Shown here: positions 1 through 64,000 of the stretch, piece by piece
How positions within the stretch are numbered: position 1 is the first letter of the stretch
Layout of the letters: each line of letters starts with the position of its first letter
Assembly: GCA_965204575.1 (NCBI GenBank)
Contig: OZ241993.1
Span: forward strand, 576,001 to 640,000
Source of the DNA: an uncultured candidatus Porisulfidus sp.
GTDB taxonomy: Bacteria; Pseudomonadota; Gammaproteobacteria; Poriferisulfidales; Poriferisulfidaceae
Direction: 5' to 3'
DNA: 64,000 nucleotides
Made by a program: the position numbers and the translations under genes
Notes under the pieces: model-generated
The model's database searches: none
Told to the model about the DNA's origin: nothing
The model's input: only the letters and a program-made list of their open reading frames with translations

Positions 1-20
1 TTTGGGTCTACAATGGGGGC

Positions 21-443
21 ATGGAAACTGGCACGCACCCTGGTCTCAACGCTGACGAGGCGGCGACTCTGCTGCGCGCACACGGCATCACTCCAACCTC
101 CCAACGCGTCGCCATCGGCACGGTCCTGTTCGCCTGTCAGCAGCACATGGCGGCATCAGAGTTGTTTCGCCGGGTGCAGGCGAGCGACACCTCGATTTCC
201 CGCAGCACGGTCTACAACACGCTGGAGCTGTTTGTCGGGAAGGGATTGCTCCAGGAGTTGAATTTCAGTGACCGCTCGCGCATTTACGACACCAATCTGG
301 CGCCGCATCACCACCTGTACCACGTCGATTCCGGAAAGATCGAAGATCTGGATCTCTCCCGGATCAAGGTGAAGGTGCCGGATGAGGTCTTGGGGGATTC
401 CAGCCTGGTGGGCGTGGATGTGACCCTGCGGGTCGCTGGCTGA
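21..443 (+). CDS. Fur-family transcriptional regulator (Irr/PerR-like)
   Basis: TPTSQR..., ISRSTVYNTLELF winged helix, YDTNLAPHHHL motif; no CxxC pairs. Confidence 0.9.
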   Translation: METGTHPGLNADEAATLLRAHGITPTSQRVAIGTVLFACQQHMAASELFRRVQASDTSISRSTVYNTLELFVGKGLLQELNFSDRSRIYDTNLAPHHHLYHVDSGKIEDLDLSRIKVKVPDEVLGDSSLVGVDVTLRVAG

Positions 444-527
444 TTTTCCTTTCGCTTGATGCGGCGGACTTGAAGCCCGCAATCCAGAATCTGTCGGCCG
501 CAGGCCGCTCAAATCCCCAACACGGAC

Positions 528-1046
528 ATGTCCCGGAAATACGTTCCCGGCGTCTGGGTCGAGGTGCACGACAAAATGCAGTCGGATTACCGCTACCTGC
601 TGGAAGCGCGGGTGGGGCGGGACTTCGCGTCGGATTTCAATCCGTGTTTCACTCCCAAGGAAATGCTGGCGCACGGCGTGTTCGAGGGGAAGTACCTGAA
701 CGATTGCCGTGCAGAATTCCCCGCCAGTTGGTACCGCGGCGCGAAACTGAGCGAGGAACCGGACCCCTCGGTCAACTGTTTCGGCGTCAAGTCCCGGCAA
801 TCATTGCAGGTGTGGCAGAAAAAGGGATGGATTCGCGGCGACGACCCGCGCGGCTGGTTCCAGTGGTACTGCCGCTATTACCTGGGCCGGCGCGACCCGG
901 TGGTGGATGCGATCCAGATCCGCAGGTGGAAAGGAATCGCGCGCCACGCGGCGCAGATCCGGAAGAATTGCAATCCGGGCGACCTTGCTTGCCGCCCGCG
1001 CCAGCGGCAGGCGTTGTTGCAATGGGCCTGGCCGCCATTCGAGTGA
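528..1046 (+). CDS. conserved hypothetical protein (FTPKEML..GVFEGKY / DPRGWFQWYCRYYLGRR family)
   Basis: clean 172-aa ORF with host-like codon usage; Trp/Arg/Cys-rich conserved-looking blocks. Confidence 0.8.
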   Translation: MSRKYVPGVWVEVHDKMQSDYRYLLEARVGRDFASDFNPCFTPKEMLAHGVFEGKYLNDCRAEFPASWYRGAKLSEEPDPSVNCFGVKSRQSLQVWQKKGWIRGDDPRGWFQWYCRYYLGRRDPVVDAIQIRRWKGIARHAAQIRKNCNPGDLACRPRQRQALLQWAWPPFE

Positions 1047-1080
1047 TGGGCGACTCAGTTAAAATGGGTAACGGCGCGGT

Positions 1081-1156
1081 GCCGGTGTAGCTCAGTCGGT
1101 AGAGCAACTGTTTCGTAATCAGTAGGTCGGGGGTTCAATTCCTCTCGCCGGCACCA
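1081..1156 (+). tRNA. tRNA-Thr(CGT)
   Basis: cloverleaf GCCGGTG..CGCCGGC-A-CCA, anticodon loop TT-CGT-AA, T-loop TTCAATT. Confidence 0.95.
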
Positions 1157-1229
1157 CCCGCGTCACCCCGCCCGGAGGGGTTTTGGAGATAGAGGATAAT
1201 AGCGGCTCCAAAAACCAACGAAAGTACCC

Positions 1230-1826
1230 ATGCTCTTGCCAAGAAAAGGAAAGTCGCAGTTCGTTGCGGCACTGGCCGCGCTGCTGCTTTCAGGAGATCT
1301 GCTGATGGCTGCGAACGACGATGCCCCCCAAGTCCGGATGGAAACCTCGTCCGGAACCCTCGTGATTGAACTGGACGCGAAGAACGCGCCGGAGACGACC
1401 AAGAACTTCCTGATCTACGTCGATGACGGCTTCTACAACGGGACGATCTTCCACCGCGTGATCAAGGGATTCATGATTCAGGGCGGTGGATACGACCGGG
1501 ATTTCAAACAAAGACCGACCCTGCCGCCGATTCAAAACGAGGCGGACAATGGCCTGAAGAACGAGCGGGGCACCATCGCCATGGCCCGCACCGGCGATCC
1601 GCATTCGGCCACTGCGCAGTTTTTCATCAACTCGGTCGACAATGACTTTCTGGATCACCAGGAAAAGAGTCCCCAAGGCTGGGGTTATGCCGTGTTCGGC
1701 AAGGTGGTCGAAGGACTCGAAGTGATCGATGCCATCAGCGGGGTGGCGACCGGCAGGCACGGTCCGCATAGTGACGTCCCCCAGAGCCAGATCCTGATTC
1801 TGAAGGCCGAACGCGTCGAAGACTAA
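1230..1826 (+). CDS. ppiA: cyclophilin-type peptidyl-prolyl cis-trans isomerase, probably periplasmic
   Basis: [31 protein letters not shown]; hydrophobic N-terminal signal. Confidence 0.92.
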
Positions 1827-1832
1827 TCCGAT

Positions 1833-2843
1833 ATGGACACCTGCGTGGTGGGAGGGGGCATCATCGGTGCGCTCACCGCGCACGCGCTGGCGCAGAAAGG
1901 ATTCGACGTCCGGGTGCTGGATGCCGGCAGGCCTGGCGCCGCTACGCCGGTTTCGGCCGGAATCCTGTTTTCCATTTTCGATCCGACGAGCGATAGCGTT
2001 TGGGCGAACCTCGCGCGTCATGGCCATGCCGCCTATCCGAAATTGTGTGCGGGTATTGAATCGGAAACGGGATTCGAACGGCGCGGGTTGCTCATTGTCG
2101 GCATGGAAGCGAAACAAGCCGAGCAGTGGGCAAGAACCAACAAACTGGATTGTGAAATCTTGTCTCCTGGCGAGTGCCACAGGCGATTTCCGCAGTTGGC
2201 AGTCCCCGAACACGATGTCGCCCTGATGCCGGAGGTGGCCCAGATCGATCCGCCTCGGTTCATGGAAGCGTTCCGCTCCAGGCTTCAGGATGACGGAGTA
2301 TGTTGGGAATCTGCCCGGGTTTCCGGGATCTTGCAGGACGGAGATCGGGTCCGGGGCGTGAGCAATGGCGAGCAGGAATGGCAGGCTGAGCAAGTGGTGA
2401 TTGCGGCAGGCGCCTGGAGCACGGAACTCCAACAGGCCACAGGATCAGAACCGCTGATTCGCCCGCGCCGAGGACAGATCATCGCCTGGCGGTCGGTCGA
2501 TGCGGGGAACCTGCCGGTCATTTTGGATGGCCACCGGTATCTGGTAGTGCGGGAGAGCGGCGAGGTGCTGGCAGGGGCGACCAACGAGGATGTAGGATTT
2601 GATGCGGGTGTTACCGCGCAGGCAAAGGCAGAACTGACGGACTTTGCTCGGCGCTGGTGTCCGGACTTGCTGGCGGCGGAGCCGGACACGCAAAGGGCAG
2701 GCCTGCGCCCGGAAGGAAAAGCTTCTGGGCCGAGGATCGGCGCACATGGCAAGATTCAGGGGCTGTTTTTCAATACCGGGCACTACCGGCACGGGATTGT
2801 TTGCGCGCCAGGCGCTGCGGCGCAACTCGCCGAGAACTTCTGA
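1833..2843 (+). CDS. thiO: FAD-dependent glycine oxidase-like (ThiO/DAO family) oxidoreductase
   Basis: GGGIIG FAD motif, IRPRRGQ, AGLRP, GHYRHG. Confidence 0.75.
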   Translation: MDTCVVGGGIIGALTAHALAQKGFDVRVLDAGRPGAATPVSAGILFSIFDPTSDSVWANLARHGHAAYPKLCAGIESETGFERRGLLIVGMEAKQAEQWARTNKLDCEILSPGECHRRFPQLAVPEHDVALMPEVAQIDPPRFMEAFRSRLQDDGVCWESARVSGILQDGDRVRGVSNGEQEWQAEQVVIAAGAWSTELQQATGSEPLIRPRRGQIIAWRSVDAGNLPVILDGHRYLVVRESGEVLAGATNEDVGFDAGVTAQAKAELTDFARRWCPDLLAAEPDTQRAGLRPEGKASGPRIGAHGKIQGLFFNTGHYRHGIVCAPGAAAQLAENF

Positions 2844-2947
2844 TCACAAAGCTCGCGGCTTCCGTTGAACGCAAATCCCCTATAATTCGTATTTCATTTT
2901 TCCGATTCCCCGATTTTCCCCTGCCACAGGCTTACAGGAGAAACCCG

Positions 2948-3580
2948 ATGGCTTTGTCACAAGAAGAACTCGACGCAATCATGGAGCGGAAGGGCAAGAT
3001 GCGCCGCGAGGCGTACGATCGTCGTGCCGCCCAGGAAAACAAGGACGAAATCAGTGCCCAGGCGGTCGCGCGCCTGATGGCCCTGCAGGAGTACCAGGAC
3101 GCGAATACCGTCATGTGGTACATCGACTGCCGTTCCGAAACCCGAACCAAGCCCGAACTGCTCGAAGAAGTGGCCAAGGGCGAGAAGAAGATCGTCGTGC
3201 CGTACTGCACGGTAGACGAAAAAGGCGACAACAAGCTCGGCCTTTGGCACATGGAAAGCCTGGAGGAGATGGTGGTCGGCAAGTGGAACATCCTCGAGCC
3301 GCCCAAGGAGATGTGGGGCAACCCGGACAAGGAGCCGCCGGCGGAAGAACTGGACATGGTGATGGTTCCCGGTGTCGGGTTCGACCGCACCGGGGGGCGC
3401 ATGGGCAACGGCCAGGGGTACTACGACCGCCTGCTTGAGCGGGTCCGCCCGGATTGCTCGCTGGTGGCGCTGTGCTACGAGTCGCAGCTATTCGACGAGA
3501 TTCTGGTCGCCCCGCACGACGTGTACATGGATTACGTGGTGACCGAAGACGCGGTGTACAAGGGCCGCGGGCGGGACTGA
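2948..3580 (+). CDS. 5-formyltetrahydrofolate cyclo-ligase
   Basis: MVPGVGFDRTGGRMGNGQGYYDR signature; RBS AGGAG before ATG 2948. Confidence 0.93.
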   Translation: MALSQEELDAIMERKGKMRREAYDRRAAQENKDEISAQAVARLMALQEYQDANTVMWYIDCRSETRTKPELLEEVAKGEKKIVVPYCTVDEKGDNKLGLWHMESLEEMVVGKWNILEPPKEMWGNPDKEPPAEELDMVMVPGVGFDRTGGRMGNGQGYYDRLLERVRPDCSLVALCYESQLFDEILVAPHDVYMDYVVTEDAVYKGRGRD

Positions 3581-3583
3581 GCC

Positions 3584-4510
3584 ATGCCGGCCCAGATAGA
3601 CGACACTTACGCGGAGGCGTTCCGCAGCCTTTACACTGAGTTCCTGATCACGGCCCGGGACCAAACCTGGGTCAAGCACGCGGTGGATGCCGCGGTCGGG
3701 AATGCCGCCAGCACCATCCTGTGTGACTGCGAGGCCGGCCTGGATCGTTTCGTCGGACCGGGCGGGGACGAATCCTTCGAGACCCCGGACGGTCGTCCGG
3801 GCGCCATCGTGCAACTGCATGTCCCGCGTTTCTGGAAGGATCGGGTGGAGAAGCTGGAGCGGGCCGCGCTGGTCCGGATCAGCCAGAACGTGCTGACCTG
3901 TCCGACGGCGTCCTGCTTCAACCTCCTGGACACCGAGGAGTACTACCAGATGGGACGGAAGGTGGCCTATTTCGGCAATGGCAAGCAACGCCGCATCGAG
4001 CGCTTCGGCCGAAAGATGTGGTGGGTGCCGATCCTGGGCGGCGAGTTCGTGCTGGACCGCCGGCTGGGCTATGCCGACGGCTTGATGGGCGGCAACCTGT
4101 GGTTCTTCGGCAGCGATGCCGATTCCGCGCTTGAGGCCGCCATGAAGGGGGCCGAAGAGATCGCGAAGAGTCCGGGGGTGGTGATGTGCTTTCCGGGCGG
4201 GATCGCGGGATCCGGCTCCAAGCCCGGCAGCAACTACGAATTCTCGATTGCCAGCACCTACGAGAAATACTGCCCCCTGCTGCAGGACGACCCGGAAGTC
4301 GAACAGGGCCTCCCCGAAGGCGTCAACTCGGTCATGGAGATCATCATCAACGGACGCAACCTGGAGACTATCATCCAGGCCACTCACGCGGCCATCGAGG
4401 CCTCCAAGGACACCGAGGGCCTGATCATGATCTCGGCCGGCAACTATGGCGGCCGTCTCGGCAAGAACCTGATCTATCTCGATCCGGACAAGCAGCCTCC
4501 CGTTGAGTGA
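3584..4510 (+). CDS. fhcD: formylmethanofuran:tetrahydromethanopterin formyltransferase (Ftr/FhcD family)
   Basis: IDDTYAEAF, ETPDGRPG, QNVLTCPT, GGNLWF, SGSKPGS, ISAGNYGGRLG motifs. Confidence 0.92.
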   Translation: MPAQIDDTYAEAFRSLYTEFLITARDQTWVKHAVDAAVGNAASTILCDCEAGLDRFVGPGGDESFETPDGRPGAIVQLHVPRFWKDRVEKLERAALVRISQNVLTCPTASCFNLLDTEEYYQMGRKVAYFGNGKQRRIERFGRKMWWVPILGGEFVLDRRLGYADGLMGGNLWFFGSDADSALEAAMKGAEEIAKSPGVVMCFPGGIAGSGSKPGSNYEFSIASTYEKYCPLLQDDPEVEQGLPEGVNSVMEIIINGRNLETIIQATHAAIEASKDTEGLIMISAGNYGGRLGKNLIYLDPDKQPPVE

Positions 4511-5366
4511 GCCCGGCCAGCTGATCGATGGCAATGCGTTGGCGCGCGAAATCCGCGCGCGATTGGCCGAACACCTGGACTCCGCTGCACCGGTAACCCT
4601 GGCGACCGTGCTGGTCGGCGAGGATCCGGCCAGCCAGCTGTACATCTCCCGCAAGATCAAGGAAGCCGGCGAAGTCGGCATTATTTCCCGGCACCAGACG
4701 CTGCCGGCGGACATCGCGCAGGACGACCTCGTCGAGGCGATCCGTATCCTGGCGCACGATGCTTCCGTGCACGGAATCCTGGTGCAGATGCCACTGCCGT
4801 CGGTGCTGGATGCCGCCGAGGTGCTGGCCGCCATCCCTCCGGAGAAAGACGTGGACGGCCTGACGGAAACCAACCTGGGCCGGCTCGCGGCCGGGCTTCC
4901 CGGGCTTCGCCCGTGCACGCCGTTCGGCGTGATGGAACTGCTTCGGCACTACCGGATCACGACTTCCGGGGCAAGCGCGCTGGTGATCGGGCGCTCCCGG
5001 CTGGTGGGCATCCCGATGGCCCTGATGTTGGCCGAGAAGGGGGTGGATGCGACCGTAAGCGTGGCGCACTCGCGAACCCGGGACCTGCAGCAGCTCGCCC
5101 GCGAGTCGGACATCCTGGTGGCGGCGACCGGCAGTCCCGGGATGGTCACGGCGGATTTCGTCAAGCCGGGCGCGGCGGTGTTCGACGTCGGGGTCAGCCG
5201 CGTGGACGGCAAGATTCAGGGTGACGTGTGTTTCGAGGAAGTGCGGGAGGTCGCGGGGTTCGTGACGCCGATGCCCGGCGGTACCGGGCCGATGACGGTG
5301 GCCTGCCTGTTGCTCAACACGGTGCGGGCGGCGGCGATGCAGGGCGTGGTTGCGCCTCTGCCGTAG
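4503..5366 (+). CDS. folD: bifunctional methylene-THF dehydrogenase / methenyl-THF cyclohydrolase
   Basis: HGILVQMPLP, KDVDG, PCTP, IGRSRLVG, TPMPGGTGPMTV; TTG start overlaps ftr end. Confidence 0.95.
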   Translation: MSEPGQLIDGNALAREIRARLAEHLDSAAPVTLATVLVGEDPASQLYISRKIKEAGEVGIISRHQTLPADIAQDDLVEAIRILAHDASVHGILVQMPLPSVLDAAEVLAAIPPEKDVDGLTETNLGRLAAGLPGLRPCTPFGVMELLRHYRITTSGASALVIGRSRLVGIPMALMLAEKGVDATVSVAHSRTRDLQQLARESDILVAATGSPGMVTADFVKPGAAVFDVGVSRVDGKIQGDVCFEEVREVAGFVTPMPGGTGPMTVACLLLNTVRAAAMQGVVAPLP

Positions 5367-5414
5367 CCGCATCTATGGTGTGGGCATCTAAAAATCCGGA
5401 TTCGATGTTCCGGG

Positions 5415-5648
5415 TCATAGGAGCGGATTACCCTTGGCCTTGTGAAAGCCTTCGGCGAAGCCCTCCTTCCATTCCTCGAACAGGACTCTGGCCCGGTTCT
5501 CGGCCCTCAGGTAGAGTTCCTCCGTGAGGTCTTCATCCGCCTGAGAGTAACCCGCGCTGTATGCTTCCTCCAGGAGTTCCATCGATTTGGCGGGTTCCTG
5601 CTCCAGCGTTTCTGCGAGACGGTCCAGAAGGCGAGATTTGTAGCCCAT
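5415..5648 (-). CDS. small acidic hypothetical protein
   Basis: 77-aa helical-looking ORF co-oriented just downstream of vapC. Confidence 0.5.
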   Translation of the reverse strand: MGYKSRLLDRLAETLEQEPAKSMELLEEAYSAGYSQADEDLTEELYLRAENRARVLFEEWKEGFAEGFHKAKGNPLL

Positions 5649-5687
5649 GGTTGTTTTCCGGTAATGAACCTAAAAGATTGCGCCGAT

Positions 5688-6128
5688 TCAACCTGCATCC
5701 CAGGGATTGATGATCTCGACCCCCAGGGCTTCAAAATCCCTCGCGTCCCGGGTGACCAGCGCAAAGTCGTTCGCTACGGCCGTCCCTGCGATCAGGGCGT
5801 CGCTTACTGCGAGTGGATGACCTGAGCGTTTCGCTTTGGCCCGGAGAAGAGCCGCCGCCTCCATCTCTTCTTCCCCGATTGGCAGTATGCGGCCCTTGAA
5901 CAGGTCCATGAGGAAACTGATCTGGATTTTCAGGGTATCTTGGCGGTGCCCTTGCGGGAGAAGATGAACGCCATATTCCAACTCGCCGCACACGACGACG
6001 GATGTCCAGAATTTTTTCCGATCGGCCAGAAAGGCGACAACCGAAGCGGCCGGGTCGTGTTTCGTGAATTCGGAAAACACGTTGGTGTCGAGAAGGAAAC
6101 CAGACACGTCACTCCGTCGCGTAATCAA
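5688..6128 (-). CDS. vapC: PIN-domain (VapC) toxin
   Basis: LLDTNVFSE, ELEYG, DALIAGTA, LVTRD..DF; real start may be slightly downstream. Confidence 0.92.
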   Translation of the reverse strand: MITRRSDVSGFLLDTNVFSEFTKHDPAASVVAFLADRKKFWTSVVVCGELEYGVHLLPQGHRQDTLKIQISFLMDLFKGRILPIGEEEMEAAALLRAKAKRSGHPLAVSDALIAGTAVANDFALVTRDARDFEALGVEIINPWDAG

Positions 6129-6426
6129 TGAATGGAATGGGGCGCTCCCTCTCCTCTTTCCTTGAAGGAATTTCCAGGCCGTCCTTGGGCAGGTCTTCCG
6201 GATTGGGCCTGAACTTCATGATCATCTCGCCAAGCGACATGCCTGAAGTCTCTGTGGCTTTCCAGGCTTCCCGCGGCATGATGACGAAGGTCTTTTTCAC
6301 CCCGACCTGCTGCGGTCCTTCTTCTTCGGCCAGCCGCAGGATCTCGGACAGGCGGGCCTTGGCCTCGGCGATTGGCCAGACTTTCTCGGACAGTTCAGCG
6401 GCAGGATTTTTCATGGTTCTCTCCAT
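6109..6426 (-). CDS. Phd/YefM-family antitoxin
   Basis: WPIAEAKARLSEILRLAEEEGPQ; overlaps vapC start. Confidence 0.85.
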   Translation of the reverse strand: MERTMKNPAAELSEKVWPIAEAKARLSEILRLAEEEGPQQVGVKKTFVIMPREAWKATETSGMSLGEMIMKFRPNPEDLPKDGLEIPSRKEERERPIPFIDYATE

Positions 6427-6431
6427 AAAAA

Positions 6432-6449
6432 CTAGTCTAATCTAGTCTA
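6432..6449. promoter_or_regulatory. putative TA autoregulatory operator
   Basis: tandem CTAGTCTA repeats (6432-6439, 6442-6449) just upstream of the antitoxin start. Confidence 0.55.
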
Positions 6450-6502
6450 TCATATTTTCCTCGATGTATGGCTTCATTCAGTCGGAATTGCACGATGCCG
6501 GG

Positions 6503-6511
6503 TGCTATACT
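6503..6511 (+). promoter_or_regulatory. extended -10 promoter for tRNA-Glu
   Basis: TG-c-TATACT ending 14 nt upstream of the tRNA. Confidence 0.5.
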
Positions 6512-6525
6512 GAAAAAACAGCTTC

Positions 6526-6600
6526 GCTCCCTTCGTCTAGCGGTCAGGACATCGCCCTCTCAAGGCGGGAACAGGGGTTCGATTCCCCTAGGGAGCGCCA
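6526..6600 (+). tRNA. tRNA-Glu(CTC)
   Basis: GCTCCCT..AGGGAGC-G-CCA acceptor stem, anticodon loop CT-CTC-AA, T-loop GTTCGATTC. Confidence 0.95.
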
Positions 6601-6813
6601 TCGCCTGTTTTTCCCGCCCCAAGGTGCCGGGATCTTCTTCCCGAAATTTCAGCCACTGGGTTTTTCATCGGCAAAGGCATTGATGCCGGGGTCGGGCCTG
6701 AGCGAGGCCCAGATGCATAGAGCGTACAGGTCGAGGAATGGTGTTAGAATTTCGGCCAGTTCCTGATGGGAGGTGCAGAATCGTGAATGGTCGTTCCATC
6801 TCTGGGCGGTTCC

Positions 6814-6849
6814 TGCCGCAATATTGCGGCATTAATACCCCCCCCCCCC
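6814..6849. repeat. 18-bp perfect palindrome followed by a C12 homopolymer
   Basis: TGCCGCAATATTGCGGCA (6814-6831) and 12 C (6838-6849). Confidence 0.85.
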
Positions 6850-6871
6850 TCTTTCTGAAGGCTCGCACTCG

Positions 6872-9316
6872 ATGTGTGCTGAAGAAACAACGTTTGGCCT
6901 AGCGTCCAGATTTTTCAGATTCTTTCAGGCCGCCGCCATGCTTCTGGCTGCCGCCATTCTTGTCTCGGCCTGTGGAGGCGGAGGCGGGGGCGGTGTTGGA
7001 GGCGGCACCGAAGACACTCGCATGCCTCCTCCCGAGGATCCTCCCCCTGCAGACAATATGGCCGGGGCTCCCACTGATGAGCCCCCTCCTGATGACCCCT
7101 CTCAACAACCTGCGCAACCCGGTTTCCAAGCCCGGGCGCAGGCGATTGCCAGCCAGTACCACAGCAACAGAGAGTTCTCCAACCAGTGGGGTTTGGGCCG
7201 GACCCGGGCCGACCGGGCGTACGCGCATCTGGAACTCGCGCTCGGTTCCGGCTTCAGCGCGGGGAAGGGAGTGACCATCGGGGTCGTCGACACGGGCATT
7301 GACCTCAGCCATCCGTCCTTTGTCACCAACGCCAGTGATCCGGACAAGGACAGGACAATTACCCGACAACTCCTGCCCGGTGCGTCAATTGAAGACGGAA
7401 GCAAGTCTTCGCATGGCACGGCGGTTGCAGGCGTCGCTGCCGGAGGCCGGAATACCGGTTTTTCTCAAGCGGCTCATGGGGTTGCCTGGAACGCCAACCT
7501 TGCAGTCTTCGCCGTTTCGCTGGGGTCTGGAGACGGCACTTACCGTCCCGTGGACTTGTCCGGCTTCGCGCAGCAGCAGGAGGACGACCTGAACCGGTGG
7601 TTCAGCACACCTCTTTCCTGGCGTGGGTCGGGCGGGGAACGCATTGACATCCTGAATTTGAGTTTGGGCATCACTGGGATCATCGAGAGCTACAGCGAGT
7701 CAGCCCTCCGCACCGCTCTTGGCGATGTTATTCAAACCATGGCCCAGGCAGGGGCGTCGGAGAAGACCATCCTGGTTTGGGCGGCCGGCAATAGCCATGG
7801 CGATACGTGTTTGCCCGGTTCGACTGCTGCCGAATGCAGGCAGGGGACAGTCAGTGCGACTTCCCCTTCGATCCTTCCGGGGCTGCCGGCGAAGATCAGC
7901 GAATTGCGGGGCCATGTCGTCGCCGTCGTGTCGGTTGGCGAGAGTGGGGCGATCTCGGGTTTCTCGAACCGCTGCGGAATTGCGGCCGACTGGTGCCTTG
8001 CCGCCCCCGGGGATAACATATTGACCTCCTACTTTGGTCCCAGAAGCGATAACGATCCCACGGTGATACGGGGTTATGGCAGATTCAGAGGCACATCTTT
8101 CGCCGCACCGATGGTGTCGGGCGGACTCGCGTTGATGAAGCAGCTCTTCCGCGGGCAATTGTCGAACACGGCCCTGCTTTCCCGGCTTTTCGCGACGGCC
8201 GACAAGAGCGGCAGGTACGCCAACCGGAGCATTTATGGCCAAGGCCTGATGGACCTTGGCGCCGCAACGACCCCCCGTGGGCAAACCACCGTGGCGATTG
8301 GCAATAGAGTCGGAGGCCCCGGCGGGAATCTGCAAACGTCCAACATCGTGCTCGGCCGCGCGTTTGGCGACGGGCTGACGCAATCTTTCGCGGGCAGGGA
8401 GATCGCGGCATTCGATTCACTGGGGGCGCCGTTCTGGTTTGATCTTGGCAACTTCGCGACTCCCGTGCGTACCCCCTCGTTGGCGAGACGACTCAAGAAC
8501 TTTATGGCGCGGACGCCGGAAGCGCCAGGAACCGAGGCTCGACGGACTTCTTTTTTCGCGGGGACAGGAAAAGCGAGACCTGGCCGCTGGCGGCTTGGCT
8601 TGCTGGAGACTCCGGCAGGGGTTCGGGGAGGGCACCTCGGGCTTGCCGGACATGCGAATACTTTCACCTACGAAGGGTGGAAAGATCTGACGGCCACGGC
8701 GTTTTCGACGGAAGGCTTTCGGCAGGCTCCGACATCGGGGGCGGTTCTGTCCTGGCGACCACCCGAAGCCTGGGCCAGCCTGCGTGCCGGCTGGATGATG
8801 GAACGGAAAAGCTTGCTTGGAAGTACGGCAAAAGGGGCTTTCGGCAGCCTGTCTTCCGATTCCGCGTTCATCGGATTCAATGCGGACACTTGGGTTGACG
8901 GGTGGCACCTTGGCGCGAACGCTGAGGTGGGGCTCGCCACCGTAAAACCGCGCAACGGGTTAATTGCGGACGTCTCCCCCGTTGCCACGGGCGCGTTCGC
9001 GGTTCGCGCGACCCGGCCGTTCTCCGGCGATAGGCTGTTGCAGTTTTCCGTGTCGCAGCCGTTGCGGGTCGAGCAGGGCCGCGCCACGCTGTCCGTACCT
9101 GTTGGCCGCACCAAGGATGGCGATGTCTTGCGCCGGTCGGTCGCGGCGGACATTACCCCGACAGGCCGGCAGATCGATGTCACGGCGCACTGGCACCAGC
9201 CGTTGACTACGATGGGTGAATTGCGCTTGGGCGCGGCTTGGACCCGCGATCCGGGACACAGCGCGACGGAAAGTTCGGACCTGTCCTTCATGGTGGGTTG
9301 GCGTTCTCCTTTCTAA
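6872..9316 (+). CDS. S8 subtilisin-family serine peptidase, lipoprotein with C-terminal beta-rich (autotransporter-like) domain
   Basis: lipobox LVSA-C + poly-Gly/Pro linker; VVDTG, HGTAVAG, AAGN, GTSFAAP; terminal Phe; start may be ATG 6938. Confidence 0.9.
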   Translation: MCAEETTFGLASRFFRFFQAAAMLLAAAILVSACGGGGGGGVGGGTEDTRMPPPEDPPPADNMAGAPTDEPPPDDPSQQPAQPGFQARAQAIASQYHSNREFSNQWGLGRTRADRAYAHLELALGSGFSAGKGVTIGVVDTGIDLSHPSFVTNASDPDKDRTITRQLLPGASIEDGSKSSHGTAVAGVAAGGRNTGFSQAAHGVAWNANLAVFAVSLGSGDGTYRPVDLSGFAQQQEDDLNRWFSTPLSWRGSGGERIDILNLSLGITGIIESYSESALRTALGDVIQTMAQAGASEKTILVWAAGNSHGDTCLPGSTAAECRQGTVSATSPSILPGLPAKISELRGHVVAVVSVGESGAISGFSNRCGIAADWCLAAPGDNILTSYFGPRSDNDPTVIRGYGRFRGTSFAAPMVSGGLALMKQLFRGQLSNTALLSRLFATADKSGRYANRSIYGQGLMDLGAATTPRGQTTVAIGNRVGGPGGNLQTSNIVLGRAFGDGLTQSFAGREIAAFDSLGAPFWFDLGNFATPVRTPSLARRLKNFMARTPEAPGTEARRTSFFAGTGKARPGRWRLGLLETPAGVRGGHLGLAGHANTFTYEGWKDLTATAFSTEGFRQAPTSGAVLSWRPPEAWASLRAGWMMERKSLLGSTAKGAFGSLSSDSAFIGFNADTWVDGWHLGANAEVGLATVKPRNGLIADVSPVATGAFAVRATRPFSGDRLLQFSVSQPLRVEQGRATLSVPVGRTKDGDVLRRSVAADITPTGRQIDVTAHWHQPLTTMGELRLGAAWTRDPGHSATESSDLSFMVGWRSPF

Positions 9317-9417
9317 TCGCCGAAGCACTCCAGAAATAATCGACAGGCCCCGTGACGGAGGCCTCGTGCAGCGGGGTTCGAATTTGGGGATTACATAGAT
9401 AACTTGACAAACACAAG

Positions 9418-9537
9418 TCAGACTTCCTTGACATAGGGTTTGCCTTTCTTATCCGTCCGCATCACGAACTTCCATTCAAGGTCTTTCATCGTGGGCGTGG
9501 CGTGAAAATCACAGCCTTTGTTGAATGGTGGGTCAGT
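9418..9537 (-). pseudogene. DNA methyltransferase relic
   Basis: minus strand reads TDPPFNKGCDFHATPT.. (motif IV DPPF) with no start and no motif I. Confidence 0.55.
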
Positions 9538-9607
9538 GCGATAAAAGGCCTATAGAAAATATAGCGTTAATTTTGTTAACTAAAGTAGATGATTCCCAAA
9601 AAAAGGT

Positions 9608-10279
9608 CTATAACATGTATTCTTTCAGGAGATCCGGTAATTGCCCTATTGTCAAAGCATGACTTTTAGGTGCTTGTGATCTCTGATGACTTTGCAGATC
9701 ACGCAGTCTCTTGGCATTGTTTTCTTGATAGTATTCTCCATCCACAATTACAGCTAGCACCAACTTTTCATCCCTGCAATGCAGGAACCGTTTCATCAAT
9801 TCAACCATTTCCTGGTATTGGCTATCCTGGTTTCCTCCCCCTTCCTTGGTGTATTTATGCATGGCATAGAATGTAGCATTCTCGGTTTTCCACCGAAAAT
9901 CCAAACTTTTCCCGGGAAGATTCGGCATCTGCTTGAGTTGTACAACATTGCCATCACTACTTACCTTGAAAGCGTTTTTCCCACTTTTAGGTAGCGTTTT
10001 GAATTTCTCTACCCCAGGCAAGGCCTCAATCCACTTGGCAGCTTCTTTCTCATGTACGCCCATCCGCCTTGGCTCTTTGGCAAAATGGGCCGCGAACATG
10101 GGGTCTTGCTTGATTTTGTCTAACACATCCTCTGTGGGGTACCCAAATCGACTTACAAAAGTATCTACACGCTTAAGTAACCGATCATCTTTCCTATATG
10201 CTTCTTGAACCACCTTCTGATTAAACAATCTCCAATATTGTTCTTCGATTGCGTCATAATCAGGAGGGTCAACCGACAT
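9608..10279 (-). CDS. putative type II restriction endonuclease
   Basis: overlaps upstream MTase stop; KSLDF..HKYTKEGGGNQDSQ PD-(D/E)xK-like core; AT-rich. Confidence 0.6.
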   Translation of the reverse strand: MSVDPPDYDAIEEQYWRLFNQKVVQEAYRKDDRLLKRVDTFVSRFGYPTEDVLDKIKQDPMFAAHFAKEPRRMGVHEKEAAKWIEALPGVEKFKTLPKSGKNAFKVSSDGNVVQLKQMPNLPGKSLDFRWKTENATFYAMHKYTKEGGGNQDSQYQEMVELMKRFLHCRDEKLVLAVIVDGEYYQENNAKRLRDLQSHQRSQAPKSHALTIGQLPDLLKEYML

Positions 10280-11201
10280 GGTGGATAATTCCACGCGCCA
10301 ATGCCCAATCGCACCGCCTACGATATTTCCCGTCCTTCCTGATGCCCTTGTAGCAGGTCATCAGGACATCTTGCGTTTTTCCTCTGATCTCTGCTAGTAA
10401 CCTGTTCCACTCTCGAATTTTTACATCACCAACATTTAACTTCGTTATGTGTCTTCCGGTGGGCTTGACCTCGTAATCAGCCAATTCCCCAACATCGCAG
10501 AATCTTATGGAAGCCTCTTTGGTGTTGTCTAACGCAATCAAACCTACATTCCCGTCAGGATCATTAAATCGGACAGGAACTCCATCCTGCTGAGGTGTTG
10601 GCTTAATCTTTTGGAGGACGGACAACAACCCGACCCGTTTAGTACCAGACCACACTTCTACATCACACACCGAATCGGGAACAAACAATGCCAGCCCGAC
10701 AGGATGTTGTGTCTCGGAAAACATCTTTACTGTAAGAGAGACAAATGACTCTAGTCTGTCTTGAAAGAGGTTGGCCGTGATAAAAGATTCTGGAACCAGC
10801 GCGGCAACATAAGGGCAATTATCGAGACATTTCGCCAAAGCGTATTTATAGAGATCATCATACGGACAATCGGGGAAATCCAGCCCGCGAACTGTTGCAC
10901 TATTCTTGGCCAGCCACGGCGGATTCGTTACGCAAAGGTCGTAGCCTTTGGGAAACCTTTTCAAGGTGTCCCGTTCTTTCACTGCCACCGCACCGGGTGC
11001 TATGTCATATGAATCGGACTGCTGGCACAGCCCCATCTCAGACAACATTTCAATCAGGCTGTTCGATCCAGCGAACGGCTCGAGTATATGAGTATTAGGG
11101 AGGCCCGCACGGGTTGCCCATTCCGAAAAAGGCGGAGCAGAAAATGGGTTCCCGGAAGTGTAGTAGCAACCCATTCCCCGCTTTAGGTCTGGGAGAGTCA
11201 T
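10269..11201 (-). CDS. amino (N6-A/N4-C) DNA methyltransferase
   Basis: motif I ILEPFAGS precedes motif IV TNPPW; ATG 11201 chosen as start. Confidence 0.85.
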   Translation of the reverse strand: MTLPDLKRGMGCYYTSGNPFSAPPFSEWATRAGLPNTHILEPFAGSNSLIEMLSEMGLCQQSDSYDIAPGAVAVKERDTLKRFPKGYDLCVTNPPWLAKNSATVRGLDFPDCPYDDLYKYALAKCLDNCPYVAALVPESFITANLFQDRLESFVSLTVKMFSETQHPVGLALFVPDSVCDVEVWSGTKRVGLLSVLQKIKPTPQQDGVPVRFNDPDGNVGLIALDNTKEASIRFCDVGELADYEVKPTGRHITKLNVGDVKIREWNRLLAEIRGKTQDVLMTCYKGIRKDGKYRRRCDWALARGIIHHVG

Positions 11202-11419
11202 CCTGCAAATGTTAGCATATTTCGGTAGGCTAACTTTGTATATGTGGTATTTTAATATAGAAATGTCAATAATTTCCACTACATACAGTATACTCTCCGC
11301 CACCTTACCAAAGCATTGTTTGCTCTCTGTCAACTAAAGTATGTAATTCCCTCGAATTTGGTGAAATCCCCGCTCTGTGGCATATTACGCGCCTAGCGGG
11401 CTGGCGACGGGTGCTTTTG

Positions 11420-11459
11420 AAAAGCCGCCTGCCCCTATGGCCGCTCCGGCGGCTTTTTT
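11420..11459 (+). terminator. terminator-like hairpin in the sgaA leader
   Basis: AAAAGCCGCC-18 nt-GGCGGCTTTTTT. Confidence 0.55.
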
Positions 11460-11523
11460 GTGACGGCGCGGGTGCTGTGGTGCCCGGCGTTCGTCTTTAT
11501 CCATCAACGAAAAGGACTTTCTT

Positions 11524-12804
11524 ATGCCCGCTGAAAAACTTGTCTTTCCTGGCCGCAACTATCTCTACGCGCCAGGACCCACGCATATCCCGGTCGAGGT
11601 TCAGAACGCCATGGTCGTCCCGATGGAGGATCATCGGGCGCCCGATTTCCCCCAGCTGGTCAAACCCCTCCTGCGCGACCTGAACAAGATCTTCAAGACC
11701 CGCACCGGCAAAAGTTTCATCTTTCCCGCCACCGGCACGGCCGGCTGGGAAGTGGCCCTGACCAACACCCTGTCGCCCGGCGACCGCGTCCTGACTGCCC
11801 GTTTCGGGCAGTTTTCGCATCTGTGGGCGGACCTGGCCGCGCGCATGGGCCTGGATGTGGAACTGGTGCAGGTGAAGTGGGGCGAAGGCGTGCCGCTGAA
11901 GCAGTTCGAGCAGATCCTGAGAAAAGACAAGGAGCATAAGATCAAGGCAGTGCTGGCCTGCCACAACGAGACCGCGACCGGGGTGACCAGCAACATCGCG
12001 GGCCTGCGCCGGGCCATGGACCGGGCCAAGCACCCGGCCATGCTGATGGTCGACGGCGTCAGCTCCATCGCGAGCATCGACTTCCGCATGGACGAATGGA
12101 AGGTCGACGTGGCCGTGTCCGGTTCGCAGAAGGGCTTCATGCTGCCGGCCGGCATGGCGCTGGTGTGCTTCTCGCGCCGCGCACTGACGGCAGCCAAGAC
12201 CGCCAAGTGCAGGCGTTGCTTCCTGGACATCGCCGATCACATCGCGACCAACAAGGACGGATTCTTCCCGTACACCCCCTCGGCACCGATGCTGCGCGGC
12301 CTGCGCGCCTCCATCGACCTGTTGCTCGGGGAAGGCCTGGAGAACGTGTTCCAGCGCCACCACCGGCTGGCCGAAGGCGTGCGCCGGGCCATTGGCGGAT
12401 GGGGCCTGGACCTGTGCGCGGCCGAGCCGAAGTGGTATTCCGACACGGTATCGGCCATCAAGGTCCCGAGAAACGTCAATGCTGCCGAAGTGATCCACAT
12501 CGCCTACCACCGCTACAACATCTCGCTGGGCGCCGGCCTGTCCGAGGTCGCCGGCAAGGTGTTCCGAATCGGCCATCTGGGCGACAACAACGAAGTGCGC
12601 ATGATGGCGGCCCTCGGCGGCGTCGAGATGGCGATGCGCGACGCCGGCATGAAGGTGCGCCCGGGTTCGGGCGTGGCCAAGGCGGTCGAGTACTACTGCG
12701 ACACCGCGAAGGGCAAGAAGAAGATCCCTGCATTCGGTGCCGCCAAAGGCCCCCGCGAGACCGCGGCCAAGAAGAAAGCGGCGCCCAGGCGCAAGAAGAA
12801 GTAA
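11524..12804 (+). CDS. sgaA: serine-glyoxylate aminotransferase
   Basis: PGPT, EDHRAPDF, HNETATG, VDGVSS, SGSQKG (PLP Lys), FPYTP, FRIGHLG. Confidence 0.93.
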   Translation: MPAEKLVFPGRNYLYAPGPTHIPVEVQNAMVVPMEDHRAPDFPQLVKPLLRDLNKIFKTRTGKSFIFPATGTAGWEVALTNTLSPGDRVLTARFGQFSHLWADLAARMGLDVELVQVKWGEGVPLKQFEQILRKDKEHKIKAVLACHNETATGVTSNIAGLRRAMDRAKHPAMLMVDGVSSIASIDFRMDEWKVDVAVSGSQKGFMLPAGMALVCFSRRALTAAKTAKCRRCFLDIADHIATNKDGFFPYTPSAPMLRGLRASIDLLLGEGLENVFQRHHRLAEGVRRAIGGWGLDLCAAEPKWYSDTVSAIKVPRNVNAAEVIHIAYHRYNISLGAGLSEVAGKVFRIGHLGDNNEVRMMAALGGVEMAMRDAGMKVRPGSGVAKAVEYYCDTAKGKKKIPAFGAAKGPRETAAKKKAAPRRKKK

Positions 12805-12814
12805 GAGGTCCTGA

Positions 12815-13756
12815 ATGAGCCACACTCAAGCCACCCCCGCGCCGACCCGCCTGCAGCGCAGCGAACTGGCGGTCCCGGGTTCCAACCCGGCGCTGTTCGA
12901 AAAAGCGCTGAACTCCGAGGTTGACTACGTCTTCCTGGACCTGGAGGACGCGGTCGCGCCGGGCGACAAGGAGCAGGCCCGGATCAATGTCATCCAGGCC
13001 CTGCTTGACCTGGACTGGCGAGGGGCGGGAAAAACCATCTCGGTTCGGATCAACGGACTCGACACTCACTACATGTACCGCGACGTCGTGGACCTGATGG
13101 AACAGGCGGGAGACCGTCTGGACACGATCCTGATTCCGAAAGTCGGAGTGCCGTCGGACGTCTACATGGTTGAGGCGATGGTGAACCAGATCGAACAGGG
13201 GAAAGGCTTCGAGACCCGGGTCGGCCTGGAAGCCCTGATCGAAACGGCTCTCGGCATGGCCAACGTCGAGGCGATCGCCGCCTACGGCGGACGCCTGGAG
13301 GCCCTGCACTTCGGGGTGGCGGACTACGCCGCTTCCAACCGCGCGCGCACGGTCAACATCGGCGGGCTCAATCCCGACTACCCGGGAGACCAGTGGCACT
13401 TCGCCCTGTCCCGCATGACGGTGGCCTGCCGGGCGTACGGCCTGCGGGCGATCGACGGGCCGTTCGGCGACTTCAAGGATCCGGATGGCTACCGCGCGGC
13501 CGCGCGCCGCGCCGCTGCGCTCGGGATCGAGGGCAAGTGGGCGATCCATCCGTCCCAGATCGAACTGGCCAACGAGATCTTCTCTCCGCCGAAGGCGGAA
13601 GTGGACCGGGCCCGGCGGATCCTGAAGGAACTGGAGATTGCGGCGGCGGAAGGCCGGGGCGCGGCTGCCGTCGACGGCAAGATGATCGATGCGGCATCGG
13701 CCCGGATGGCCGAGAATGTGGTGCGTTTGGCGGAAGCAATCGCCGCACGCAGCTGA
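12815..13756 (+). CDS. mcl: malyl-CoA lyase
   Basis: RLQRSELAVPGS, DLEDAVAP, HFGVADYAAS, DGPFGDF, EGKWAIHPSQ. Confidence 0.93.
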   Translation: MSHTQATPAPTRLQRSELAVPGSNPALFEKALNSEVDYVFLDLEDAVAPGDKEQARINVIQALLDLDWRGAGKTISVRINGLDTHYMYRDVVDLMEQAGDRLDTILIPKVGVPSDVYMVEAMVNQIEQGKGFETRVGLEALIETALGMANVEAIAAYGGRLEALHFGVADYAASNRARTVNIGGLNPDYPGDQWHFALSRMTVACRAYGLRAIDGPFGDFKDPDGYRAAARRAAALGIEGKWAIHPSQIELANEIFSPPKAEVDRARRILKELEIAAAEGRGAAAVDGKMIDAASARMAENVVRLAEAIAARS

Positions 13757-13772
13757 AACGAGGACAAACAAC

Positions 13773-14945
13773 ATGCATATACACGAATACCAGGCCAAGG
13801 AAGTCCTGGCCAACTACGGGATTCAGATCCAGCCGGGGACCCTGGTGTACAGCCCCGATCAGGCGGTCGCGGCCTACAACTCCCAGGGATCCGCGGTGTG
13901 CGCGGTCAAGGCGCAGATTCATTCCGGTGCCCGCGGCAAGGCCGGGGGCATCCGCCTGTGCCGGAGCAACGACGAGGTGCGCCGTGCCGCCGACGAGATG
14001 CTCGGCGAGAAGCTGGTGACCCACCAGACCGGTTCGAGCGGCAAGCTGGTGCAGAAACTGTACGTCGAGGCCGGGGTCGACATCGACCGCGAAATCTACC
14101 TCGCGTTCGTGCTGGACCGGGCCAAGCAGCGGCACGTCGCCGTGGCTTCCGCCGAGGGCGGCATGGAGATCGAGCAGCTGGCCCAGGAGAAGCCGGACAG
14201 CATCCTGCGCATCAGCATCGACCCGGCTTCCGGCATGCGCCACTTCCAGGCGCAGGAACTCGCTTTCGGGCTGGGCCTGGGAGCCGATCTGGTCAAGCAG
14301 GCGGTGGCCACGTTCCGCGGCCTGTACAAGGCGATGATCGAACTGGATGCCAGCATGGTCGAGATCAATCCATTGGTGGTGACCCGGGACCGTCGCCTGA
14401 TCGCGCTGGACGCCAAGATGGAATTCGACGACAACGCGCTGTTCCGCCACCGCGAGGTGGCCGAGTTGCGCGACATGTCGCAGGAGGACCCGCGCGAGAC
14501 CGCGGCCTCCGACCACGACCTCAGCTACGTGGGACTGGATGGCGACATCGGCTGCATGATCAACGGGGCCGGGCTGGCCATGGCCACCATGGACATGATC
14601 AAGCTGTCCGGAGGCGAGCCGGCCAACTTCCTCGACATCGGCGGCGGCGCGTCGCCGGAGCGGGTGGCCAAGGCGTTCGAGCTGGTGCTGCAGGACGGCA
14701 ACGTCAAGGCCATGCTGGTCAACATCTTTGCCGGAATCAACCGCTGCGACTGGATCGCCGAAGGCCTGATCAAGGCACTCGGCGTGGTCGATCTCGGCGT
14801 GCCCCTGGTGGTGCGCCTGTCCGGCACCAATGTGGAGGAAGGCACCCAGATGCTGGTCGACAGCGGATTGCCCATCATCATGGCCGACACGCTGGCCGAT
14901 GCCGCCCAGAAGGCGGTGGCGGCCGCACGGGAACAGGGAGAGTGA
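13773..14945 (+). CDS. mtkA: malate thiokinase (malate-CoA ligase) large/beta subunit
   Basis: HEYQAKE, KAQIHSGARGKAGG, GAGLAMATMD, NIFAGINRCD; serine-cycle context. Confidence 0.9.
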   Translation: MHIHEYQAKEVLANYGIQIQPGTLVYSPDQAVAAYNSQGSAVCAVKAQIHSGARGKAGGIRLCRSNDEVRRAADEMLGEKLVTHQTGSSGKLVQKLYVEAGVDIDREIYLAFVLDRAKQRHVAVASAEGGMEIEQLAQEKPDSILRISIDPASGMRHFQAQELAFGLGLGADLVKQAVATFRGLYKAMIELDASMVEINPLVVTRDRRLIALDAKMEFDDNALFRHREVAELRDMSQEDPRETAASDHDLSYVGLDGDIGCMINGAGLAMATMDMIKLSGGEPANFLDIGGGASPERVAKAFELVLQDGNVKAMLVNIFAGINRCDWIAEGLIKALGVVDLGVPLVVRLSGTNVEEGTQMLVDSGLPIIMADTLADAAQKAVAAAREQGE

Positions 14946-14949
14946 CACG

Positions 14950-15837
14950 ATGTCGATTCTGATCAACAAAGACACCAAGATCCTGATCCAGGGCTTCACC
15001 GGCCGGATCGGAACCTTTCATGCCAAGGAGATGCTGGAATACGGCAGCAACGTGGTCGGGGGCGTCACGCCGGGGAAAGGGGGACAGGCGCACCTGAACC
15101 TGCCGGTGTTCAACACCATCAAGGAAGCGGTGGAAGCGACCGGCGCAACGGCCAGCATCGTATTCGTGCCTGCCGCCGCGGCCGCCGACTCGATCATGGA
15201 GGCCGCCGACGGCGGCATCAAGTATTGCGTGGCGATCACCGACGGCATCCCGGCCCAGGACATGATTCGCGTCAAGCGCTTCATGCTGCGCTACCCGAAG
15301 GAGCGCAAGATGATCCTGACCGGGCCCAACTGCGCGGGTTCCATCACGCCGGGCGAAGCGATGCTCGGCATCATGCCGGGCCATATCTACGAGCCGGGCC
15401 GGGTCGGCGTGGTCGGACGTTCCGGCACGTTGGGCTACGAGGCCGCCTCGCAGATGAAGGCCGAAGGCATCGGCATCTCGACCAGCATCGGGATCGGCGG
15501 CGATCCGATCAACGGCAGTTCGCACCGCGACATCCTGGAGTTGTTCGAACAGGACCCCGACACGGACGCGGTCATGATCATCGGCGAGATCGGAGGGCCG
15601 CAGGAAGCCGAAGCGGCGGCATTCGCGCGCGACCACATGAACAAGCCGGTCGCGGCCTACGTGGCCGGGCTGACGGCGCCGAAGGGACGGCGCATGGGCC
15701 ATGCCGGGGCCATCATTTCCGGGAAAGGCGAGAGCGCCTCGGAGAAAGTCGAAATCTTCCAGGAAGCCGGCGTGGCAATCGTGCCGAACCCTTCCGAATT
15801 CGGCACCACCATGAAAGACGTTGTATCAAAGCTCTGA
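14950..15837 (+). CDS. mtkB: malate thiokinase small/alpha subunit (SucD-like)
   Basis: QGFTG, GPNCAG, RSGTLGYEA, RRMGHAGA (phospho-His). Confidence 0.9.
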   Translation: MSILINKDTKILIQGFTGRIGTFHAKEMLEYGSNVVGGVTPGKGGQAHLNLPVFNTIKEAVEATGATASIVFVPAAAAADSIMEAADGGIKYCVAITDGIPAQDMIRVKRFMLRYPKERKMILTGPNCAGSITPGEAMLGIMPGHIYEPGRVGVVGRSGTLGYEAASQMKAEGIGISTSIGIGGDPINGSSHRDILELFEQDPDTDAVMIIGEIGGPQEAEAAAFARDHMNKPVAAYVAGLTAPKGRRMGHAGAIISGKGESASEKVEIFQEAGVAIVPNPSEFGTTMKDVVSKL

Positions 15838-15846
15838 GGAGGCTGC

Positions 15847-16818
15847 ATGTCCAAACCCAAAGTCATTGCCACGCGCCGCTGGCCGGAGCCGGTCGAGGCG
15901 CACCTGTTCGAGCACTACGACTTCACGCTCAACGAGGACGACCACCCGATGGGCGTGGACGAGTTGCACCAGGCTCTGCGCGAGTACGATGCGGTTTGCC
16001 CGACCGTGACGGACCCGATCACCGCCGAGGTGCTCGGCATCGACGGCATCCGCGCGAAAATCCTGGGCAATTTCGGCGTGGGCTTCAACCATATCGACTT
16101 GGACGCGGCCAAGCAGGCCGGCCTCGTGGTGACCAATACGCCGGAAGTTTTAACCGACTGTACCGCCGATATCGCCATGAATCTGTTGCTGACCGCCGCC
16201 CGCCGCACCGGCGAAGGCGAACGGCACCTGCGCGCCGGGGAATGGGCCGGTTGGCGCCCGACCCACATGCTGGCGACCAAGGTCACCGGCAAGACCCTGG
16301 GTTGCGTCGGTTTCGGTCGCATCGCCCAGGCCATGGCCCAGCGCTGCCATCTCGGTTTTGGCATGAAGGTGATCTTCCACGACCCGTACCCGCCGAAGCC
16401 GGAAATCGTGGAAAAATTCCAGGCGACTGCCTGCGATTCGGTCGAGGAAGTGCTGGAGAAGGCGGATTTCGTGTCCCTGCATTGCCCGGGTGGCGAATCG
16501 ACCTATCACCTGATCAACGATGAGCGCCTGGCCCGGATGAAGTCTTCCGCCATACTGGTCAATTCCGCCCGAGGCGACATCATCGACAATCAGGCCCTGA
16601 TCAAGGCGTTGAAGAATGGCACCATCGCGGGGGCCGGGCTCGACGTCTTCGAAGGCGAACCCAAGCTCGACCCGGGATTCCTGGATCTCGAGAATGCGGT
16701 TCTGGTGCCGCACCTCGGAAGCGCGTCGACCGAGACCCGGATCGCCATGGGCATGCGGGTGGTCGAGAACCTGGATATGTTCTTTTCCGACCAGGAGCCG
16801 CGCGACCGCGTCGCCTGA
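15847..16818 (+). CDS. hprA: hydroxypyruvate reductase / D-glycerate dehydrogenase
   Basis: NTPEVL, GFGRIA, VNSARG, GLDVFEGEP, PHLGS. Confidence 0.85.
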   Translation: MSKPKVIATRRWPEPVEAHLFEHYDFTLNEDDHPMGVDELHQALREYDAVCPTVTDPITAEVLGIDGIRAKILGNFGVGFNHIDLDAAKQAGLVVTNTPEVLTDCTADIAMNLLLTAARRTGEGERHLRAGEWAGWRPTHMLATKVTGKTLGCVGFGRIAQAMAQRCHLGFGMKVIFHDPYPPKPEIVEKFQATACDSVEEVLEKADFVSLHCPGGESTYHLINDERLARMKSSAILVNSARGDIIDNQALIKALKNGTIAGAGLDVFEGEPKLDPGFLDLENAVLVPHLGSASTETRIAMGMRVVENLDMFFSDQEPRDRVA

Positions 16819-16847
16819 GCACCCGCTCCGGGATCGGCCCCGCCTGC

Positions 16848-19550
16848 ATGCCGTCCGACGTCGCCGCTTCTGCCGATCGCCCGGAAGACCGCATACGCGC
16901 CGACACCCTGCGCTATACCGAGAGTATGGTCCAGCAGCTGGGCGGGTTGCTGCTGGGAGTCATTCGTCGCCGCACCCCGGAAATTGTCCCGCTTCTTGAA
17001 AGCCGAGGGGAGATAACCTCGGAGACCCGATTGCGGGTTCTCCAGGCCTACGGGATCGGCTTCCAACTGTTCAATATCGCCGAGCAGAACGCGGCAATCC
17101 GGCATCGCCGGGCAATCGAGGACGAACTCGGGCCGCAGCAGGTCCCCGGTTCTTTTTCTGCCGCGCTCGCGCACGCCCGCGCTGTCGGGCTTGATGCCGA
17201 AGCCGTTCGCGACCGCCTGCGGGGCGCGCAGGTCGTGCCGGTGCTGACGGCGCACCCGACCGAGGCCAAGCGGGTAACGGTACTGGAAATCCACCGACGC
17301 ATCTACGTGCTGCTCAAGGAGCTGGAAGAGACCCGCTACACGGAGCGGGAACGCCAGCGCATGATCGATGCCATCAGCGACGAGATCGACCTGCTGTGGA
17401 TGACCGGAGAAATTCGCCTGACCAAACCCACCGTGACCGAGGAGGTCGCGTGGATCCTGCACTTTTTCGACGAATCGCTTTATCGTGGTGCGCGCGACCT
17501 GTTCTGGCAGTTGTCGCAGGCGCTGAAAGAGCACTATCCCGACACGCAGTTCGAGACGCCACCGCTGCTCCACTTCGGTTGCTGGGTCGGCGGCGACCGC
17601 GACGGCAATCCCCACGTGACGCCCGAGGTGACCCGGGAGGCTCTCGATGGCTACCGGGAAGCGGCGCTGTCGCACCTGTACCGGCAGATGGCCGAGGCCC
17701 GAAGCCGGCTGTCCATCGCCGCCCATGCGGTGACCGTGCCCGGGAACTTCCTGTCGCGGCTGGACGTGATGCTGGGCGGGCAGGAGGACGCCAAGGCGCT
17801 GCGCGCCCGCAATCCCCAGGAAGTATTCCGGCAATACCTGAACCTTTTGATGCGCCGCCTCGAAGCGACTCAAAATGAGGCGCCGGATGGATACGCCAAC
17901 GCGACCGAACTGGTGGAAGACCTGAAGGCCTTGGAGAGAGGCTTGCGCGAAACCGACTGCGGCTCCATCGCCGACTTGCTGGTGCGCCCGCTGCGCCTGG
18001 AAGCGCAAGTGTTCGGCTTCCATACCGTGAGCCTGGACATTCGCGAGAACAGCACCGTGATCAACAACACCCTGTCGGCCCTGTATCGCCAGTTGGAAGG
18101 GGAGGAACCGCCGGAGCCGGGCAGCGAAGCATGGCGGGAATGGCTGAAGCGGCAGATCGCCGAACCCATGGAAACCCTTCCCGAATTTGAACTCGGGGAT
18201 GAGATGGCGCAGCGCACCGTGGCGCTGTTCCAGTTGCTCGGCGAGATCGCGGACCGGCGCGGGATGGAGCCGTTCGGGGCCTTCATCCTGAGCATGACGC
18301 ACACGCCGGCGGATCTGCTCGGGGTGTACCTCTTGGCCAAATACGGCGGGCTGTTTTCCGACCTCAAGAACTGCGAAACCTGCCGCCTGCCGGTGGTGCC
18401 GCTGCTGGAGACGATCGACGACCTGCGCCGGGGACCCGTGCTGCTGCGCGAGATGCTGGATGTCCCGATGGTGCGCCGCAGCGTCCGTGCCGGCCTTGGA
18501 GTCATGGAGGTCATGGTCGGGTATTCCGACTCCAACAAGGACGGCGGATTCCTGTGTTCCAACCATGAAGTGTCGCTGGCTCAGGCTCGAATGCGCCGGG
18601 TGGGCGAGGAGCGTGGCGTGCCGGTGGCGTTCTTCCATGGACGCGGCGGATCTTCGTCACGCGGCGGGATGCCGGCCGGCCGTGCGATTGCCGCCCAGCC
18701 GCCGGGCACCATCGGCGGGCGGATGCGCCTGACCGAACAGGGCGAAGTGGTGTCGGGAAAGTACGCGAACCGCGGCTATGCGGAGACGCAACTGGAGATC
18801 CTGGCGGCCAGTGTGCTGGAACATTCCCTGCCTGGAGACGAGAATCGCCATCCCGGGTTCGAGGAGGCGATGGAGGCCTTGTCGAAGCTGTCGTACACCG
18901 CCTACCGGAAACTGGCCGATCACCCCGGCCTGGTCATGTTCTACCAGGATGCCTCGCCGGTCGAGGAGCTGGCGTTGCTCAAGATCGGCTCCCGCCCGAT
19001 GCGCCGGTTCGGCGCCAATACCCTGGACGACCTGCGTGCCATCCCTTGGGTGTTCGCCTGGACGCAGAACCGGATGATGGTCCCGGGCTGGTACGGGGTG
19101 GGCGACGCCATCGCGGAATTCATCCGGGTGCGGGGCAAGGCGGGCGAAAAACTTTTGCGCGAGATGTTCGAGCAGCACCGCCTGTTCCGGCTGGTGATCG
19201 ACGAGGTGGAGAAGACCCTGTTCCAGGTCCAGCTCGACATTGCGCGGGATTACGCTGCATTGGTTCCAGATCCCGAGGTGGGAGCCGAGATCTTCTCGAT
19301 GATCGAGCAGGAATACGAGCGGACTTGTGAGGCCGTGCTTCGGGTATCTGGCAGCGAGGCCCTGTGCGACCGCTTCGTGATGTTCAGCGACCGCCTGTCG
19401 CGGCGGTTGCCGATTATCGACCGGGTCAGTCGCGAACAGGTCGAACTGATCAAGCTATGCCGGAGCCAAGAGCGTCCGGAGACTTTGGACCTAGTTCCGC
19501 TGCTGCTGTCGATCAACTGCGTGGCGGCCGGGTTGGGCTGGACCGGTTAG
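16848..19550 (+). CDS. ppc: phosphoenolpyruvate carboxylase (serine-cycle-linked copy)
   Basis: VLTAHPTE, GGDRDGNP, GYSDSNKDGG, FHGRGG, RAIPWVF; ends GLGWTG. Confidence 0.95.
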   Translation: MPSDVAASADRPEDRIRADTLRYTESMVQQLGGLLLGVIRRRTPEIVPLLESRGEITSETRLRVLQAYGIGFQLFNIAEQNAAIRHRRAIEDELGPQQVPGSFSAALAHARAVGLDAEAVRDRLRGAQVVPVLTAHPTEAKRVTVLEIHRRIYVLLKELEETRYTERERQRMIDAISDEIDLLWMTGEIRLTKPTVTEEVAWILHFFDESLYRGARDLFWQLSQALKEHYPDTQFETPPLLHFGCWVGGDRDGNPHVTPEVTREALDGYREAALSHLYRQMAEARSRLSIAAHAVTVPGNFLSRLDVMLGGQEDAKALRARNPQEVFRQYLNLLMRRLEATQNEAPDGYANATELVEDLKALERGLRETDCGSIADLLVRPLRLEAQVFGFHTVSLDIRENSTVINNTLSALYRQLEGEEPPEPGSEAWREWLKRQIAEPMETLPEFELGDEMAQRTVALFQLLGEIADRRGMEPFGAFILSMTHTPADLLGVYLLAKYGGLFSDLKNCETCRLPVVPLLETIDDLRRGPVLLREMLDVPMVRRSVRAGLGVMEVMVGYSDSNKDGGFLCSNHEVSLAQARMRRVGEERGVPVAFFHGRGGSSSRGGMPAGRAIAAQPPGTIGGRMRLTEQGEVVSGKYANRGYAETQLEILAASVLEHSLPGDENRHPGFEEAMEALSKLSYTAYRKLADHPGLVMFYQDASPVEELALLKIGSRPMRRFGANTLDDLRAIPWVFAWTQNRMMVPGWYGVGDAIAEFIRVRGKAGEKLLREMFEQHRLFRLVIDEVEKTLFQVQLDIARDYAALVPDPEVGAEIFSMIEQEYERTCEAVLRVSGSEALCDRFVMFSDRLSRRLPIIDRVSREQVELIKLCRSQERPETLDLVPLLLSINCVAAGLGWTG

Positions 19551-19607
19551 ACAGAAAGCGATACAATACGATATGAGTAAGCACTGTACCTTTGCTTCCT
19601 CAAATAA

Positions 19608-20504
19608 ATGGCAAATTCTCTACAGTCTTCAATCCAACCTGTCTTAGGCAAACCTAAGAGCTTAAGACAGCCTCTCGTTGTCCCCCGCGCACAAATTCGG
19701 CGCCCTAAGGTGCGGATTCTTAAGGGCGATTGCGCGAAAGTAATCCGGAAGCAAATACCGCCTGAAAGTGTAGATTTGATATTTACTTCACCGCCTTACG
19801 CTGACCAGCGAAGAAAAAATTACGGTGGCATCTCTCCGGATGAATATGTAGATTGGTTTTTGCCTCGTGCAGAGGCCTTTAAATCTTGTTTGAAGCCAGA
19901 AGGTTCGTTTGTTTTGAATATTAAGGAGAAAGCGATCAACGGAGAACGACACACATATGTTCTAGAACTAATACTCGCGCTCCGCAAGCAGGGCTGGCGA
20001 TGGGTAGATGAATATTGTTGGCACAAAAAGAATTGCTACCCAGGGAAATGGCCTAATCGATTTCGAGATTCTTGGGAGCGATTACTGCATTTTACCTTGT
20101 CTAAGAATTTCAAAATGAGACAAGAAGCAGTCATGGTGCCCATGGGTGATTGGAAACATAGTCGCTTGAAGTCGCTGTCAGAAACAGATCAAATACGTGA
20201 CTTGTCAAAGAACGAAAATGGCTTCGGGAAACGTATCGCCAATTGGGTTGGGCGAGATATGGCATATCCAACCAATGTGCTACATTTTCCGACGGAATGT
20301 GGTTACAAGGGGCACCCCGCAGCCTTTCCGCTGACCCTTCCGGATTGGTTTATTCGATTATTTACGGATCCGGGAGATTGGGTTCTGGACCCCTTTGCCG
20401 GTTCTGGAACCACACTAGCAGCAGCAAAATCTCTGGGACGGCATAGTGTCGGCATTGATGTTCTTTCGGATTACTGCGAAGTAATGCGAGAAAGACTGCG
20501 CTAG
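19608..20504 (+). CDS. site-specific DNA methyltransferase (N4/N6, beta class)
   Basis: FTSPPY motif IV, HPAAFP, LDPFAGSGTT motif I. Confidence 0.92.
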   Translation: MANSLQSSIQPVLGKPKSLRQPLVVPRAQIRRPKVRILKGDCAKVIRKQIPPESVDLIFTSPPYADQRRKNYGGISPDEYVDWFLPRAEAFKSCLKPEGSFVLNIKEKAINGERHTYVLELILALRKQGWRWVDEYCWHKKNCYPGKWPNRFRDSWERLLHFTLSKNFKMRQEAVMVPMGDWKHSRLKSLSETDQIRDLSKNENGFGKRIANWVGRDMAYPTNVLHFPTECGYKGHPAAFPLTLPDWFIRLFTDPGDWVLDPFAGSGTTLAAAKSLGRHSVGIDVLSDYCEVMRERLR

Positions 20505-21292
20505 TGACTCGATTGAATTACCCTCAGTGGTGGTCTGCTGCGGAGCCGGAACTTCGTAAAATCGTTTCAGATTTTTTTGTCAAAATGGAGGAAAAATTAA
20601 ATGAACCTCCAGAAAAAATGGTGAAAAGAAAAAATCCATTTCTATTTAGAACTAAGGCAGAAACTGGGGAAGACTATGCGGCGGCATTGATTGAAGCATT
20701 TCTTTCATCAAGCGAAGAAACCGTTTTTGGCGGCGTATTAGAAAGCATGGCTACAGTGATATGTCGCCATGCAAAAGGAGGAAGAAAATCAGGGATAGAA
20801 CATATCGATCTCGAATACGATATTGAAAATAACACACGCGTAATTGTCCAAATCAAATCAGGAATTCATTGGGGAAATTCAAGCCAAAGAAAATCTCTAC
20901 GCAATGCTTTCCAAAAGGCTAGCCGAATTTTAAGGCAGGGGAATAAAGGCTTAAATGTGAGATGCATAGAAGGTTGTTGTTATGGTCCGAGTGGACACCA
21001 AGATTTAGGCCATCATGAACGTCTCGTAGGCAATGAGTTTTGGCAAGAAATTTCTGATTGGGATAAAACGAGTGTGGCCGTACTCAATCTAGTAGGCGAG
21101 CATGCTAGTAATGATTTTCATATGGCACGAGAACAAGCTAAAGCCAGGGTTCTTGAATACTTAAAACATCAACAGGTGTTAAATGGGGATAAAGTTCTTT
21201 GGGGTAAGCTTCTTGACTTAGTTTTGCGGCCAAAAACACCAAAGAAAAATAATAAGTCTGATGACGAATCTACGCTAGCATCAGAAATGTGA
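20504..21292 (+). CDS. type II restriction endonuclease (PmeII/EcoO109I-like)
   Basis: NPFLFR, SSSEETVFG, IDLE..QIKSG.HWGNSSQ; coupled to MTase. Confidence 0.75.
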   Translation: MTRLNYPQWWSAAEPELRKIVSDFFVKMEEKLNEPPEKMVKRKNPFLFRTKAETGEDYAAALIEAFLSSSEETVFGGVLESMATVICRHAKGGRKSGIEHIDLEYDIENNTRVIVQIKSGIHWGNSSQRKSLRNAFQKASRILRQGNKGLNVRCIEGCCYGPSGHQDLGHHERLVGNEFWQEISDWDKTSVAVLNLVGEHASNDFHMAREQAKARVLEYLKHQQVLNGDKVLWGKLLDLVLRPKTPKKNNKSDDESTLASEM

Positions 21293-21445
21293 ATTTGTGG
21301 CATGATCAAGAGAAACTAAAAACTTAATAAAGCCCGGCTTGCGTGAAGCACTTATTCTTTTGTTACTCGCGCGCCATAGTTGAGGATGCGCTAGGGAATA
21401 AAATGATTGACTTTTCGAAAACTTAAAAAATCAACGAGGCAAAAA

Positions 21446-23272
21446 ATGTCTGCACAAAAACTACCAGAAATCAAAAACGCATTTGATGCTCTTCGCGACG
21501 AGATTAGAAAACTGAGAAAGTATGAAGATAACAAACTTCTTGCTCCGGTTTATATCCAGTATTACATGCAGGAAGGCGAATATCGCTATTCTGATTATGT
21601 GGAACAAATTACGGATGATACGGGCGATGGGGGGATAGATGCTGTTGTTATGCAAAATGAGGACCAGACAGATCAATTATTATTAATTCAGGCAAAACAT
21701 GTGCCTAGTTTTAGCAAAGAAGAGGCCTTAAACGCGGCCCAAAAAATTAAAAACACCATCGAACTTTGGAAAAATGGTCAGCAAGAAGGGCTCAACCGAA
21801 AAATTAAAAGAATTCTTGCAGCGGCAATGGATGTGTTTGATGAAGAGGATGAACCCGCTATCGAAATGGCGATCGTTACTACGGCGTCCCCATCTCTGAA
21901 AGAGAAAAGTAAAATCAGAAAAGCATTGTCGGATGATCCCGACCTTGAGAATTATTCACCCAAGATTGTATTTGGCGATGAACTGGTTGAGAAAATAAAG
22001 GCAATTCAAACCCCCAAATTTAAAGTAGATCTGGGAGAAATCAAGATTAGCAGGCAGTCTGGGCAATTGTCCTATTCATTAGCTGGTGAGGAAAAATGTA
22101 TCATCGTTAGCATTTCTGCGAAATCACTAAAAAGTTTGTACAACCAATTTTGTGAGAATGGCTTATTCGGACAAAACTTGCGCGAATATATTCAAAATAG
22201 AAAAGTTGACAGTGCCCTTGTTAAATCTATACAGAAAAAACCTGACTACTTTTGGATGTTAAATAACGGGATAACTATAGGATGTAATGAATATAGTGTT
22301 GATGGCAATCGGCTTAGGCTTTCTGGCTTTTCGATTATTAATGGAGCACAGACCACCACCAAAATTGGCAAAACCGATTTCGCCTCTGACTTCTATTTGC
22401 CCTGCAAAGTAATTCAAGAGAGCGCGGAGGAAGAATTAGATACATACGCTGAAGCAGCGAACGCACAGAAGCCTATAAAAGATAGAGATTTGAAAGCTAA
22501 TTCTGATGAACAGCGCCAGTTGAAGCAACGTTTTGAAAACAATTCTCCCCCTGTGCACATCGAAATTAAGCGCGGTGTGAAGAAATTTACAAGTGCTCAG
22601 AGAAAGAAACTTGATCTAAGAGACTGGCAGCAAATTAACAACCATGAATATGGGAAACTTGTTCTTGCTTTTCATCGCCAGAAGCCATGGATTTCTTATG
22701 GCTACCCAGGGAGAATATTTTCCTCAGATGATATCTACCAAGAAACTTTTCGCCGATCTTACTACTTAGAAACTGACATAGATATTCTACGCATTCATGA
22801 TGTGTATTTGTCATGGAAAGACAAAATAATTGAAAAATGGGAGAGCCAAAAACGCTTTGAGATGTCAAGTGCAAATCATGAGGAAATAGTAAAATTTGGG
22901 AAATTCGCCTTGATAGCAAATCTTCGATTGATTATTTGTTATTCGAGCATTAAACAAGCAATAAGTGAGAGGAAACTTGAGACTTGGGAAGACGTAATCA
23001 CATGTCAAGAATTAAAAGGGAGGCTCTTGTCAGATGATTCTGGCTCTATAGATTTAAGTGAGATATGCAGTGAAAAGATTGAGAACTTTTTAGACACACT
23101 ATTGGAGGTGCATGGCGAATTAATCGAATCATCCGGGAAAAGTCCGCAACAAATGTACAAGGATAAGGAGTTCTACCATAAGCTTAGCCGAGTAATTGTG
23201 GATAGACTTGGGAGGAAAACAGAATTGCAATTTGCCTACAAAAATGTTGGTGATGTTTTTTCCTCAGTTTAA
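21446..23272 (+). CDS. AIPR (abortive infection phage resistance) family protein
   Basis: GDGGIDA..IQAK nuclease-like N-terminus; NLREY, FWMLNNGITI, IINGAQTT. Confidence 0.88.
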   Translation: MSAQKLPEIKNAFDALRDEIRKLRKYEDNKLLAPVYIQYYMQEGEYRYSDYVEQITDDTGDGGIDAVVMQNEDQTDQLLLIQAKHVPSFSKEEALNAAQKIKNTIELWKNGQQEGLNRKIKRILAAAMDVFDEEDEPAIEMAIVTTASPSLKEKSKIRKALSDDPDLENYSPKIVFGDELVEKIKAIQTPKFKVDLGEIKISRQSGQLSYSLAGEEKCIIVSISAKSLKSLYNQFCENGLFGQNLREYIQNRKVDSALVKSIQKKPDYFWMLNNGITIGCNEYSVDGNRLRLSGFSIINGAQTTTKIGKTDFASDFYLPCKVIQESAEEELDTYAEAANAQKPIKDRDLKANSDEQRQLKQRFENNSPPVHIEIKRGVKKFTSAQRKKLDLRDWQQINNHEYGKLVLAFHRQKPWISYGYPGRIFSSDDIYQETFRRSYYLETDIDILRIHDVYLSWKDKIIEKWESQKRFEMSSANHEEIVKFGKFALIANLRLIICYSSIKQAISERKLETWEDVITCQELKGRLLSDDSGSIDLSEICSEKIENFLDTLLEVHGELIESSGKSPQQMYKDKEFYHKLSRVIVDRLGRKTELQFAYKNVGDVFSSV

Positions 23273-23321
23273 TTTTGGGCATCAATAGCATTAAAAAAAC
23301 AGGCAATTCACAACAAATACT

Positions 23322-24182
23322 ATGAAGAAACTGCTCTTTCATCTGGACACGGACGCCCAGCCATCCGCTTTCGACCAGGTGGTCGCCTACGACGGAGGCG
23401 CGGATGCCGTCCTGGCCTACGGCGGGGTCACTGCTGACAATTGCTTCCCGCTGGTGGAAGGTGCGATCTTCACCCGCGCGCCGAAAAACAAACGCTATAC
23501 CGCGATTCTGATCGGTGGTAGTGACCTGGCACAGGCCGAAGCCCTCATGGACACCGTGAAGTCCCAGTTTTTCCAAGGTTTCCGGGTGTCATTGATGATG
23601 GACGCTAATGGCTGCAACACCACTGCGGCGGCAGCAGTCGCGATGCTGGGTGCTGCGCACCCGCTTGAAGGCTCCAGCGCGACGGTGCTCGCCGGAACCG
23701 GGCCGGTTGGCCAACGTGCTGCGGTCATGTTGGCGCAGTCGGGAGCCCAGGTGCGCCTGACTTCACGCAAACTGGAGCGCGCCCAGCAGGCGTGCGAGGG
23801 AATTTCGGAACGTTATGGCGTGGCGGTGGAACCGATGGCGGCATCGGATGCGGCCGGGACGGCCGCCGCAATCGAAGGCGCGGCCATCGTCCTGGCTACG
23901 GGTCAGGCCGGGGTGCGGTTGCTGCCGACCGAAATCTGGCAGGCATCGTCCAGCCTGCGTGCGGTCGGGGACGTGGGAACCTGCCCGCCTCTGGGCGTGG
24001 AAGGGATGGACATGACCGATGGCGGTCGAGAAGTTGACGGAATCTCCCTGTTCGGCGGGCTGGCCTTCGGGGCCCTGAAACTCCGAACCCACCGCGAGGC
24101 GATCTCGCGGATGTTCGAGAGCAACGATCAGGTATGGGATGCCGAGGAGACGCTGGCCTTGGCCCGCGAGCTTTACGACTGA
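23322..24182 (+). CDS. mtdA: NADP-dependent methylene-H4MPT/methylene-H4F dehydrogenase
   Basis: MKKLLFHLDTD, FDQVVAYDGGAD, GAIFTRAP, DANGCNTTAAA, GTGPVG. Confidence 0.92.
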   Translation: MKKLLFHLDTDAQPSAFDQVVAYDGGADAVLAYGGVTADNCFPLVEGAIFTRAPKNKRYTAILIGGSDLAQAEALMDTVKSQFFQGFRVSLMMDANGCNTTAAAAVAMLGAAHPLEGSSATVLAGTGPVGQRAAVMLAQSGAQVRLTSRKLERAQQACEGISERYGVAVEPMAASDAAGTAAAIEGAAIVLATGQAGVRLLPTEIWQASSSLRAVGDVGTCPPLGVEGMDMTDGGREVDGISLFGGLAFGALKLRTHREAISRMFESNDQVWDAEETLALARELYD

Positions 24183-24844
24183 CGCCGGCGCAACTCGGTG
24201 TCGATCTGGTCGATCTGTTCCTTCAGCGTTTCAGCCTGGTAGCGAAGTTCCAGCCGTTCGCGCGCTTCCTGGACCAAGCGGTAGGTTTCCTTCAGGCGCT
24301 GGGAGTGCCGGCCGAGTATCGTCTCGGGATCCTCATGATCCTGCAGCATCCGATCCCGGATAACCTGCTTCCTTTGCATGATGGTCATCATCGCGGCGTA
24401 GCTGACGCCTAGGCGGAAGTCGTAAGGCTTGTACCTTTGCAAGGTGGTGACCTCCGGGCGCAATTCCTCGACGATCTTGATCAGCGTACGCCGGAAGTTC
24501 ATCAGGTCTTCCTTGAGCGTTCCCTCGACTTCGTAGTGCTGGATGATCTGCGGGATCAGGCCGATGATCTGGATGCGTTCGTCGTCGTAGACCAAGAGCG
24601 CGTGGAGCAATTGCTTCTCCAGTTCTTCGATGGAGAGGGCGGAGGCGGTGTCCAGCTGTTCGGCGTAGGTTTCGCGCTGGGCCCGAAGTTCGCTGATCGT
24701 GCTGTCTTGCAATGATTCCGCGGAAGGCACGGCTGTGCGCGGAATGTCGACGACCGGGTGCGGGGGTTCGCCCTCCGCGTAGGCGCAAAGCGACAGGGTG
24801 GCCAGCAGGATGCCGGGGAGTATGGAGTGGATGCGTGGTGGCAT
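24173..24844 (-). CDS. secreted coiled-coil hypothetical protein
   Basis: signal peptide ending AYA-E; heptad-rich; host-like codon usage. Confidence 0.75.
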   Translation of the reverse strand: MPPRIHSILPGILLATLSLCAYAEGEPPHPVVDIPRTAVPSAESLQDSTISELRAQRETYAEQLDTASALSIEELEKQLLHALLVYDDERIQIIGLIPQIIQHYEVEGTLKEDLMNFRRTLIKIVEELRPEVTTLQRYKPYDFRLGVSYAAMMTIMQRKQVIRDRMLQDHEDPETILGRHSQRLKETYRLVQEARERLELRYQAETLKEQIDQIDTELRRRQS

Positions 24845-24918
24845 GGGAATACAGGTGTTAGGGCAAGCAGTATAACGGGTAAGCGGTGCAGTTATAGCAC
24901 GCCATGAAGATGGCGTGT

Positions 24919-25338
24919 CTATACAAGTTTTAAACGGCTATAAGTAAAGGTAAATTCTTTATTGCGTGACATGTGGAAATCTCCCTTCTGGAGAATATCG
25001 CGCCCAATTAGACCTTGGTATTCTTTACTGTTGCCCTTGTATTCAAGGACATCGGACGAGAATCTTTCAGAATGTCCATCGTCAAAAAATAGGGCTATAT
25101 CTACTATGTACGATCTTGATTCTGATAGGCCCACTGGGGTTGCCACGCCCGTTCGGCCTATGGGCAACAAATTCAATTGCTTGACAATTTCTGGTGCAAC
25201 ACACGAAAGGCATGCTCCCGTGTCAATGAGGAATTTGTAACGATCTGATGAGTGTTCGACCGGTTGACCTGGAAGTACAACGCTTACTTCAATGAGTGGG
25301 CCGATTTCAGGTTCATACCTTCCAACTATTTTCGACAT
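24919..25338 (-). CDS. retropepsin-like (clan AA) aspartic protease
   Basis: FLIDTGA catalytic motif and LIGRDIL. Confidence 0.88.
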   Translation of the reverse strand: MSKIVGRYEPEIGPLIEVSVVLPGQPVEHSSDRYKFLIDTGACLSCVAPEIVKQLNLLPIGRTGVATPVGLSESRSYIVDIALFFDDGHSERFSSDVLEYKGNSKEYQGLIGRDILQKGDFHMSRNKEFTFTYSRLKLV

Positions 25339-25579
25339 GAGAGAAATACCCTAAGTCCACGACTGTGTCCGTCACTTTCTGTATGGAAAACACACCATCA
25401 GGATAATTTTTTTCTGCATGTGTGAATGCATCTGAGGCTGAAGCAAAATACTTGATAATCTTTCTGTCGCGGAGCAGGGCATACTCCCCTGAATGTGAAG
25501 ATTTAATGGTCGGCAACAGTTTCTTGAACGCCTGAAAATTTTTATCTATTTCGGCTGTTCTTTCTTCCAGAGTGATCAC
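25313..25579 (-). CDS. small DUF5678-like protein
   Basis: NFQAFKKLLP..HSGEYALLRDRKII..F..ASDA pattern; GTG start 25579; overlaps the protease start. Confidence 0.7.
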   Translation of the reverse strand: MITLEERTAEIDKNFQAFKKLLPTIKSSHSGEYALLRDRKIIKYFASASDAFTHAEKNYPDGVFSIQKVTDTVVDLGYFSHVENSWKV

Positions 25580-25596
25580 TGTAAACTGCCCCCAAC

Positions 25597-25616
25597 TTTT
25601 GCCCTGCAGGGCAAAA
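25597..25616. promoter_or_regulatory. 20-bp perfect palindrome, putative operator
   Basis: TTTTGCCCTGCAGGGCAAAA, between a minus-strand TG-c-TATCAT -10 element and the small-gene start. Confidence 0.65.
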
Positions 25617-25815
25617 TCATGATAGCACACGCTCGCCTGCAGCAAAGCTCTCGGTCTCTCTCCCATATACCAGTGCATACACATTCTCAACTTACTCATC
25701 GACAGCCGCTGGGTGTGCCATACAATAGTCAAATAGCCCTGACCGATGTCGGTACGCGGACCCCGCCCGGATTCGGACAGTCGAGACCCTAGCATCGTGG
25801 CCCGACCGGAGGAGC

Positions 25816-26364
25816 ATGTCGATGACCGATGAGAAATACCACCTGGCCGCGCGCCTGATCCACTGGGTCATGGCGCTGGGCTTCGTCTTCATGTGGGGCT
25901 GCGGCTACGCGATGACGACCCTCGTGGAGGACGACTCCCCGCTGGAGGAACTCCTGTTCGACCTGCACATCTCGGTCGGGGTGACGCTGCTTGCCCTGCT
26001 GGTTCTGCGCATCGCCGTGCGCCTGACCCACCCGCCGCCGCCGTTGCCGGACGCGATTCCGAGATATGAACGGACCGGCGCGCATCTGGGGCACGCCGCG
26101 CTCTACGCGCTTCCCGCCTTGGTCATCGCGGTCGGCTGGGCAGAGACGAATTTCGGCGGCCATGCGGTGCAATGGTTCGGCGTCGAGATGCCCGCGGTCT
26201 TCCCCGAGACCGGGGAAGATCTTCAGGACTGGGCCGAGGATATGCACATGTGGCTCGCCTACACGATGCTGGCGGTCGCCGTGATCCACGTCACCGCCGC
26301 ATTCAAGCACCGATGGTTCGACGGGCACGACGTGATCCACCGAATTGCCTTGGGCGGCAGGTGA
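25816..26364 (+). CDS. cytochrome b561 (CybB/YceJ-like)
   Basis: four TM helices with His ligands (IHW, LHISVG, GHAALY, MHMWLA, IHVTAA). Confidence 0.9.
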   Translation: MSMTDEKYHLAARLIHWVMALGFVFMWGCGYAMTTLVEDDSPLEELLFDLHISVGVTLLALLVLRIAVRLTHPPPPLPDAIPRYERTGAHLGHAALYALPALVIAVGWAETNFGGHAVQWFGVEMPAVFPETGEDLQDWAEDMHMWLAYTMLAVAVIHVTAAFKHRWFDGHDVIHRIALGGR

Positions 26365-27494
26365 TGCGCCCCAAAATCGACACGTATCCCGATTGCGGGC
26401 AGGCGGCGCACGGCGGATTGAGCCGGCGCGCGTTCCTGAAGCTCGGTGTCGCCGCGACCGCGACGGCGGGGCTGTTCGGCGCCGCTGCGCCGAGCGTGCG
26501 GGCCGAGAACGGGAAACTGTTTCTCATCGGACTGGAAGAGCACTTCGCAACACCCGAGCTTCAACGGCGGCATAGCGTCAAGGAAAAGCGCCTCTTCTCG
26601 GGTGGCCGCCGCAGACCCGAACTCCTCGACCTGGGGGCGGGCCGGGTCGCGGACATGGACGAGGCGGGGGTCGACATTCAGGTGCTTTCGGCCGTGACGC
26701 CCGGCGTCCAGAACCTGCCTGGAGCCGAAGGCGCGGCATACGCCCGCAAGCTCAATACCTGGGTCGCCGACGAAGTCATCGCGGCCTATCCGGAGCGCTT
26801 CCGCGCCTTTGCCACGTTGCCGCTGAACCAACCGGAGGCGGCGGCTGACGAGCTCGAGCGTTCAGTGCGCGAGCACGGTTTCGTGGGCTGCATGAGCTAT
26901 GGCGCCATCGATGGAAAGTTTCTCGACCACGTCGATTTCAAGCCCGTGTTGGCCCGGGCCGAAATGCTCGGCGTTCCCGTCTACATCCACCCGAACTGGC
27001 CTTCCCCCCAGGTGAGGGACATCTACTACGACGGGCTGGGCGACGGGCTGGTGAGCCGGATTCTCAGCGGACCGGGTTATGGCTGGCACCAGGAAGTCGC
27101 GCTCCAGTTCCTGCGCATGGTCGTCAGCGGAGTCTTCGACGAATTTCCCAAGCTTCAGATCGTCGTCGGGCACATGGGCGAAGGGCTTCCCTTCTATTAC
27201 TGGCGATTCGGGGACGACCTGGCTCGCATCGCGAAGGACAGGCTGGACAAGCCCGTGCAGCAGTACTTCCATGACAACCTCTGGATTACGACCAGCGCGT
27301 TCTTCCGCGATGAGTTGCTGTCTCTGGCTTTGGCGGTCATGGGCGAGGACCGGGTTCTGTTCTCGGTTGACTATCCCATGGCGAGCGGAAAGCAGGGCGC
27401 CGACTGGTTCCGGGCGGTCGATCTGCCCCGGACCACCAAGGAAAAGATCGCGCACGGGAACGCCGAGAGGCTTCTCGGGATCGGTCCGTTTTAG
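26364..27494 (+). CDS. amidohydrolase_2 family protein (ACMSD/decarboxylase-like) with Tat signal
   Basis: SRRAFLK Tat motif; LEEHF, YIHP, GHMGEGLP, FSVDYP. Confidence 0.88.
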   Translation: MRPKIDTYPDCGQAAHGGLSRRAFLKLGVAATATAGLFGAAAPSVRAENGKLFLIGLEEHFATPELQRRHSVKEKRLFSGGRRRPELLDLGAGRVADMDEAGVDIQVLSAVTPGVQNLPGAEGAAYARKLNTWVADEVIAAYPERFRAFATLPLNQPEAAADELERSVREHGFVGCMSYGAIDGKFLDHVDFKPVLARAEMLGVPVYIHPNWPSPQVRDIYYDGLGDGLVSRILSGPGYGWHQEVALQFLRMVVSGVFDEFPKLQIVVGHMGEGLPFYYWRFGDDLARIAKDRLDKPVQQYFHDNLWITTSAFFRDELLSLALAVMGEDRVLFSVDYPMASGKQGADWFRAVDLPRTTKEKIAHGNAERLLGIGPF

Positions 27495-27699
27495 GGCAAG
27501 CTCCGGTTGGCGGTGCCCCCCGTGCATTAGCATCAGGCGAATGGATACCGCCATGTTCGATCTGGTCGCGGCCGGTCTCTACGCGGCGGTTGAATAGTCG
27601 TTGCGCCTGCGCATCCAGCACCGGGTGCAAGGACACTGAAGCTGTGCGTTAGTTCTAGAAAACTGCCGAATTAAAATCCTGAATAGGAGATAATTAACG

Positions 27700-28119
27700 A
27701 TGCAGAACATCAAACAAAAAGGCTATCCAACACTAGGAACAATTCTCGCGCTGGCCGTGCTAACCACGGGGTGCGTTGAAATTGAGCCAACACCTCCTGA
27801 AATCACTACCATCAGTGATATGGCAGTCGAAGTTACCGCATTTTCCAACCTCTGGGTCTGGCCAACGGAGGAGGCGGTCACGAAAAAAGCATACCAAGGA
27901 TGTTCAACATATGGAAAACAAGCGATCTACCAAGGCCAGCATTGTTCAAGCCACGATATCAACACAAACACCTACTGCTACGGCGGTCGCGAAGCTAGCT
28001 ACCAATACAACTACAGCACAGGCACCTTTCAATACATCCCAAGCACTCCTGAAACTTGCAGAACCCGTACTTCCACCACATGCGAAGCCATGACGTATGT
28101 ATTCTCCTGCATCAAATGA
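27700..28119 (+). CDS. Cys-rich hypothetical lipoprotein
   Basis: RBS AGGAG, lipobox LTTG-C, six further Cys; low GC. Confidence 0.75.
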   Translation: MQNIKQKGYPTLGTILALAVLTTGCVEIEPTPPEITTISDMAVEVTAFSNLWVWPTEEAVTKKAYQGCSTYGKQAIYQGQHCSSHDINTNTYCYGGREASYQYNYSTGTFQYIPSTPETCRTRTSTTCEAMTYVFSCIK

Positions 28120-28322
28120 TAACTTTAATTAACGGTTATAAGTAAGGAAGTTGACGATCCTAAAGTCGCTTCGCGGCGAACTTCTGAAACTCGCCTAAAG
28201 CGAATATATCGCGCAGTTGATTCTATAAATTGACGGAGCCAGTCTAATGTTGTACGCTCTTCATCACTTCGGCCCCGTCGGGCTTGCCGCAAGGCCCTCG
28301 GCGGGGTTATTTATTTTGTCCG

Positions 28323-28607
28323 TTAGACCCTTCTTGTCGCCGCCCGATAAACTGTATTGCGCTCGCGTTTGCCGACGGCCACCACCGCCACGACAATGTC
28401 CCGTTCCCGCACTTGGTAGACGAGCCGGTACCCTACGCTACGCAGTTTGATTTTGTAACAGTCTTTCACGACACTCAGGCGGTCTCGCTCGACCCGTGGC
28501 GCTTCGAGACGGGCGACCAGTTTCGTTTTGAACTGTTTGCGGATATCCGGGTCCAGTTTTTTCCATTCGCGCATCGCGCTCGTGAGAAAAACCAGCCTAT
28601 AGCTCAT
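28323..28607 (-). CDS. relE: RelE/StbE-family toxin
   Basis: YRLVF..SAMREWKKLD, CYKIKLRSVGYRLVYQV, AVGKRER. Confidence 0.93.
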   Translation of the reverse strand: MSYRLVFLTSAMREWKKLDPDIRKQFKTKLVARLEAPRVERDRLSVVKDCYKIKLRSVGYRLVYQVRERDIVVAVVAVGKRERNTVYRAATRRV

Positions 28608-28851
28608 CGACCTTGACTTCGATTTCAGCCTCGCCCTCGCGCTCGCGAACAAGCGCCGCAAGTTCAAGGTCTTCCAGTTTGCCCATAATGGCTTCCCAAG
28701 CAGCGGAGGGAACGGCGTAAAAGACTGGGCGGTTGCGATTCAGGATCGCGACCGGCGCACCCTCGGCGTACTTGATGACGGCCATGGGATTCTTCTTCAG
28801 ATCAGATATGCCTACGCTTGCGTTAGCGAGGACAGGATAGATTGGGTTCAT
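28597..28851 (-). CDS. Phd/YefM (StbD-like) antitoxin
   Basis: ISDLKKNPM, PVAILNRNRPVFYAVP, LEDLELA. Confidence 0.92.
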   Translation of the reverse strand: MNPIYPVLANASVGISDLKKNPMAVIKYAEGAPVAILNRNRPVFYAVPSAAWEAIMGKLEDLELAALVREREGEAEIEVKVDEL

Positions 28852-28853
28852 CA

Positions 28854-28885
28854 AAAGACCTCATAAAGAGTCAATATAAAGACCT
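28854..28885. promoter_or_regulatory. putative relBE operator repeats
   Basis: AAAGACCT / AAAGAGTC / AAAGACCT at roughly 11-13 bp spacing upstream of the antitoxin. Confidence 0.45.
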
Positions 28886-29076
28886 ATTATTAGCTCGTTA
28901 AACTAAATGTCAACTGTCATGTCGTCCTGATGCCCTGAGGCCGAGTGCCATCTTTAATGAGTCTGCATTGAACTGCCTCGCCGTTGTTCCGGGCAAATTC
29001 CAGTTCTTCGGCAGAGTGTTTTGTCCAGCGAAATTTGCCAATTTCCCCACTTCCGGGGAAAATACGCACCCTGTCG

Positions 29077-31113
29077 ATGACCCCACCTGAAAACCCTTCT
29101 TCTTCCGGGCCGATGCCTGCACCGCGAACGCTGGCCAACGCCATTCGGGCGTTGAGCATGGATGCTGTCGAACAAGCCGCTTCCGGCCATCCCGGCATGC
29201 CGATGGGAATGGCGGATATCGCGGAAGTCCTGTGGCGTCGGCACCTCAGGCACAACCCTGCCAACCCCAACTGGCCGGACCGGGACCGCTTCGTGGTCTC
29301 CAACGGGCACGGCTCCATGCTGCTGTACAGCCTGCTGCATCTGACCGGCTATCCGCTGGCGATGGAAGAACTTCAGGCCTTCCGCCAGTTGCACTCGCGC
29401 ACGCCCGGCCACCCGGAGCTTGACCGGGACATCGGGGTCGAGACCACGACCGGCCCGCTGGGCCAGGGGCTGGCCAACGCGGTCGGGATGGCGCTGGCGG
29501 AGCGGTTGCTGGCCGACCGCTACAACCATGACGGGCACGAGGTGGTCAACCACCGGACCTATGTGTTCGCGGGCGACGGATGCTTGATGGAAGGGGTTTC
29601 GCACGAGGCGTGCAGCCTGGCCGGCACGCTCCGCCTGGGCAAGTTGATCGTGTTCTACGACGACAACGGCATCTCGATTGATGGCGAGACCAAGGGCTGG
29701 TTCACCGACGATACGGCCGGGCGCTTCTCTGCCTACGGCTGGCACGTGATCCCGGGCATCGACGGGCATGATCCGGAGGCGGTGGACCGGGCCATTCGCG
29801 AAGCCCAGGCCGACCCCCGGCCGTCGTTCCTTTGCTGCCGGACCGTGATCGGTTACGGCGCACCGCAGAAGCAGGGCACTGCAGATACGCACGGCGCTCC
29901 GCTTGGCGCCGAGGAAGTGGCGCGGGCGCGAGAAACCCTGGACTGGCCCCACCCTCCGTTCGAGGTTCCGGGCGAAATTCACGAAGCCTGGGACGCCCGG
30001 GAGAAGGGCGCGGAACTGGAGTCCCAATGGCGGGCGCGAATGGATGATTATGCCGCCCGTTGCCCGGACGATGCGACCGAACTGGCCCGGCGCCTGGAAG
30101 GCGACTTGCCGGAGGCGTTCACGGAGGCGATTGACGCCCATATCAGGAACCAGCTAATGGAGCCGGCGAAAGCGGCGACCCGCAAGCATTCCGGGAACAC
30201 CCTGGATGCGATTGCCGGCAGCCTGCCGGAACTGATCGGCGGCTCGGCGGACCTGACCGGGTCCAACAACACCCAACCCAAGGGCAGCCGTGCGGTCAGC
30301 GCGGACGAGTCCGGCACCTACATCTACTACGGGGTCCGGGAGTTCGGCATGGGGGCGGTGATGAACGGTTTGGCCCTGCACGGTGGGTTCATCCCGTATG
30401 GCGGAACCTTCCTGACGTTCTCCGACTACGCCCGAAACTCTATCCGCATGGCGGCGCTGATGCACCAACAGGTGATTTTCGTCCTGACGCACGATTCCAT
30501 CGGCCTGGGCGAGGACGGCCCGACCCACCAGGCGGTGGAGCATCTGGCGAGCCTCAGGCTGATTCCGGAGCTCGAAGTCTGGCGACCGGCCGATGCCGTG
30601 GAGACCGCAGTCGCCTGGAAGTGTGCGCTGCAGCCCGGGAACGGGCCGACTGCATTGGCGCTGTCGCGCCAGTCCGTGGCGCAACTGGAGCATACCCCGG
30701 AAACTGTCGCGCTATCCGCGCGCGGTGGGTACGTGCTGGCGGATTCGGACGGCCCACCGGAACTGATTTTGCTTGCCACCGGGTCCGAAGTCGGGCTGGC
30801 CGTCGAATGTGCCGCGGCTCTGGACGGAATCCGGACACGGGTCGTGTCGATGCCCTGCATGGAACAGTTTGCCCGACAGGATCCGGGCTACCAGGAACAG
30901 GTCCTGCCGAGCGAGGTATCTGCCCGGATCGCGGTCGAGGCGGGAGTCAGCGCGCCGTGGCACCGCTGGATAGGACCGCAAGGACGCGTGTTGGGGGTCG
31001 AGGAATTCGGCCATTCGGCACCAGGCGCCCGGGTGATGGAACACTTCGGGTTTACCGTGGAAAACTTGACAACGATGGCCCGGGAAATGTTGGGTCAGGG
31101 AGTGACAGCATGA
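29077..31113 (+). CDS. tkt: transketolase
   Basis: [40 protein letters not shown]. Confidence 0.97.
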
Positions 31114-32126
31114 GCATTCGCGTAGGAATCAACGGCTATGGACGCATTGGGCGCAACATCCTGCGGGCCCTTTACGAAGCCGGGCGGCAGGATGAAATCA
31201 GCATTGTTGCCATCAACGACATCGGCGACTTGGAGGTCAGCGCGCACCTGACCCGCTACGACTCGGCGCATGGGCCGTTCAACCTGAATGTGCAGGCCGA
31301 TGGAGACGCCATGATGGTGGGAGGCGACCGCATCCGGTTCACCGCCTGCCGCAACCCGGCGGATATTCCCTGGAAAGAGTCGGAAGTGGATGTGGTGATC
31401 GAGTCGACCGGGCTTTTTGCGTCGCGCGAGAAGTCGCGAGGCCATCTGGAAGCAGGCGCGCCCCGGGTGCTGATCTCGGCTCCGGCCGGCAAGGACGTGG
31501 ATGCGACCGTGGTGTATGGCGTCAACCACGACCAGTTGGGCCCGGATCACGTCGTGGTCTCCAATGCTTCCTGCACGACGAACTGTCTGGCGCCCCTGGC
31601 CAAGGTCCTGATGGAATCGGTCGGCATCGAGTCCGGCATCATGACCACCATCCATTCGTATACCAACGACCAGGTGTTGACGGACGTGGCGCACAGCGAC
31701 CTGCGCCGGGCCCGTTCGGCCACGCAGTCAATGATTCCGACCGCGACCGGCGCGGCGCGGGCGGTCGGCCTGGTGCTGCCGGAACTCGACGGCCGCCTGG
31801 ACGGATTCGCCATCCGCGTGCCGACCATCAACGTTTCGGTGGTGGACTTGAGCTTCGTGGCCAGTCGGGAGACGAACGCGGAAGAAGTCAACGCGGCCGT
31901 GCGCGTGGCAGCCGAGGGGCCGCTGGAAGGCGTTTTGGCGTACAGCGAGGATCCCCTGGTTTCGATCGACTTCAACCACAGCTCGGCGTCGTCCTCGCTC
32001 GATGCTTCGCTGACCAAGGTGCTTCCGGGCAACTTGGTCAAGGTTCTCTCGTGGTACGACAACGAGTGGGGTTTTTCCAATCGTATGCTGGATGTCATTG
32101 CGGCCTGGATGCGCGCCTCCGCATGA
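31110..32126 (+). CDS. gap: glyceraldehyde-3-phosphate dehydrogenase
   Basis: [28 protein letters not shown]. Confidence 0.97.
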
Positions 32127-33295
32127 GCATGCCTCCCGGTTTGCCGGGCAAGCTCAAGCCGGGCAGCCGGGTACTGCTGCGCACCGACTTGAACGTACCG
32201 ATAGAATCCGGCCGTATCACGGCGGATGAGCGGATTCGCGCCAGCATCCAGACCCTTCGCCGCCTGCAGCAGGCCCGGTGTCGCGTCCTGGTGATGTCGC
32301 ATCTGGGGCGGCCGCAGGAGGGACGCTACGATGCAGCCGCTTCCTTGGAACCGGTGGCGATGGCCTTGTCGGAGCGGCTGGGCGAACCGGCAGTTTTCCG
32401 GCGCGACTGGATCGACGGCGTGGAATCCAGGCCGGGTCGCGTCACCCTGCTTGAAAACGTGCGGTTTCTCGAAGGGGAGACCGGGAACAGCGACGATCTG
32501 GGCCGACGCATGGCGGCCTTGTGCGACCTCTACGTGATGGACGCCTTCGGCAGCGCGCATCGGGCGCATGCCTCGACCCATGCGGTGGCCCGGTACGCCC
32601 CGCGCGCCTGTGCCGGCCCTTTGCTGAGGCGTGAACTGCGAATGCTGCAGCGTGCCCTAGGGAAGCCGGAACGCCCGCTGGTGGCGATCGTCGGTGGCGC
32701 CAAGGTGTCGACCAAGATCGAGGTGCTGGAACGCCTGGCCGAGATCGCTGACGAGTTGATCGTCGGCGGGGGGATTGCCAACACGTTCATGGCGGCGGCC
32801 GGCCTGGACATCGGTGATTCCCTGTACGAACCGGCGCAGTTGGATCTCGCGCGGCGGTTGATGAAGTCTTCTTCCCGGCGCCGGGCGACCGTCCCGTTGC
32901 CCCGGGATGTGGTCTGTGAGCTTCCCGGTTCACACGAGCCGGTCGTTCGCGAAGCGGATGAGGTGCGCCCGGGGGAGCGGATCATGGACGTCGGGCCAAA
33001 AACCCGGGAGCACTATGGCCGGCTCGTTGCCCGGGCCCGGACAGTGATCTGGAACGGCCCGCTGGGCGTGTTCGAGGATCCGCGCTTTGCAGCCGGAACA
33101 AAGGCCTTGGGACATGCCATTGCGGGTTCGCAAGCCTTTTCTATTGCGGGCGGGGGTGATACGCTGGCGGCTGTAGGGAGTTTTCGGATAAAGAGCAAGA
33201 TGTCTTATCTGTCGACCGGCGGAGGCGCATTCCTGGAGTATGCGGCGGGCCGCACGCTTCCAGCCGTTGAAATTCTCAAGACGGTGGCCTCATGA
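32123..33295 (+). CDS. pgk: phosphoglycerate kinase
   Basis: [35 protein letters not shown]. Confidence 0.97.
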
Positions 33296-34773
33296 CTGCG
33301 CCGTCCTCCGAACTTCGCCACCGGCGAACCAAGATCATCGCCACCTTGGGGCCGGCGACGGATTCGCCGGAGGTATTGCGCGACTTGATCGATGCCGGCG
33401 TGGACGTGGTTCGCCTGAATTTCTCGCACGGCACCCAGGATGAGCACCGCGAGCGTGCGGAGCGGATACGCGAGATGACCGAACCGGATTACCACTTGGC
33501 GATCCTGGGTGACTTGCAAGGGCCGAAGATTCGCATTACCGGCTTCCGTGATGGTTCGATCACTCTCAAGCCGGGCGATCCATTTGCCTTGGATCCGCAT
33601 CTCGAACCGAATGCCGGCACGAGCGAAGCCGTTGGACTGACGTACCCGGAACTGTCCGAAGATGTGCGTGTCGGCGACAACCTGTTGCTGGACGACGGCC
33701 GTCTTGTTCTGCAAGTCAAGGCGTTGGAGTCCGGGCGCATCATCACCGAGACCATATCCGGAGGGGTCTTGCAGGATGCCAAGGGCGTCAACCGCGCCGG
33801 CGGCGGCTTGTCGGCCCCTTCGATCAGTGCCAAGGATCATCAGGACATCCAGTTGGCCGCGGAAATCGGCGTGGACTACCTTGCCGTGTCCTACCCGCGC
33901 AGCGGGGGCGACATCTACTATGCGCGCGAACTCCTGCGCGAGGCCGGCGGCAACGCGCACCTGATCGCGAAGATCGAACGGGCCGAAGCGGTTGAGAACA
34001 TCGACGAGATCCTGGATGCCTCGGATGCGATCATGGTGGCGCGTGGGGATCTGGGTGTGGAGATCGGCGACCCGGAACTGCCGGCAGTGCAGAAGAGCTT
34101 GATCCGCAGGGCCTGGCGGCACAACCGGGTCGTGATCACGGCGACGCAGATGATGGAATCGATGATCACCAGCACCATTCCGACGCGTGCGGAGGTGTTC
34201 GACGTCGCCAATGCCGTGCTGGACGGGACCGACGCCGTGATGCTGTCGGCAGAGACGGCGATTGGAAGCAACCCGGTCGAGGCGGTACTGGCGATGAGTC
34301 GCATCTGCGTGGGCTCCGAAGGCAATGCCGCCGGTGACATCCTGGATCTCGCCAACGAAGAAGAAGACCTGTTCGACGCGGACGAGGCGATCGCGCTGTC
34401 GGCGATCTTTACCGCCAACCACCTGGAAGTCAAAGCCATCGCCGCCTTGACCGAATCCGGCTCCACTCCCCGGCAGATGTCGCGCTTTCGCTCCAGCATC
34501 CCGATCTATGCGGTTTCCCGCAACCTTGAGACACGCCGCCGGGTCAACCTGTACCGCGGGGTATATCCGGTCACCCTGCGCAGCATCAGTACCGACCACG
34601 CCGAACTCAACCGGGATCTGGTCGACGTGCTGAAAAAAAGCGGGGTGGTGGAGGACGGCGACCGGGTGATCATCACCAAGGGCGATCTGGCGGGTGTTCA
34701 GGGAGGCACCAACGCCCTGAAGATCGTGGAGGCCGGGGCGATGCCCGAATCGCGTGGCGTTGCGGTCGAGTAG
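33292..34773 (+). CDS. pyk: pyruvate kinase
   Basis: RRTKIIATLGPA, DLQGPKIR, MVARGDLGVE, TQMMESM. Confidence 0.97.
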   Translation: MTAPSSELRHRRTKIIATLGPATDSPEVLRDLIDAGVDVVRLNFSHGTQDEHRERAERIREMTEPDYHLAILGDLQGPKIRITGFRDGSITLKPGDPFALDPHLEPNAGTSEAVGLTYPELSEDVRVGDNLLLDDGRLVLQVKALESGRIITETISGGVLQDAKGVNRAGGGLSAPSISAKDHQDIQLAAEIGVDYLAVSYPRSGGDIYYARELLREAGGNAHLIAKIERAEAVENIDEILDASDAIMVARGDLGVEIGDPELPAVQKSLIRRAWRHNRVVITATQMMESMITSTIPTRAEVFDVANAVLDGTDAVMLSAETAIGSNPVEAVLAMSRICVGSEGNAAGDILDLANEEEDLFDADEAIALSAIFTANHLEVKAIAALTESGSTPRQMSRFRSSIPIYAVSRNLETRRRVNLYRGVYPVTLRSISTDHAELNRDLVDVLKKSGVVEDGDRVIITKGDLAGVQGGTNALKIVEAGAMPESRGVAVE

Positions 34774-34831
34774 CATAAAATAGATTGTTCGCGAACCTTC
34801 CATTTTTTAACCTTTTAATCAAACATTTTTT

Positions 34832-35851
34832 ATGAACCGTGAAACACTGAGCGCAACCGCGCGCGCCATGGTGGCCCCCGGCAAGGGAATCCTGGCGATG
34901 GACGAAAGCCACCCGACCTGCAAGAAGCGTTTTGACGCTTTAGGCATTGAATTTACTGAAGAAAATCGCCGCGCTTACCGCGACATGCTGGTTACGGCGG
35001 CGGGTTTGGGGGATCATGTCGGAGGCGCGATCCTGTTCGACGAGACCCTGCGCCAGAAATTGCTGGACGACACGCCGTTCCCGGAACACTTGAACTCGAT
35101 CGGCATCGTGCCGGGCATCAAGGTGGATAAGGGCGCCAAGGATCTGGCGGGTTATCCGGGCGAGAAGGTGACGGAAGGCTTGGACGGCCTGCGCGACCGT
35201 CTGGCCGAGTACGTTGAACTGGGTGCCCGTTTCGCCAAGTGGCGGGCGGTGATCACCATCGGAGAGGGTATGCCGAGCGGAGCCTGCCTGGAAGCCAACG
35301 CCCATGGTCTTGCCCGCTATGCGGCCCTGTGCCAGGAAGCCGGCTTGGTGCCGATCGTCGAACCCGAAGTCCTGATGAATGGCGAACACGATATCGACCG
35401 CAGTTACGAAGTGACCGTCCGTGCGCTGGAAGTCACCTTTGATCAGTTGGCGCGTCAGGGCGTGTGGCTTGAAGGCATCGTCCTCAAGCCCAGCATGGTG
35501 ATTTCCGGGGACCGGTGCGCCGAGCAGGCGGATGTCGAGACGGTGGCCGCCCGCACGGTGGAATGCCTGAAGAAGACGGTTCCTGCCGAAGTGCCTGGAA
35601 TCGCGTTCCTGTCCGGCGGGCAGAGCGACGAGGAGGCCAGCGCACACCTGAATGCGATCAACCGGCATCCGGATCTTCCCTGGGCAGTGACTTTTTCCTA
35701 TGGTCGCGCCCTGCAGCAGCAGGCGATGAAATCCTGGGGAGGCGCCGAGGCCAACCGCGAAGTCGGGCAGGCCGCGATCTCCAAGCGCGCCCGCCTGAAT
35801 GGGGCGGCCGCACGCGGGGCTTACGACGTCGAGATGGAAAAGGCAGCCTAA
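34832..35851 (+). CDS. fba: class I fructose-bisphosphate aldolase
   Basis: GILAMDES, GIKVDKG, FAKWR, VPIVEPE, LKPSMV (Schiff-base Lys), FSYGRALQ. Confidence 0.95.
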   Translation: MNRETLSATARAMVAPGKGILAMDESHPTCKKRFDALGIEFTEENRRAYRDMLVTAAGLGDHVGGAILFDETLRQKLLDDTPFPEHLNSIGIVPGIKVDKGAKDLAGYPGEKVTEGLDGLRDRLAEYVELGARFAKWRAVITIGEGMPSGACLEANAHGLARYAALCQEAGLVPIVEPEVLMNGEHDIDRSYEVTVRALEVTFDQLARQGVWLEGIVLKPSMVISGDRCAEQADVETVAARTVECLKKTVPAEVPGIAFLSGGQSDEEASAHLNAINRHPDLPWAVTFSYGRALQQQAMKSWGGAEANREVGQAAISKRARLNGAAARGAYDVEMEKAA

Positions 35852-35860
35852 ATCGGCCCC

Positions 35861-36913
35861 ATGCCGACCGTCCGGCTCCGCAACGCTGACCGCTCGTTCG
35901 AAACCCAGAGGAACGAAACCCTGCTTGAGGCCGCCATCCGCGAGGGTGTCGGCCTTCCGTACGGATGCAGCGCCGGGAATTGCGGGCTGTGCCGCGCCCG
36001 GCTGATAGAAGGGGAACTCAAGCCCGTTCGTCACCACGATTTCGTGTTCACCCAAGCCGAGCGGGCGCACGGCGATTTCCTGATGTGCAGCAACAGCGCG
36101 CAGAGCGACCTCACGCTCGAGGTTGTGCTCGAAAAAGACCCAACGTCTATTCCCTGGCAAACCCTGCAGGCGAAAGTGAAGGTCGCCGAAAAGCTCGGTG
36201 AACGCTTGCTGTGGCTGAAGCTACGCGTGCCCCGCTCGCAACGGCTTCGCTTCATGGCAGGCCAGTATGCGACCCTGACGCTGGAGAACGGCGCGGTGAG
36301 CGACAGCGCGATTGCCAGTTGCCCTTGCGACGAACGCCATATCGACTTCCACATCCGGCGCCTGCCGGACGACAATTTTTCCGACAACGCGTTCGAGTCC
36401 CTGCGCCCGGGGCAGACCGTGACGGTCGAAGCACCCGGGGGCCGGTTTGCGTTCGATGACGATTCCACCCGCCCGGCCCTGTTCGTGGCGTTCGACACCG
36501 GGTTCGCGGCGATCAAGAGCATGCTCGAACACCTCACCGCGCGCGAATCCGAACAACCCCTGCATCTGTACCGAATCTGTTGCGGAAAGGAAGACCTGTA
36601 CATGCACAATCTGTGCCGTTCCTGGGCGGATGCGCTCGACGAACTGAGCTATACGCCTCTGGTGATCGAGGAGTCGTTCAGCGAGTGGGCAAAAGATGAG
36701 TTGTCCGGCATGGAAAAAGTGGAAACCATGCTGAAGCGTGTCGTGGACGATCATCCAGACCTTTCGGGGATGGATTTGTACGTTTGTGCGCCGGAGCCGG
36801 TGGTGGAACGCTTTGATGCCCTGGCCACGCAGCACCAGTTGGTACGGGAGCAATTTCACGCTGAAATCATCCGTGGCAACTCGTACACTCGCTGCCTGGG
36901 GGCGACGGCGTGA
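35861..36913 (+). CDS. 2Fe-2S ferredoxin / FAD-NAD(P) oxidoreductase (FNR-like)
   Basis: C-x4-C-x2-C..C ferredoxin, AGQY, SAIAS, DTGFAAI. Confidence 0.88.
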   Translation: MPTVRLRNADRSFETQRNETLLEAAIREGVGLPYGCSAGNCGLCRARLIEGELKPVRHHDFVFTQAERAHGDFLMCSNSAQSDLTLEVVLEKDPTSIPWQTLQAKVKVAEKLGERLLWLKLRVPRSQRLRFMAGQYATLTLENGAVSDSAIASCPCDERHIDFHIRRLPDDNFSDNAFESLRPGQTVTVEAPGGRFAFDDDSTRPALFVAFDTGFAAIKSMLEHLTARESEQPLHLYRICCGKEDLYMHNLCRSWADALDELSYTPLVIEESFSEWAKDELSGMEKVETMLKRVVDDHPDLSGMDLYVCAPEPVVERFDALATQHQLVREQFHAEIIRGNSYTRCLGATA

Positions 36914-37305
36914 ATGTGCACTGCCCGTTCGAGCGCCTGATCGTCGCCGGGATGCATGCCTGCTCGCGGGCTATTCCGGTAACGCGCCGGGAGGGTGCCG
37001 GCATTGACTGCAATGACGCAGATTCCTGCAACCGTTGCCAGGAGTTGCAGGAATTCTTTGAACAGGTGGGCGCCGAAGCCTTCGGCGAGGTCGAAGATCG
37101 CACCCAAGTACCGCACAGCACGTTGCTGAAGATACAGATTGGTGGATTGGCGGGGACGGTGCAATGCCTGGGTCTGTCCGTGGGCGAGAAGATCGAAGAC
37201 CTGGATCAGGTGGCAGGGCAAGCAGGCGGGAACCTTGAAGAACTGGACCACGAAATCTTGGCCGAAGCGATGCGCGGCGCACGTGCCCGGCGACGCCGGC
37301 ACTGA
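36910..37305 (+). CDS. Cys-rich conserved hypothetical protein
   Basis: CPFE..C..C..CxxC..KIQIGGL; translationally coupled (GTGA overlap). Confidence 0.75.
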   Translation: MNVHCPFERLIVAGMHACSRAIPVTRREGAGIDCNDADSCNRCQELQEFFEQVGAEAFGEVEDRTQVPHSTLLKIQIGGLAGTVQCLGLSVGEKIEDLDQVAGQAGGNLEELDHEILAEAMRGARARRRRH

Positions 37306-37326
37306 CCCCGGACGAACGAAGAAACT

Positions 37327-37701
37327 GTGAACAAGCGTTGCTACGGTCAGGATCACCTTTGGCTGGAGCCTGACGGTTCCGGCATGGCCAAGGTCGGCGT
37401 GAGCCACTACGCGCAGGAGGAACTGGGCGACATTCTGTTCGTGGAGCTGCCGGAGCCCGGAACCGAACTGGCTCAAGGCCAGAGTTTCGGGGTTATCGAA
37501 TCAGTCAAGACCGCATCCGAACTGATCGCCCCGGTCTCGGGCAAAGTTGTGGAAGTCAATGAACTCCTCCGGGAAGAGCCGTGGCAGGTCAACGATTCGC
37601 CGGAGGGAGAAGGTTGGATACTGAAGATGGACTGTGCCGAGCCTGACCCCTGTGCATCCCTGATGGATGCGGATGCCTACAAAGAACTGACCGGCGGGTA
37701 G
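37327..37701 (+). CDS. gcvH: glycine cleavage system H (lipoyl carrier) protein
   Basis: AQEELGDILFVELP, IESVKTASE lipoyl-Lys, VNDSPEGEGW. Confidence 0.92.
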   Translation: MNKRCYGQDHLWLEPDGSGMAKVGVSHYAQEELGDILFVELPEPGTELAQGQSFGVIESVKTASELIAPVSGKVVEVNELLREEPWQVNDSPEGEGWILKMDCAEPDPCASLMDADAYKELTGG

Positions 37702-37786
37702 CCCCTGCCCGGGAGGTTGGCGCGGAAGGTAAAGAGATAGTGAATCAGATCCTTGTCCGCCGACTCTTCCGTATAATTTTCTGAGC

Positions 37787-38683
37787 ATGAATGGTCAAAC
37801 CTGCTTTCTGATGCCCGAGGGGCCTGCCAATGCGCCGATTTCTCCCCTTCTGGAGATGGGTGCCTATGAAGCATTGTGGCTGGAGAATGGCGCATCCTTT
37901 AAATCCATCGCACAGCGTTTTTCGGCCGACCCGCAAGCACTTCCATCGGACTTCATCGAGCAACCTAGGGCCCGACAGTGCGCTTCTGAAGCCAAGAAGC
38001 GACTGGAGGATGCGGGCATCCAGCGTTTTGGTGTGCGGGTTCATCATGCTGGGGATTATCCTTCGAAGTTGCGCGATGCCAGGCACCCTGTCGAATTCCT
38101 GTACTACCGCGGTGCGTGGGAGCTTACGGAAAAGAGGTGCATTGCCGTCGTGGGGAGCAGGAAGGCTTCTCGTGAAGGGCGATTGAGGGCCAGACGGCTG
38201 GCGAAGGAATTGGCGGCCCGAGACTTCGTCGTGGTTTCGGGCTTGGCCGCTGGCATTGACACTGTTGCTCACAGGGCAGCCTTGGAATCCGGCGGTGCGA
38301 CCATTGCGGTTGTGGGCACGCCGCTGGGGGAAATCTACCCGCAGGAAAATCGAGCCTTGCAGGAGGAAATCGCAACGGAACACCTGTTGATCTCGCAGGT
38401 TCCCGTACTGCGCCACTCAAAGCAGAGCCCCAAGCATAATCGCTTGTTTTTCCCTGAGCGCAATGTCACCATGAGCGCGCTGACCGAGGCGACGGTCATC
38501 GTCGAGGCAGGAGAGACTTCGGGCACGCTCGTACAGGCGCGAGCCGCCCTCCACCAAGAGAGAAAATTGTTAATCTTGGATTCATGCTTCAAGAGATCCG
38601 ATCTCACTTGGCCCGTCCGGCTGGAAAAGCAAGGCGCCATCAGAATCACAGGCCCCGGCGACATCTGGCAAGCCCTCGAATAG
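37787..38683 (+). CDS. DprA/Smf-family protein (ShosA-like antitoxin)
   Basis: AVVGSRKAS, VVSGLAAGIDTVAH, FFPERN.TMSAL, IVEAGETSGT; adjacent PRTase. Confidence 0.88.
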   Translation: MNGQTCFLMPEGPANAPISPLLEMGAYEALWLENGASFKSIAQRFSADPQALPSDFIEQPRARQCASEAKKRLEDAGIQRFGVRVHHAGDYPSKLRDARHPVEFLYYRGAWELTEKRCIAVVGSRKASREGRLRARRLAKELAARDFVVVSGLAAGIDTVAHRAALESGGATIAVVGTPLGEIYPQENRALQEEIATEHLLISQVPVLRHSKQSPKHNRLFFPERNVTMSALTEATVIVEAGETSGTLVQARAALHQERKLLILDSCFKRSDLTWPVRLEKQGAIRITGPGDIWQALE

Positions 38684-38687
38684 CCGC

Positions 38688-39326
38688 GTGCGTTTCCAAT
38701 TATTGACGACAGCAATATTGGCGACCATGTGGACTTGGACGCAGACGACCGGTGTTGCTATATTTTCGAATACACGTCCGGCAAGGATTACAGGTTCAGC
38801 GAGACCAACAGCCTAATCTCGAACTTGAAGAAGAAGCCCAGCAAGGAACGCACCCATCCGCTGGAATACAGGTATAAGACCCAGGCGATTTCCCCCGGTG
38901 CGCACAATGGCTGGGCGAGGCAATCAACCATGAATGGTTGAAGACGGCGACTCTCGTGCCGGTCCCCCCGTCAAAGGCAAAGGGGCATTCCGAATACGAC
39001 GACCGGATTGTGCAGATCTGCAATGGGGTGAAAGCCTCGTTTCCCGTCGATGTGCGCGAACTGGTCTTGCAGCGTGAATCCATTCCTGCGGCGCATGAAA
39101 GCCCTGATCACAGACCTTCCGGTGGATGAATCTTGTGGATCTGTATGTGATTGATGAGCAAGAAACCGAGCCTGTCCCCAGCCAGATCGCAGTTGTTGAT
39201 GATGTTCTGACGGCAGGAAAACATTTCAAGGCGATGAGCCGAATTCTGCGAAGTCGATTTCCCAGTGTGTCCCTTTATGGCTTTTTCATAGCACGTCGGG
39301 TATTCCCGGACGAGCCCGATATGTGA
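38688..39326 (+). pseudogene. phosphoribosyltransferase (ShosT-like toxin), multiply frameshifted
   Basis: fragments FEYTSG..TNSLISNLKK / LVPVPPSKA..YDDR / VVDDVLTAGKHF lie in different frames. Confidence 0.8.
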
Positions 39327-39380
39327 AGAACAGATTAGCTGATACGTCTCAAAGTCTGAAACATTGCAATTTTCCCTGCA

Positions 39381-39731
39381 TCAGACGTAATGGCGACGGT
39401 AGGATCGGCGGGTTCCGGCTCGCTGGGTAATGACGCCGATGATGTCGGAAGGATCGCTGAGTTCAAGCGACGGATAGCCGGAGTTGACCGGCCGCAACCA
39501 GTGGCGCTCGTTCTCGACCCAATACTGTCGGAAGATCGGCTCTCCGTTCACCTGCGCGACCACGTAAGAGCCGGACTGTGCATCTCCGGCCGGATCGACG
39601 ATGACGATGCAGCCGTCCGCGAATTCCGGCTCCATGCTGTCGCCGAGCACGCGCAAGGCATAAGGCTCGTGAGCCGCGCAGCCAGCATCGTCCAGCACGG
39701 GGTTTTGGATGTGTGGGTCGGAAGAACTCAT
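39381..39731 (-). CDS. S24/S26 peptidase-like protein (stand-alone LexA/UmuD C-terminal fold)
   Basis: ALRVLGDSMEPEF, IVIVDP, LRPVN..YP, IIGVI. Confidence 0.85.
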   Translation of the reverse strand: MSSSDPHIQNPVLDDAGCAAHEPYALRVLGDSMEPEFADGCIVIVDPAGDAQSGSYVVAQVNGEPIFRQYWVENERHWLRPVNSGYPSLELSDPSDIIGVITQRAGTRRSYRRHYV

Positions 39732-39878
39732 GCGAAATCAATTACAACACATTTTGACAATAGCAGGAAACCAGCGAATCTGGAGTTTGCTGGGCTCGGA
39801 CAGCCTCGGTGATTTCAGAGGCCAGACAACGATCAGCCGAGAAGCCCGGTACAATGCGCGGGCTTTCCCAAGTTTCCC

Positions 39879-41219
39879 ATGCCTGATTCCTGCCTGATTG
39901 TTAATGCGACTGCGGTCAACGAAGGTCGCGTGTTCGAGACGGACCTGCTTGTCCGAGGCTCGCGGATCGAAAAAATCGGTCCCGGCCTGTCCGGCGAACC
40001 TGCCGATCAAGTCTTGGATGCGGCGGGGCTCCACCTGCTGCCTGGAATGATCGACGGCCAGGTTCATTTCCGGGAGCCGGGCCAGCCGGAGAAAGGAACC
40101 TTCCAGTCCGAATCCCGCGCCGCGGTGACGGGCGGCACGACCACGGTCATGGACATGCCGAACAACCAGCCGCCGGTCGTGACCCTTGAGCGGCTGGACG
40201 AGAAATTGGCGCGGGCAGATGGCGCGATGCACACGAACTATGCATTTTATTTCGGTGCGACCAACCACAATGCCGACGAGGTTCGAAAGTTGGATCCCCG
40301 GAAAGCGTGCGGGCTCAAGATCTTTATGGGCGCGTCGACCGGAAACATGCTGGTGGACGACCCCAAGGCACTGGAACAACACTTTGCCGGCTGCCCTACC
40401 CTGATCGCAACGCACTGCGAAGATACGCCGATGATCGAGGCGGCCTTGGCCGAACACGTCCGGCAGTACGGCGAGCAAATCCCGATGCACTGCCACGTGG
40501 AAATTCGCAGCCGGGAGGCATGCCTTGCTTCTTCGTCCATGGCGGTGGGCTTGGCGAAGCGATTCGGCTCAAGGCTGCATGTGCTCCACCTGACCACGGC
40601 CGACGAATTGCCGCAGTTCGATGTCGGGCCGATCGAAGGCAAACGGATTACCGCCGAGGCCTGTGTACATCATCTGGTTTTCACCGACGCCGACTATGCA
40701 CAGTACGGCGGCCGCATCAAGTGCAACCCCTCGATCAAAAAGCAATCGGATCGGGATGCGCTGCGTCAGGCGGTGCACGAGGATCGGATCGATGTCATTG
40801 CGACCGATCACGCGCCACATCTTCTGTCGGAGAAAGAAGGACCGTACCAGGAAGTCGCAGCGGGGCTGCCGATCACGCAGCATGCGTTGCCGATGCTTCT
40901 GGAACTGGTTCACCAGGGTGTCTTCAGCCTGCCGCAGGTCGTACATAAGGCGGCGCATGCCCCGGCACTGTGCTACGAGGTCCGTGATCGCGGATTCCTG
41001 CGCGAAGGCTACTACGCGGATCTGGTTTTAGCGGATTTGTCGGCGACGAGGCAGGTGGAGCCGGAAGAAGTCCTTCACCAATGCGGTTGGTCGGCATTCG
41101 AAGGACAGATGTTGCATGCCCGGATCGACACGACGATGGTGTCAGGCCGGATTGTGCACCGGGATGGGCAGGAAATGCCGCCCGCAGCCGGAATGCAGAT
41201 CGATTTCGACCGCGAGTGA
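39879..41219 (+). CDS. pyrC: dihydroorotase
   Basis: QVHFREPG, DMPN, KIFMGASTG, KCNPSIK, ATDHAPH. Confidence 0.92.
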   Translation: MPDSCLIVNATAVNEGRVFETDLLVRGSRIEKIGPGLSGEPADQVLDAAGLHLLPGMIDGQVHFREPGQPEKGTFQSESRAAVTGGTTTVMDMPNNQPPVVTLERLDEKLARADGAMHTNYAFYFGATNHNADEVRKLDPRKACGLKIFMGASTGNMLVDDPKALEQHFAGCPTLIATHCEDTPMIEAALAEHVRQYGEQIPMHCHVEIRSREACLASSSMAVGLAKRFGSRLHVLHLTTADELPQFDVGPIEGKRITAEACVHHLVFTDADYAQYGGRIKCNPSIKKQSDRDALRQAVHEDRIDVIATDHAPHLLSEKEGPYQEVAAGLPITQHALPMLLELVHQGVFSLPQVVHKAAHAPALCYEVRDRGFLREGYYADLVLADLSATRQVEPEEVLHQCGWSAFEGQMLHARIDTTMVSGRIVHRDGQEMPPAAGMQIDFDRE

Positions 41220-41234
41220 TTCTCGACCCGGTCG

Positions 41235-41717
41235 TTATTCGTCCGCGTCGGTACCCGCCTGAAGCAACCCGTACTGCTCGACCCCGATCTGGTCGATCAA
41301 TTGCAATTGCGTCTCGATGAAGGCGATGTGCATTTCCTCGTCCGCGATCAGGTCTTCGAACAGGCGCATGGAAGCATAGTCGCTCACTTCCTGGCAGACA
41401 TCACGGCCTTCCCGGTACAGAGCATGCGCCTCTTGTTCGGCGGCGAGGTCGCATTCCAGGACCTCCCGGATGTTCTCGCCAATGCGCAGCGGGTCCAAGG
41501 TTTGCAGGTTGGGGTGTCCTTCCAGGAAGATGATTCGCTCCACGAACCGGTCCGCATGGCGCATTTCTCCAATGGACTCTTCTCGTGATTTTTGGGCGAG
41601 CTTGCCGTAGCCCCAGTCTTCCAGCAACCGGTAATGCAGCCAGTATTGATTGACGGACCGCAATTCACTGGCAAGGCTGCGGTTCAGGTAGTCGATGACT
41701 TTCTCGTTTCCTTTCAT
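41235..41717 (-). CDS. bfr: bacterioferritin
   Basis: [29 protein letters not shown]. Confidence 0.96.
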
Positions 41718-41745
41718 GATGGCGGTCTCCTGCTTTTTCCGTAAA

Positions 41746-41931
41746 TCAGGCGTCAGTATGCGCCTGCTTGATGATCTGGTTGATTAGCGGCCGACAGTTG
41801 CCGCATCGCGCGCGTTTTCCCATCTGGCGGTAGACAGAACGGAAATTCACGGGTTGTCCTGCTTTGGCGGTGGCTTTCACCGCGGCGCGCAGTTCTCGGT
41901 CACTGACTTGAACGCAGGAACAGACGATCAT
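41746..41931 (-). CDS. bfd: bacterioferritin-associated ferredoxin
   Basis: MIVCSC..CGNC, upstream of bfr. Confidence 0.88.
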
Positions 41932-42019
41932 GCGCGTGACCCGCAAGTCTGCGGGCTAGGTGAAATGTCGTAGGTGAAGCGTTTCGGATGATTGGCGAGA
42001 AGCGATGAAATCGCATCGA

Positions 42020-42346
42020 TCACGTCAATTTCATGTTTTCGATCGCGCCCTGATCAAAGTCCACCTCGACGACCAGGTCGGATTTCAACTGGGACTGGCA
42101 GGCCAGGATATAGCCTTTCTTGAGCATGTCACCGTCTAGCACGTAGGCGAAATCGTTCAGTGCCTTGACCTTGCCCTCCTTGAGGATGCACCGGCAGGTC
42201 CCGCAACTTCCCACCTTGCAGTCGCAAGGCCACTTGATGCCGGCGTTCAGGGCAGCCTGCAGCAAGTTGATCTTGCCGGGCACCTCGAAAGTCTCGCCAG
42301 TGTTGGCGATGGTGCAAGTGAAATCCTTTTTCTTGCCAAAAAGCAT
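42020..42346 (-). CDS. plant-type 2Fe-2S ferredoxin
   Basis: CKVGSCGTC...LACQ. Confidence 0.9.
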   Translation of the reverse strand: MLFGKKKDFTCTIANTGETFEVPGKINLLQAALNAGIKWPCDCKVGSCGTCRCILKEGKVKALNDFAYVLDGDMLKKGYILACQSQLKSDLVVEVDFDQGAIENMKLT

Positions 42347-42408
42347 CCCAAACCCCGATTAGGTTGACCCGCCACTATTCTACATCAGGCATGGCCCGAA
42401 TGCGGGAT

Positions 42409-43185
42409 TCAGGCTTGGTATGTATTCGCGGGTGTTTGGGCGGCTTTGAGGAAGCGGCGGACGTAACGGGGTGCGATGTTGGCGCGATTGACCAGTACCA
42501 GCATGTCGGCCACGTTGAATTTTTTATCCCAGCAGGGTTTGCCGCAGATTTCCGCACCGAGATTCAGGTAGGCTTTCAGCAGAGGCGGCAGGATCTCCCG
42601 AACCGAATCGGAAAGCTCAATGGCCGCATCCACGGCAGGCTGGTCCGGCTCAGGCAGAGGGGAGCGAGGATGGACGTCCAGGTCCAGGTTGACCAAGCCG
42701 CGCTCCAGCGCATTCTGGTAGATGGCGTGAGCCTGACGGCCTCCGTCCGACATGTCCACACTGGCACACCCGAACAGATATTCGTAGTTCTGGGACAGCA
42801 TAAATTCCGCAAGACCCAGCCACAAACAAGTAATGGCCCCGCCGTTGCGGTGATCGGGATGCACGCAGGTGCGGCCGACTTCCAGTTTCCTTCCGGGGAG
42901 GCTGCGCAAGCGGCCCAGTTTGAATTCCGACTGGGTGTAGAAGCCCCCGGCCTGCGGGACATCCTCGTCCGAAAGGACCCGGGTGCAGGCGACAAGGTCC
43001 CCGGTAACCGTGTCAGTTACGGTCAGGTGTCGGCAGAATGGGTCGTAAGGGTCCGAGTCGATCTGCTCCGCGGCACTTTCCAGGGATGCCCCCATTTCCA
43101 GTGCGAAAACCCGGTAACGAAGACGCTGACATTCGGTAATGACAGACATCTGAGTGGCGATTTCGAACTGGTATCTGCTTGCCAT
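42409..43185 (-). CDS. GNAT-family N-acyltransferase (OlsB-like)
   Basis: QRLRYRVF, D.YDPFC.HL, LEVGRTCVHPDHR, LFGCAS, PPLLKAYL. Confidence 0.85.
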   Translation of the reverse strand: MASRYQFEIATQMSVITECQRLRYRVFALEMGASLESAAEQIDSDPYDPFCRHLTVTDTVTGDLVACTRVLSDEDVPQAGGFYTQSEFKLGRLRSLPGRKLEVGRTCVHPDHRNGGAITCLWLGLAEFMLSQNYEYLFGCASVDMSDGGRQAHAIYQNALERGLVNLDLDVHPRSPLPEPDQPAVDAAIELSDSVREILPPLLKAYLNLGAEICGKPCWDKKFNVADMLVLVNRANIAPRYVRRFLKAAQTPANTYQA

Positions 43186-43357
43186 GAATTGACGGCCAAG
43201 TTACTTTTGCAAGTATATCGTATTTTCAATGTGTTACAGCCCCATGAAAGCCGAAACCCCTCAACGTGGCCCGACAAGATCGGGTGTGAAGGCTGCCTTT
43301 AGCCTGAAGCGGTAAAATGGCAGACCCGCTGGCTCCTGCCGGGGCAAACGCCTGTTT

Positions 43358-44662
43358 ATGGCTAAAAAACTGTTCAATCGCCTGTCCGATGCCGTAAAGA
43401 AACACACCGACGGCAATCCCCGGGTCGTGGGGGCTGACGAACACGGCATCAATCCTTCGGAGGTTTCCAGGTCCGCCCGGCGCGTGGTGGAAATCCTGGT
43501 GGAGGGAGGCTACGAGGCCTATATCGTCGGCGGCGGCGTGCGCGACCTGATGCTGGGCCTGCACCCGAAAGACTTCGACATTGCTACGGACGCCCGTCCC
43601 GAGCAGGTGAAGAACCTGTTCGACCGCTGCCGCATCGTCGGTCGGCGGTTCCGGCTCGCGCATGTGTACGTGGGCCGAGACCTGATCGAGGTCGCGACGT
43701 TCCGGGGCGGGCACCGTTCGCGCTCCGGGCGCGCCCATGTCTCGGTGACCTTGGGGGGGCGAATTCTTCGCGACAACGCATACGGGACGATCGACCGCGA
43801 CGCGTTGCGGCGGGATTTCACGGCCAACTCCCTGTTCTACGACCCGATCCGGAACACCGTGCTGGACTTCGTCGGTGGCGTGGAGGATCTGAAGCAGCGT
43901 CGCCTGCGCATGATCGGCAAGCCTGCAGTGCGTTTTCGCGAGGACCCGGTGCGATTGCTGCGCGCGGTGCGTTTTGCGGCCAAGCTCAACTTCCGGATGG
44001 ATCCGGCCATGGAGCAATTGATTCCCGAACTGGCGGACCTGCTTGACGCCATTTCACCGGCCCGGCTGTTCGACGAAGGCATCAAGCTCCTGCACAGCGG
44101 CGCGGCCGAGCGCACGTTTGAGCTGTTGCGCGACAAGGGATTGCTGCACCAGTTGTTCCCACGTACGGAGGCGGCTTTGGAGCGGGACCACCCGGAAGAT
44201 CTGGAGTTCATCTGCTTGGCGCTGGCGAACACGGACGAACGGGTGCGTTCGGGCATGCCGGTCTCCCCGGCTTTCGCCTACGCGGTATTGATGTGGCCGT
44301 ATGTGCGCCAACTGCTGGATGAACTGGAACCGGGGGAGTTCAGCCCTCGCGATGCGTTGTCGATTTGTGCTGACCGGGCCTTGGAGCATCAGGCGCGGAC
44401 CATCAGCATCCCGTTTCGTCATGCCCAGATGATCCGTGAGATCTGGATTCGCCAGCCGCAGTTGGAAACAGGCCCGCGCAGTCACCCTGAACGGGTGATG
44501 TCGCGCAGCGCATTTCGTGCCGCATATGATTTCCTCGGGTTGCGCGCGCTGAGGGACGAGCGGTTGCAGGGGGCTCACCAGGCTTGGACGCGGGCCCAGG
44601 AAAAATACGAAGCAGGACCCAGCGACGCTCCCCGACGCCGTCGCCGCCGTCGGCGGAGATAA
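43358..44662 (+). CDS. pcnB: poly(A) polymerase I
   Basis: VGGGVRD..PKDFDIAT, IVGRRFRLAHV, RRDFTAN, FREDPVR; Arg-rich tail. Confidence 0.95.
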   Translation: MAKKLFNRLSDAVKKHTDGNPRVVGADEHGINPSEVSRSARRVVEILVEGGYEAYIVGGGVRDLMLGLHPKDFDIATDARPEQVKNLFDRCRIVGRRFRLAHVYVGRDLIEVATFRGGHRSRSGRAHVSVTLGGRILRDNAYGTIDRDALRRDFTANSLFYDPIRNTVLDFVGGVEDLKQRRLRMIGKPAVRFREDPVRLLRAVRFAAKLNFRMDPAMEQLIPELADLLDAISPARLFDEGIKLLHSGAAERTFELLRDKGLLHQLFPRTEAALERDHPEDLEFICLALANTDERVRSGMPVSPAFAYAVLMWPYVRQLLDELEPGEFSPRDALSICADRALEHQARTISIPFRHAQMIREIWIRQPQLETGPRSHPERVMSRSAFRAAYDFLGLRALRDERLQGAHQAWTRAQEKYEAGPSDAPRRRRRRRRR

Positions 44663-44664
44663 TC

Positions 44665-45852
44665 GTGCCTCGGGGAGACATTTACATCGGGCTCGGCAGC
44701 AATCTGGACGGGCCGACCGAGCAAGTCCGCTCCGCGGTGCGCGAACTGGGGCAACTGGCCCAGGTTCGCCTGTGCGCTTCTTCGGGCCTGTACCGGAGCC
44801 CGCCGATGGGTGGGCTGGACCAGCCGGACTACATCAATGCGGTCGTGCAGGTCGAAACCGACCTGGAGCCCGAGCAACTGCTTCACGAACTGCAGGTGAT
44901 CGAGCGTCAACACGGGCGAAAGGAACAACGCGAACGCTGGGCATCGCGGACATTGGACCTGGACCTGCTCTTGTGGGGGCAGGAACGTTTTGACAGCAAG
45001 GCCCTGACGTTGCCGCATCCGGGCCTGCACGAGCGGGCGTTCGTACTGGCTCCGCTGCGGGAACTGGACGCGAATCTGGAAGTGCCCGGGCGGGGCACGG
45101 TGTCGAAGTTGCTGCGGGAGTGCAAGTATTCCCGGGTGGATCGGGTGGGGGCTTGCCAAAGCCTGCCCGACTCGGCACGCCTGATTGCGGTGGAGGGGCC
45201 GATAGGCGTTGGCAAGACCACGCTGTGCAATCGTCTGGCCGCCGATTTCAATGGCCGGCTGATGCTGGAGAACTACCAGGAAAACCCTTTTCTCAAAGAT
45301 TTTTTCGAAGCCCCTGAAAAAACGGCTCTGGCAACCCAGCTGCACTTCCTGACCAGCCGGGCCTGCCAGTTGCAGCAATTGAACCAGGTGGATTTGTTCC
45401 AGCAGCGCACTTTCTCGGATTACGTGTTCGAAAAGAGCGACTGGTTTTCCAGACTGTCGCTTCAGGGCGACGAATATGACCTGTGGCTCAGCTTGTACAC
45501 TCATATGTCCGCCGGGCTTCCACGTCCGGACTTGGTGATCTACCTGCAGGCGCCGGTGTCGGTTTTGCTGGAGCGGATCACGATGCGGGGGCGGTCATTC
45601 GAGCGCACGGTGCGCCCGGAGTTCCTGGAGGCGCTGTCGGCATTGATGGCGGAGCACTTCCGCCATTACTCCGGAACCGTGCTGACGGTCGATACTTCCT
45701 GCGCCAATCTGGCGGAGAGCCTTCAGGACTACCAGAGCCTGCTGGTTGCGCTGGATGGCGTGACCCAGCCCGGCCAGTATTTCCTGGATCCGAGCCAACC
45801 GGAGGGGATGCTGGGTTACATGGCTCCAGCCGGTTCGATGACGCAGACATGA
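44665..45852 (+). CDS. folK: FolK (HPPK) fused to a deoxynucleoside-kinase domain
   Basis: IGLGSN, RTLDLDLL, LPHP..HERAFV, then in frame EGPIGVGKTT P-loop, PDLVIYLQA. Confidence 0.9.
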   Translation: MPRGDIYIGLGSNLDGPTEQVRSAVRELGQLAQVRLCASSGLYRSPPMGGLDQPDYINAVVQVETDLEPEQLLHELQVIERQHGRKEQRERWASRTLDLDLLLWGQERFDSKALTLPHPGLHERAFVLAPLRELDANLEVPGRGTVSKLLRECKYSRVDRVGACQSLPDSARLIAVEGPIGVGKTTLCNRLAADFNGRLMLENYQENPFLKDFFEAPEKTALATQLHFLTSRACQLQQLNQVDLFQQRTFSDYVFEKSDWFSRLSLQGDEYDLWLSLYTHMSAGLPRPDLVIYLQAPVSVLLERITMRGRSFERTVRPEFLEALSALMAEHFRHYSGTVLTVDTSCANLAESLQDYQSLLVALDGVTQPGQYFLDPSQPEGMLGYMAPAGSMTQT

Positions 45853-46637
45853 GTGCACCGGATTCTCCCGTGACGCTTGACGCCCTGCGCCGGATGGTGC
45901 GGGAGGGCAAGAATCGTTTTGCTGGCCTGACGGCCTACGATGCGACGTTCACGCGCGTGCTTGACGCATGCGGAGTGGAGTTCATCTTGGTCGGTGACTC
46001 TCTTGGCATGGTTATTCAGGGCCATCCCAACACTCAGCCGGTGACCATGGACGACATGGTCTACCACACGCAATGCGTCGCCCGCAGCATTCAGCGCGCC
46101 CTGCTGATCAGCGACCTGCCGTATATGAGTTGCTGCGATGTGCCCATGGCGCAAGCCAATGCCGCGCGGCTGGTGCAGGAAGGTGGCGCGCAGGTGGTCA
46201 AACTCGAGGCCTCCCAGGACCAGGTCGAAATCGTTCGTGCCTTGTCCGATCAGGGCACCCCGGTCTGTGCGCACCTGGGGCTTCGCCCGCAGAGCCTGAC
46301 CAAACTGACTGGGATCCGGCGGCACGGGCGCACTGCCGAGGAAGCGGACGAACTGCGGGAGACGGCGCTCGCGCTGGAAGAAGCGGGCGCGGACCTGCTG
46401 CTGCTGGAATGCGTGGTCGACGACTTGGCTGCGGAAATCACCGAACAGGCGGGAATCCCGGTAATCGGCATCGGTTCCGGCGCGGCCTGCGATGGACAGA
46501 TCCTGGTGCTGTACGACCTGTTGGGGTTGACCGACCCGGCTCCAAAACACGCCCGCAGCTTCATGAATTCGGGCCGGGGTGTCGCGGATGCAGTCCGGGC
46601 CTACGTCGAAGCGGTTCATTCCGGATCCTTCCCATGA
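45849..46637 (+). CDS. panB: 3-methyl-2-oxobutanoate hydroxymethyltransferase
   Basis: LTAYDA, LVGDSLGM, VKLE, AHLGL.PQ, IGIGSG. Confidence 0.95.
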   Translation: MSAPDSPVTLDALRRMVREGKNRFAGLTAYDATFTRVLDACGVEFILVGDSLGMVIQGHPNTQPVTMDDMVYHTQCVARSIQRALLISDLPYMSCCDVPMAQANAARLVQEGGAQVVKLEASQDQVEIVRALSDQGTPVCAHLGLRPQSLTKLTGIRRHGRTAEEADELRETALALEEAGADLLLLECVVDDLAAEITEQAGIPVIGIGSGAACDGQILVLYDLLGLTDPAPKHARSFMNSGRGVADAVRAYVEAVHSGSFP

Positions 46638-47479
46638 TCCTGTGCCGCACGGCGGCGCAACTTCAGGCCGCATTGACCCGGCAGCCCGAAGAACGGACCC
46701 TGGTGCCGACCATGGGCGGCCTGCACGCCGGGCACCTGAGTTTGATCGAACATGCGCGGCAGCGTCCCGGGATCGTGCTGGCCACCGTTTTCGTCAACCG
46801 ACACCAGTTCGACGACCCGGAGGATTTCGCCAACTACCCCCGCGAAGAGGAAGAGGACTTCGAACGCCTGCGCCAGGCGGGGGTCGATCTGACGTATGCC
46901 CCGGACGAGCAGGAAGTCTGGGGCGGCGAGCCTCCCCGGCTGGAGGCGTTCGAGATCCCGGGCTTGACGGATGTGCTGGAGGGTCGGTATCGCCCGGGGC
47001 ACCTGACGGCGGTAGCGGCAGTGGTCAGCCGGCTGTTCGACCAGACGGCGCCGACGGCCGCCGTGTTCGGCGAGAAGGATTACCAGCAGCTGGTGCTGGT
47101 GCGGCACCTGGCGGCGGAATGCCAGCCGCCGATCCGAATTATTGCCGCTCCGGTCGTACGTGAGCCGGACGGCCTGGCCATGAGTTCACGAAACCGAAGG
47201 CTGGATCCCCAGTCGCGTGAACAGGCGGCTGGATTGCACCGGACCCTGGAAGCGGCCGCAGAATCGATCAAGAACGGGCTTGATGTCGAGCAGGCGCAAC
47301 GGCAGGCGTTTGAGACCTTGGTCGGGTCGGGATTTGAACCGGACTATGTCGAGGTGCGCGAAGCGGATTCCCTGTGCCGGCCCGCCCCAACCGACCGGGA
47401 TCTCGTCATTCTGGCCGCGGCGCGGTTGTCGGGGGTGCGGTTGCTGGATGTCGTCCGTTTCGGCCCGGCCTTGTCGTGA
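46634..47479 (+). CDS. panC: pantoate-beta-alanine ligase
   Basis: PTMGGLHAGH, FGEKDYQQ, REPDGLAMSSRN. Confidence 0.95.
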   Translation: MILCRTAAQLQAALTRQPEERTLVPTMGGLHAGHLSLIEHARQRPGIVLATVFVNRHQFDDPEDFANYPREEEEDFERLRQAGVDLTYAPDEQEVWGGEPPRLEAFEIPGLTDVLEGRYRPGHLTAVAAVVSRLFDQTAPTAAVFGEKDYQQLVLVRHLAAECQPPIRIIAAPVVREPDGLAMSSRNRRLDPQSREQAAGLHRTLEAAAESIKNGLDVEQAQRQAFETLVGSGFEPDYVEVREADSLCRPAPTDRDLVILAAARLSGVRLLDVVRFGPALS

Positions 47480-47531
47480 GACCCTAGCAAGCCGCCGAAA
47501 TTTTTTGGCCGGGGCGTCGGTTGCACTGACG

Positions 47532-48431
47532 CTATGCGAGGTCGTGCCGTTCGAGAAACTCGCGGGTTACGGCAACGCACTCCTCGGGTTTTTCCAGTTG
47601 AAGCAGATGCGTCGTTTCGGGGATGAAATCGTAATCCACTTCATAGGCGAGCCGCTGGTCGAGCGTGGGCAGGTACGAGTGCGGCAAGGTAGGGTCGGCA
47701 CCGACGATCTTCTTCGGACAGGCGAGAAGATCGAGATCAAGCAGCGGAAAGAAACTCCGGCCGTATTCCATGAGATTCGCTTCGTATTCGCGGGGGCAGC
47801 GAAGCTCGTAACCGTGACCGCCCGCGGATCCTCGAAGCGTCGTCAGCGCCATGAGCTCGTGCACGCCAGGGATAACCCTCTTGAACGATGGAAGAAACTT
47901 CAGCAGCTCGACAAACTCCTCCCGTGACTTGAAGCGCTCTTCCCGCTGCCGGGTCTTGGCAGCCACGAGCGCGGCGGCTTCTAGAAGTTCCGTCTGACTC
48001 ATGTCGTGCTTGGCCAGGGGCGGATCGAACAAAACCAGTGCCGAATAGATCTTGCTGCAGGACAAAATGGCGACAATTGAGGTGAGGGAGTGAAAGATGC
48101 CGATCGTCGGCTTGCTGCCATACACACGATCGATGGATTCGAGAATAATGTCGTGATCGCAAACGAGCGTCGGAATGTTGTGATCCCTCCGGGCACCGAC
48201 GCTATTCCAACCGTGGTTCCTGAGGTCGTAGACCATCACGTCGTAGTCGTTCGCGAGCAGAGACCAGAACGGGTAATAAAGATCGGCGGCGAGACCACTG
48301 CCGTGGCTCAAGACGATCCGGGTGCCTGACGGATTGCCGTGCTGGCGCACGGTGGTGACGGTATCGTCGTCGAGACGAACATCGAGGGTTGACAAGGGGT
48401 TGGGTATCTCCCACACGATGTCAGTCGTCAT
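47532..48431 (-). CDS. alpha/beta hydrolase (SupD/SupE-like, possible thioesterase/acyltransferase)
   Basis: LSHGSG, YDLRNHG, FHSLT nucleophile elbow, THLLQLE; PKS context. Confidence 0.82.
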   Translation of the reverse strand: MTTDIVWEIPNPLSTLDVRLDDDTVTTVRQHGNPSGTRIVLSHGSGLAADLYYPFWSLLANDYDVMVYDLRNHGWNSVGARRDHNIPTLVCDHDIILESIDRVYGSKPTIGIFHSLTSIVAILSCSKIYSALVLFDPPLAKHDMSQTELLEAAALVAAKTRQREERFKSREEFVELLKFLPSFKRVIPGVHELMALTTLRGSAGGHGYELRCPREYEANLMEYGRSFFPLLDLDLLACPKKIVGADPTLPHSYLPTLDQRLAYEVDYDFIPETTHLLQLEKPEECVAVTREFLERHDLA

Positions 48432-48516
48432 GGCAGAGGGTCCGGGCGCCTCCCAATACGCGTTCCGAACGGAACGCAGGGTTGCCGAGATCGCGGGGCA
48501 GCCGATACCGGAATTG

Positions 48517-48545
48517 CCGACCGCCTTCGGGTTCGAGGCGGTCGG
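48517..48545. other. 10-bp-stem hairpin between ACP and hydrolase genes
   Basis: CCGACCGCCT-9 nt-AGGCGGTCGG; no clear U-tract. Confidence 0.45.
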
Positions 48546-48603
48546 TCTTGCTCAACTGGTGCCAAGGATTATCCGGCGAGTGCGTGGATGCTATCTGGGA
48601 TGC

Positions 48604-48834
48604 TTACTGGCCGCGCGCGTCGATGAAGCTTACAAGTTCGCGGAGGTTCTTGAACTGTGCGCATTCATCCGCAACCAATCCGAGGCCGAATTCCTGGTTG
48701 ACCAGTTTGAAAAACGCGATCGCATCCACCGAAGAAACTCCGATGTCACTGAATGATTGGTCGAAATCTGGGTCATGGCCTAGGTCGAGGTTGTCGGTGA
48801 TGAGCGTTCTTAGGCGGTCTTCGGTTCCAGACAT
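48604..48834 (-). CDS. stand-alone acyl carrier protein (SupB-like)
   Basis: 76 aa, acidic, IGVSSVD phosphopantetheine site, NLRELVSFI helix. Confidence 0.85.
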   Translation of the reverse strand: MSGTEDRLRTLITDNLDLGHDPDFDQSFSDIGVSSVDAIAFFKLVNQEFGLGLVADECAQFKNLRELVSFIDARGQ

Positions 48835-49091
48835 GTGTATTTCTCCCTGAAAGTGAATGTTATTGTTATGTGTTCAGTCCGAAGTTCCCAGCCCAAATTG
48901 GACGTGGAGATGACCGGACAAACTGATGTCCCTACGAGGGCAAAGTACCGCTCGCTGGACATCTCGGACATTGTAGCATTGGCGCTTCACGAATTTGTGT
49001 GCACAAAACCTCGAAGCGCCCAAGTTTGCCGCTGGGCTCGACTTGGAATACGATATTTTAAATTCATTCCAGTTCAGGTAACGAGCCCTCT

Positions 49092-52000
49092 ATGGCAAAG
49101 CCGGACAAATCTTCTACCCCTCCTGACCCTCAGGAATCGAAGCGCGTCGCGGGCGACCCGCCCATAGCGGTTATCGGCATGGCCTGCCGGTTTCCCGGCG
49201 CGCCGGATATCCCGGCTTTCTGGCGCCTGCTCGAAAGCGGCGGGAACTCGATCAGCGAGGGAATCTCCGGCGCGGGCGCCGAGCGCATGGGAGAACTTTT
49301 CCCTGGCGGTGTGGTTCCGAATGAAGCCTGCCGCTTCGGGTCCTTCGTTGCCGACATCGACCAGTTCGACGCCTCGTTTTTCCGGATTTCACCGGCAGAG
49401 GCGCAATTGATGGATCCGCAGCAGCGCATGATGCTGGAGACGAGCTGGCAGGCACTTGAGGATGCGGGGATCGATCCGGACCGGCTCAAAGGCGGCCAGA
49501 CCGGCGTCTACACCGGGATCAGCAATGACGAGTATCGGATGCTGGTCCTGGACACGACCAAACCGACCGAGGCGGCCGGATGCCTCTATGCCCTCAGCGG
49601 CACCAACCTGAACGGCGCCAGCGGGCGGGTGTCTTTCGTATTGGGTCTCATGGGGCCGGCGAAAGCCGTGGATGCCGCTTGCGCGTCGTCCCTGGTCTCG
49701 GTCCACGATGCGGTGGTTGATCTGCAGCAAGGCAAGGCGGACCTGGCCATTGCCGGCGGCGTGCAGGCCCTCCTGAACGGCCGCGTATACGAACTGCGTG
49801 CGGATGCAATGATGCTGTCTCCCGACGGCCAATGCAAGACTTTTGATGCATCTGCGAACGGTTACGTACGCGGCGAAGGCTGTGGGGTCGTGATCCTCAA
49901 ACGGCTGAGCGAGGCGGAAGCGGATGGCGACCGCATCTGGGGCGTCATCCGAAGTTCGGCAGTGAATCACGGCGGAGCCAGCGTCGGACTGACGGTTCCC
50001 AATACGCCTGCGTTGGAACAGGTGATCGAGACGGCACTGTCGCGGGCCGGCATTCCCCCGTCGGAAGTGGATTACCTGGAGGCGCACGGAACCGGAACGA
50101 CGGTGGGTGATCCCATCGAAATCAATGCGGTGGCCTCTGTCTACGGGAAGGATCGCGAGGCCGATCATCCACTTCTGGTCGGTTCCGTAAAAACCAACGT
50201 CGGCCACCTGGAGTCTGCCGCCGGGGTTGCCGGACTGATCAAGGCAGTGTTGGCGGTGGAGCGGGGCATCATCCCGAAACACCTGCACTTCCAGGACCCC
50301 CACCCGGGCATCGACTGGGATCATCTGCCGCTGCAGATCACCTCGTCCACGACGGACTGGCCACGCCACCGCGGGCGGCCGCGATTGGCGGGCGTGAACT
50401 CCTTCGGGATATCCGGGACGAATGCCCACATTGTGGTGGAAGAGTACGACGGTCCGAGCCCGGCCCTTGGCGAAGGATATCGGGCTGCGGGTTCCGCGAA
50501 GGCCGTGGAGATCTCGACGCCGGGGACCGTGGCGGATCTGCCGTTGCCGGAACAGGAAGGGAGCGGACGCAAGAGCCGTCTGTTGCCGTTGTCGGGCAAA
50601 TCGGAGGGCGCGCTTCGGAAACTGGCAAAGCGGTACCTGTCGTGGCTCGGCGACCGGACCGAAGAATCCCCGGAAAACGTTGCCGTGGAACCGTTGCTGT
50701 CGGACATGGCGTGGACCGCCGGCGTGGGGCGGAGCCATTTCGATCACCGCGCGGGGATCGTGTTCCGCGATGCCGAGTCGCTGCGGGAACGCCTGAAGGA
50801 TTTGGCTGAAGCGGACGACGGCGTGAAACCCGGGATGGCGGCCAAGGTGGCATTTGCCTACACCGGGCAGGGAAGCCAGTGGGCCGGCATGGGGCAGGCA
50901 ATCTACGAACACGAACCGATAGCGCGCGCGGTTCTGGATCGCTGCGAAGCGGCATTCCGGGGTGAGCGGGGAACCTCCCTGCTGGACGTGATGTTCGGCC
51001 GGGCCGAGGGTGAAGGCGAACTTGAAGACACGGCGTGGGAGCAACCGGCTCTCTACGCTTTGGAGTGCGCGCTGACGGCGCTATGGACGAGTTTGGGCAT
51101 CAGGCCCAGCGTGGTCGTGGGGCACAGCGTCGGAGAACTGGCGGCGGCACAGGCGGCGGGGGTGTTCAGCCTGGAGGACGGGATGCGGTTTGCCGCAACC
51201 CGGGGCGCCTTGCTGTCGGGAACCGAACCGGGCGCCATGGCCGCAGTTTTCGCGCCGGCGGAGCAGGTGGCATCGGAGGTCGAGGCATTCAATGCGTCGT
51301 CGTCCAACGCCAGGCTGAGCGTTTCGGGGTACAACGGAACCCATCAGGTGATCAGCGGTCCGATCGAGGAAATCGAAGCCATTTCGAAACACCTCGAATC
51401 GGAAGGGACCCGGGTCAAGCGGCTGAACACGGCCCGAGCATTCCACAGTGCCCTGGTGGAGCCGGCCCTGGCCGCGCTGGAAGCATCCCTGGAGGGCATC
51501 GCAATCAAGCCTCCCTCCCTGACCGTGGTCAGCAACCTGACGGGTCAAGCCGTCGGACCGGACGAGTTGCTGGACGGGGCCTATTGGAGAAGGCATGCCC
51601 GGGAGCCGGTGGCATTCGCTCGCGGTGCCGAGACACTGGCGGAACTCGGGGTGGGTCTGGTGCTGGAGATCGGCCCACGCTCCGTGTTGGCCCCTATGGC
51701 AGCTGCGGCTTGGCCTGAATCCGCACAGGCTCCCGCAGTGCTGTCGAGCCTGCGCCCGCCATCCGGCAACGGCAAGGCATCCGGAAGCGGCAGTGATTTT
51801 GCAGAGGCAGTCGCGGAAGCCTATCAGGCAGGGCTGCAGATTTATTTCCCGGGGCTTTTCACGGGCGAAACGCGGCGACGAATTTCATTGCCGGGCTACC
51901 CGTTCCAGCGTGAACGCCACTGGGTCGAGGCCTCGAAGCGACGGCACTTGGCCGAGGGCCATCCCTTGCTGGGCGTCCGGCATGAATCCGCCAACGGCGA

Positions 52001-55000
52001 GATCACGTTCGAGACCGAGATCTTCCCCTCGGATCCGACATGGCTGAGCGACCATCGGGTGTTCGGCCGGCTCATCGCACCGGGCGCACTTTATGGCGCC
52101 ATGGCGGCATCGGCTTCTCTTGCCGAAGGCGGCCGGTCGATGGTGGTGGAAGACCTGCAGTTGCATAACCCGCTGATCTTTTCGAACGAGGAGACCGGGG
52201 AAGGGGAGGAAGAGAATGGCCGAAAAGTGCAGGTCGTGCTCGATGCCCCCGGACAGGCGCCATCGCAGCGTGTCCGGATATTCAGCAAGGGAAGCGAGGA
52301 AGACTGGGTTCAGCACATTGAGGGCCGCGTGTCGCCGGGCACCTCCATGCCGGAAGACAGCGCGCGGATCGATGTCGAAAAACTGAAGTCCGACCTGTCG
52401 CCGGCTGACGTGCCAGCCTATTACCGTGCCAAGGCGGCGACCGGGATCGACCTCGGCCCATTCTTCCGCACGTTGGGGAAGGTGTGGTCCGGGCCAGGTG
52501 AAGCATTGGGAGAAGTATCTTTGCCGGAATCCCTGGGCCGGAACGAACTGGACGTCCACCCGCTCGTACTGGACGGTTGCTTCCAGGTCGTGGGCGTGGC
52601 GCGAAACATGACGGGCGCCCAGGGGGAGGCGACGTACCTGCCGTTCGGCTGGGAGCGGCTGTGGCTGGCGAAGCGGCTGCCGGACCGGGTGCTTTGCCAC
52701 GTGCGCATCAATGAGGCTCCCGGGCAATCGGAGGGAAAAACGGGCCAGGCGCCGGAGGTCCTGAGCGGGGAATTGCGCATTTACGATCCGGACGGGGTTT
52801 TGCTTGGCGGATTGAGCGGGTACACGGTGAAACGGGCGACGCGGGCGGCGCTGTTGTCGGCGGTCGAGGGGGTGAAGGACCTGCTGTACGAGGTTGTCTG
52901 GCGCGACTGTGCCCTCGCACAGGGAATCACTCCCGCCGACTTCTTCCCGGATCCGTCTTCTGTCGCGGCTCGCACGGGATTGTTCTCCGAGTATGTGGCA
53001 GCCGAGGGGGTCAAGCCGGAGGACCGGAGTTCCCTGCTGATGGATCTGGAGCGGTGGTCGCGCTCCTATGCGCTCACGAACCTGGAGAAGCTGGGCTGGC
53101 AGCGCGAGGTGGGCATGACCGTAGACCCCGATGAGCTGCGGCAACGCTTGGGAGTCATCGAGGATCACAAGCGCCTGTTCCGCCGGCTGTTCGAAATGCT
53201 CGCCAAATCAGGAGTGCTGGAGGAGACGGAGGAGGGCTTCACCGTCGTGGTGGGGCCGGAAGACCCGCTGCCGGACGAACTGCCGGACAATCCCGAGGAA
53301 TTCCACGCCCGGATGGCCGAACGCTATCCCCATGGCTCGACCGAGATCGGGTTGTTCCGCCGGTCCGGCGGTGCCCTGGTCGAAGTGCTGCGCGGTCAAG
53401 AGGACCCACTGACGCTCCTGTTCAGCAGCGGAGAACCGACTGCGGCGGATCTGTACCTGAAGGCGCCGGTCGCCCGCGCCGCGAACCGGTTGCTGGCCGA
53501 CGCGGTTCGGACGCTGGTGTCCGCATTGCCCGAGGGGCGGCGCCTCAGGGTCATCGAAGTCGGTGCAGGCACGGGATCGGCGACTGCGTCCGTCCTCCCG
53601 GAGCTTCCGCAGGGACGGTTCGACTACACGTACACGGACATTTCGGCAGGCTTCTTCTCGGAAGCGGAGGCCCGCTTCGGAGATGCCGGCGGCTGCATCG
53701 AATACCGACCGCTGGATATTGAAAAGGACCCCATCGATCAAGGCTTCAACTCCCACGGCTATGACTTGCTGATTGCATCCAATGTGCTTCACGCGACGCG
53801 CCATCTTGATGAAACATTGGGGCACTGCCGGGATATTCTTGCCCCATCGGGACAGTTGATCGCGCTTGAGAACCTCCACGGCCAGGGCTGGATGGATCTG
53901 ACTTTCGGACAGTTGGACGGCTGGTGGCGGTTTGCCGACGACTACCGTCCCCACCACGCCCTCGCGAGCCCTGCGGTGTGGCGTCAAGCACTTGGCAACT
54001 CGGGTTTCGGAGAGGTGGAAGTTCTTGGCGTGGACGAGTCCGATGCAGCCAAGATGCCGGATAAGGGCGTGATCGTCGCACGGGGTCCCGCGGAAGTGGC
54101 GGAGCCCCCGGGCGTATGGGTGCTGGCAGCGTCTCGCGGAGACAGGGCTGCAGATCTTGCGGGCTTGTTGGCGGCAAGGAACCAGACGGTCGTATTGGCG
54201 GGGAGCGAATCGCCCGAAGACGGGCAATTGGCAACAGGTGGTCCCGGCGTCTTCAGGGCCGCGGTGGAAATGGATCAGCGCGAATCGTGGCAGTCCCTGC
54301 TGGAAAGTCTGCCCCAGGAGGCGCCGTTCAACGGCGTGGTGCATCTTGCGGCACTGGACGGCCGTGGGACAGAGGCGGCGGTCGAGGAAATGGCGGAAGA
54401 CGTCAAACAAATCGGCGCGAGCGCATTGGCGCTGGTGCAGGGCCTGACCGATGCCGGCATCACACCCGAGAAGGGCGTATGGTTTGTTACGCGCGGGGCG
54501 CAAGTGCTGGAGCGGGAACGCGGCGGGGCACTCGCAGGCGCGACACTCTGGGGTTTTGGCAAGGTGGTGGCCCAGGAAGCGGCACATCTGCAACCGAGGA
54601 TGGTCGATCTGGATCCCGCGGAAACAGTTTTCTCGACCGATTTTCTCAACGAATTGCTGTACCCGGACCCGGAAAACCACATCGCTTACCGTTTGGGCGA
54701 CCGCTTGGTTGCGCGCTTGGTTCGGTTCGGCACCGAGGCGGAGCGGCTGGTTCTGCCGGAAGAATCGGACTGGGTCCTGTCTCCGGACCCGGGCGGGGTG
54801 TTCGAGAAGCCGGAAATCAAACTGCTCCCGGAGCGTACCCTGGAGCCGCAGGAAGTCCGCGTTACGGTCGAGGCCACGGGGCTCAACTTCTGGGATGTGT
54901 TCCGCTCGCTCGGTTTCATCGAGGAAGGGAACCTGGGGCGGGAGCTGTGCGGCCACATTCTCGATGTGGGCTCCGATGTCTCTACCGTCTCGGTCGGAGA

Positions 55001-58000
55001 CCGCGTGGTTGGATTGGGGTTCGGGGCATTCGGGCCGGAAATGATTACCCGGGAAGAACTGGTGGCGCCAGCCCCGTCGGGCGTTTCAGTGTCGGGACTT
55101 GCCACGATTCCGAGCGCGTTCGTGTCGGCGGCGCTGTCGTATGAACTGTCGGGCCTGGAAGCCGGAGACCGCGTTCTGATTCATGCGGGTGCGGGCGGCG
55201 TGGGGCTCGCGGCAATCCAGCTCGCAAACGTCGCGGGAGCGGAAGTTTTCGCCACCGCAAGCGCGCCCAAGCAGGCCTATCTCCGGTCACTGGGCGTGGA
55301 ACACGTGTTCGACAGCCGCCAGACGGCATTCGGGGAGGAGATTCTTGAGGCTACGGATGGCGCGGGAGTGGACGTGGTGCTGAACTGCCTGACGAGCGAG
55401 GGGTTCATCGACGCAAGCCTGTCCTGCCTGGCGAAGGGAGGGCGTTTCGTGGAACTGGCCCGGCGCGACATTCTGAGCAAGGACGAGATGGCGGCGGTGC
55501 GTCCGGACGTGGCCTACGACATCCTGGAACTGGACGTTCTGAAAAAAACAGACCCGGCGTGGGTCGGAAGGGTCCTGGATGGGGTCATGGAGCAGTTTTC
55601 AGCGGGGAAACTGACATCGATCGTCCACAGCAGATGGCCGCTGGCCGAAGCGGGAGCCGCATTGAGGTTCATGCGCTCGGCACGGCACCTCGGGAAAATC
55701 GTCCTGACGCCGCCAGCGCTCATGAGGGGCCGGTTGCGGCAGGACCGGACCTACCTGGTGACTGGCGGGTTGGGTGGAATCGGGTGTGCCGTGGCCGAAT
55801 GGCTCGCGGGTCAGGGAGCGGGAGCCATCGTGCTGAATGGGCGCCGGGACCCGGATGCTGCGGCCGAGGAGACGATCAGCGCACTCAGGGAACGCGGGAT
55901 GACGGTGCAGGTGGAGCTGGCGGATGTGCTGGACGTCGCCGCGGTGGACCAGATGCTGGCGCGGATCGACCAGGAACTGCCGCCCCTCGGCGGCGTGATC
56001 CACAGCGTGGGGGTGCTGTCGGACGCCGCGTTGACCAACCAGGACTGGGAGAGTTTCGAGAAGGTGCTGTGGCCGAAGATTCTGGGAGCCTGGCACCTGC
56101 ACCACGCGACAATGAATCGCGACCTGGATCTTTTCGTCCTCTTCTCGAGCCGGGTCGGCGTGATGGGCAATCCCGGCCAGGCGAATCACGCCGCGGCCAA
56201 TGCCTTTCTGGACCAGCTCGCTGGCCATCGCCGTGCGTTAGGCCTCCCGGGACAGGCCATCGCTTGGGGGGCCTGGTCGGAAATCGGCGAAGCGGCAGAG
56301 CAACGGGAACGGATCGAGCGGCGGCGCGCGGCGCTGGGTGGCCGCTGGTTTACTCCGCAGCAGGGAATCAAGGCACTTGAGAACCTGGTGCGCCAGGACA
56401 CCACGACTTCCGTGGTGATGGCGATGGACTGGGCCGTGTTCGAGGAAGCCACCGGAACCCGCCCTCCCCTGCTGGAGGATCTGCTGTCCGTCGCGTCGGA
56501 CCTCGAAACCGAGGCCTCGGCTCCGTCGGGGGACCTGCTTTCCCAGCTGCGTGGGGCGCCTGCGGCAGCACACGAGGAACTCCTCGTCTCTTTCTTGCAG
56601 CAAGAGGTGCAAGCGGTGCTGAGGCTGCCGACGGCGCCGGCGCCCACGGTAGGATTTTTCGATCTGGGGATGGACTCGCTGATGGCAGTGGAGTTGCGGA
56701 ACCGCCTGAACCGCGCATTTTCCGAAGAGTACACGGCATCCAACACGGTCGTGTTCGACTATCCCGACATTACTACGCTCGCAGGTCATTTGGCCGAGGA
56801 GGTTGGCGATGTCGGCAGCGCGCCGGCTCCTCAGGCTCAACCCGAGCCCGAGCCCGAGCGCCAGCCGGTCGAACAGCGCGAGGATGACGACATCGCGATC
56901 GTGGGCATGGCGTGCCGCTTTCCGGGCGCCCCGGATCTCCCGTCATTCTGGCGCGTGCTTGAGGCCGGTGAGGACATGGTGACCGACGGGCGCCAGGATT
57001 CCGACTTCTGGGGCGATCTTGGGGAAGATTTTCGCGCCAAATACGCCGCTTACCGCCGGGGCGGGTTTGTGGAAGGGCTCGACAAATTCGATGCGCGCTT
57101 CTTCGGCATCCGGCCGATCGAGGCGCGGACTATGGATCCTCGGCAAAGGCTGTTGCTGGAAACGAGTTGGCAGGCGCTTGAGGATGCCGGAATGGACCCC
57201 GACCTGCTGAAAGGCAGCCAGACCGGGGTGTACGTGGGGTTGGGCGGCAGCGAGTATCGGGACCTGGTCGCCACCCTCGGCGAGGAGGACAACTACATCG
57301 GCACTGCCGGAAGCGTAGCGGCCGGGCGGGTTTCCTATGCCCTGGGTTTCATGGGGCCGGCAATCCCGCTGGACATGACCTGTGCCTCGTCGCTGGTTGC
57401 GGTGCATCAGGCGTCCGCAAGCCTGCAGCGGGGCGAGGTGGATCTGGCTCTGGCCGGAGGCGCCAACGTGGTCCTGTCCCCTTCAGTCACAAAGTTCATG
57501 GCAGACTTCGGGATGCTGTCGGCAAGCGGGCGGTGCGGTGTTTTCGATGCCGCGGCAGACGGTTTCGTGCGAGGCGAAGGCTGCGGGATCGTGGTTCTCA
57601 AGCGGTTGAGCAAAGCGGAAGCGGACGGTGACCGAATCTGGGGCGCGATCCGGGGTTCGGCGGTCAACCAGAACGGGGCGAGCGCCGGCATATCGGCACC
57701 AAGCGGAACCGCGCAGGAGCAAGTGCTCGGAGAGGCGCTGGCCCAGGCCGGGATTCCGCCGTCAGAGGTGGATTACCTGGAGGCCCATGGAACAGGCTCG
57801 GAATTGGGCGACCCGATCGAGGTGCGCGCGGCGGCGGCAGTGTACGGCAAAGGGCGCGAAGCGGATCGCCCGCTGCTGATCGGTTCGGTCAAGCCGAACA
57901 TCGGGCACCTGGAGTGGGCGGCAGGAGTTTCGGCGTTGATTAAAGTCGTGCTGGCGATGCAGCGGGGGAAGATCCCGAGGGAACTGCACCTCAAGAATCC

Positions 58001-59420
58001 GAGCCCGCAGGTGGACTGGGACCAGTTGCCCGTGCGGGTAACGTCGGAAACGATCGACTGGCCGCTCGATCCCGGCCGGCCGCCGCGGGCGGGTGTGAGC
58101 GCTTTCGGATTGTCGGGGACGAATGCCCATGTCATTGTGGAAGGCTATGGCACGTCGCAAAGCGGGCCATCCAAGTCCGACGGGATGTCCGCCCCCAAGG
58201 GGGCCGAACAGACTGTCGACATCTCGCTGCCGGAATCCGTCGCAGATTCGCTGCCGGCGGCAGGGGAATTCGACCCGCGTGCAGCAAGAATCCTTCCCCT
58301 CTCCGGGAAATCGCACGCAGCACTTGGAGAGTTGGCAGGGGAATACCGGTCATGGCTTGATGATCACGCAGAGGAGCTTTCCGAGGAAGGCGAAACTCCA
58401 GACCGATTGCTTGCCGATATGGCATGGACGGCCGGGATGGGGCGAAGTCATTTCACTCACCGCGCAGGCGTGGTGTTCAGTGATGCCGGATCCCTAAGGG
58501 ACGGGCTGGAGGCGCTGGTAGAAGCGGACGAGAGATCGGAACCGCGAGTGGCAGCGAAGGCCGCGTTCGTGTACACCGGGCAAGACAGCCAGTGGGTCGG
58601 GATGGGAGAAGCGCTGTATCGGAGTGAGCCGGTAATGCGGGCAGTGCTGGATCAATGCGACGCCTGGCTTCAGGAAGAACGGGAAGTTTCATTGCTGGAT
58701 GTGATGTTTGGTCGAGCCGATTCGAAAGAAAGCCTGGACGATCCGGCATGGGCGCAACCGGCGATCTATGCGCTGGAATGCGCGCTTACGGCATGGTGGC
58801 GGAGCATGGGGGTTCGCCCGAGCGCGGTGATCGGCCATGATCTCGGGGAAGTCGCGGCAGCGCAGGCAGCGGGAGTATTGGGCCTGAAGGATGGCTTGCG
58901 GTTTGCGGCAGCGCGTGGCGCATTGGCTGGGGCTTCGGATGAATTGGAAACGGCTTTCTCGGATATCGCGATCGCGCCGCCATCGGTCACCCTGGTCAGC
59001 AGCGCAATGGGTCGGACGGTCGGGCCCGACGAAATACTCGACGCAACGTACTGGTGCGAGCAGGCGAGCAAGCCGGCGGAACTCCAGAAATGCGCCGGGG
59101 CGCTGTCGGATTTTGGAATCTTTGGACTGCTGGAAATCGGCCCGCGCGAGGCATTTGGCCCCATGCTCGCCTCTGCCTGGCCAGAGTCGGCGGGAGATGC
59201 CGGGGAGCCCGCGCTGATCCCAAGCTTGTCCGAACCGTCCGGTGACGAGCCGGTGGAGGATGTTTGCCGGAAATTCCTGGGGGCCGTGGCGAAGGTGTAC
59301 GAGGCGGGGTTGCCGATTTCCTTCCAGGGGCTGTTCGCGGGAGAGGCACGGCGCCGAATCTCACTGCCGGGCTATCCGTTCCAGCGCCGTCAACACTGGT
59401 TCAAGGCACTGGAGCAATAG
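49092..59420 (+). CDS. supA: SupA-like type I polyketide synthase KS-AT-DH-MT-ER-KR-ACP-KS-AT0
   Basis: DAACASS/HGTGT/GHLE; GHSVG..RAFHS; [11 protein letters not shown]; EVGAGTG; HAGAGGVG; TGGLGGIG; GMDSLM; DMTCASS; GHDLG. Confidence 0.9.
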
Positions 59421-59450
59421 GTGGCCCTTGTGTTGTCCCGCAGGGGCGTT

Positions 59451-59478
59451 TTGCCGCGAAAAGTCCATTTGCTAAAAT
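59451..59478 (+). promoter_or_regulatory. putative sigma70 promoter for panD
   Basis: TTGCCG-16 nt-TAAAAT with TG extension, ending 7 nt before the ATG. Confidence 0.45.
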
Positions 59479-59485
59479 TCGAATC

Positions 59486-59866
59486 ATGAAACTGACTTTC
59501 CTCCGCGCCCGCCTGCATCAGGCAACAGTGACTCATGTCGAGCCGGACTACGATGGTTCGTGCGCGATTGATGGCGAGCTGCTGGAAGCCGCCGGTATCA
59601 GCGAGTACGAGCAGATCGACCTGTACAATATTAGCAACGGGGAACGGTTGACGACCTACGCCATCCAGGCTGGCCACGGCAGCCGGATCATTTCGGTGAA
59701 TGGCGCGGCGGCGCACAAGGCGTCACCGGGGGATCAGGTCATCATTGTTGCCTACGCGCAACTGGAGCCGGAGGAAGTGGCGGACTTCAAGCCCGTCCTC
59801 GTTTACTTGGGCGCGGGCAACCGCGTCGAGCGCATCACCCACAAGATTCCGGTCCAGGCGGCCTAG
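59486..59866 (+). CDS. panD: aspartate 1-decarboxylase
   Basis: [15 protein letters not shown] (G-S autocleavage), [15 protein letters not shown]. Confidence 0.95.
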
Positions 59867-62662
59867 TCAGCCGGTATTCCGCATTCCCGCCGCGATCGCG
59901 CTGATCGATCGCGCGACGACATTTTGATAGGGATCCGGGTCGGAGGCCTCGCGCATGCGGCGCAACAGGCTGAGCTGGATCGCGTTGAGAGGGTCTAGGT
60001 AAGGCTTGCGGCGGCTCAATGACCGGCGCAGCACCTCCTGCGTTTCCAGGAGTTCCTTGCAGCTTGTTACCCGCAGTACGAGTTTTCGGGTGAGTTGGTA
60101 TTCCTGTTCGATCCGATTGTAGATCTGATCGGCGTCGACCGGGTGCTGGCTCAGTTGCATGTACTGCCGGGCGGTCGGCATGTCGGCCTTAGCAAGGGCC
60201 ATCTGGATGTTTTGCATCAGGGTCTGGAAGAACGGCCAGCGCTTGTACGCGAGGCGGACCTGTGCCAACCCGGTTTTCGGGTGCGCCTTCAGGTAGGATT
60301 CGAGCGCGGTGCCGATGCCGTACCAGGCGGGCAGGGTATGCCGGGAGAGCGACCAGCCGAAGACCCAGGGGATGGCGCGGATGGAATCCATCGAGCGGTC
60401 CACCGCGCGGCGATGCGAAGGCCGGGAACCGATGTTGATGTTGCCGATCTCCTGCACCGGGGTGACCTCGTAGAAATAGTCCAGAAACCCCCGGGTTCCG
60501 ATGAGTTCCCGGTAGGCCTGCTCTCCGTCCTCGGCGAGTTTCTCCATGACCCTGAGATCGTCGGCGTATTCGTGAGCCAGTTTTCGGAACTGCAGGTGGC
60601 GGGAGGCCAGGATCAGGCCGGTCGCACCCATGGTCAGTTCATACACCGCAGTCTCCAGGTTCGAGTACTTGTATGACAGCACCTCGCCCTGCTCGGTCAG
60701 TTTGATGGTGCCGCGTACCGTGCCGGGCGGCTGCGCCGTGATGGCCTCGTAGGTTGGTCCCCCGCCCCGCCCGACGGTCCCGCCGCGGCCGTGGAAAAGC
60801 CGGAACTGCACGCCGTGGCGCTCGGAGACCTCGTGAATCTGCTTTTGCGCCTGGTACAGGTTCCAGACCGAAGCCAGGATGCCGCCGTCCTTGCAGGAGT
60901 CGGAGTAGCCCAGCATGATGTCCTGCACGCCGCCGGAGGCATTCAGCAGCGGGCGATAGACGGGATCCCGGAACAGCCGGTTCAGGATGCCCGACACCCT
61001 GCGCAGGTCTTCGATCGTTTCAAACAGCGGGCAAACCTGGAGATGGCAGAAATGGTGCTGCCCGTGGCCTCCGGCCAGGCCGGCGATGCCGCCCAGGAAC
61101 AGCACTTCCAGGACATGGCTGGCCTCGTGGGTCATGGAAATGACGTATTGACCGAAGATCTTCGGGCTGATCTGTTCCGGCACTTCCCGCATGAGGTCGA
61201 ACACGGCCAAGGTCTCGCGAGTGGCGGGGGACAGCTTCCTGCGATCCAGGGAGACCGGCCCGTCCATCTTCTTGAGATGCTTTTGCAGGGCCTGGATTCG
61301 CCCGGCCTCGGTCAGGTTGGCGTAGTCGGTCTTGTCCATGGCCTGCAGGATTTCGCTGACCGCCTCCGTGTGACGGGGGGATTCCTGGCGGAGGTCGAGC
61401 CGAGCCAGGTAGAAGCCAAACGTTTCCACCAGCCGGATCAGGTCGGCCAACTCACCGTCGGCGATGCGGCCATCGCCCTGTTCGACCAGCGAGTCGTAAA
61501 TCAGCCGCAGGTCGTCGAGGAACTGGGCCTCGTCCTGGTAGCTGTCCGAACTGTGCCAGGCTCGTCCCCGCAGGTGATCGAGCCGATGCTGCAGCCGGTG
61601 CAGGATAACTTCCAACTTGCAACGGTACGGCTCTGTCTCGAATAGCGAACTGGTCCGGCTCCGCACCCGGTCCAGCACCTTGCGGTCGGTTTCCAGGCTG
61701 GTGCGCATGCGTTCGGGCAGATCGATCAGGTGGGAAGAATGGCTGAGGATGCTTTCCAGGTTGCGGATGCGGCGGATGTACTCGCCGAGGATGGTTCGCG
61801 CCTGCATCCGGCAGGCTTCGCGGGTAACGCGTGCGGTGACGTGGGGGTTGCCGTCGCGGTCGCCACCGATCCAGGAGCCGAACTGGATGAAACTCGGAAG
61901 CGTGCGGGGTGAGTCCGGATAGGTTCGCCGCCAGGCGCGCTGCAGGTTGCGGTACAGGCTCGGGATGGCCTCGAACAGGGATTTCTCGAAATAATGCAGG
62001 CCGTTCTTGACCTCGGTCTGCACGGTCGGCTTGCCTGGGCGGACTTCATCGGTCTTCCACAGCAACTGGATTTCCGCCTGCAGGCGGTCACTGGCCTCGT
62101 CGCGTTCCACTTGGCTCAAGGTCCGGTCGTCCGAGGATTGCAGCAGGATGAAGATGCGCCGAAGCGCTTCCTGCATGATGCGGCGCTTCGCCTCGGTCGG
62201 ATGGGCGGTGAAGACCGGCATGTACTCGACCGAAAGCAGCAACTTTTCGGCCTTGGCCGCGCTGAAGCCCTGTTCCTTGAGTGTGCGCAGGGTCGCGTCG
62301 AACGAGCCCGGCCATAACGACGTGCCGGCCTGCAGGTACCGGCGGCGCCGGTCCTGGAGGGCCGCCTCTTCGGCGACGTTGACTAGGCTGAAATAGGTGG
62401 AGAATGCCCGGATGACCTGGACGGTGAGGTCTTGGTTCAGCCGGTCGATCAGGCCGATCAGGCGCGCGCGCCGGTTGACGTCCTCTTCGTGCTGCAGGCG
62501 GATATAGCCCCGGCGCAGCCGCTCCACGACCTGGAACACTTGGGGCGGGGCGTGCTCCTGGAGCACGAGACCGAGTAGGCGACCCAGCAGTTTGACCCGC
62601 TGTCGTAACTTGCGGTCAATGGCATCGCCTATCGACGGCGTGTGTGTGGCCGCGCTAGGCAT
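59867..62662 (-). CDS. ppc: phosphoenolpyruvate carboxylase (second, canonical copy)
   Basis: VFTAHPTE, GGDRDGNP, GYSDSCKDGG, HGRGGTVGRGG, ends GMRNTG. Confidence 0.96.
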   Translation of the reverse strand: MPSAATHTPSIGDAIDRKLRQRVKLLGRLLGLVLQEHAPPQVFQVVERLRRGYIRLQHEEDVNRRARLIGLIDRLNQDLTVQVIRAFSTYFSLVNVAEEAALQDRRRRYLQAGTSLWPGSFDATLRTLKEQGFSAAKAEKLLLSVEYMPVFTAHPTEAKRRIMQEALRRIFILLQSSDDRTLSQVERDEASDRLQAEIQLLWKTDEVRPGKPTVQTEVKNGLHYFEKSLFEAIPSLYRNLQRAWRRTYPDSPRTLPSFIQFGSWIGGDRDGNPHVTARVTREACRMQARTILGEYIRRIRNLESILSHSSHLIDLPERMRTSLETDRKVLDRVRSRTSSLFETEPYRCKLEVILHRLQHRLDHLRGRAWHSSDSYQDEAQFLDDLRLIYDSLVEQGDGRIADGELADLIRLVETFGFYLARLDLRQESPRHTEAVSEILQAMDKTDYANLTEAGRIQALQKHLKKMDGPVSLDRRKLSPATRETLAVFDLMREVPEQISPKIFGQYVISMTHEASHVLEVLFLGGIAGLAGGHGQHHFCHLQVCPLFETIEDLRRVSGILNRLFRDPVYRPLLNASGGVQDIMLGYSDSCKDGGILASVWNLYQAQKQIHEVSERHGVQFRLFHGRGGTVGRGGGPTYEAITAQPPGTVRGTIKLTEQGEVLSYKYSNLETAVYELTMGATGLILASRHLQFRKLAHEYADDLRVMEKLAEDGEQAYRELIGTRGFLDYFYEVTPVQEIGNINIGSRPSHRRAVDRSMDSIRAIPWVFGWSLSRHTLPAWYGIGTALESYLKAHPKTGLAQVRLAYKRWPFFQTLMQNIQMALAKADMPTARQYMQLSQHPVDADQIYNRIEQEYQLTRKLVLRVTSCKELLETQEVLRRSLSRRKPYLDPLNAIQLSLLRRMREASDPDPYQNVVARSISAIAAGMRNTG

Positions 62663-62729
62663 AGGGGGAAAACGGACGATGTTCGGGTGCCCATTATACT
62701 AGGCGCACCCCAAACAAAGACTTTTTGGC

Positions 62730-64000
62730 ATGCCTGCGCCATACCCGGAGTCCCTGTCCCGTCATGCGGAACGCTTGCGGAAAATCCCGCTGCGAACCTT
62801 GTTTGCGGAAGGCCGGGATCGCTCTTTCCTGTGTCGCGACATCGAAGGCATTCATGTCGATGCCTCGCGCCAGCGGCTGGACGCCGAGGCTTGGACGGAT
62901 CTGCTGCGCGTGGCGGAGCAGGTGGAGCCGGCCCGTTCCGACCTGTTTGCCGGCGCGCCGGTGAATGCGACGGAGAATCGTCCGGTGTTGCACTCGGCCC
63001 TGCGCGATCCGCGCCCGGACGGCCTGGTCGTGGAGGGAGTCGATATCTTGGCAGAGGCGCATCGGCAGCGTCAGCAGATGCGCGAATTCGCTAAGACCTG
63101 CGCCGCACGCTGGCGGACGGTCGTCAATCTCGGAATCGGCGGTTCGGACCTGGGCCCGCGGATGCTTTGCGAGACGTTTCCCCGGGCATCTGGCGCGCCG
63201 GATGTCCGCTTCGCATCCACGCTGGATCCCGAGGAGCTGAGCACTGTGCTGCACGGTTGCGACGCGAACCAAACTTTCTTCATCATCGCTTCCAAGACGT
63301 TCACCACCGAAGAAACCCAGCGGAACTTTTCTGCGGCCCGGCAGTGGCTCGCGGAACAGGGCGTGGGGGCCGGGGAAGCGATGGAACATTTTGCGGCGAC
63401 CACGGCCGCGGTGGACCGCGCACAAGAGTGCGGCATCGACGCGCAGCGGATCTTCCCGTTCTGGGAAGGGGTCGGCGGCCGCTACTCGGTCTGGTCGAGC
63501 GTGGGCCTGCCGGTCGTGTTGCATGCGGGCTGGGATGCATTCGAACAATTACTCGCGGGCGCCCACGCGGTGGACGAGCATTTCAGGGAGGCGGAGGCGG
63601 AATCCAACGCCCCCTTGCTGCTGGCATTGCTGATGCTCTGGAACCACACGTTCCTGGGCGCGGCGACGCGGGCGGTTCTCCCGTACAACTATCGCCTGCG
63701 TGCCCTGCCGAGATTCCTGCAGCAACTGCAGATGGAAAGCCTGGGCAAGCGTGCGGGTGCGGACGGCGAATTGCAGGATGTCGCAGCCCCGATCGTATGG
63801 GGCGGTTCCGCCAATGACGGCGCCCATGCGTTCTTCCAACTGCTGCACCAGGGTTCGCAGGCCGTGCCGGTGGACGCGATCATTGCTCGGGGGAATTCGG
63901 GGGATGAGCGAGAGCGCGCGCTGCTGGCGCAGTGCCTGTCCCAACTGGACCTTTTGGCCTCGGGGCGGACCCTTGAGGAAGTGGAACCGGCCGCCGGGGT
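62730..64000 (+). CDS. pgi: glucose-6-phosphate isomerase (runs off the window end; not in ORF track)
   Basis: manual translation: NATENRPVLH, NLGIGGSDLGP, IASKTFTT, VGGRYSVWS, QQLQMESLGK. Confidence 0.93.
   Translation, partial: MPAPYPESLSRHAERLRKIPLRTLFAEGRDRSFLCRDIEGIHVDASRQRLDAEAWTDLLRVAEQVEPARSDLFAGAPVNATENRPVLHSALRDPRPDGLVVEGVDILAEAHRQRQQMREFAKTCAARWRTVVNLGIGGSDLGPRMLCETFPRASGAPDVRFASTLDPEELSTVLHGCDANQTFFIIASKTFTTEETQRNFSAARQWLAEQGVGAGEAMEHFAATTAAVDRAQECGIDAQRIFPFWEGVGGRYSVWSSVGLPVVLHAGWDAFEQLLAGAHAVDEHFREAEAESNAPLLLALLMLWNHTFLGAATRAVLPYNYRLRALPRFLQQLQMESLGKRAGADGELQDVAAPIVWGGSANDGAHAFFQLLHQGSQAVPVDAIIARGNSGDERERALLAQCLSQLDLLASGRTLEEVEPAAG

Follow-up and report, generated by a model that had tools for sequence, protein, structure and literature searches.

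A second member of the Ftr formyltransferase family, here called Ftr2, is kept together with the sole 5-formyltetrahydrofolate cyclo-ligase (5-FCL) in many marine bacteria that lack FtfL, which suggests a new route for C1 units into folate. We propose that Ftr2 would move a formyl group of the tetrahydromethanopterin (H4MPT) pathway to N5 of tetrahydrofolate (THF), and that 5-FCL would then use ATP to form methenyl-THF, the two enzymes replacing FtfL and Fch. Judged from the sequences, this proposal has about an even chance of being right. The organism is a gammaproteobacterium associated with sponges, closest among named taxa to 'Ca. Porisulfidus', with a 1.82-Mb genome in a single contig that is 98.75% complete. 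The window referred to below is the whole stretch of 64,000 nucleotides that was analysed, positions 576001-640000 of that contig.

The locus and its host genome

The set consists of three genes, all on the + strand and identified by Pfam and NCBIfam profiles: 5-FCL, of the 5-FCL/MTHFS family (2948..3580, 210 aa; PF01812, TIGR02727); Ftr2, a divergent Ftr/FhcD paralogue (3584..4510, 308 aa; PF01913 + PF02741); and FolD, the bifunctional methylene-THF dehydrogenase/methenyl-THF cyclohydrolase (4503..5366, 287 aa, with a TTG start; PF00763 + PF02882). The tight coupling described in an earlier, sequence-only reading of this DNA holds to the nucleotide. The TGA of 5-FCL at 3578-3580 is followed by 'gcc' and then by the Ftr2 ATG at 3584, a gap of 3 nt, and the FolD TTG at 4503 precedes the Ftr2 stop at 4508-4510, an overlap of 8 nt. 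We place the start of 5-FCL at the ATG at 2948, which has an 'aggaga' ribosome-binding motif ahead of it, and discard a longer GTG frame from 2657 as an ORF-calling artefact. The operon probably starts in the leader that carries this motif, an A+T-rich stretch at 2844..2947 (+). A scan of the leader for the sigma-70 consensus gave no convincing site, so that a promoter here would be placed solely by the gap after a thiO-like gene. In one sponge metatranscriptome run, contigs 93-96% alike, and thus from a relative, cover parts of 5-FCL, Ftr2 and FolD; an RNA library is by itself no proof of transcription. No contig of that run spans the 5-FCL/Ftr2 junction, and the piece at 4370-4538 has 28 nt on the FolD side.

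By family standards the 5-FCL is unexceptional. Like the known 5-FCL/MTHFS enzymes (EC 6.3.3.2; PDB 1sou, 1ydm, 2jcb, 3hxt) it is full-length, with 131.8 bits over profile positions 1-186 of PF01812. It passes the TIGR02727 equivalog cut-off (128 versus 84.9 bits) and has the conserved motifs, including the C-terminal PGxxFD...GxGxGYYDR region, VPGVGFDRTGGRMGNGQGYYDRLL (VPGVGFD...GNGQGYYDRLL), in alignment with 1sou, 1ydm and 2jcb. FolD scores 115.1 bits with PF00763 and 200.3 bits with PF02882 and falls under the cut-off of every NCBIfam FolD model, the top one being NF010785 (324 versus 396 bits). Both the 5-FCL and the FolD of the window are the only copies in the host genome.

Ftr2 shares the two-lobe build of FhcD and archaeal Ftr (EC 2.3.1.101; PDB 1ftr/2fhj/2fhk, 1m5h, 1m5s, 6s6y chain D), with the distal lobe at residues 4-150 (PF01913, 135.8 bits) and the proximal lobe at residues 153-299 (PF02741, 154.9 bits). 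It is ~40-43% identical to archaeal Ftr, with the catalytic Glu and the main motifs in common, and 40% identical to the host's own FhcD. With 277 bits it misses the cut-off of the FhcD equivalog TIGR03119 (292.6, which the host's canonical FhcD passes with 394.5 bits), and it narrowly passes the broader subfamily NF002554 (302.4 versus 297 bits). Against the complex-bound FhcD of M. extorquens, Ftr2 scores 155 bits and the host's FhcD 291 bits. In the Ftr tree Ftr2 forms a clade of its own, apart from canonical FhcD/Ftr (SH-aLRT 100), and the separation is seen again in pairwise identities: among 401 gammaproteobacterial genomes, identity to the window Ftr2 is either 70-100% or 36-44%, with nothing between, and among 201 genomes of Planctomycetia it is 54-75% or at most 45%. 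Residue E252, within 'MEIIING', aligns with the Glu of 'EIVING' in all four solved sequences and is invariant among 35 Ftr2 sequences. The catalytic glutamate of M. kandleri Ftr is Glu245. For FhcD, the catalytic Glu is Glu252 (PMC6926001). The motifs ETPDGRPG, FPGGI..SGSK and AGNYGG are also kept in Ftr2; the clade differs by the fixed changes R19E, M151L and N226Y and by two inserts, one at residues 60-64 and one at 79-83.

Ftr2 lies outside any fhcBADC or fhcCDAB cluster, between 5-FCL and FolD, so that its partner is 5-FCL instead of FhcA, FhcB and FhcC. That no fhcA, fhcB, fhcC or mch stands in the window was correctly read from the sequence; these genes are at ~333-338 kb and at 1.477 Mb. 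The presumption that Ftr2 is a paralogue also proved sound, as a canonical fhcB-A-D-C cluster with its own fhcD stands 240 kb from Ftr2, making the window gene a second copy. The genes fae and mtdB, as well as mch, are present elsewhere in the genome. The sequence-only reading had envisaged a link to folate without FtfL, and neither FtfL (PF01268) nor Fch (PF04961) has a match in the single-contig host genome. No PQQ methanol dehydrogenase scores over the family cut-off in this genome, which weighs against the route proposed below.

The serine-cycle genes, thought to be about 6 kb away, do begin at 11524, 6.2 kb past FolD, and all are on the + strand. The first encodes a class-V aminotransferase of the serine-glyoxylate/aspartate-glyoxylate type (sga-like; 11524..12804; PF00266), with 586 bits against NF045640 BhcA, short of its cut-off of 650. 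Next come a malyl-CoA lyase-like HpcH/CitE lyase (mcl; 12815..13756; PF03328 + PF15617), named from family and context, all NCBIfam matches being under cut-off, and the malate-CoA ligase beta subunit (mtkA; 13689..14945), which passes NF010647 (648 bits, cut-off 604). The NF010647 match begins at residue 29, and the true mtkA start is probably ~84 nt inside the ORF. The malate/succinate-CoA ligase alpha subunit (mtkB; 14830..15837; PF02629, PF00549; NF004230, 424 bits, matching from residue 41) probably starts inside its ORF as well. A D-2-hydroxyacid dehydrogenase of the hydroxypyruvate/glyoxylate reductase type (hpr; 15847..16818; PF02826 + PF00389, NCBIfam under cut-off) and PEP carboxylase (ppc; 16848..19550; PF00311, 744.9 bits) complete the cluster. 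A low-GC restriction-modification island stands between ppc and a second Mpt_N-family dehydrogenase gene (MtdA-like; 23322..24182, +; PF09176, 100.2 bits), for which the 'MtdA' label is taken from its position near the serine-cycle genes, since it has no NCBIfam match and no NCBIfam model separates MtdA from MtdB.

Linkage, co-occurrence and possible co-regulation

Is the neighborhood of Ftr2 and 5-FCL an accident of one genome? It seems clear that it is not, because 75 of 77 related loci have 5-FCL directly upstream of Ftr2 in the same orientation, and the expected linkage of an Ftr clade to 5-FCL is thereby confirmed. All the genomic checks proposed in the sequence-only reading thus turned out in its favor. 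Among deeper relatives, which are metagenome loci searched with 5-FCL, Ftr2, FolD and serine-cycle queries, 5-FCL is directly upstream in 52/65 and absent from beside Ftr2 in 13/65. FolD follows Ftr2 in 58 of the 77 related loci, and in 52/74 the sga-mcl-mtkAB serine-cycle genes come after the pair in the same orientation. The most frequent order, 5FCL-Ftr2-FolD-sga-mcl-mtkA-mtkB, is found at 29 loci. The pair is widespread, with a relative encoded on 372 stretches of species-representative genomes. Some longer Ftr homologues were also seen, one FhcA-FhcD-like (P0142) and one FhcD-FhcC-like (P0166). Another protein of 410 aa (P0238) has a C-terminal piece of 5-FCL followed by partial Ftr2-like sequence; the scores are weak, and this lone case is possibly a gene-call artefact.

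At least two Ftr genes are present in 49 of 50 pair-bearing genomes. The remaining genome looked like a 'natural knock-out', with Ftr2 and no canonical FhcD/FhcA, and was rejected as an artefact, as a 100-N assembly gap lies directly upstream of fhcC and a C-terminal remnant of fhcD. Every one of the 50 has Mch, so the pair is never found without a source of formyl-H4MPT, and every one has exactly one 5-FCL.

These regularities could be read more simply. Ftr2 has nearly all of the Ftr motifs and could be an ordinary H4MPT/methylofuran enzyme, and the 5-FCL, being typical of its family and a sole copy, could be an ordinary folate-repair enzyme. The linkage would then reflect co-regulation only: Ftr2 would be a formyl-methylofuran:H4MPT isoenzyme, for example one free of Fhc, and 5-FCL would clear the 5-formyl-THF by-product of serine hydroxymethyltransferase, both being needed at high C1 flux with no metabolite passed between them. 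The intact catalytic Glu, the constant company of Mch and canonical Ftr, and a single-copy 5-FCL with normal motifs over the MTHFS equivalog cut-off all suit this explanation. One would then ask, however, why a second formyltransferase is kept where the canonical one exists.

Co-regulation also leaves unexplained why the type of 5-FCL tracks Ftr2. In one comparison 5-FCL is 66-92% identical in Ftr2 genomes versus 28-36% in others; more broadly, the Ftr2-associated type shows 44-92% identity in genomes with Ftr2, and only 28-41% to the 5-FCLs of Ftr2-less genomes. One exception is a genome without Ftr2 whose 5-FCL is 54% identical to the linked type. 5-FCL co-varies with Ftr2 (Mantel r = 0.72), and across two phyla 5-FCL is 65-85% identical while FolD of the same loci is 50-57% identical, a difference that co-regulation does not predict. 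The order level offers no contrast, as Mch is in 44/46 genomes of the order, and class-level samples were used for that reason. The sample of Planctomycetia has 201 genomes, 64 with Ftr2 and 137 without. Of the former, 64/64 have the matching type of 5-FCL (44-78% identity), versus 3/137 of the latter, even though the two genes are adjacent in 28/64 and unlinked in 36/64; the serine-cycle marker mtkA is over cut-off in 0/201.

The distribution of FtfL is likewise not accounted for by co-regulation. FtfL is found in 4/64 Planctomycetia with Ftr2 versus 58/137 without, and in 3/11 gammaproteobacterial Ftr2 genomes versus 33/40 with canonical Ftr only; for all of these co-occurrence comparisons Fisher tests overstate the significance, because the genomes compared are relatives. 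FtfL is in 6/50 pair-bearing genomes and in 3-4/14 control genomes. To our knowledge FtfL is missing from most bacteria in any case, and among the gammaproteobacterial genomes whose only Ftr is canonical, 7 of 40 are also without it, so that loss of FtfL does not need the pair. Taking both sides together, we consider co-regulation alone unlikely. A predicted complex of two copies of Ftr2 with 5-FCL, run without controls, scored 0.01, a value that speaks neither for nor against an interaction.

The substrate of 5-FCL and the direction of flow

Might 5-FCL act on the H4MPT side? The sequence-only reading offered as its alternative that 5-FCL uses N5-formyl-H4MPT, in which case the Ftr2 product made from formyl-methylofuran would be driven by ATP to methenyl-H4MPT, as an irreversible reductive entry of formate into the H4MPT pool. 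N5-formyl-H4MPT is a known product of Ftr and closely resembles the substrate of 5-FCL, the H4MPT pathway is present wherever the pair is found, and the 54%-identical 5-FCL of the Ftr2-less genome adjoins two tandem Mpt_N dehydrogenase genes. This alternative has nevertheless lost ground. Mch, present in all 50 pair-bearing genomes, can convert either compound to the other with no need of ATP, so that the proposed reaction and Mch would together form a futile cycle at the expense of ATP. The partner most often found in the operon, moreover, is the folate enzyme FolD, methylene-H4MPT is no substrate of the serine cycle, and the genomes would be left with no 5-formyl-THF cyclo-ligase. We regard it as improbable.

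Least probable of all, and to our minds very much so, is a reverse flow in which Ftr2 shifts formyl groups from formyl-THF to methylofuran/H4MPT, so that folate C1 units, from demethylations for example, become formate via Fhc in place of PurU or reverse FtfL: Ftr reactions are reversible, the FolD of the operon could give 10-formyl-THF, and the host has an Fhc complex and no detectable FtfL, but the strictly kept partner is 5-FCL and not FolD, 5-FCL consumes 5-formyl-THF irreversibly and has no role in an oxidative route, and the position of the pair, first in an operon for assimilation by the serine cycle, favors C1 entry over disposal.

A proposed route into folate

What would the transfer of formyl from the H4MPT pathway to folate look like? 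Fae, MtdB and Mch, the genes for which are present, would yield N5-formyl-H4MPT. Ftr2, a stand-alone enzyme with its catalytic Glu intact, may pass the formyl group to N5 of THF, directly or via formyl-methylofuran. The sequence-only reading had linked the H4MPT/furan branch to folate. A free furan donor now seems doubtful, since in M. extorquens methylofuran is bound tightly within the Fhc complex as a prosthetic group and is not a free carrier (PMC6926001); N5-formyl-H4MPT is just as likely to supply the formyl group. Next, 5-FCL would cyclize N5-formyl-THF irreversibly to 5,10-methenyl-THF. This ATP-dependent conversion is the known reaction of the family; what sets the Ftr2-linked enzyme apart from known 5-FCL/MTHFS is that it would be a pathway step that carries flux, beyond repair alone. 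To supply serine hydroxymethyltransferase and the downstream serine-cycle genes with methylene-THF, FolD and/or the MtdA-like dehydrogenase would then reduce methenyl-THF, and FolD may serve as a source of 10-formyl-THF as well. In Planctomycetia, which are without mtkA, the pair would feed formaldehyde-derived C1 units into folate.

Two known systems invite comparison. In serine-cycle methylotrophs such as Methylorubrum extorquens, C1 units enter by FtfL and Fch (with MtdA), and an ftfL mutant of M. extorquens is reported not to grow on C1 substrates. The proposed net result is the same, from formyl C1 to methenyl-THF to methylene-THF for one ATP, and the pair holds the same place beside serine-cycle genes. 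The present host, however, has neither FtfL nor Fch, the proposed intermediate is N5-formyl-THF and not N10-formyl-THF, and free formate would not be needed. The second is glutamate formimidoyl/formyltransferase, the transferase domain of FTCD, which interconverts 5-formyl-THF and N-formylglutamate and, like Ftr, has a duplicated alpha/beta-lobe architecture. It is the only kind of enzyme we know of that makes or uses N5-formyl-THF by group transfer. FTCD transferase and Ftr2 belong to different Pfam families, and searches gave no sequence match between them, so the likeness is one of analogy only.

We further picture Ftr2 and 5-FCL, both small soluble proteins, as a valve that would let C1 units pass only from the H4MPT system to folate, with 5-FCL as a committed, ATP-driven step. 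The two may have displaced FtfL (and Fch) in marine and sponge-associated Gammaproteobacteria as well as in roughly a third of the Planctomycetia sampled. The comparative evidence leaves the chances of this broader picture slightly short of even.

As far as we know, textbook methylotrophy joins the H4MPT and folate branches only via free formate and FtfL, and 5-FCL is known only as a repair enzyme. We found nothing in print on an Ftr-family formyltransferase paired with 5-FCL, or on 5-FCL in the serine cycle. The accessible portions of the literature on the serine cycle and tetrahydromethanopterin in sponge symbionts hold nothing on the pair, and those on Oxydemutator nothing on C1. If our proposal is right, a direct hand-over of formyl groups would be a new connection between the H4MPT and folate pathways, with a new substrate range for Ftr-family enzymes and a first metabolic pathway role for 5-FCL. 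It would account for serine-cycle operons that seemingly have no entry step, and would offer a formate-free module for the engineering of C1 assimilation. Because the pair is so widespread, in many sponge-symbiont Gammaproteobacteria as well as in Planctomycetia, the way C1 assimilation is read from metagenomes would change.

The operon and its gene order

Three forward-strand genes, each assigned by both Pfam and NCBIfam, make up the operon: 5-FCL (5-formyl-THF cyclo-ligase; 2948-3580), with an ATG start after an 'aggaga' motif; Ftr2, a divergent Ftr/FhcD-family formyltransferase (3584-4510); and FolD, with a TTG start (4503-5366). The sequence-only reading took these genes to be tightly coupled, as indeed they are: the TGA stop of 5-FCL, 'gcc' and the Ftr2 ATG follow one another, leaving a gap of 3 nt, and the FolD start and the Ftr2 stop overlap by 8 nt. 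Beginning 6.2 kb 3' of FolD is a serine-cycle cluster of an sga-like aminotransferase gene, a malyl-CoA-lyase-like gene, mtkA (648 bits on NF010647, above the cut-off of 604), mtkB, a gene for a hydroxypyruvate-reductase-type dehydrogenase and, closing the cluster, the PEP carboxylase gene ppc (16848-19550, +). A second Mpt_N dehydrogenase gene, called MtdA-like from its position, lies past an inserted low-GC restriction-modification island (19608-23272; 0.44 vs ~0.61) that separates it from ppc and splits the cluster; encoded on the island are an N6/N4 DNA methylase, an EcoO109I-type restriction endonuclease and an AIPR-domain protein.

What lies between FolD and sga? The stretch from 5442 to 11333 holds small ORFs of no assigned family, a subtilase S8 gene (6872-9316) and two familyless minus-strand ORFs, and the GC content dips to 0.54 at 8-12 kb. 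Since sga directly follows FolD in most relatives, this looks like an insertion of ~6 kb of other genes into the operon, one that this genome shares with its closest relatives. Elsewhere in the window there is a second, stand-alone PEP carboxylase gene (59867-62662, -; PF00311, 1015 bits), a single ORF of 3442 aa for a type I polyketide/fatty-acid synthase (49092-59420, +; Pfam order KS-AT-DH-methyltransferase-ER-KR-ACP, then a second KS-AT), and a 422-aa ORF (44584-45852, +) with HPPK (folK) and deoxynucleoside-kinase domains, which may reflect either a true fusion or faulty ORF calling.

Of 372 related stretches from species-representative genomes, gene order was compared in the best 80 (73-99% identity to Ftr2). 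Among the 77 loci whose upstream flank reaches 700 nt or more, 75 have 5-FCL directly 5' of Ftr2 on the same strand; in the two exceptions it lies on a different contig (L087) or is divergently oriented ~1.2 kb off (L088). FolD is the next gene 3' of Ftr2 in 58/77, and an sga-like gene, mostly with mcl-mtkA-mtkB behind it, lies further 3' in 52/74. The commonest order is 5FCL-Ftr2-FolD-sga-mcl-mtkA-mtkB (29 loci); serine-cycle genes without an intervening FolD occur in 11. Of 80 loci from metagenomes that represent deeper relatives (54-71% identity to Ftr2), 65 extend far enough to judge; 5-FCL is the direct upstream neighbour in 52, and the remaining 13 have unrelated genes next to Ftr2, judging from seven of them. 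Most of these loci bear out the Ftr clade linked to 5-FCL for which the sequence-only reading proposed to look. Their 5-FCL is 64-100% identical to that of the window; FolD outside the closest relatives is only 50-61% identical. Pairwise distances of Ftr2 and 5-FCL are correlated (Mantel r = 0.72; 0/999 permutations as high), for which shared ancestry alone would suffice.

Ftr2 beside a complete H4MPT pathway

Is Ftr2 the only FhcD of this organism? The genome, a single contig of 1,816,663 bp (60% G+C, 98.75% complete) closest, among named genomes, to sponge-associated MAGs labelled 'Candidatus Porisulfidus', has outside the window a complete canonical gene set for H4MPT-linked formaldehyde oxidation. 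It includes fhcB-fhcA-fhcD-fhcC, all four above their NCBIfam equivalog cut-offs (FhcD 394.5 bits, TIGR03119), and elsewhere mtdB, mch, fae, H4MPT-biosynthesis-type genes and a methanofuran-type 4-HFC-P synthase gene. A second fhcD inside fhcBADC, anticipated from the window, therefore exists apart from Ftr2. Family searches of this single contig found no formate-THF ligase (FtfL) and no methenyl-THF cyclohydrolase (Fch); they found one 5-FCL and one FolD, in each case the operon gene, and no PQQ methanol dehydrogenase above cut-off. An FdxA-type ferredoxin and a GltD-like NAD(P) oxidoreductase lie 3' of fhcC (locus L004, G000:C1:326000-344000, at 229-7324), followed by two toxin-antitoxin pairs, RES/Xre-like then AbiEii/AbiEi. 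Directly 5' of purL and the H4MPT gene cluster is a TnpB-like gene (locus L005, G000:C1:1468000-1486000, at 129-1721), OrfB_IS605 with a Cas12f1-like TNB domain.

On the FhcD equivalog model Ftr2 reaches 277 bits, under the cut-off of 292.6, and it shares 40% identity with the genome's own FhcD. Against the complex-bound FhcD of M. extorquens it scores 155 bits, compared with 291 for the own FhcD; it is nearer to the stand-alone archaeal Ftr (204-217 bits). In a 50%-identity library, full-length relatives of Ftr2 run down to 64% identity and then resume at 46% or less. A maximum-likelihood tree of 67 sequences (quick search, LG+G4, midpoint rooting) separates the Ftr2 group, 22 sequences from our loci and four from the library, from 41 other Ftr/FhcD representatives with an SH-aLRT of 100. 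Within it, gammaproteobacterial Ftr2 enclose Planctomycetaceae sequences and two Pirellulaceae sequences are basal, a nesting that indicates transfer between phyla. Ftr2 retains the catalytic Glu (E252) and the main family motifs, and differs from canonical Ftr/FhcD by the fixed changes R19E, M151L and N226Y and by two five-residue inserts (60-64 and 79-83).

Co-occurrence with other C1 genes

We searched 50 of 80 genomes bearing the pair of 5-FCL and Ftr2, picked for long contigs and diversity and including 8 Planctomycetota. All 50 have Mch and exactly one 5-FCL, 49 have at least two Ftr genes, and six have FtfL above cut-off, one of them TGA-split. G012 was rejected as a genome with a single Ftr: a 100-N run directly 5' of an fhcD C-terminal remnant and fhcC marks an assembly artefact. 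In G067, a genome of the same order as that of the window, three short matches to Mch positions 1-43, 254 nt apart (G067:C1:2055735-2056371), lie just 5' of a full-length mch and look like its 5' end repeated in tandem.

In an even sample of 401 Gammaproteobacteria, 51 have an Ftr homologue, 11 with the Ftr2 type (70-100% identity) and 40 with canonical Ftr only (36-44%). FtfL is found in 3/11 Ftr2 genomes vs 33/40 canonical-only ones (among the 33, one contig-end fragment and one gene containing TGA), or 2/10 vs 30/37 when genomes flagged as unpublished are left out (G353, with Ftr2 and FtfL; G363, G209 and G132, canonical only with FtfL). 5-FCL of the Ftr2 genomes is 66-92% identical to ours and adjoins Ftr2; in genomes without Ftr2 it is 28-36% identical, save one at 54%. 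The latter (L092, G390:C1:2044000-2062000, at 8605-11482) is divergent, beside two tandem Mpt_N (MtdA/MtdB-type) genes, in a genome of 46% GC with FtfL and canonical Ftr only; C1 metabolism may involve this 5-FCL lineage even where Ftr2 is lacking.

As an independent replicate in a different phylum, 201 evenly sampled Planctomycetia were searched. Ftr occurs in 193, and the Ftr2 type in 64 (54-75% identity; next-best matches at most 45%). FtfL is present in 4/64 Ftr2 genomes (one a fragment) vs 58/137 without Ftr2, and in 52/129 with canonical Ftr only; the matching 5-FCL type (44-78% identity) is present in 64/64 vs 3/137. By coordinates, 28 of the 64 have the two genes side by side and 36 have them far apart or on different contigs, so operon hitch-hiking does not explain their co-occurrence. 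No mtkA scored above cut-off in the 201 genomes; in Planctomycetia the pair would work without a serine cycle. Fisher tests on the co-occurrence tables gave small p-values, their significance overstated because the genomes are related.

A possible formyl transfer to folate

What might the pair do? What we observe is the gene content, the linkage, the co-occurrence and a catalytic residue that is conserved; from these we infer THF as the acceptor. In the simplest mechanism for all the data, to which we give about an even chance, Ftr2 would take a formyl group of the H4MPT pathway and load it onto N5 of THF, 5-FCL would cyclise N5-formyl-THF to methenyl-THF with ATP, and FolD or the MtdA-like enzyme would yield methylene-THF. 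The pair would then substitute for FtfL plus Fch at equal ATP cost. Such a hand-over would explain why a spare formyltransferase is kept, why it is strictly tied to a single type of 5-FCL and depends on the H4MPT pathway, why FolD and serine-cycle genes share its operon, and why FtfL is depleted and Fch absent. Our confidence goes no higher because a minority of pair-bearing genomes do have FtfL, 7/40 canonical-Ftr-only gammaproteobacterial genomes also lack it, it is rare in bacteria generally, and 13/65 deeper relatives lack 5-FCL next to Ftr2.

Mere co-regulation of Ftr2 and 5-FCL, with no metabolite handed over, would suit two proteins of ordinary appearance and a single-copy 5-FCL, but seems unlikely to us, as it leaves unexplained the second formyltransferase, the strict co-occurrence even when unlinked and without a serine cycle, and the FtfL depletion. 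If 5-FCL instead acted on N5-formyl-H4MPT, it would form an ATP-wasting cycle with Mch, present in every pair-bearing genome searched, and we think this quite improbable. Reverse flow, from folate to Fhc, has the slightest chance, for it leaves 5-FCL without a role.

For transfer to THF, the donor too we infer. N5-formyl-THF is reportedly far more stable than N10-formyl-THF, so transfer from formyl-methanofuran or formyl-H4MPT should be feasible, and an irreversible 5-FCL step would pull it forward. Hemmann et al. 2019 (PMC6926001) describe methylofuran as a tightly but non-covalently bound prosthetic group whose anchor within Fhc is FhcC, the platform onto which FhcD docks; on that description, freely diffusing formyl-methylofuran is doubtful. 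The formyl source of Ftr2 may be N5-formyl-H4MPT, a free furan pool, or Fhc itself through docking.

The pair is not described in the full-text literature searched, which takes in few subscription journals, so that an older description is possible. The enzyme families themselves are known; new to the literature searched is their conserved partnership, which probably carries a new substrate specificity.
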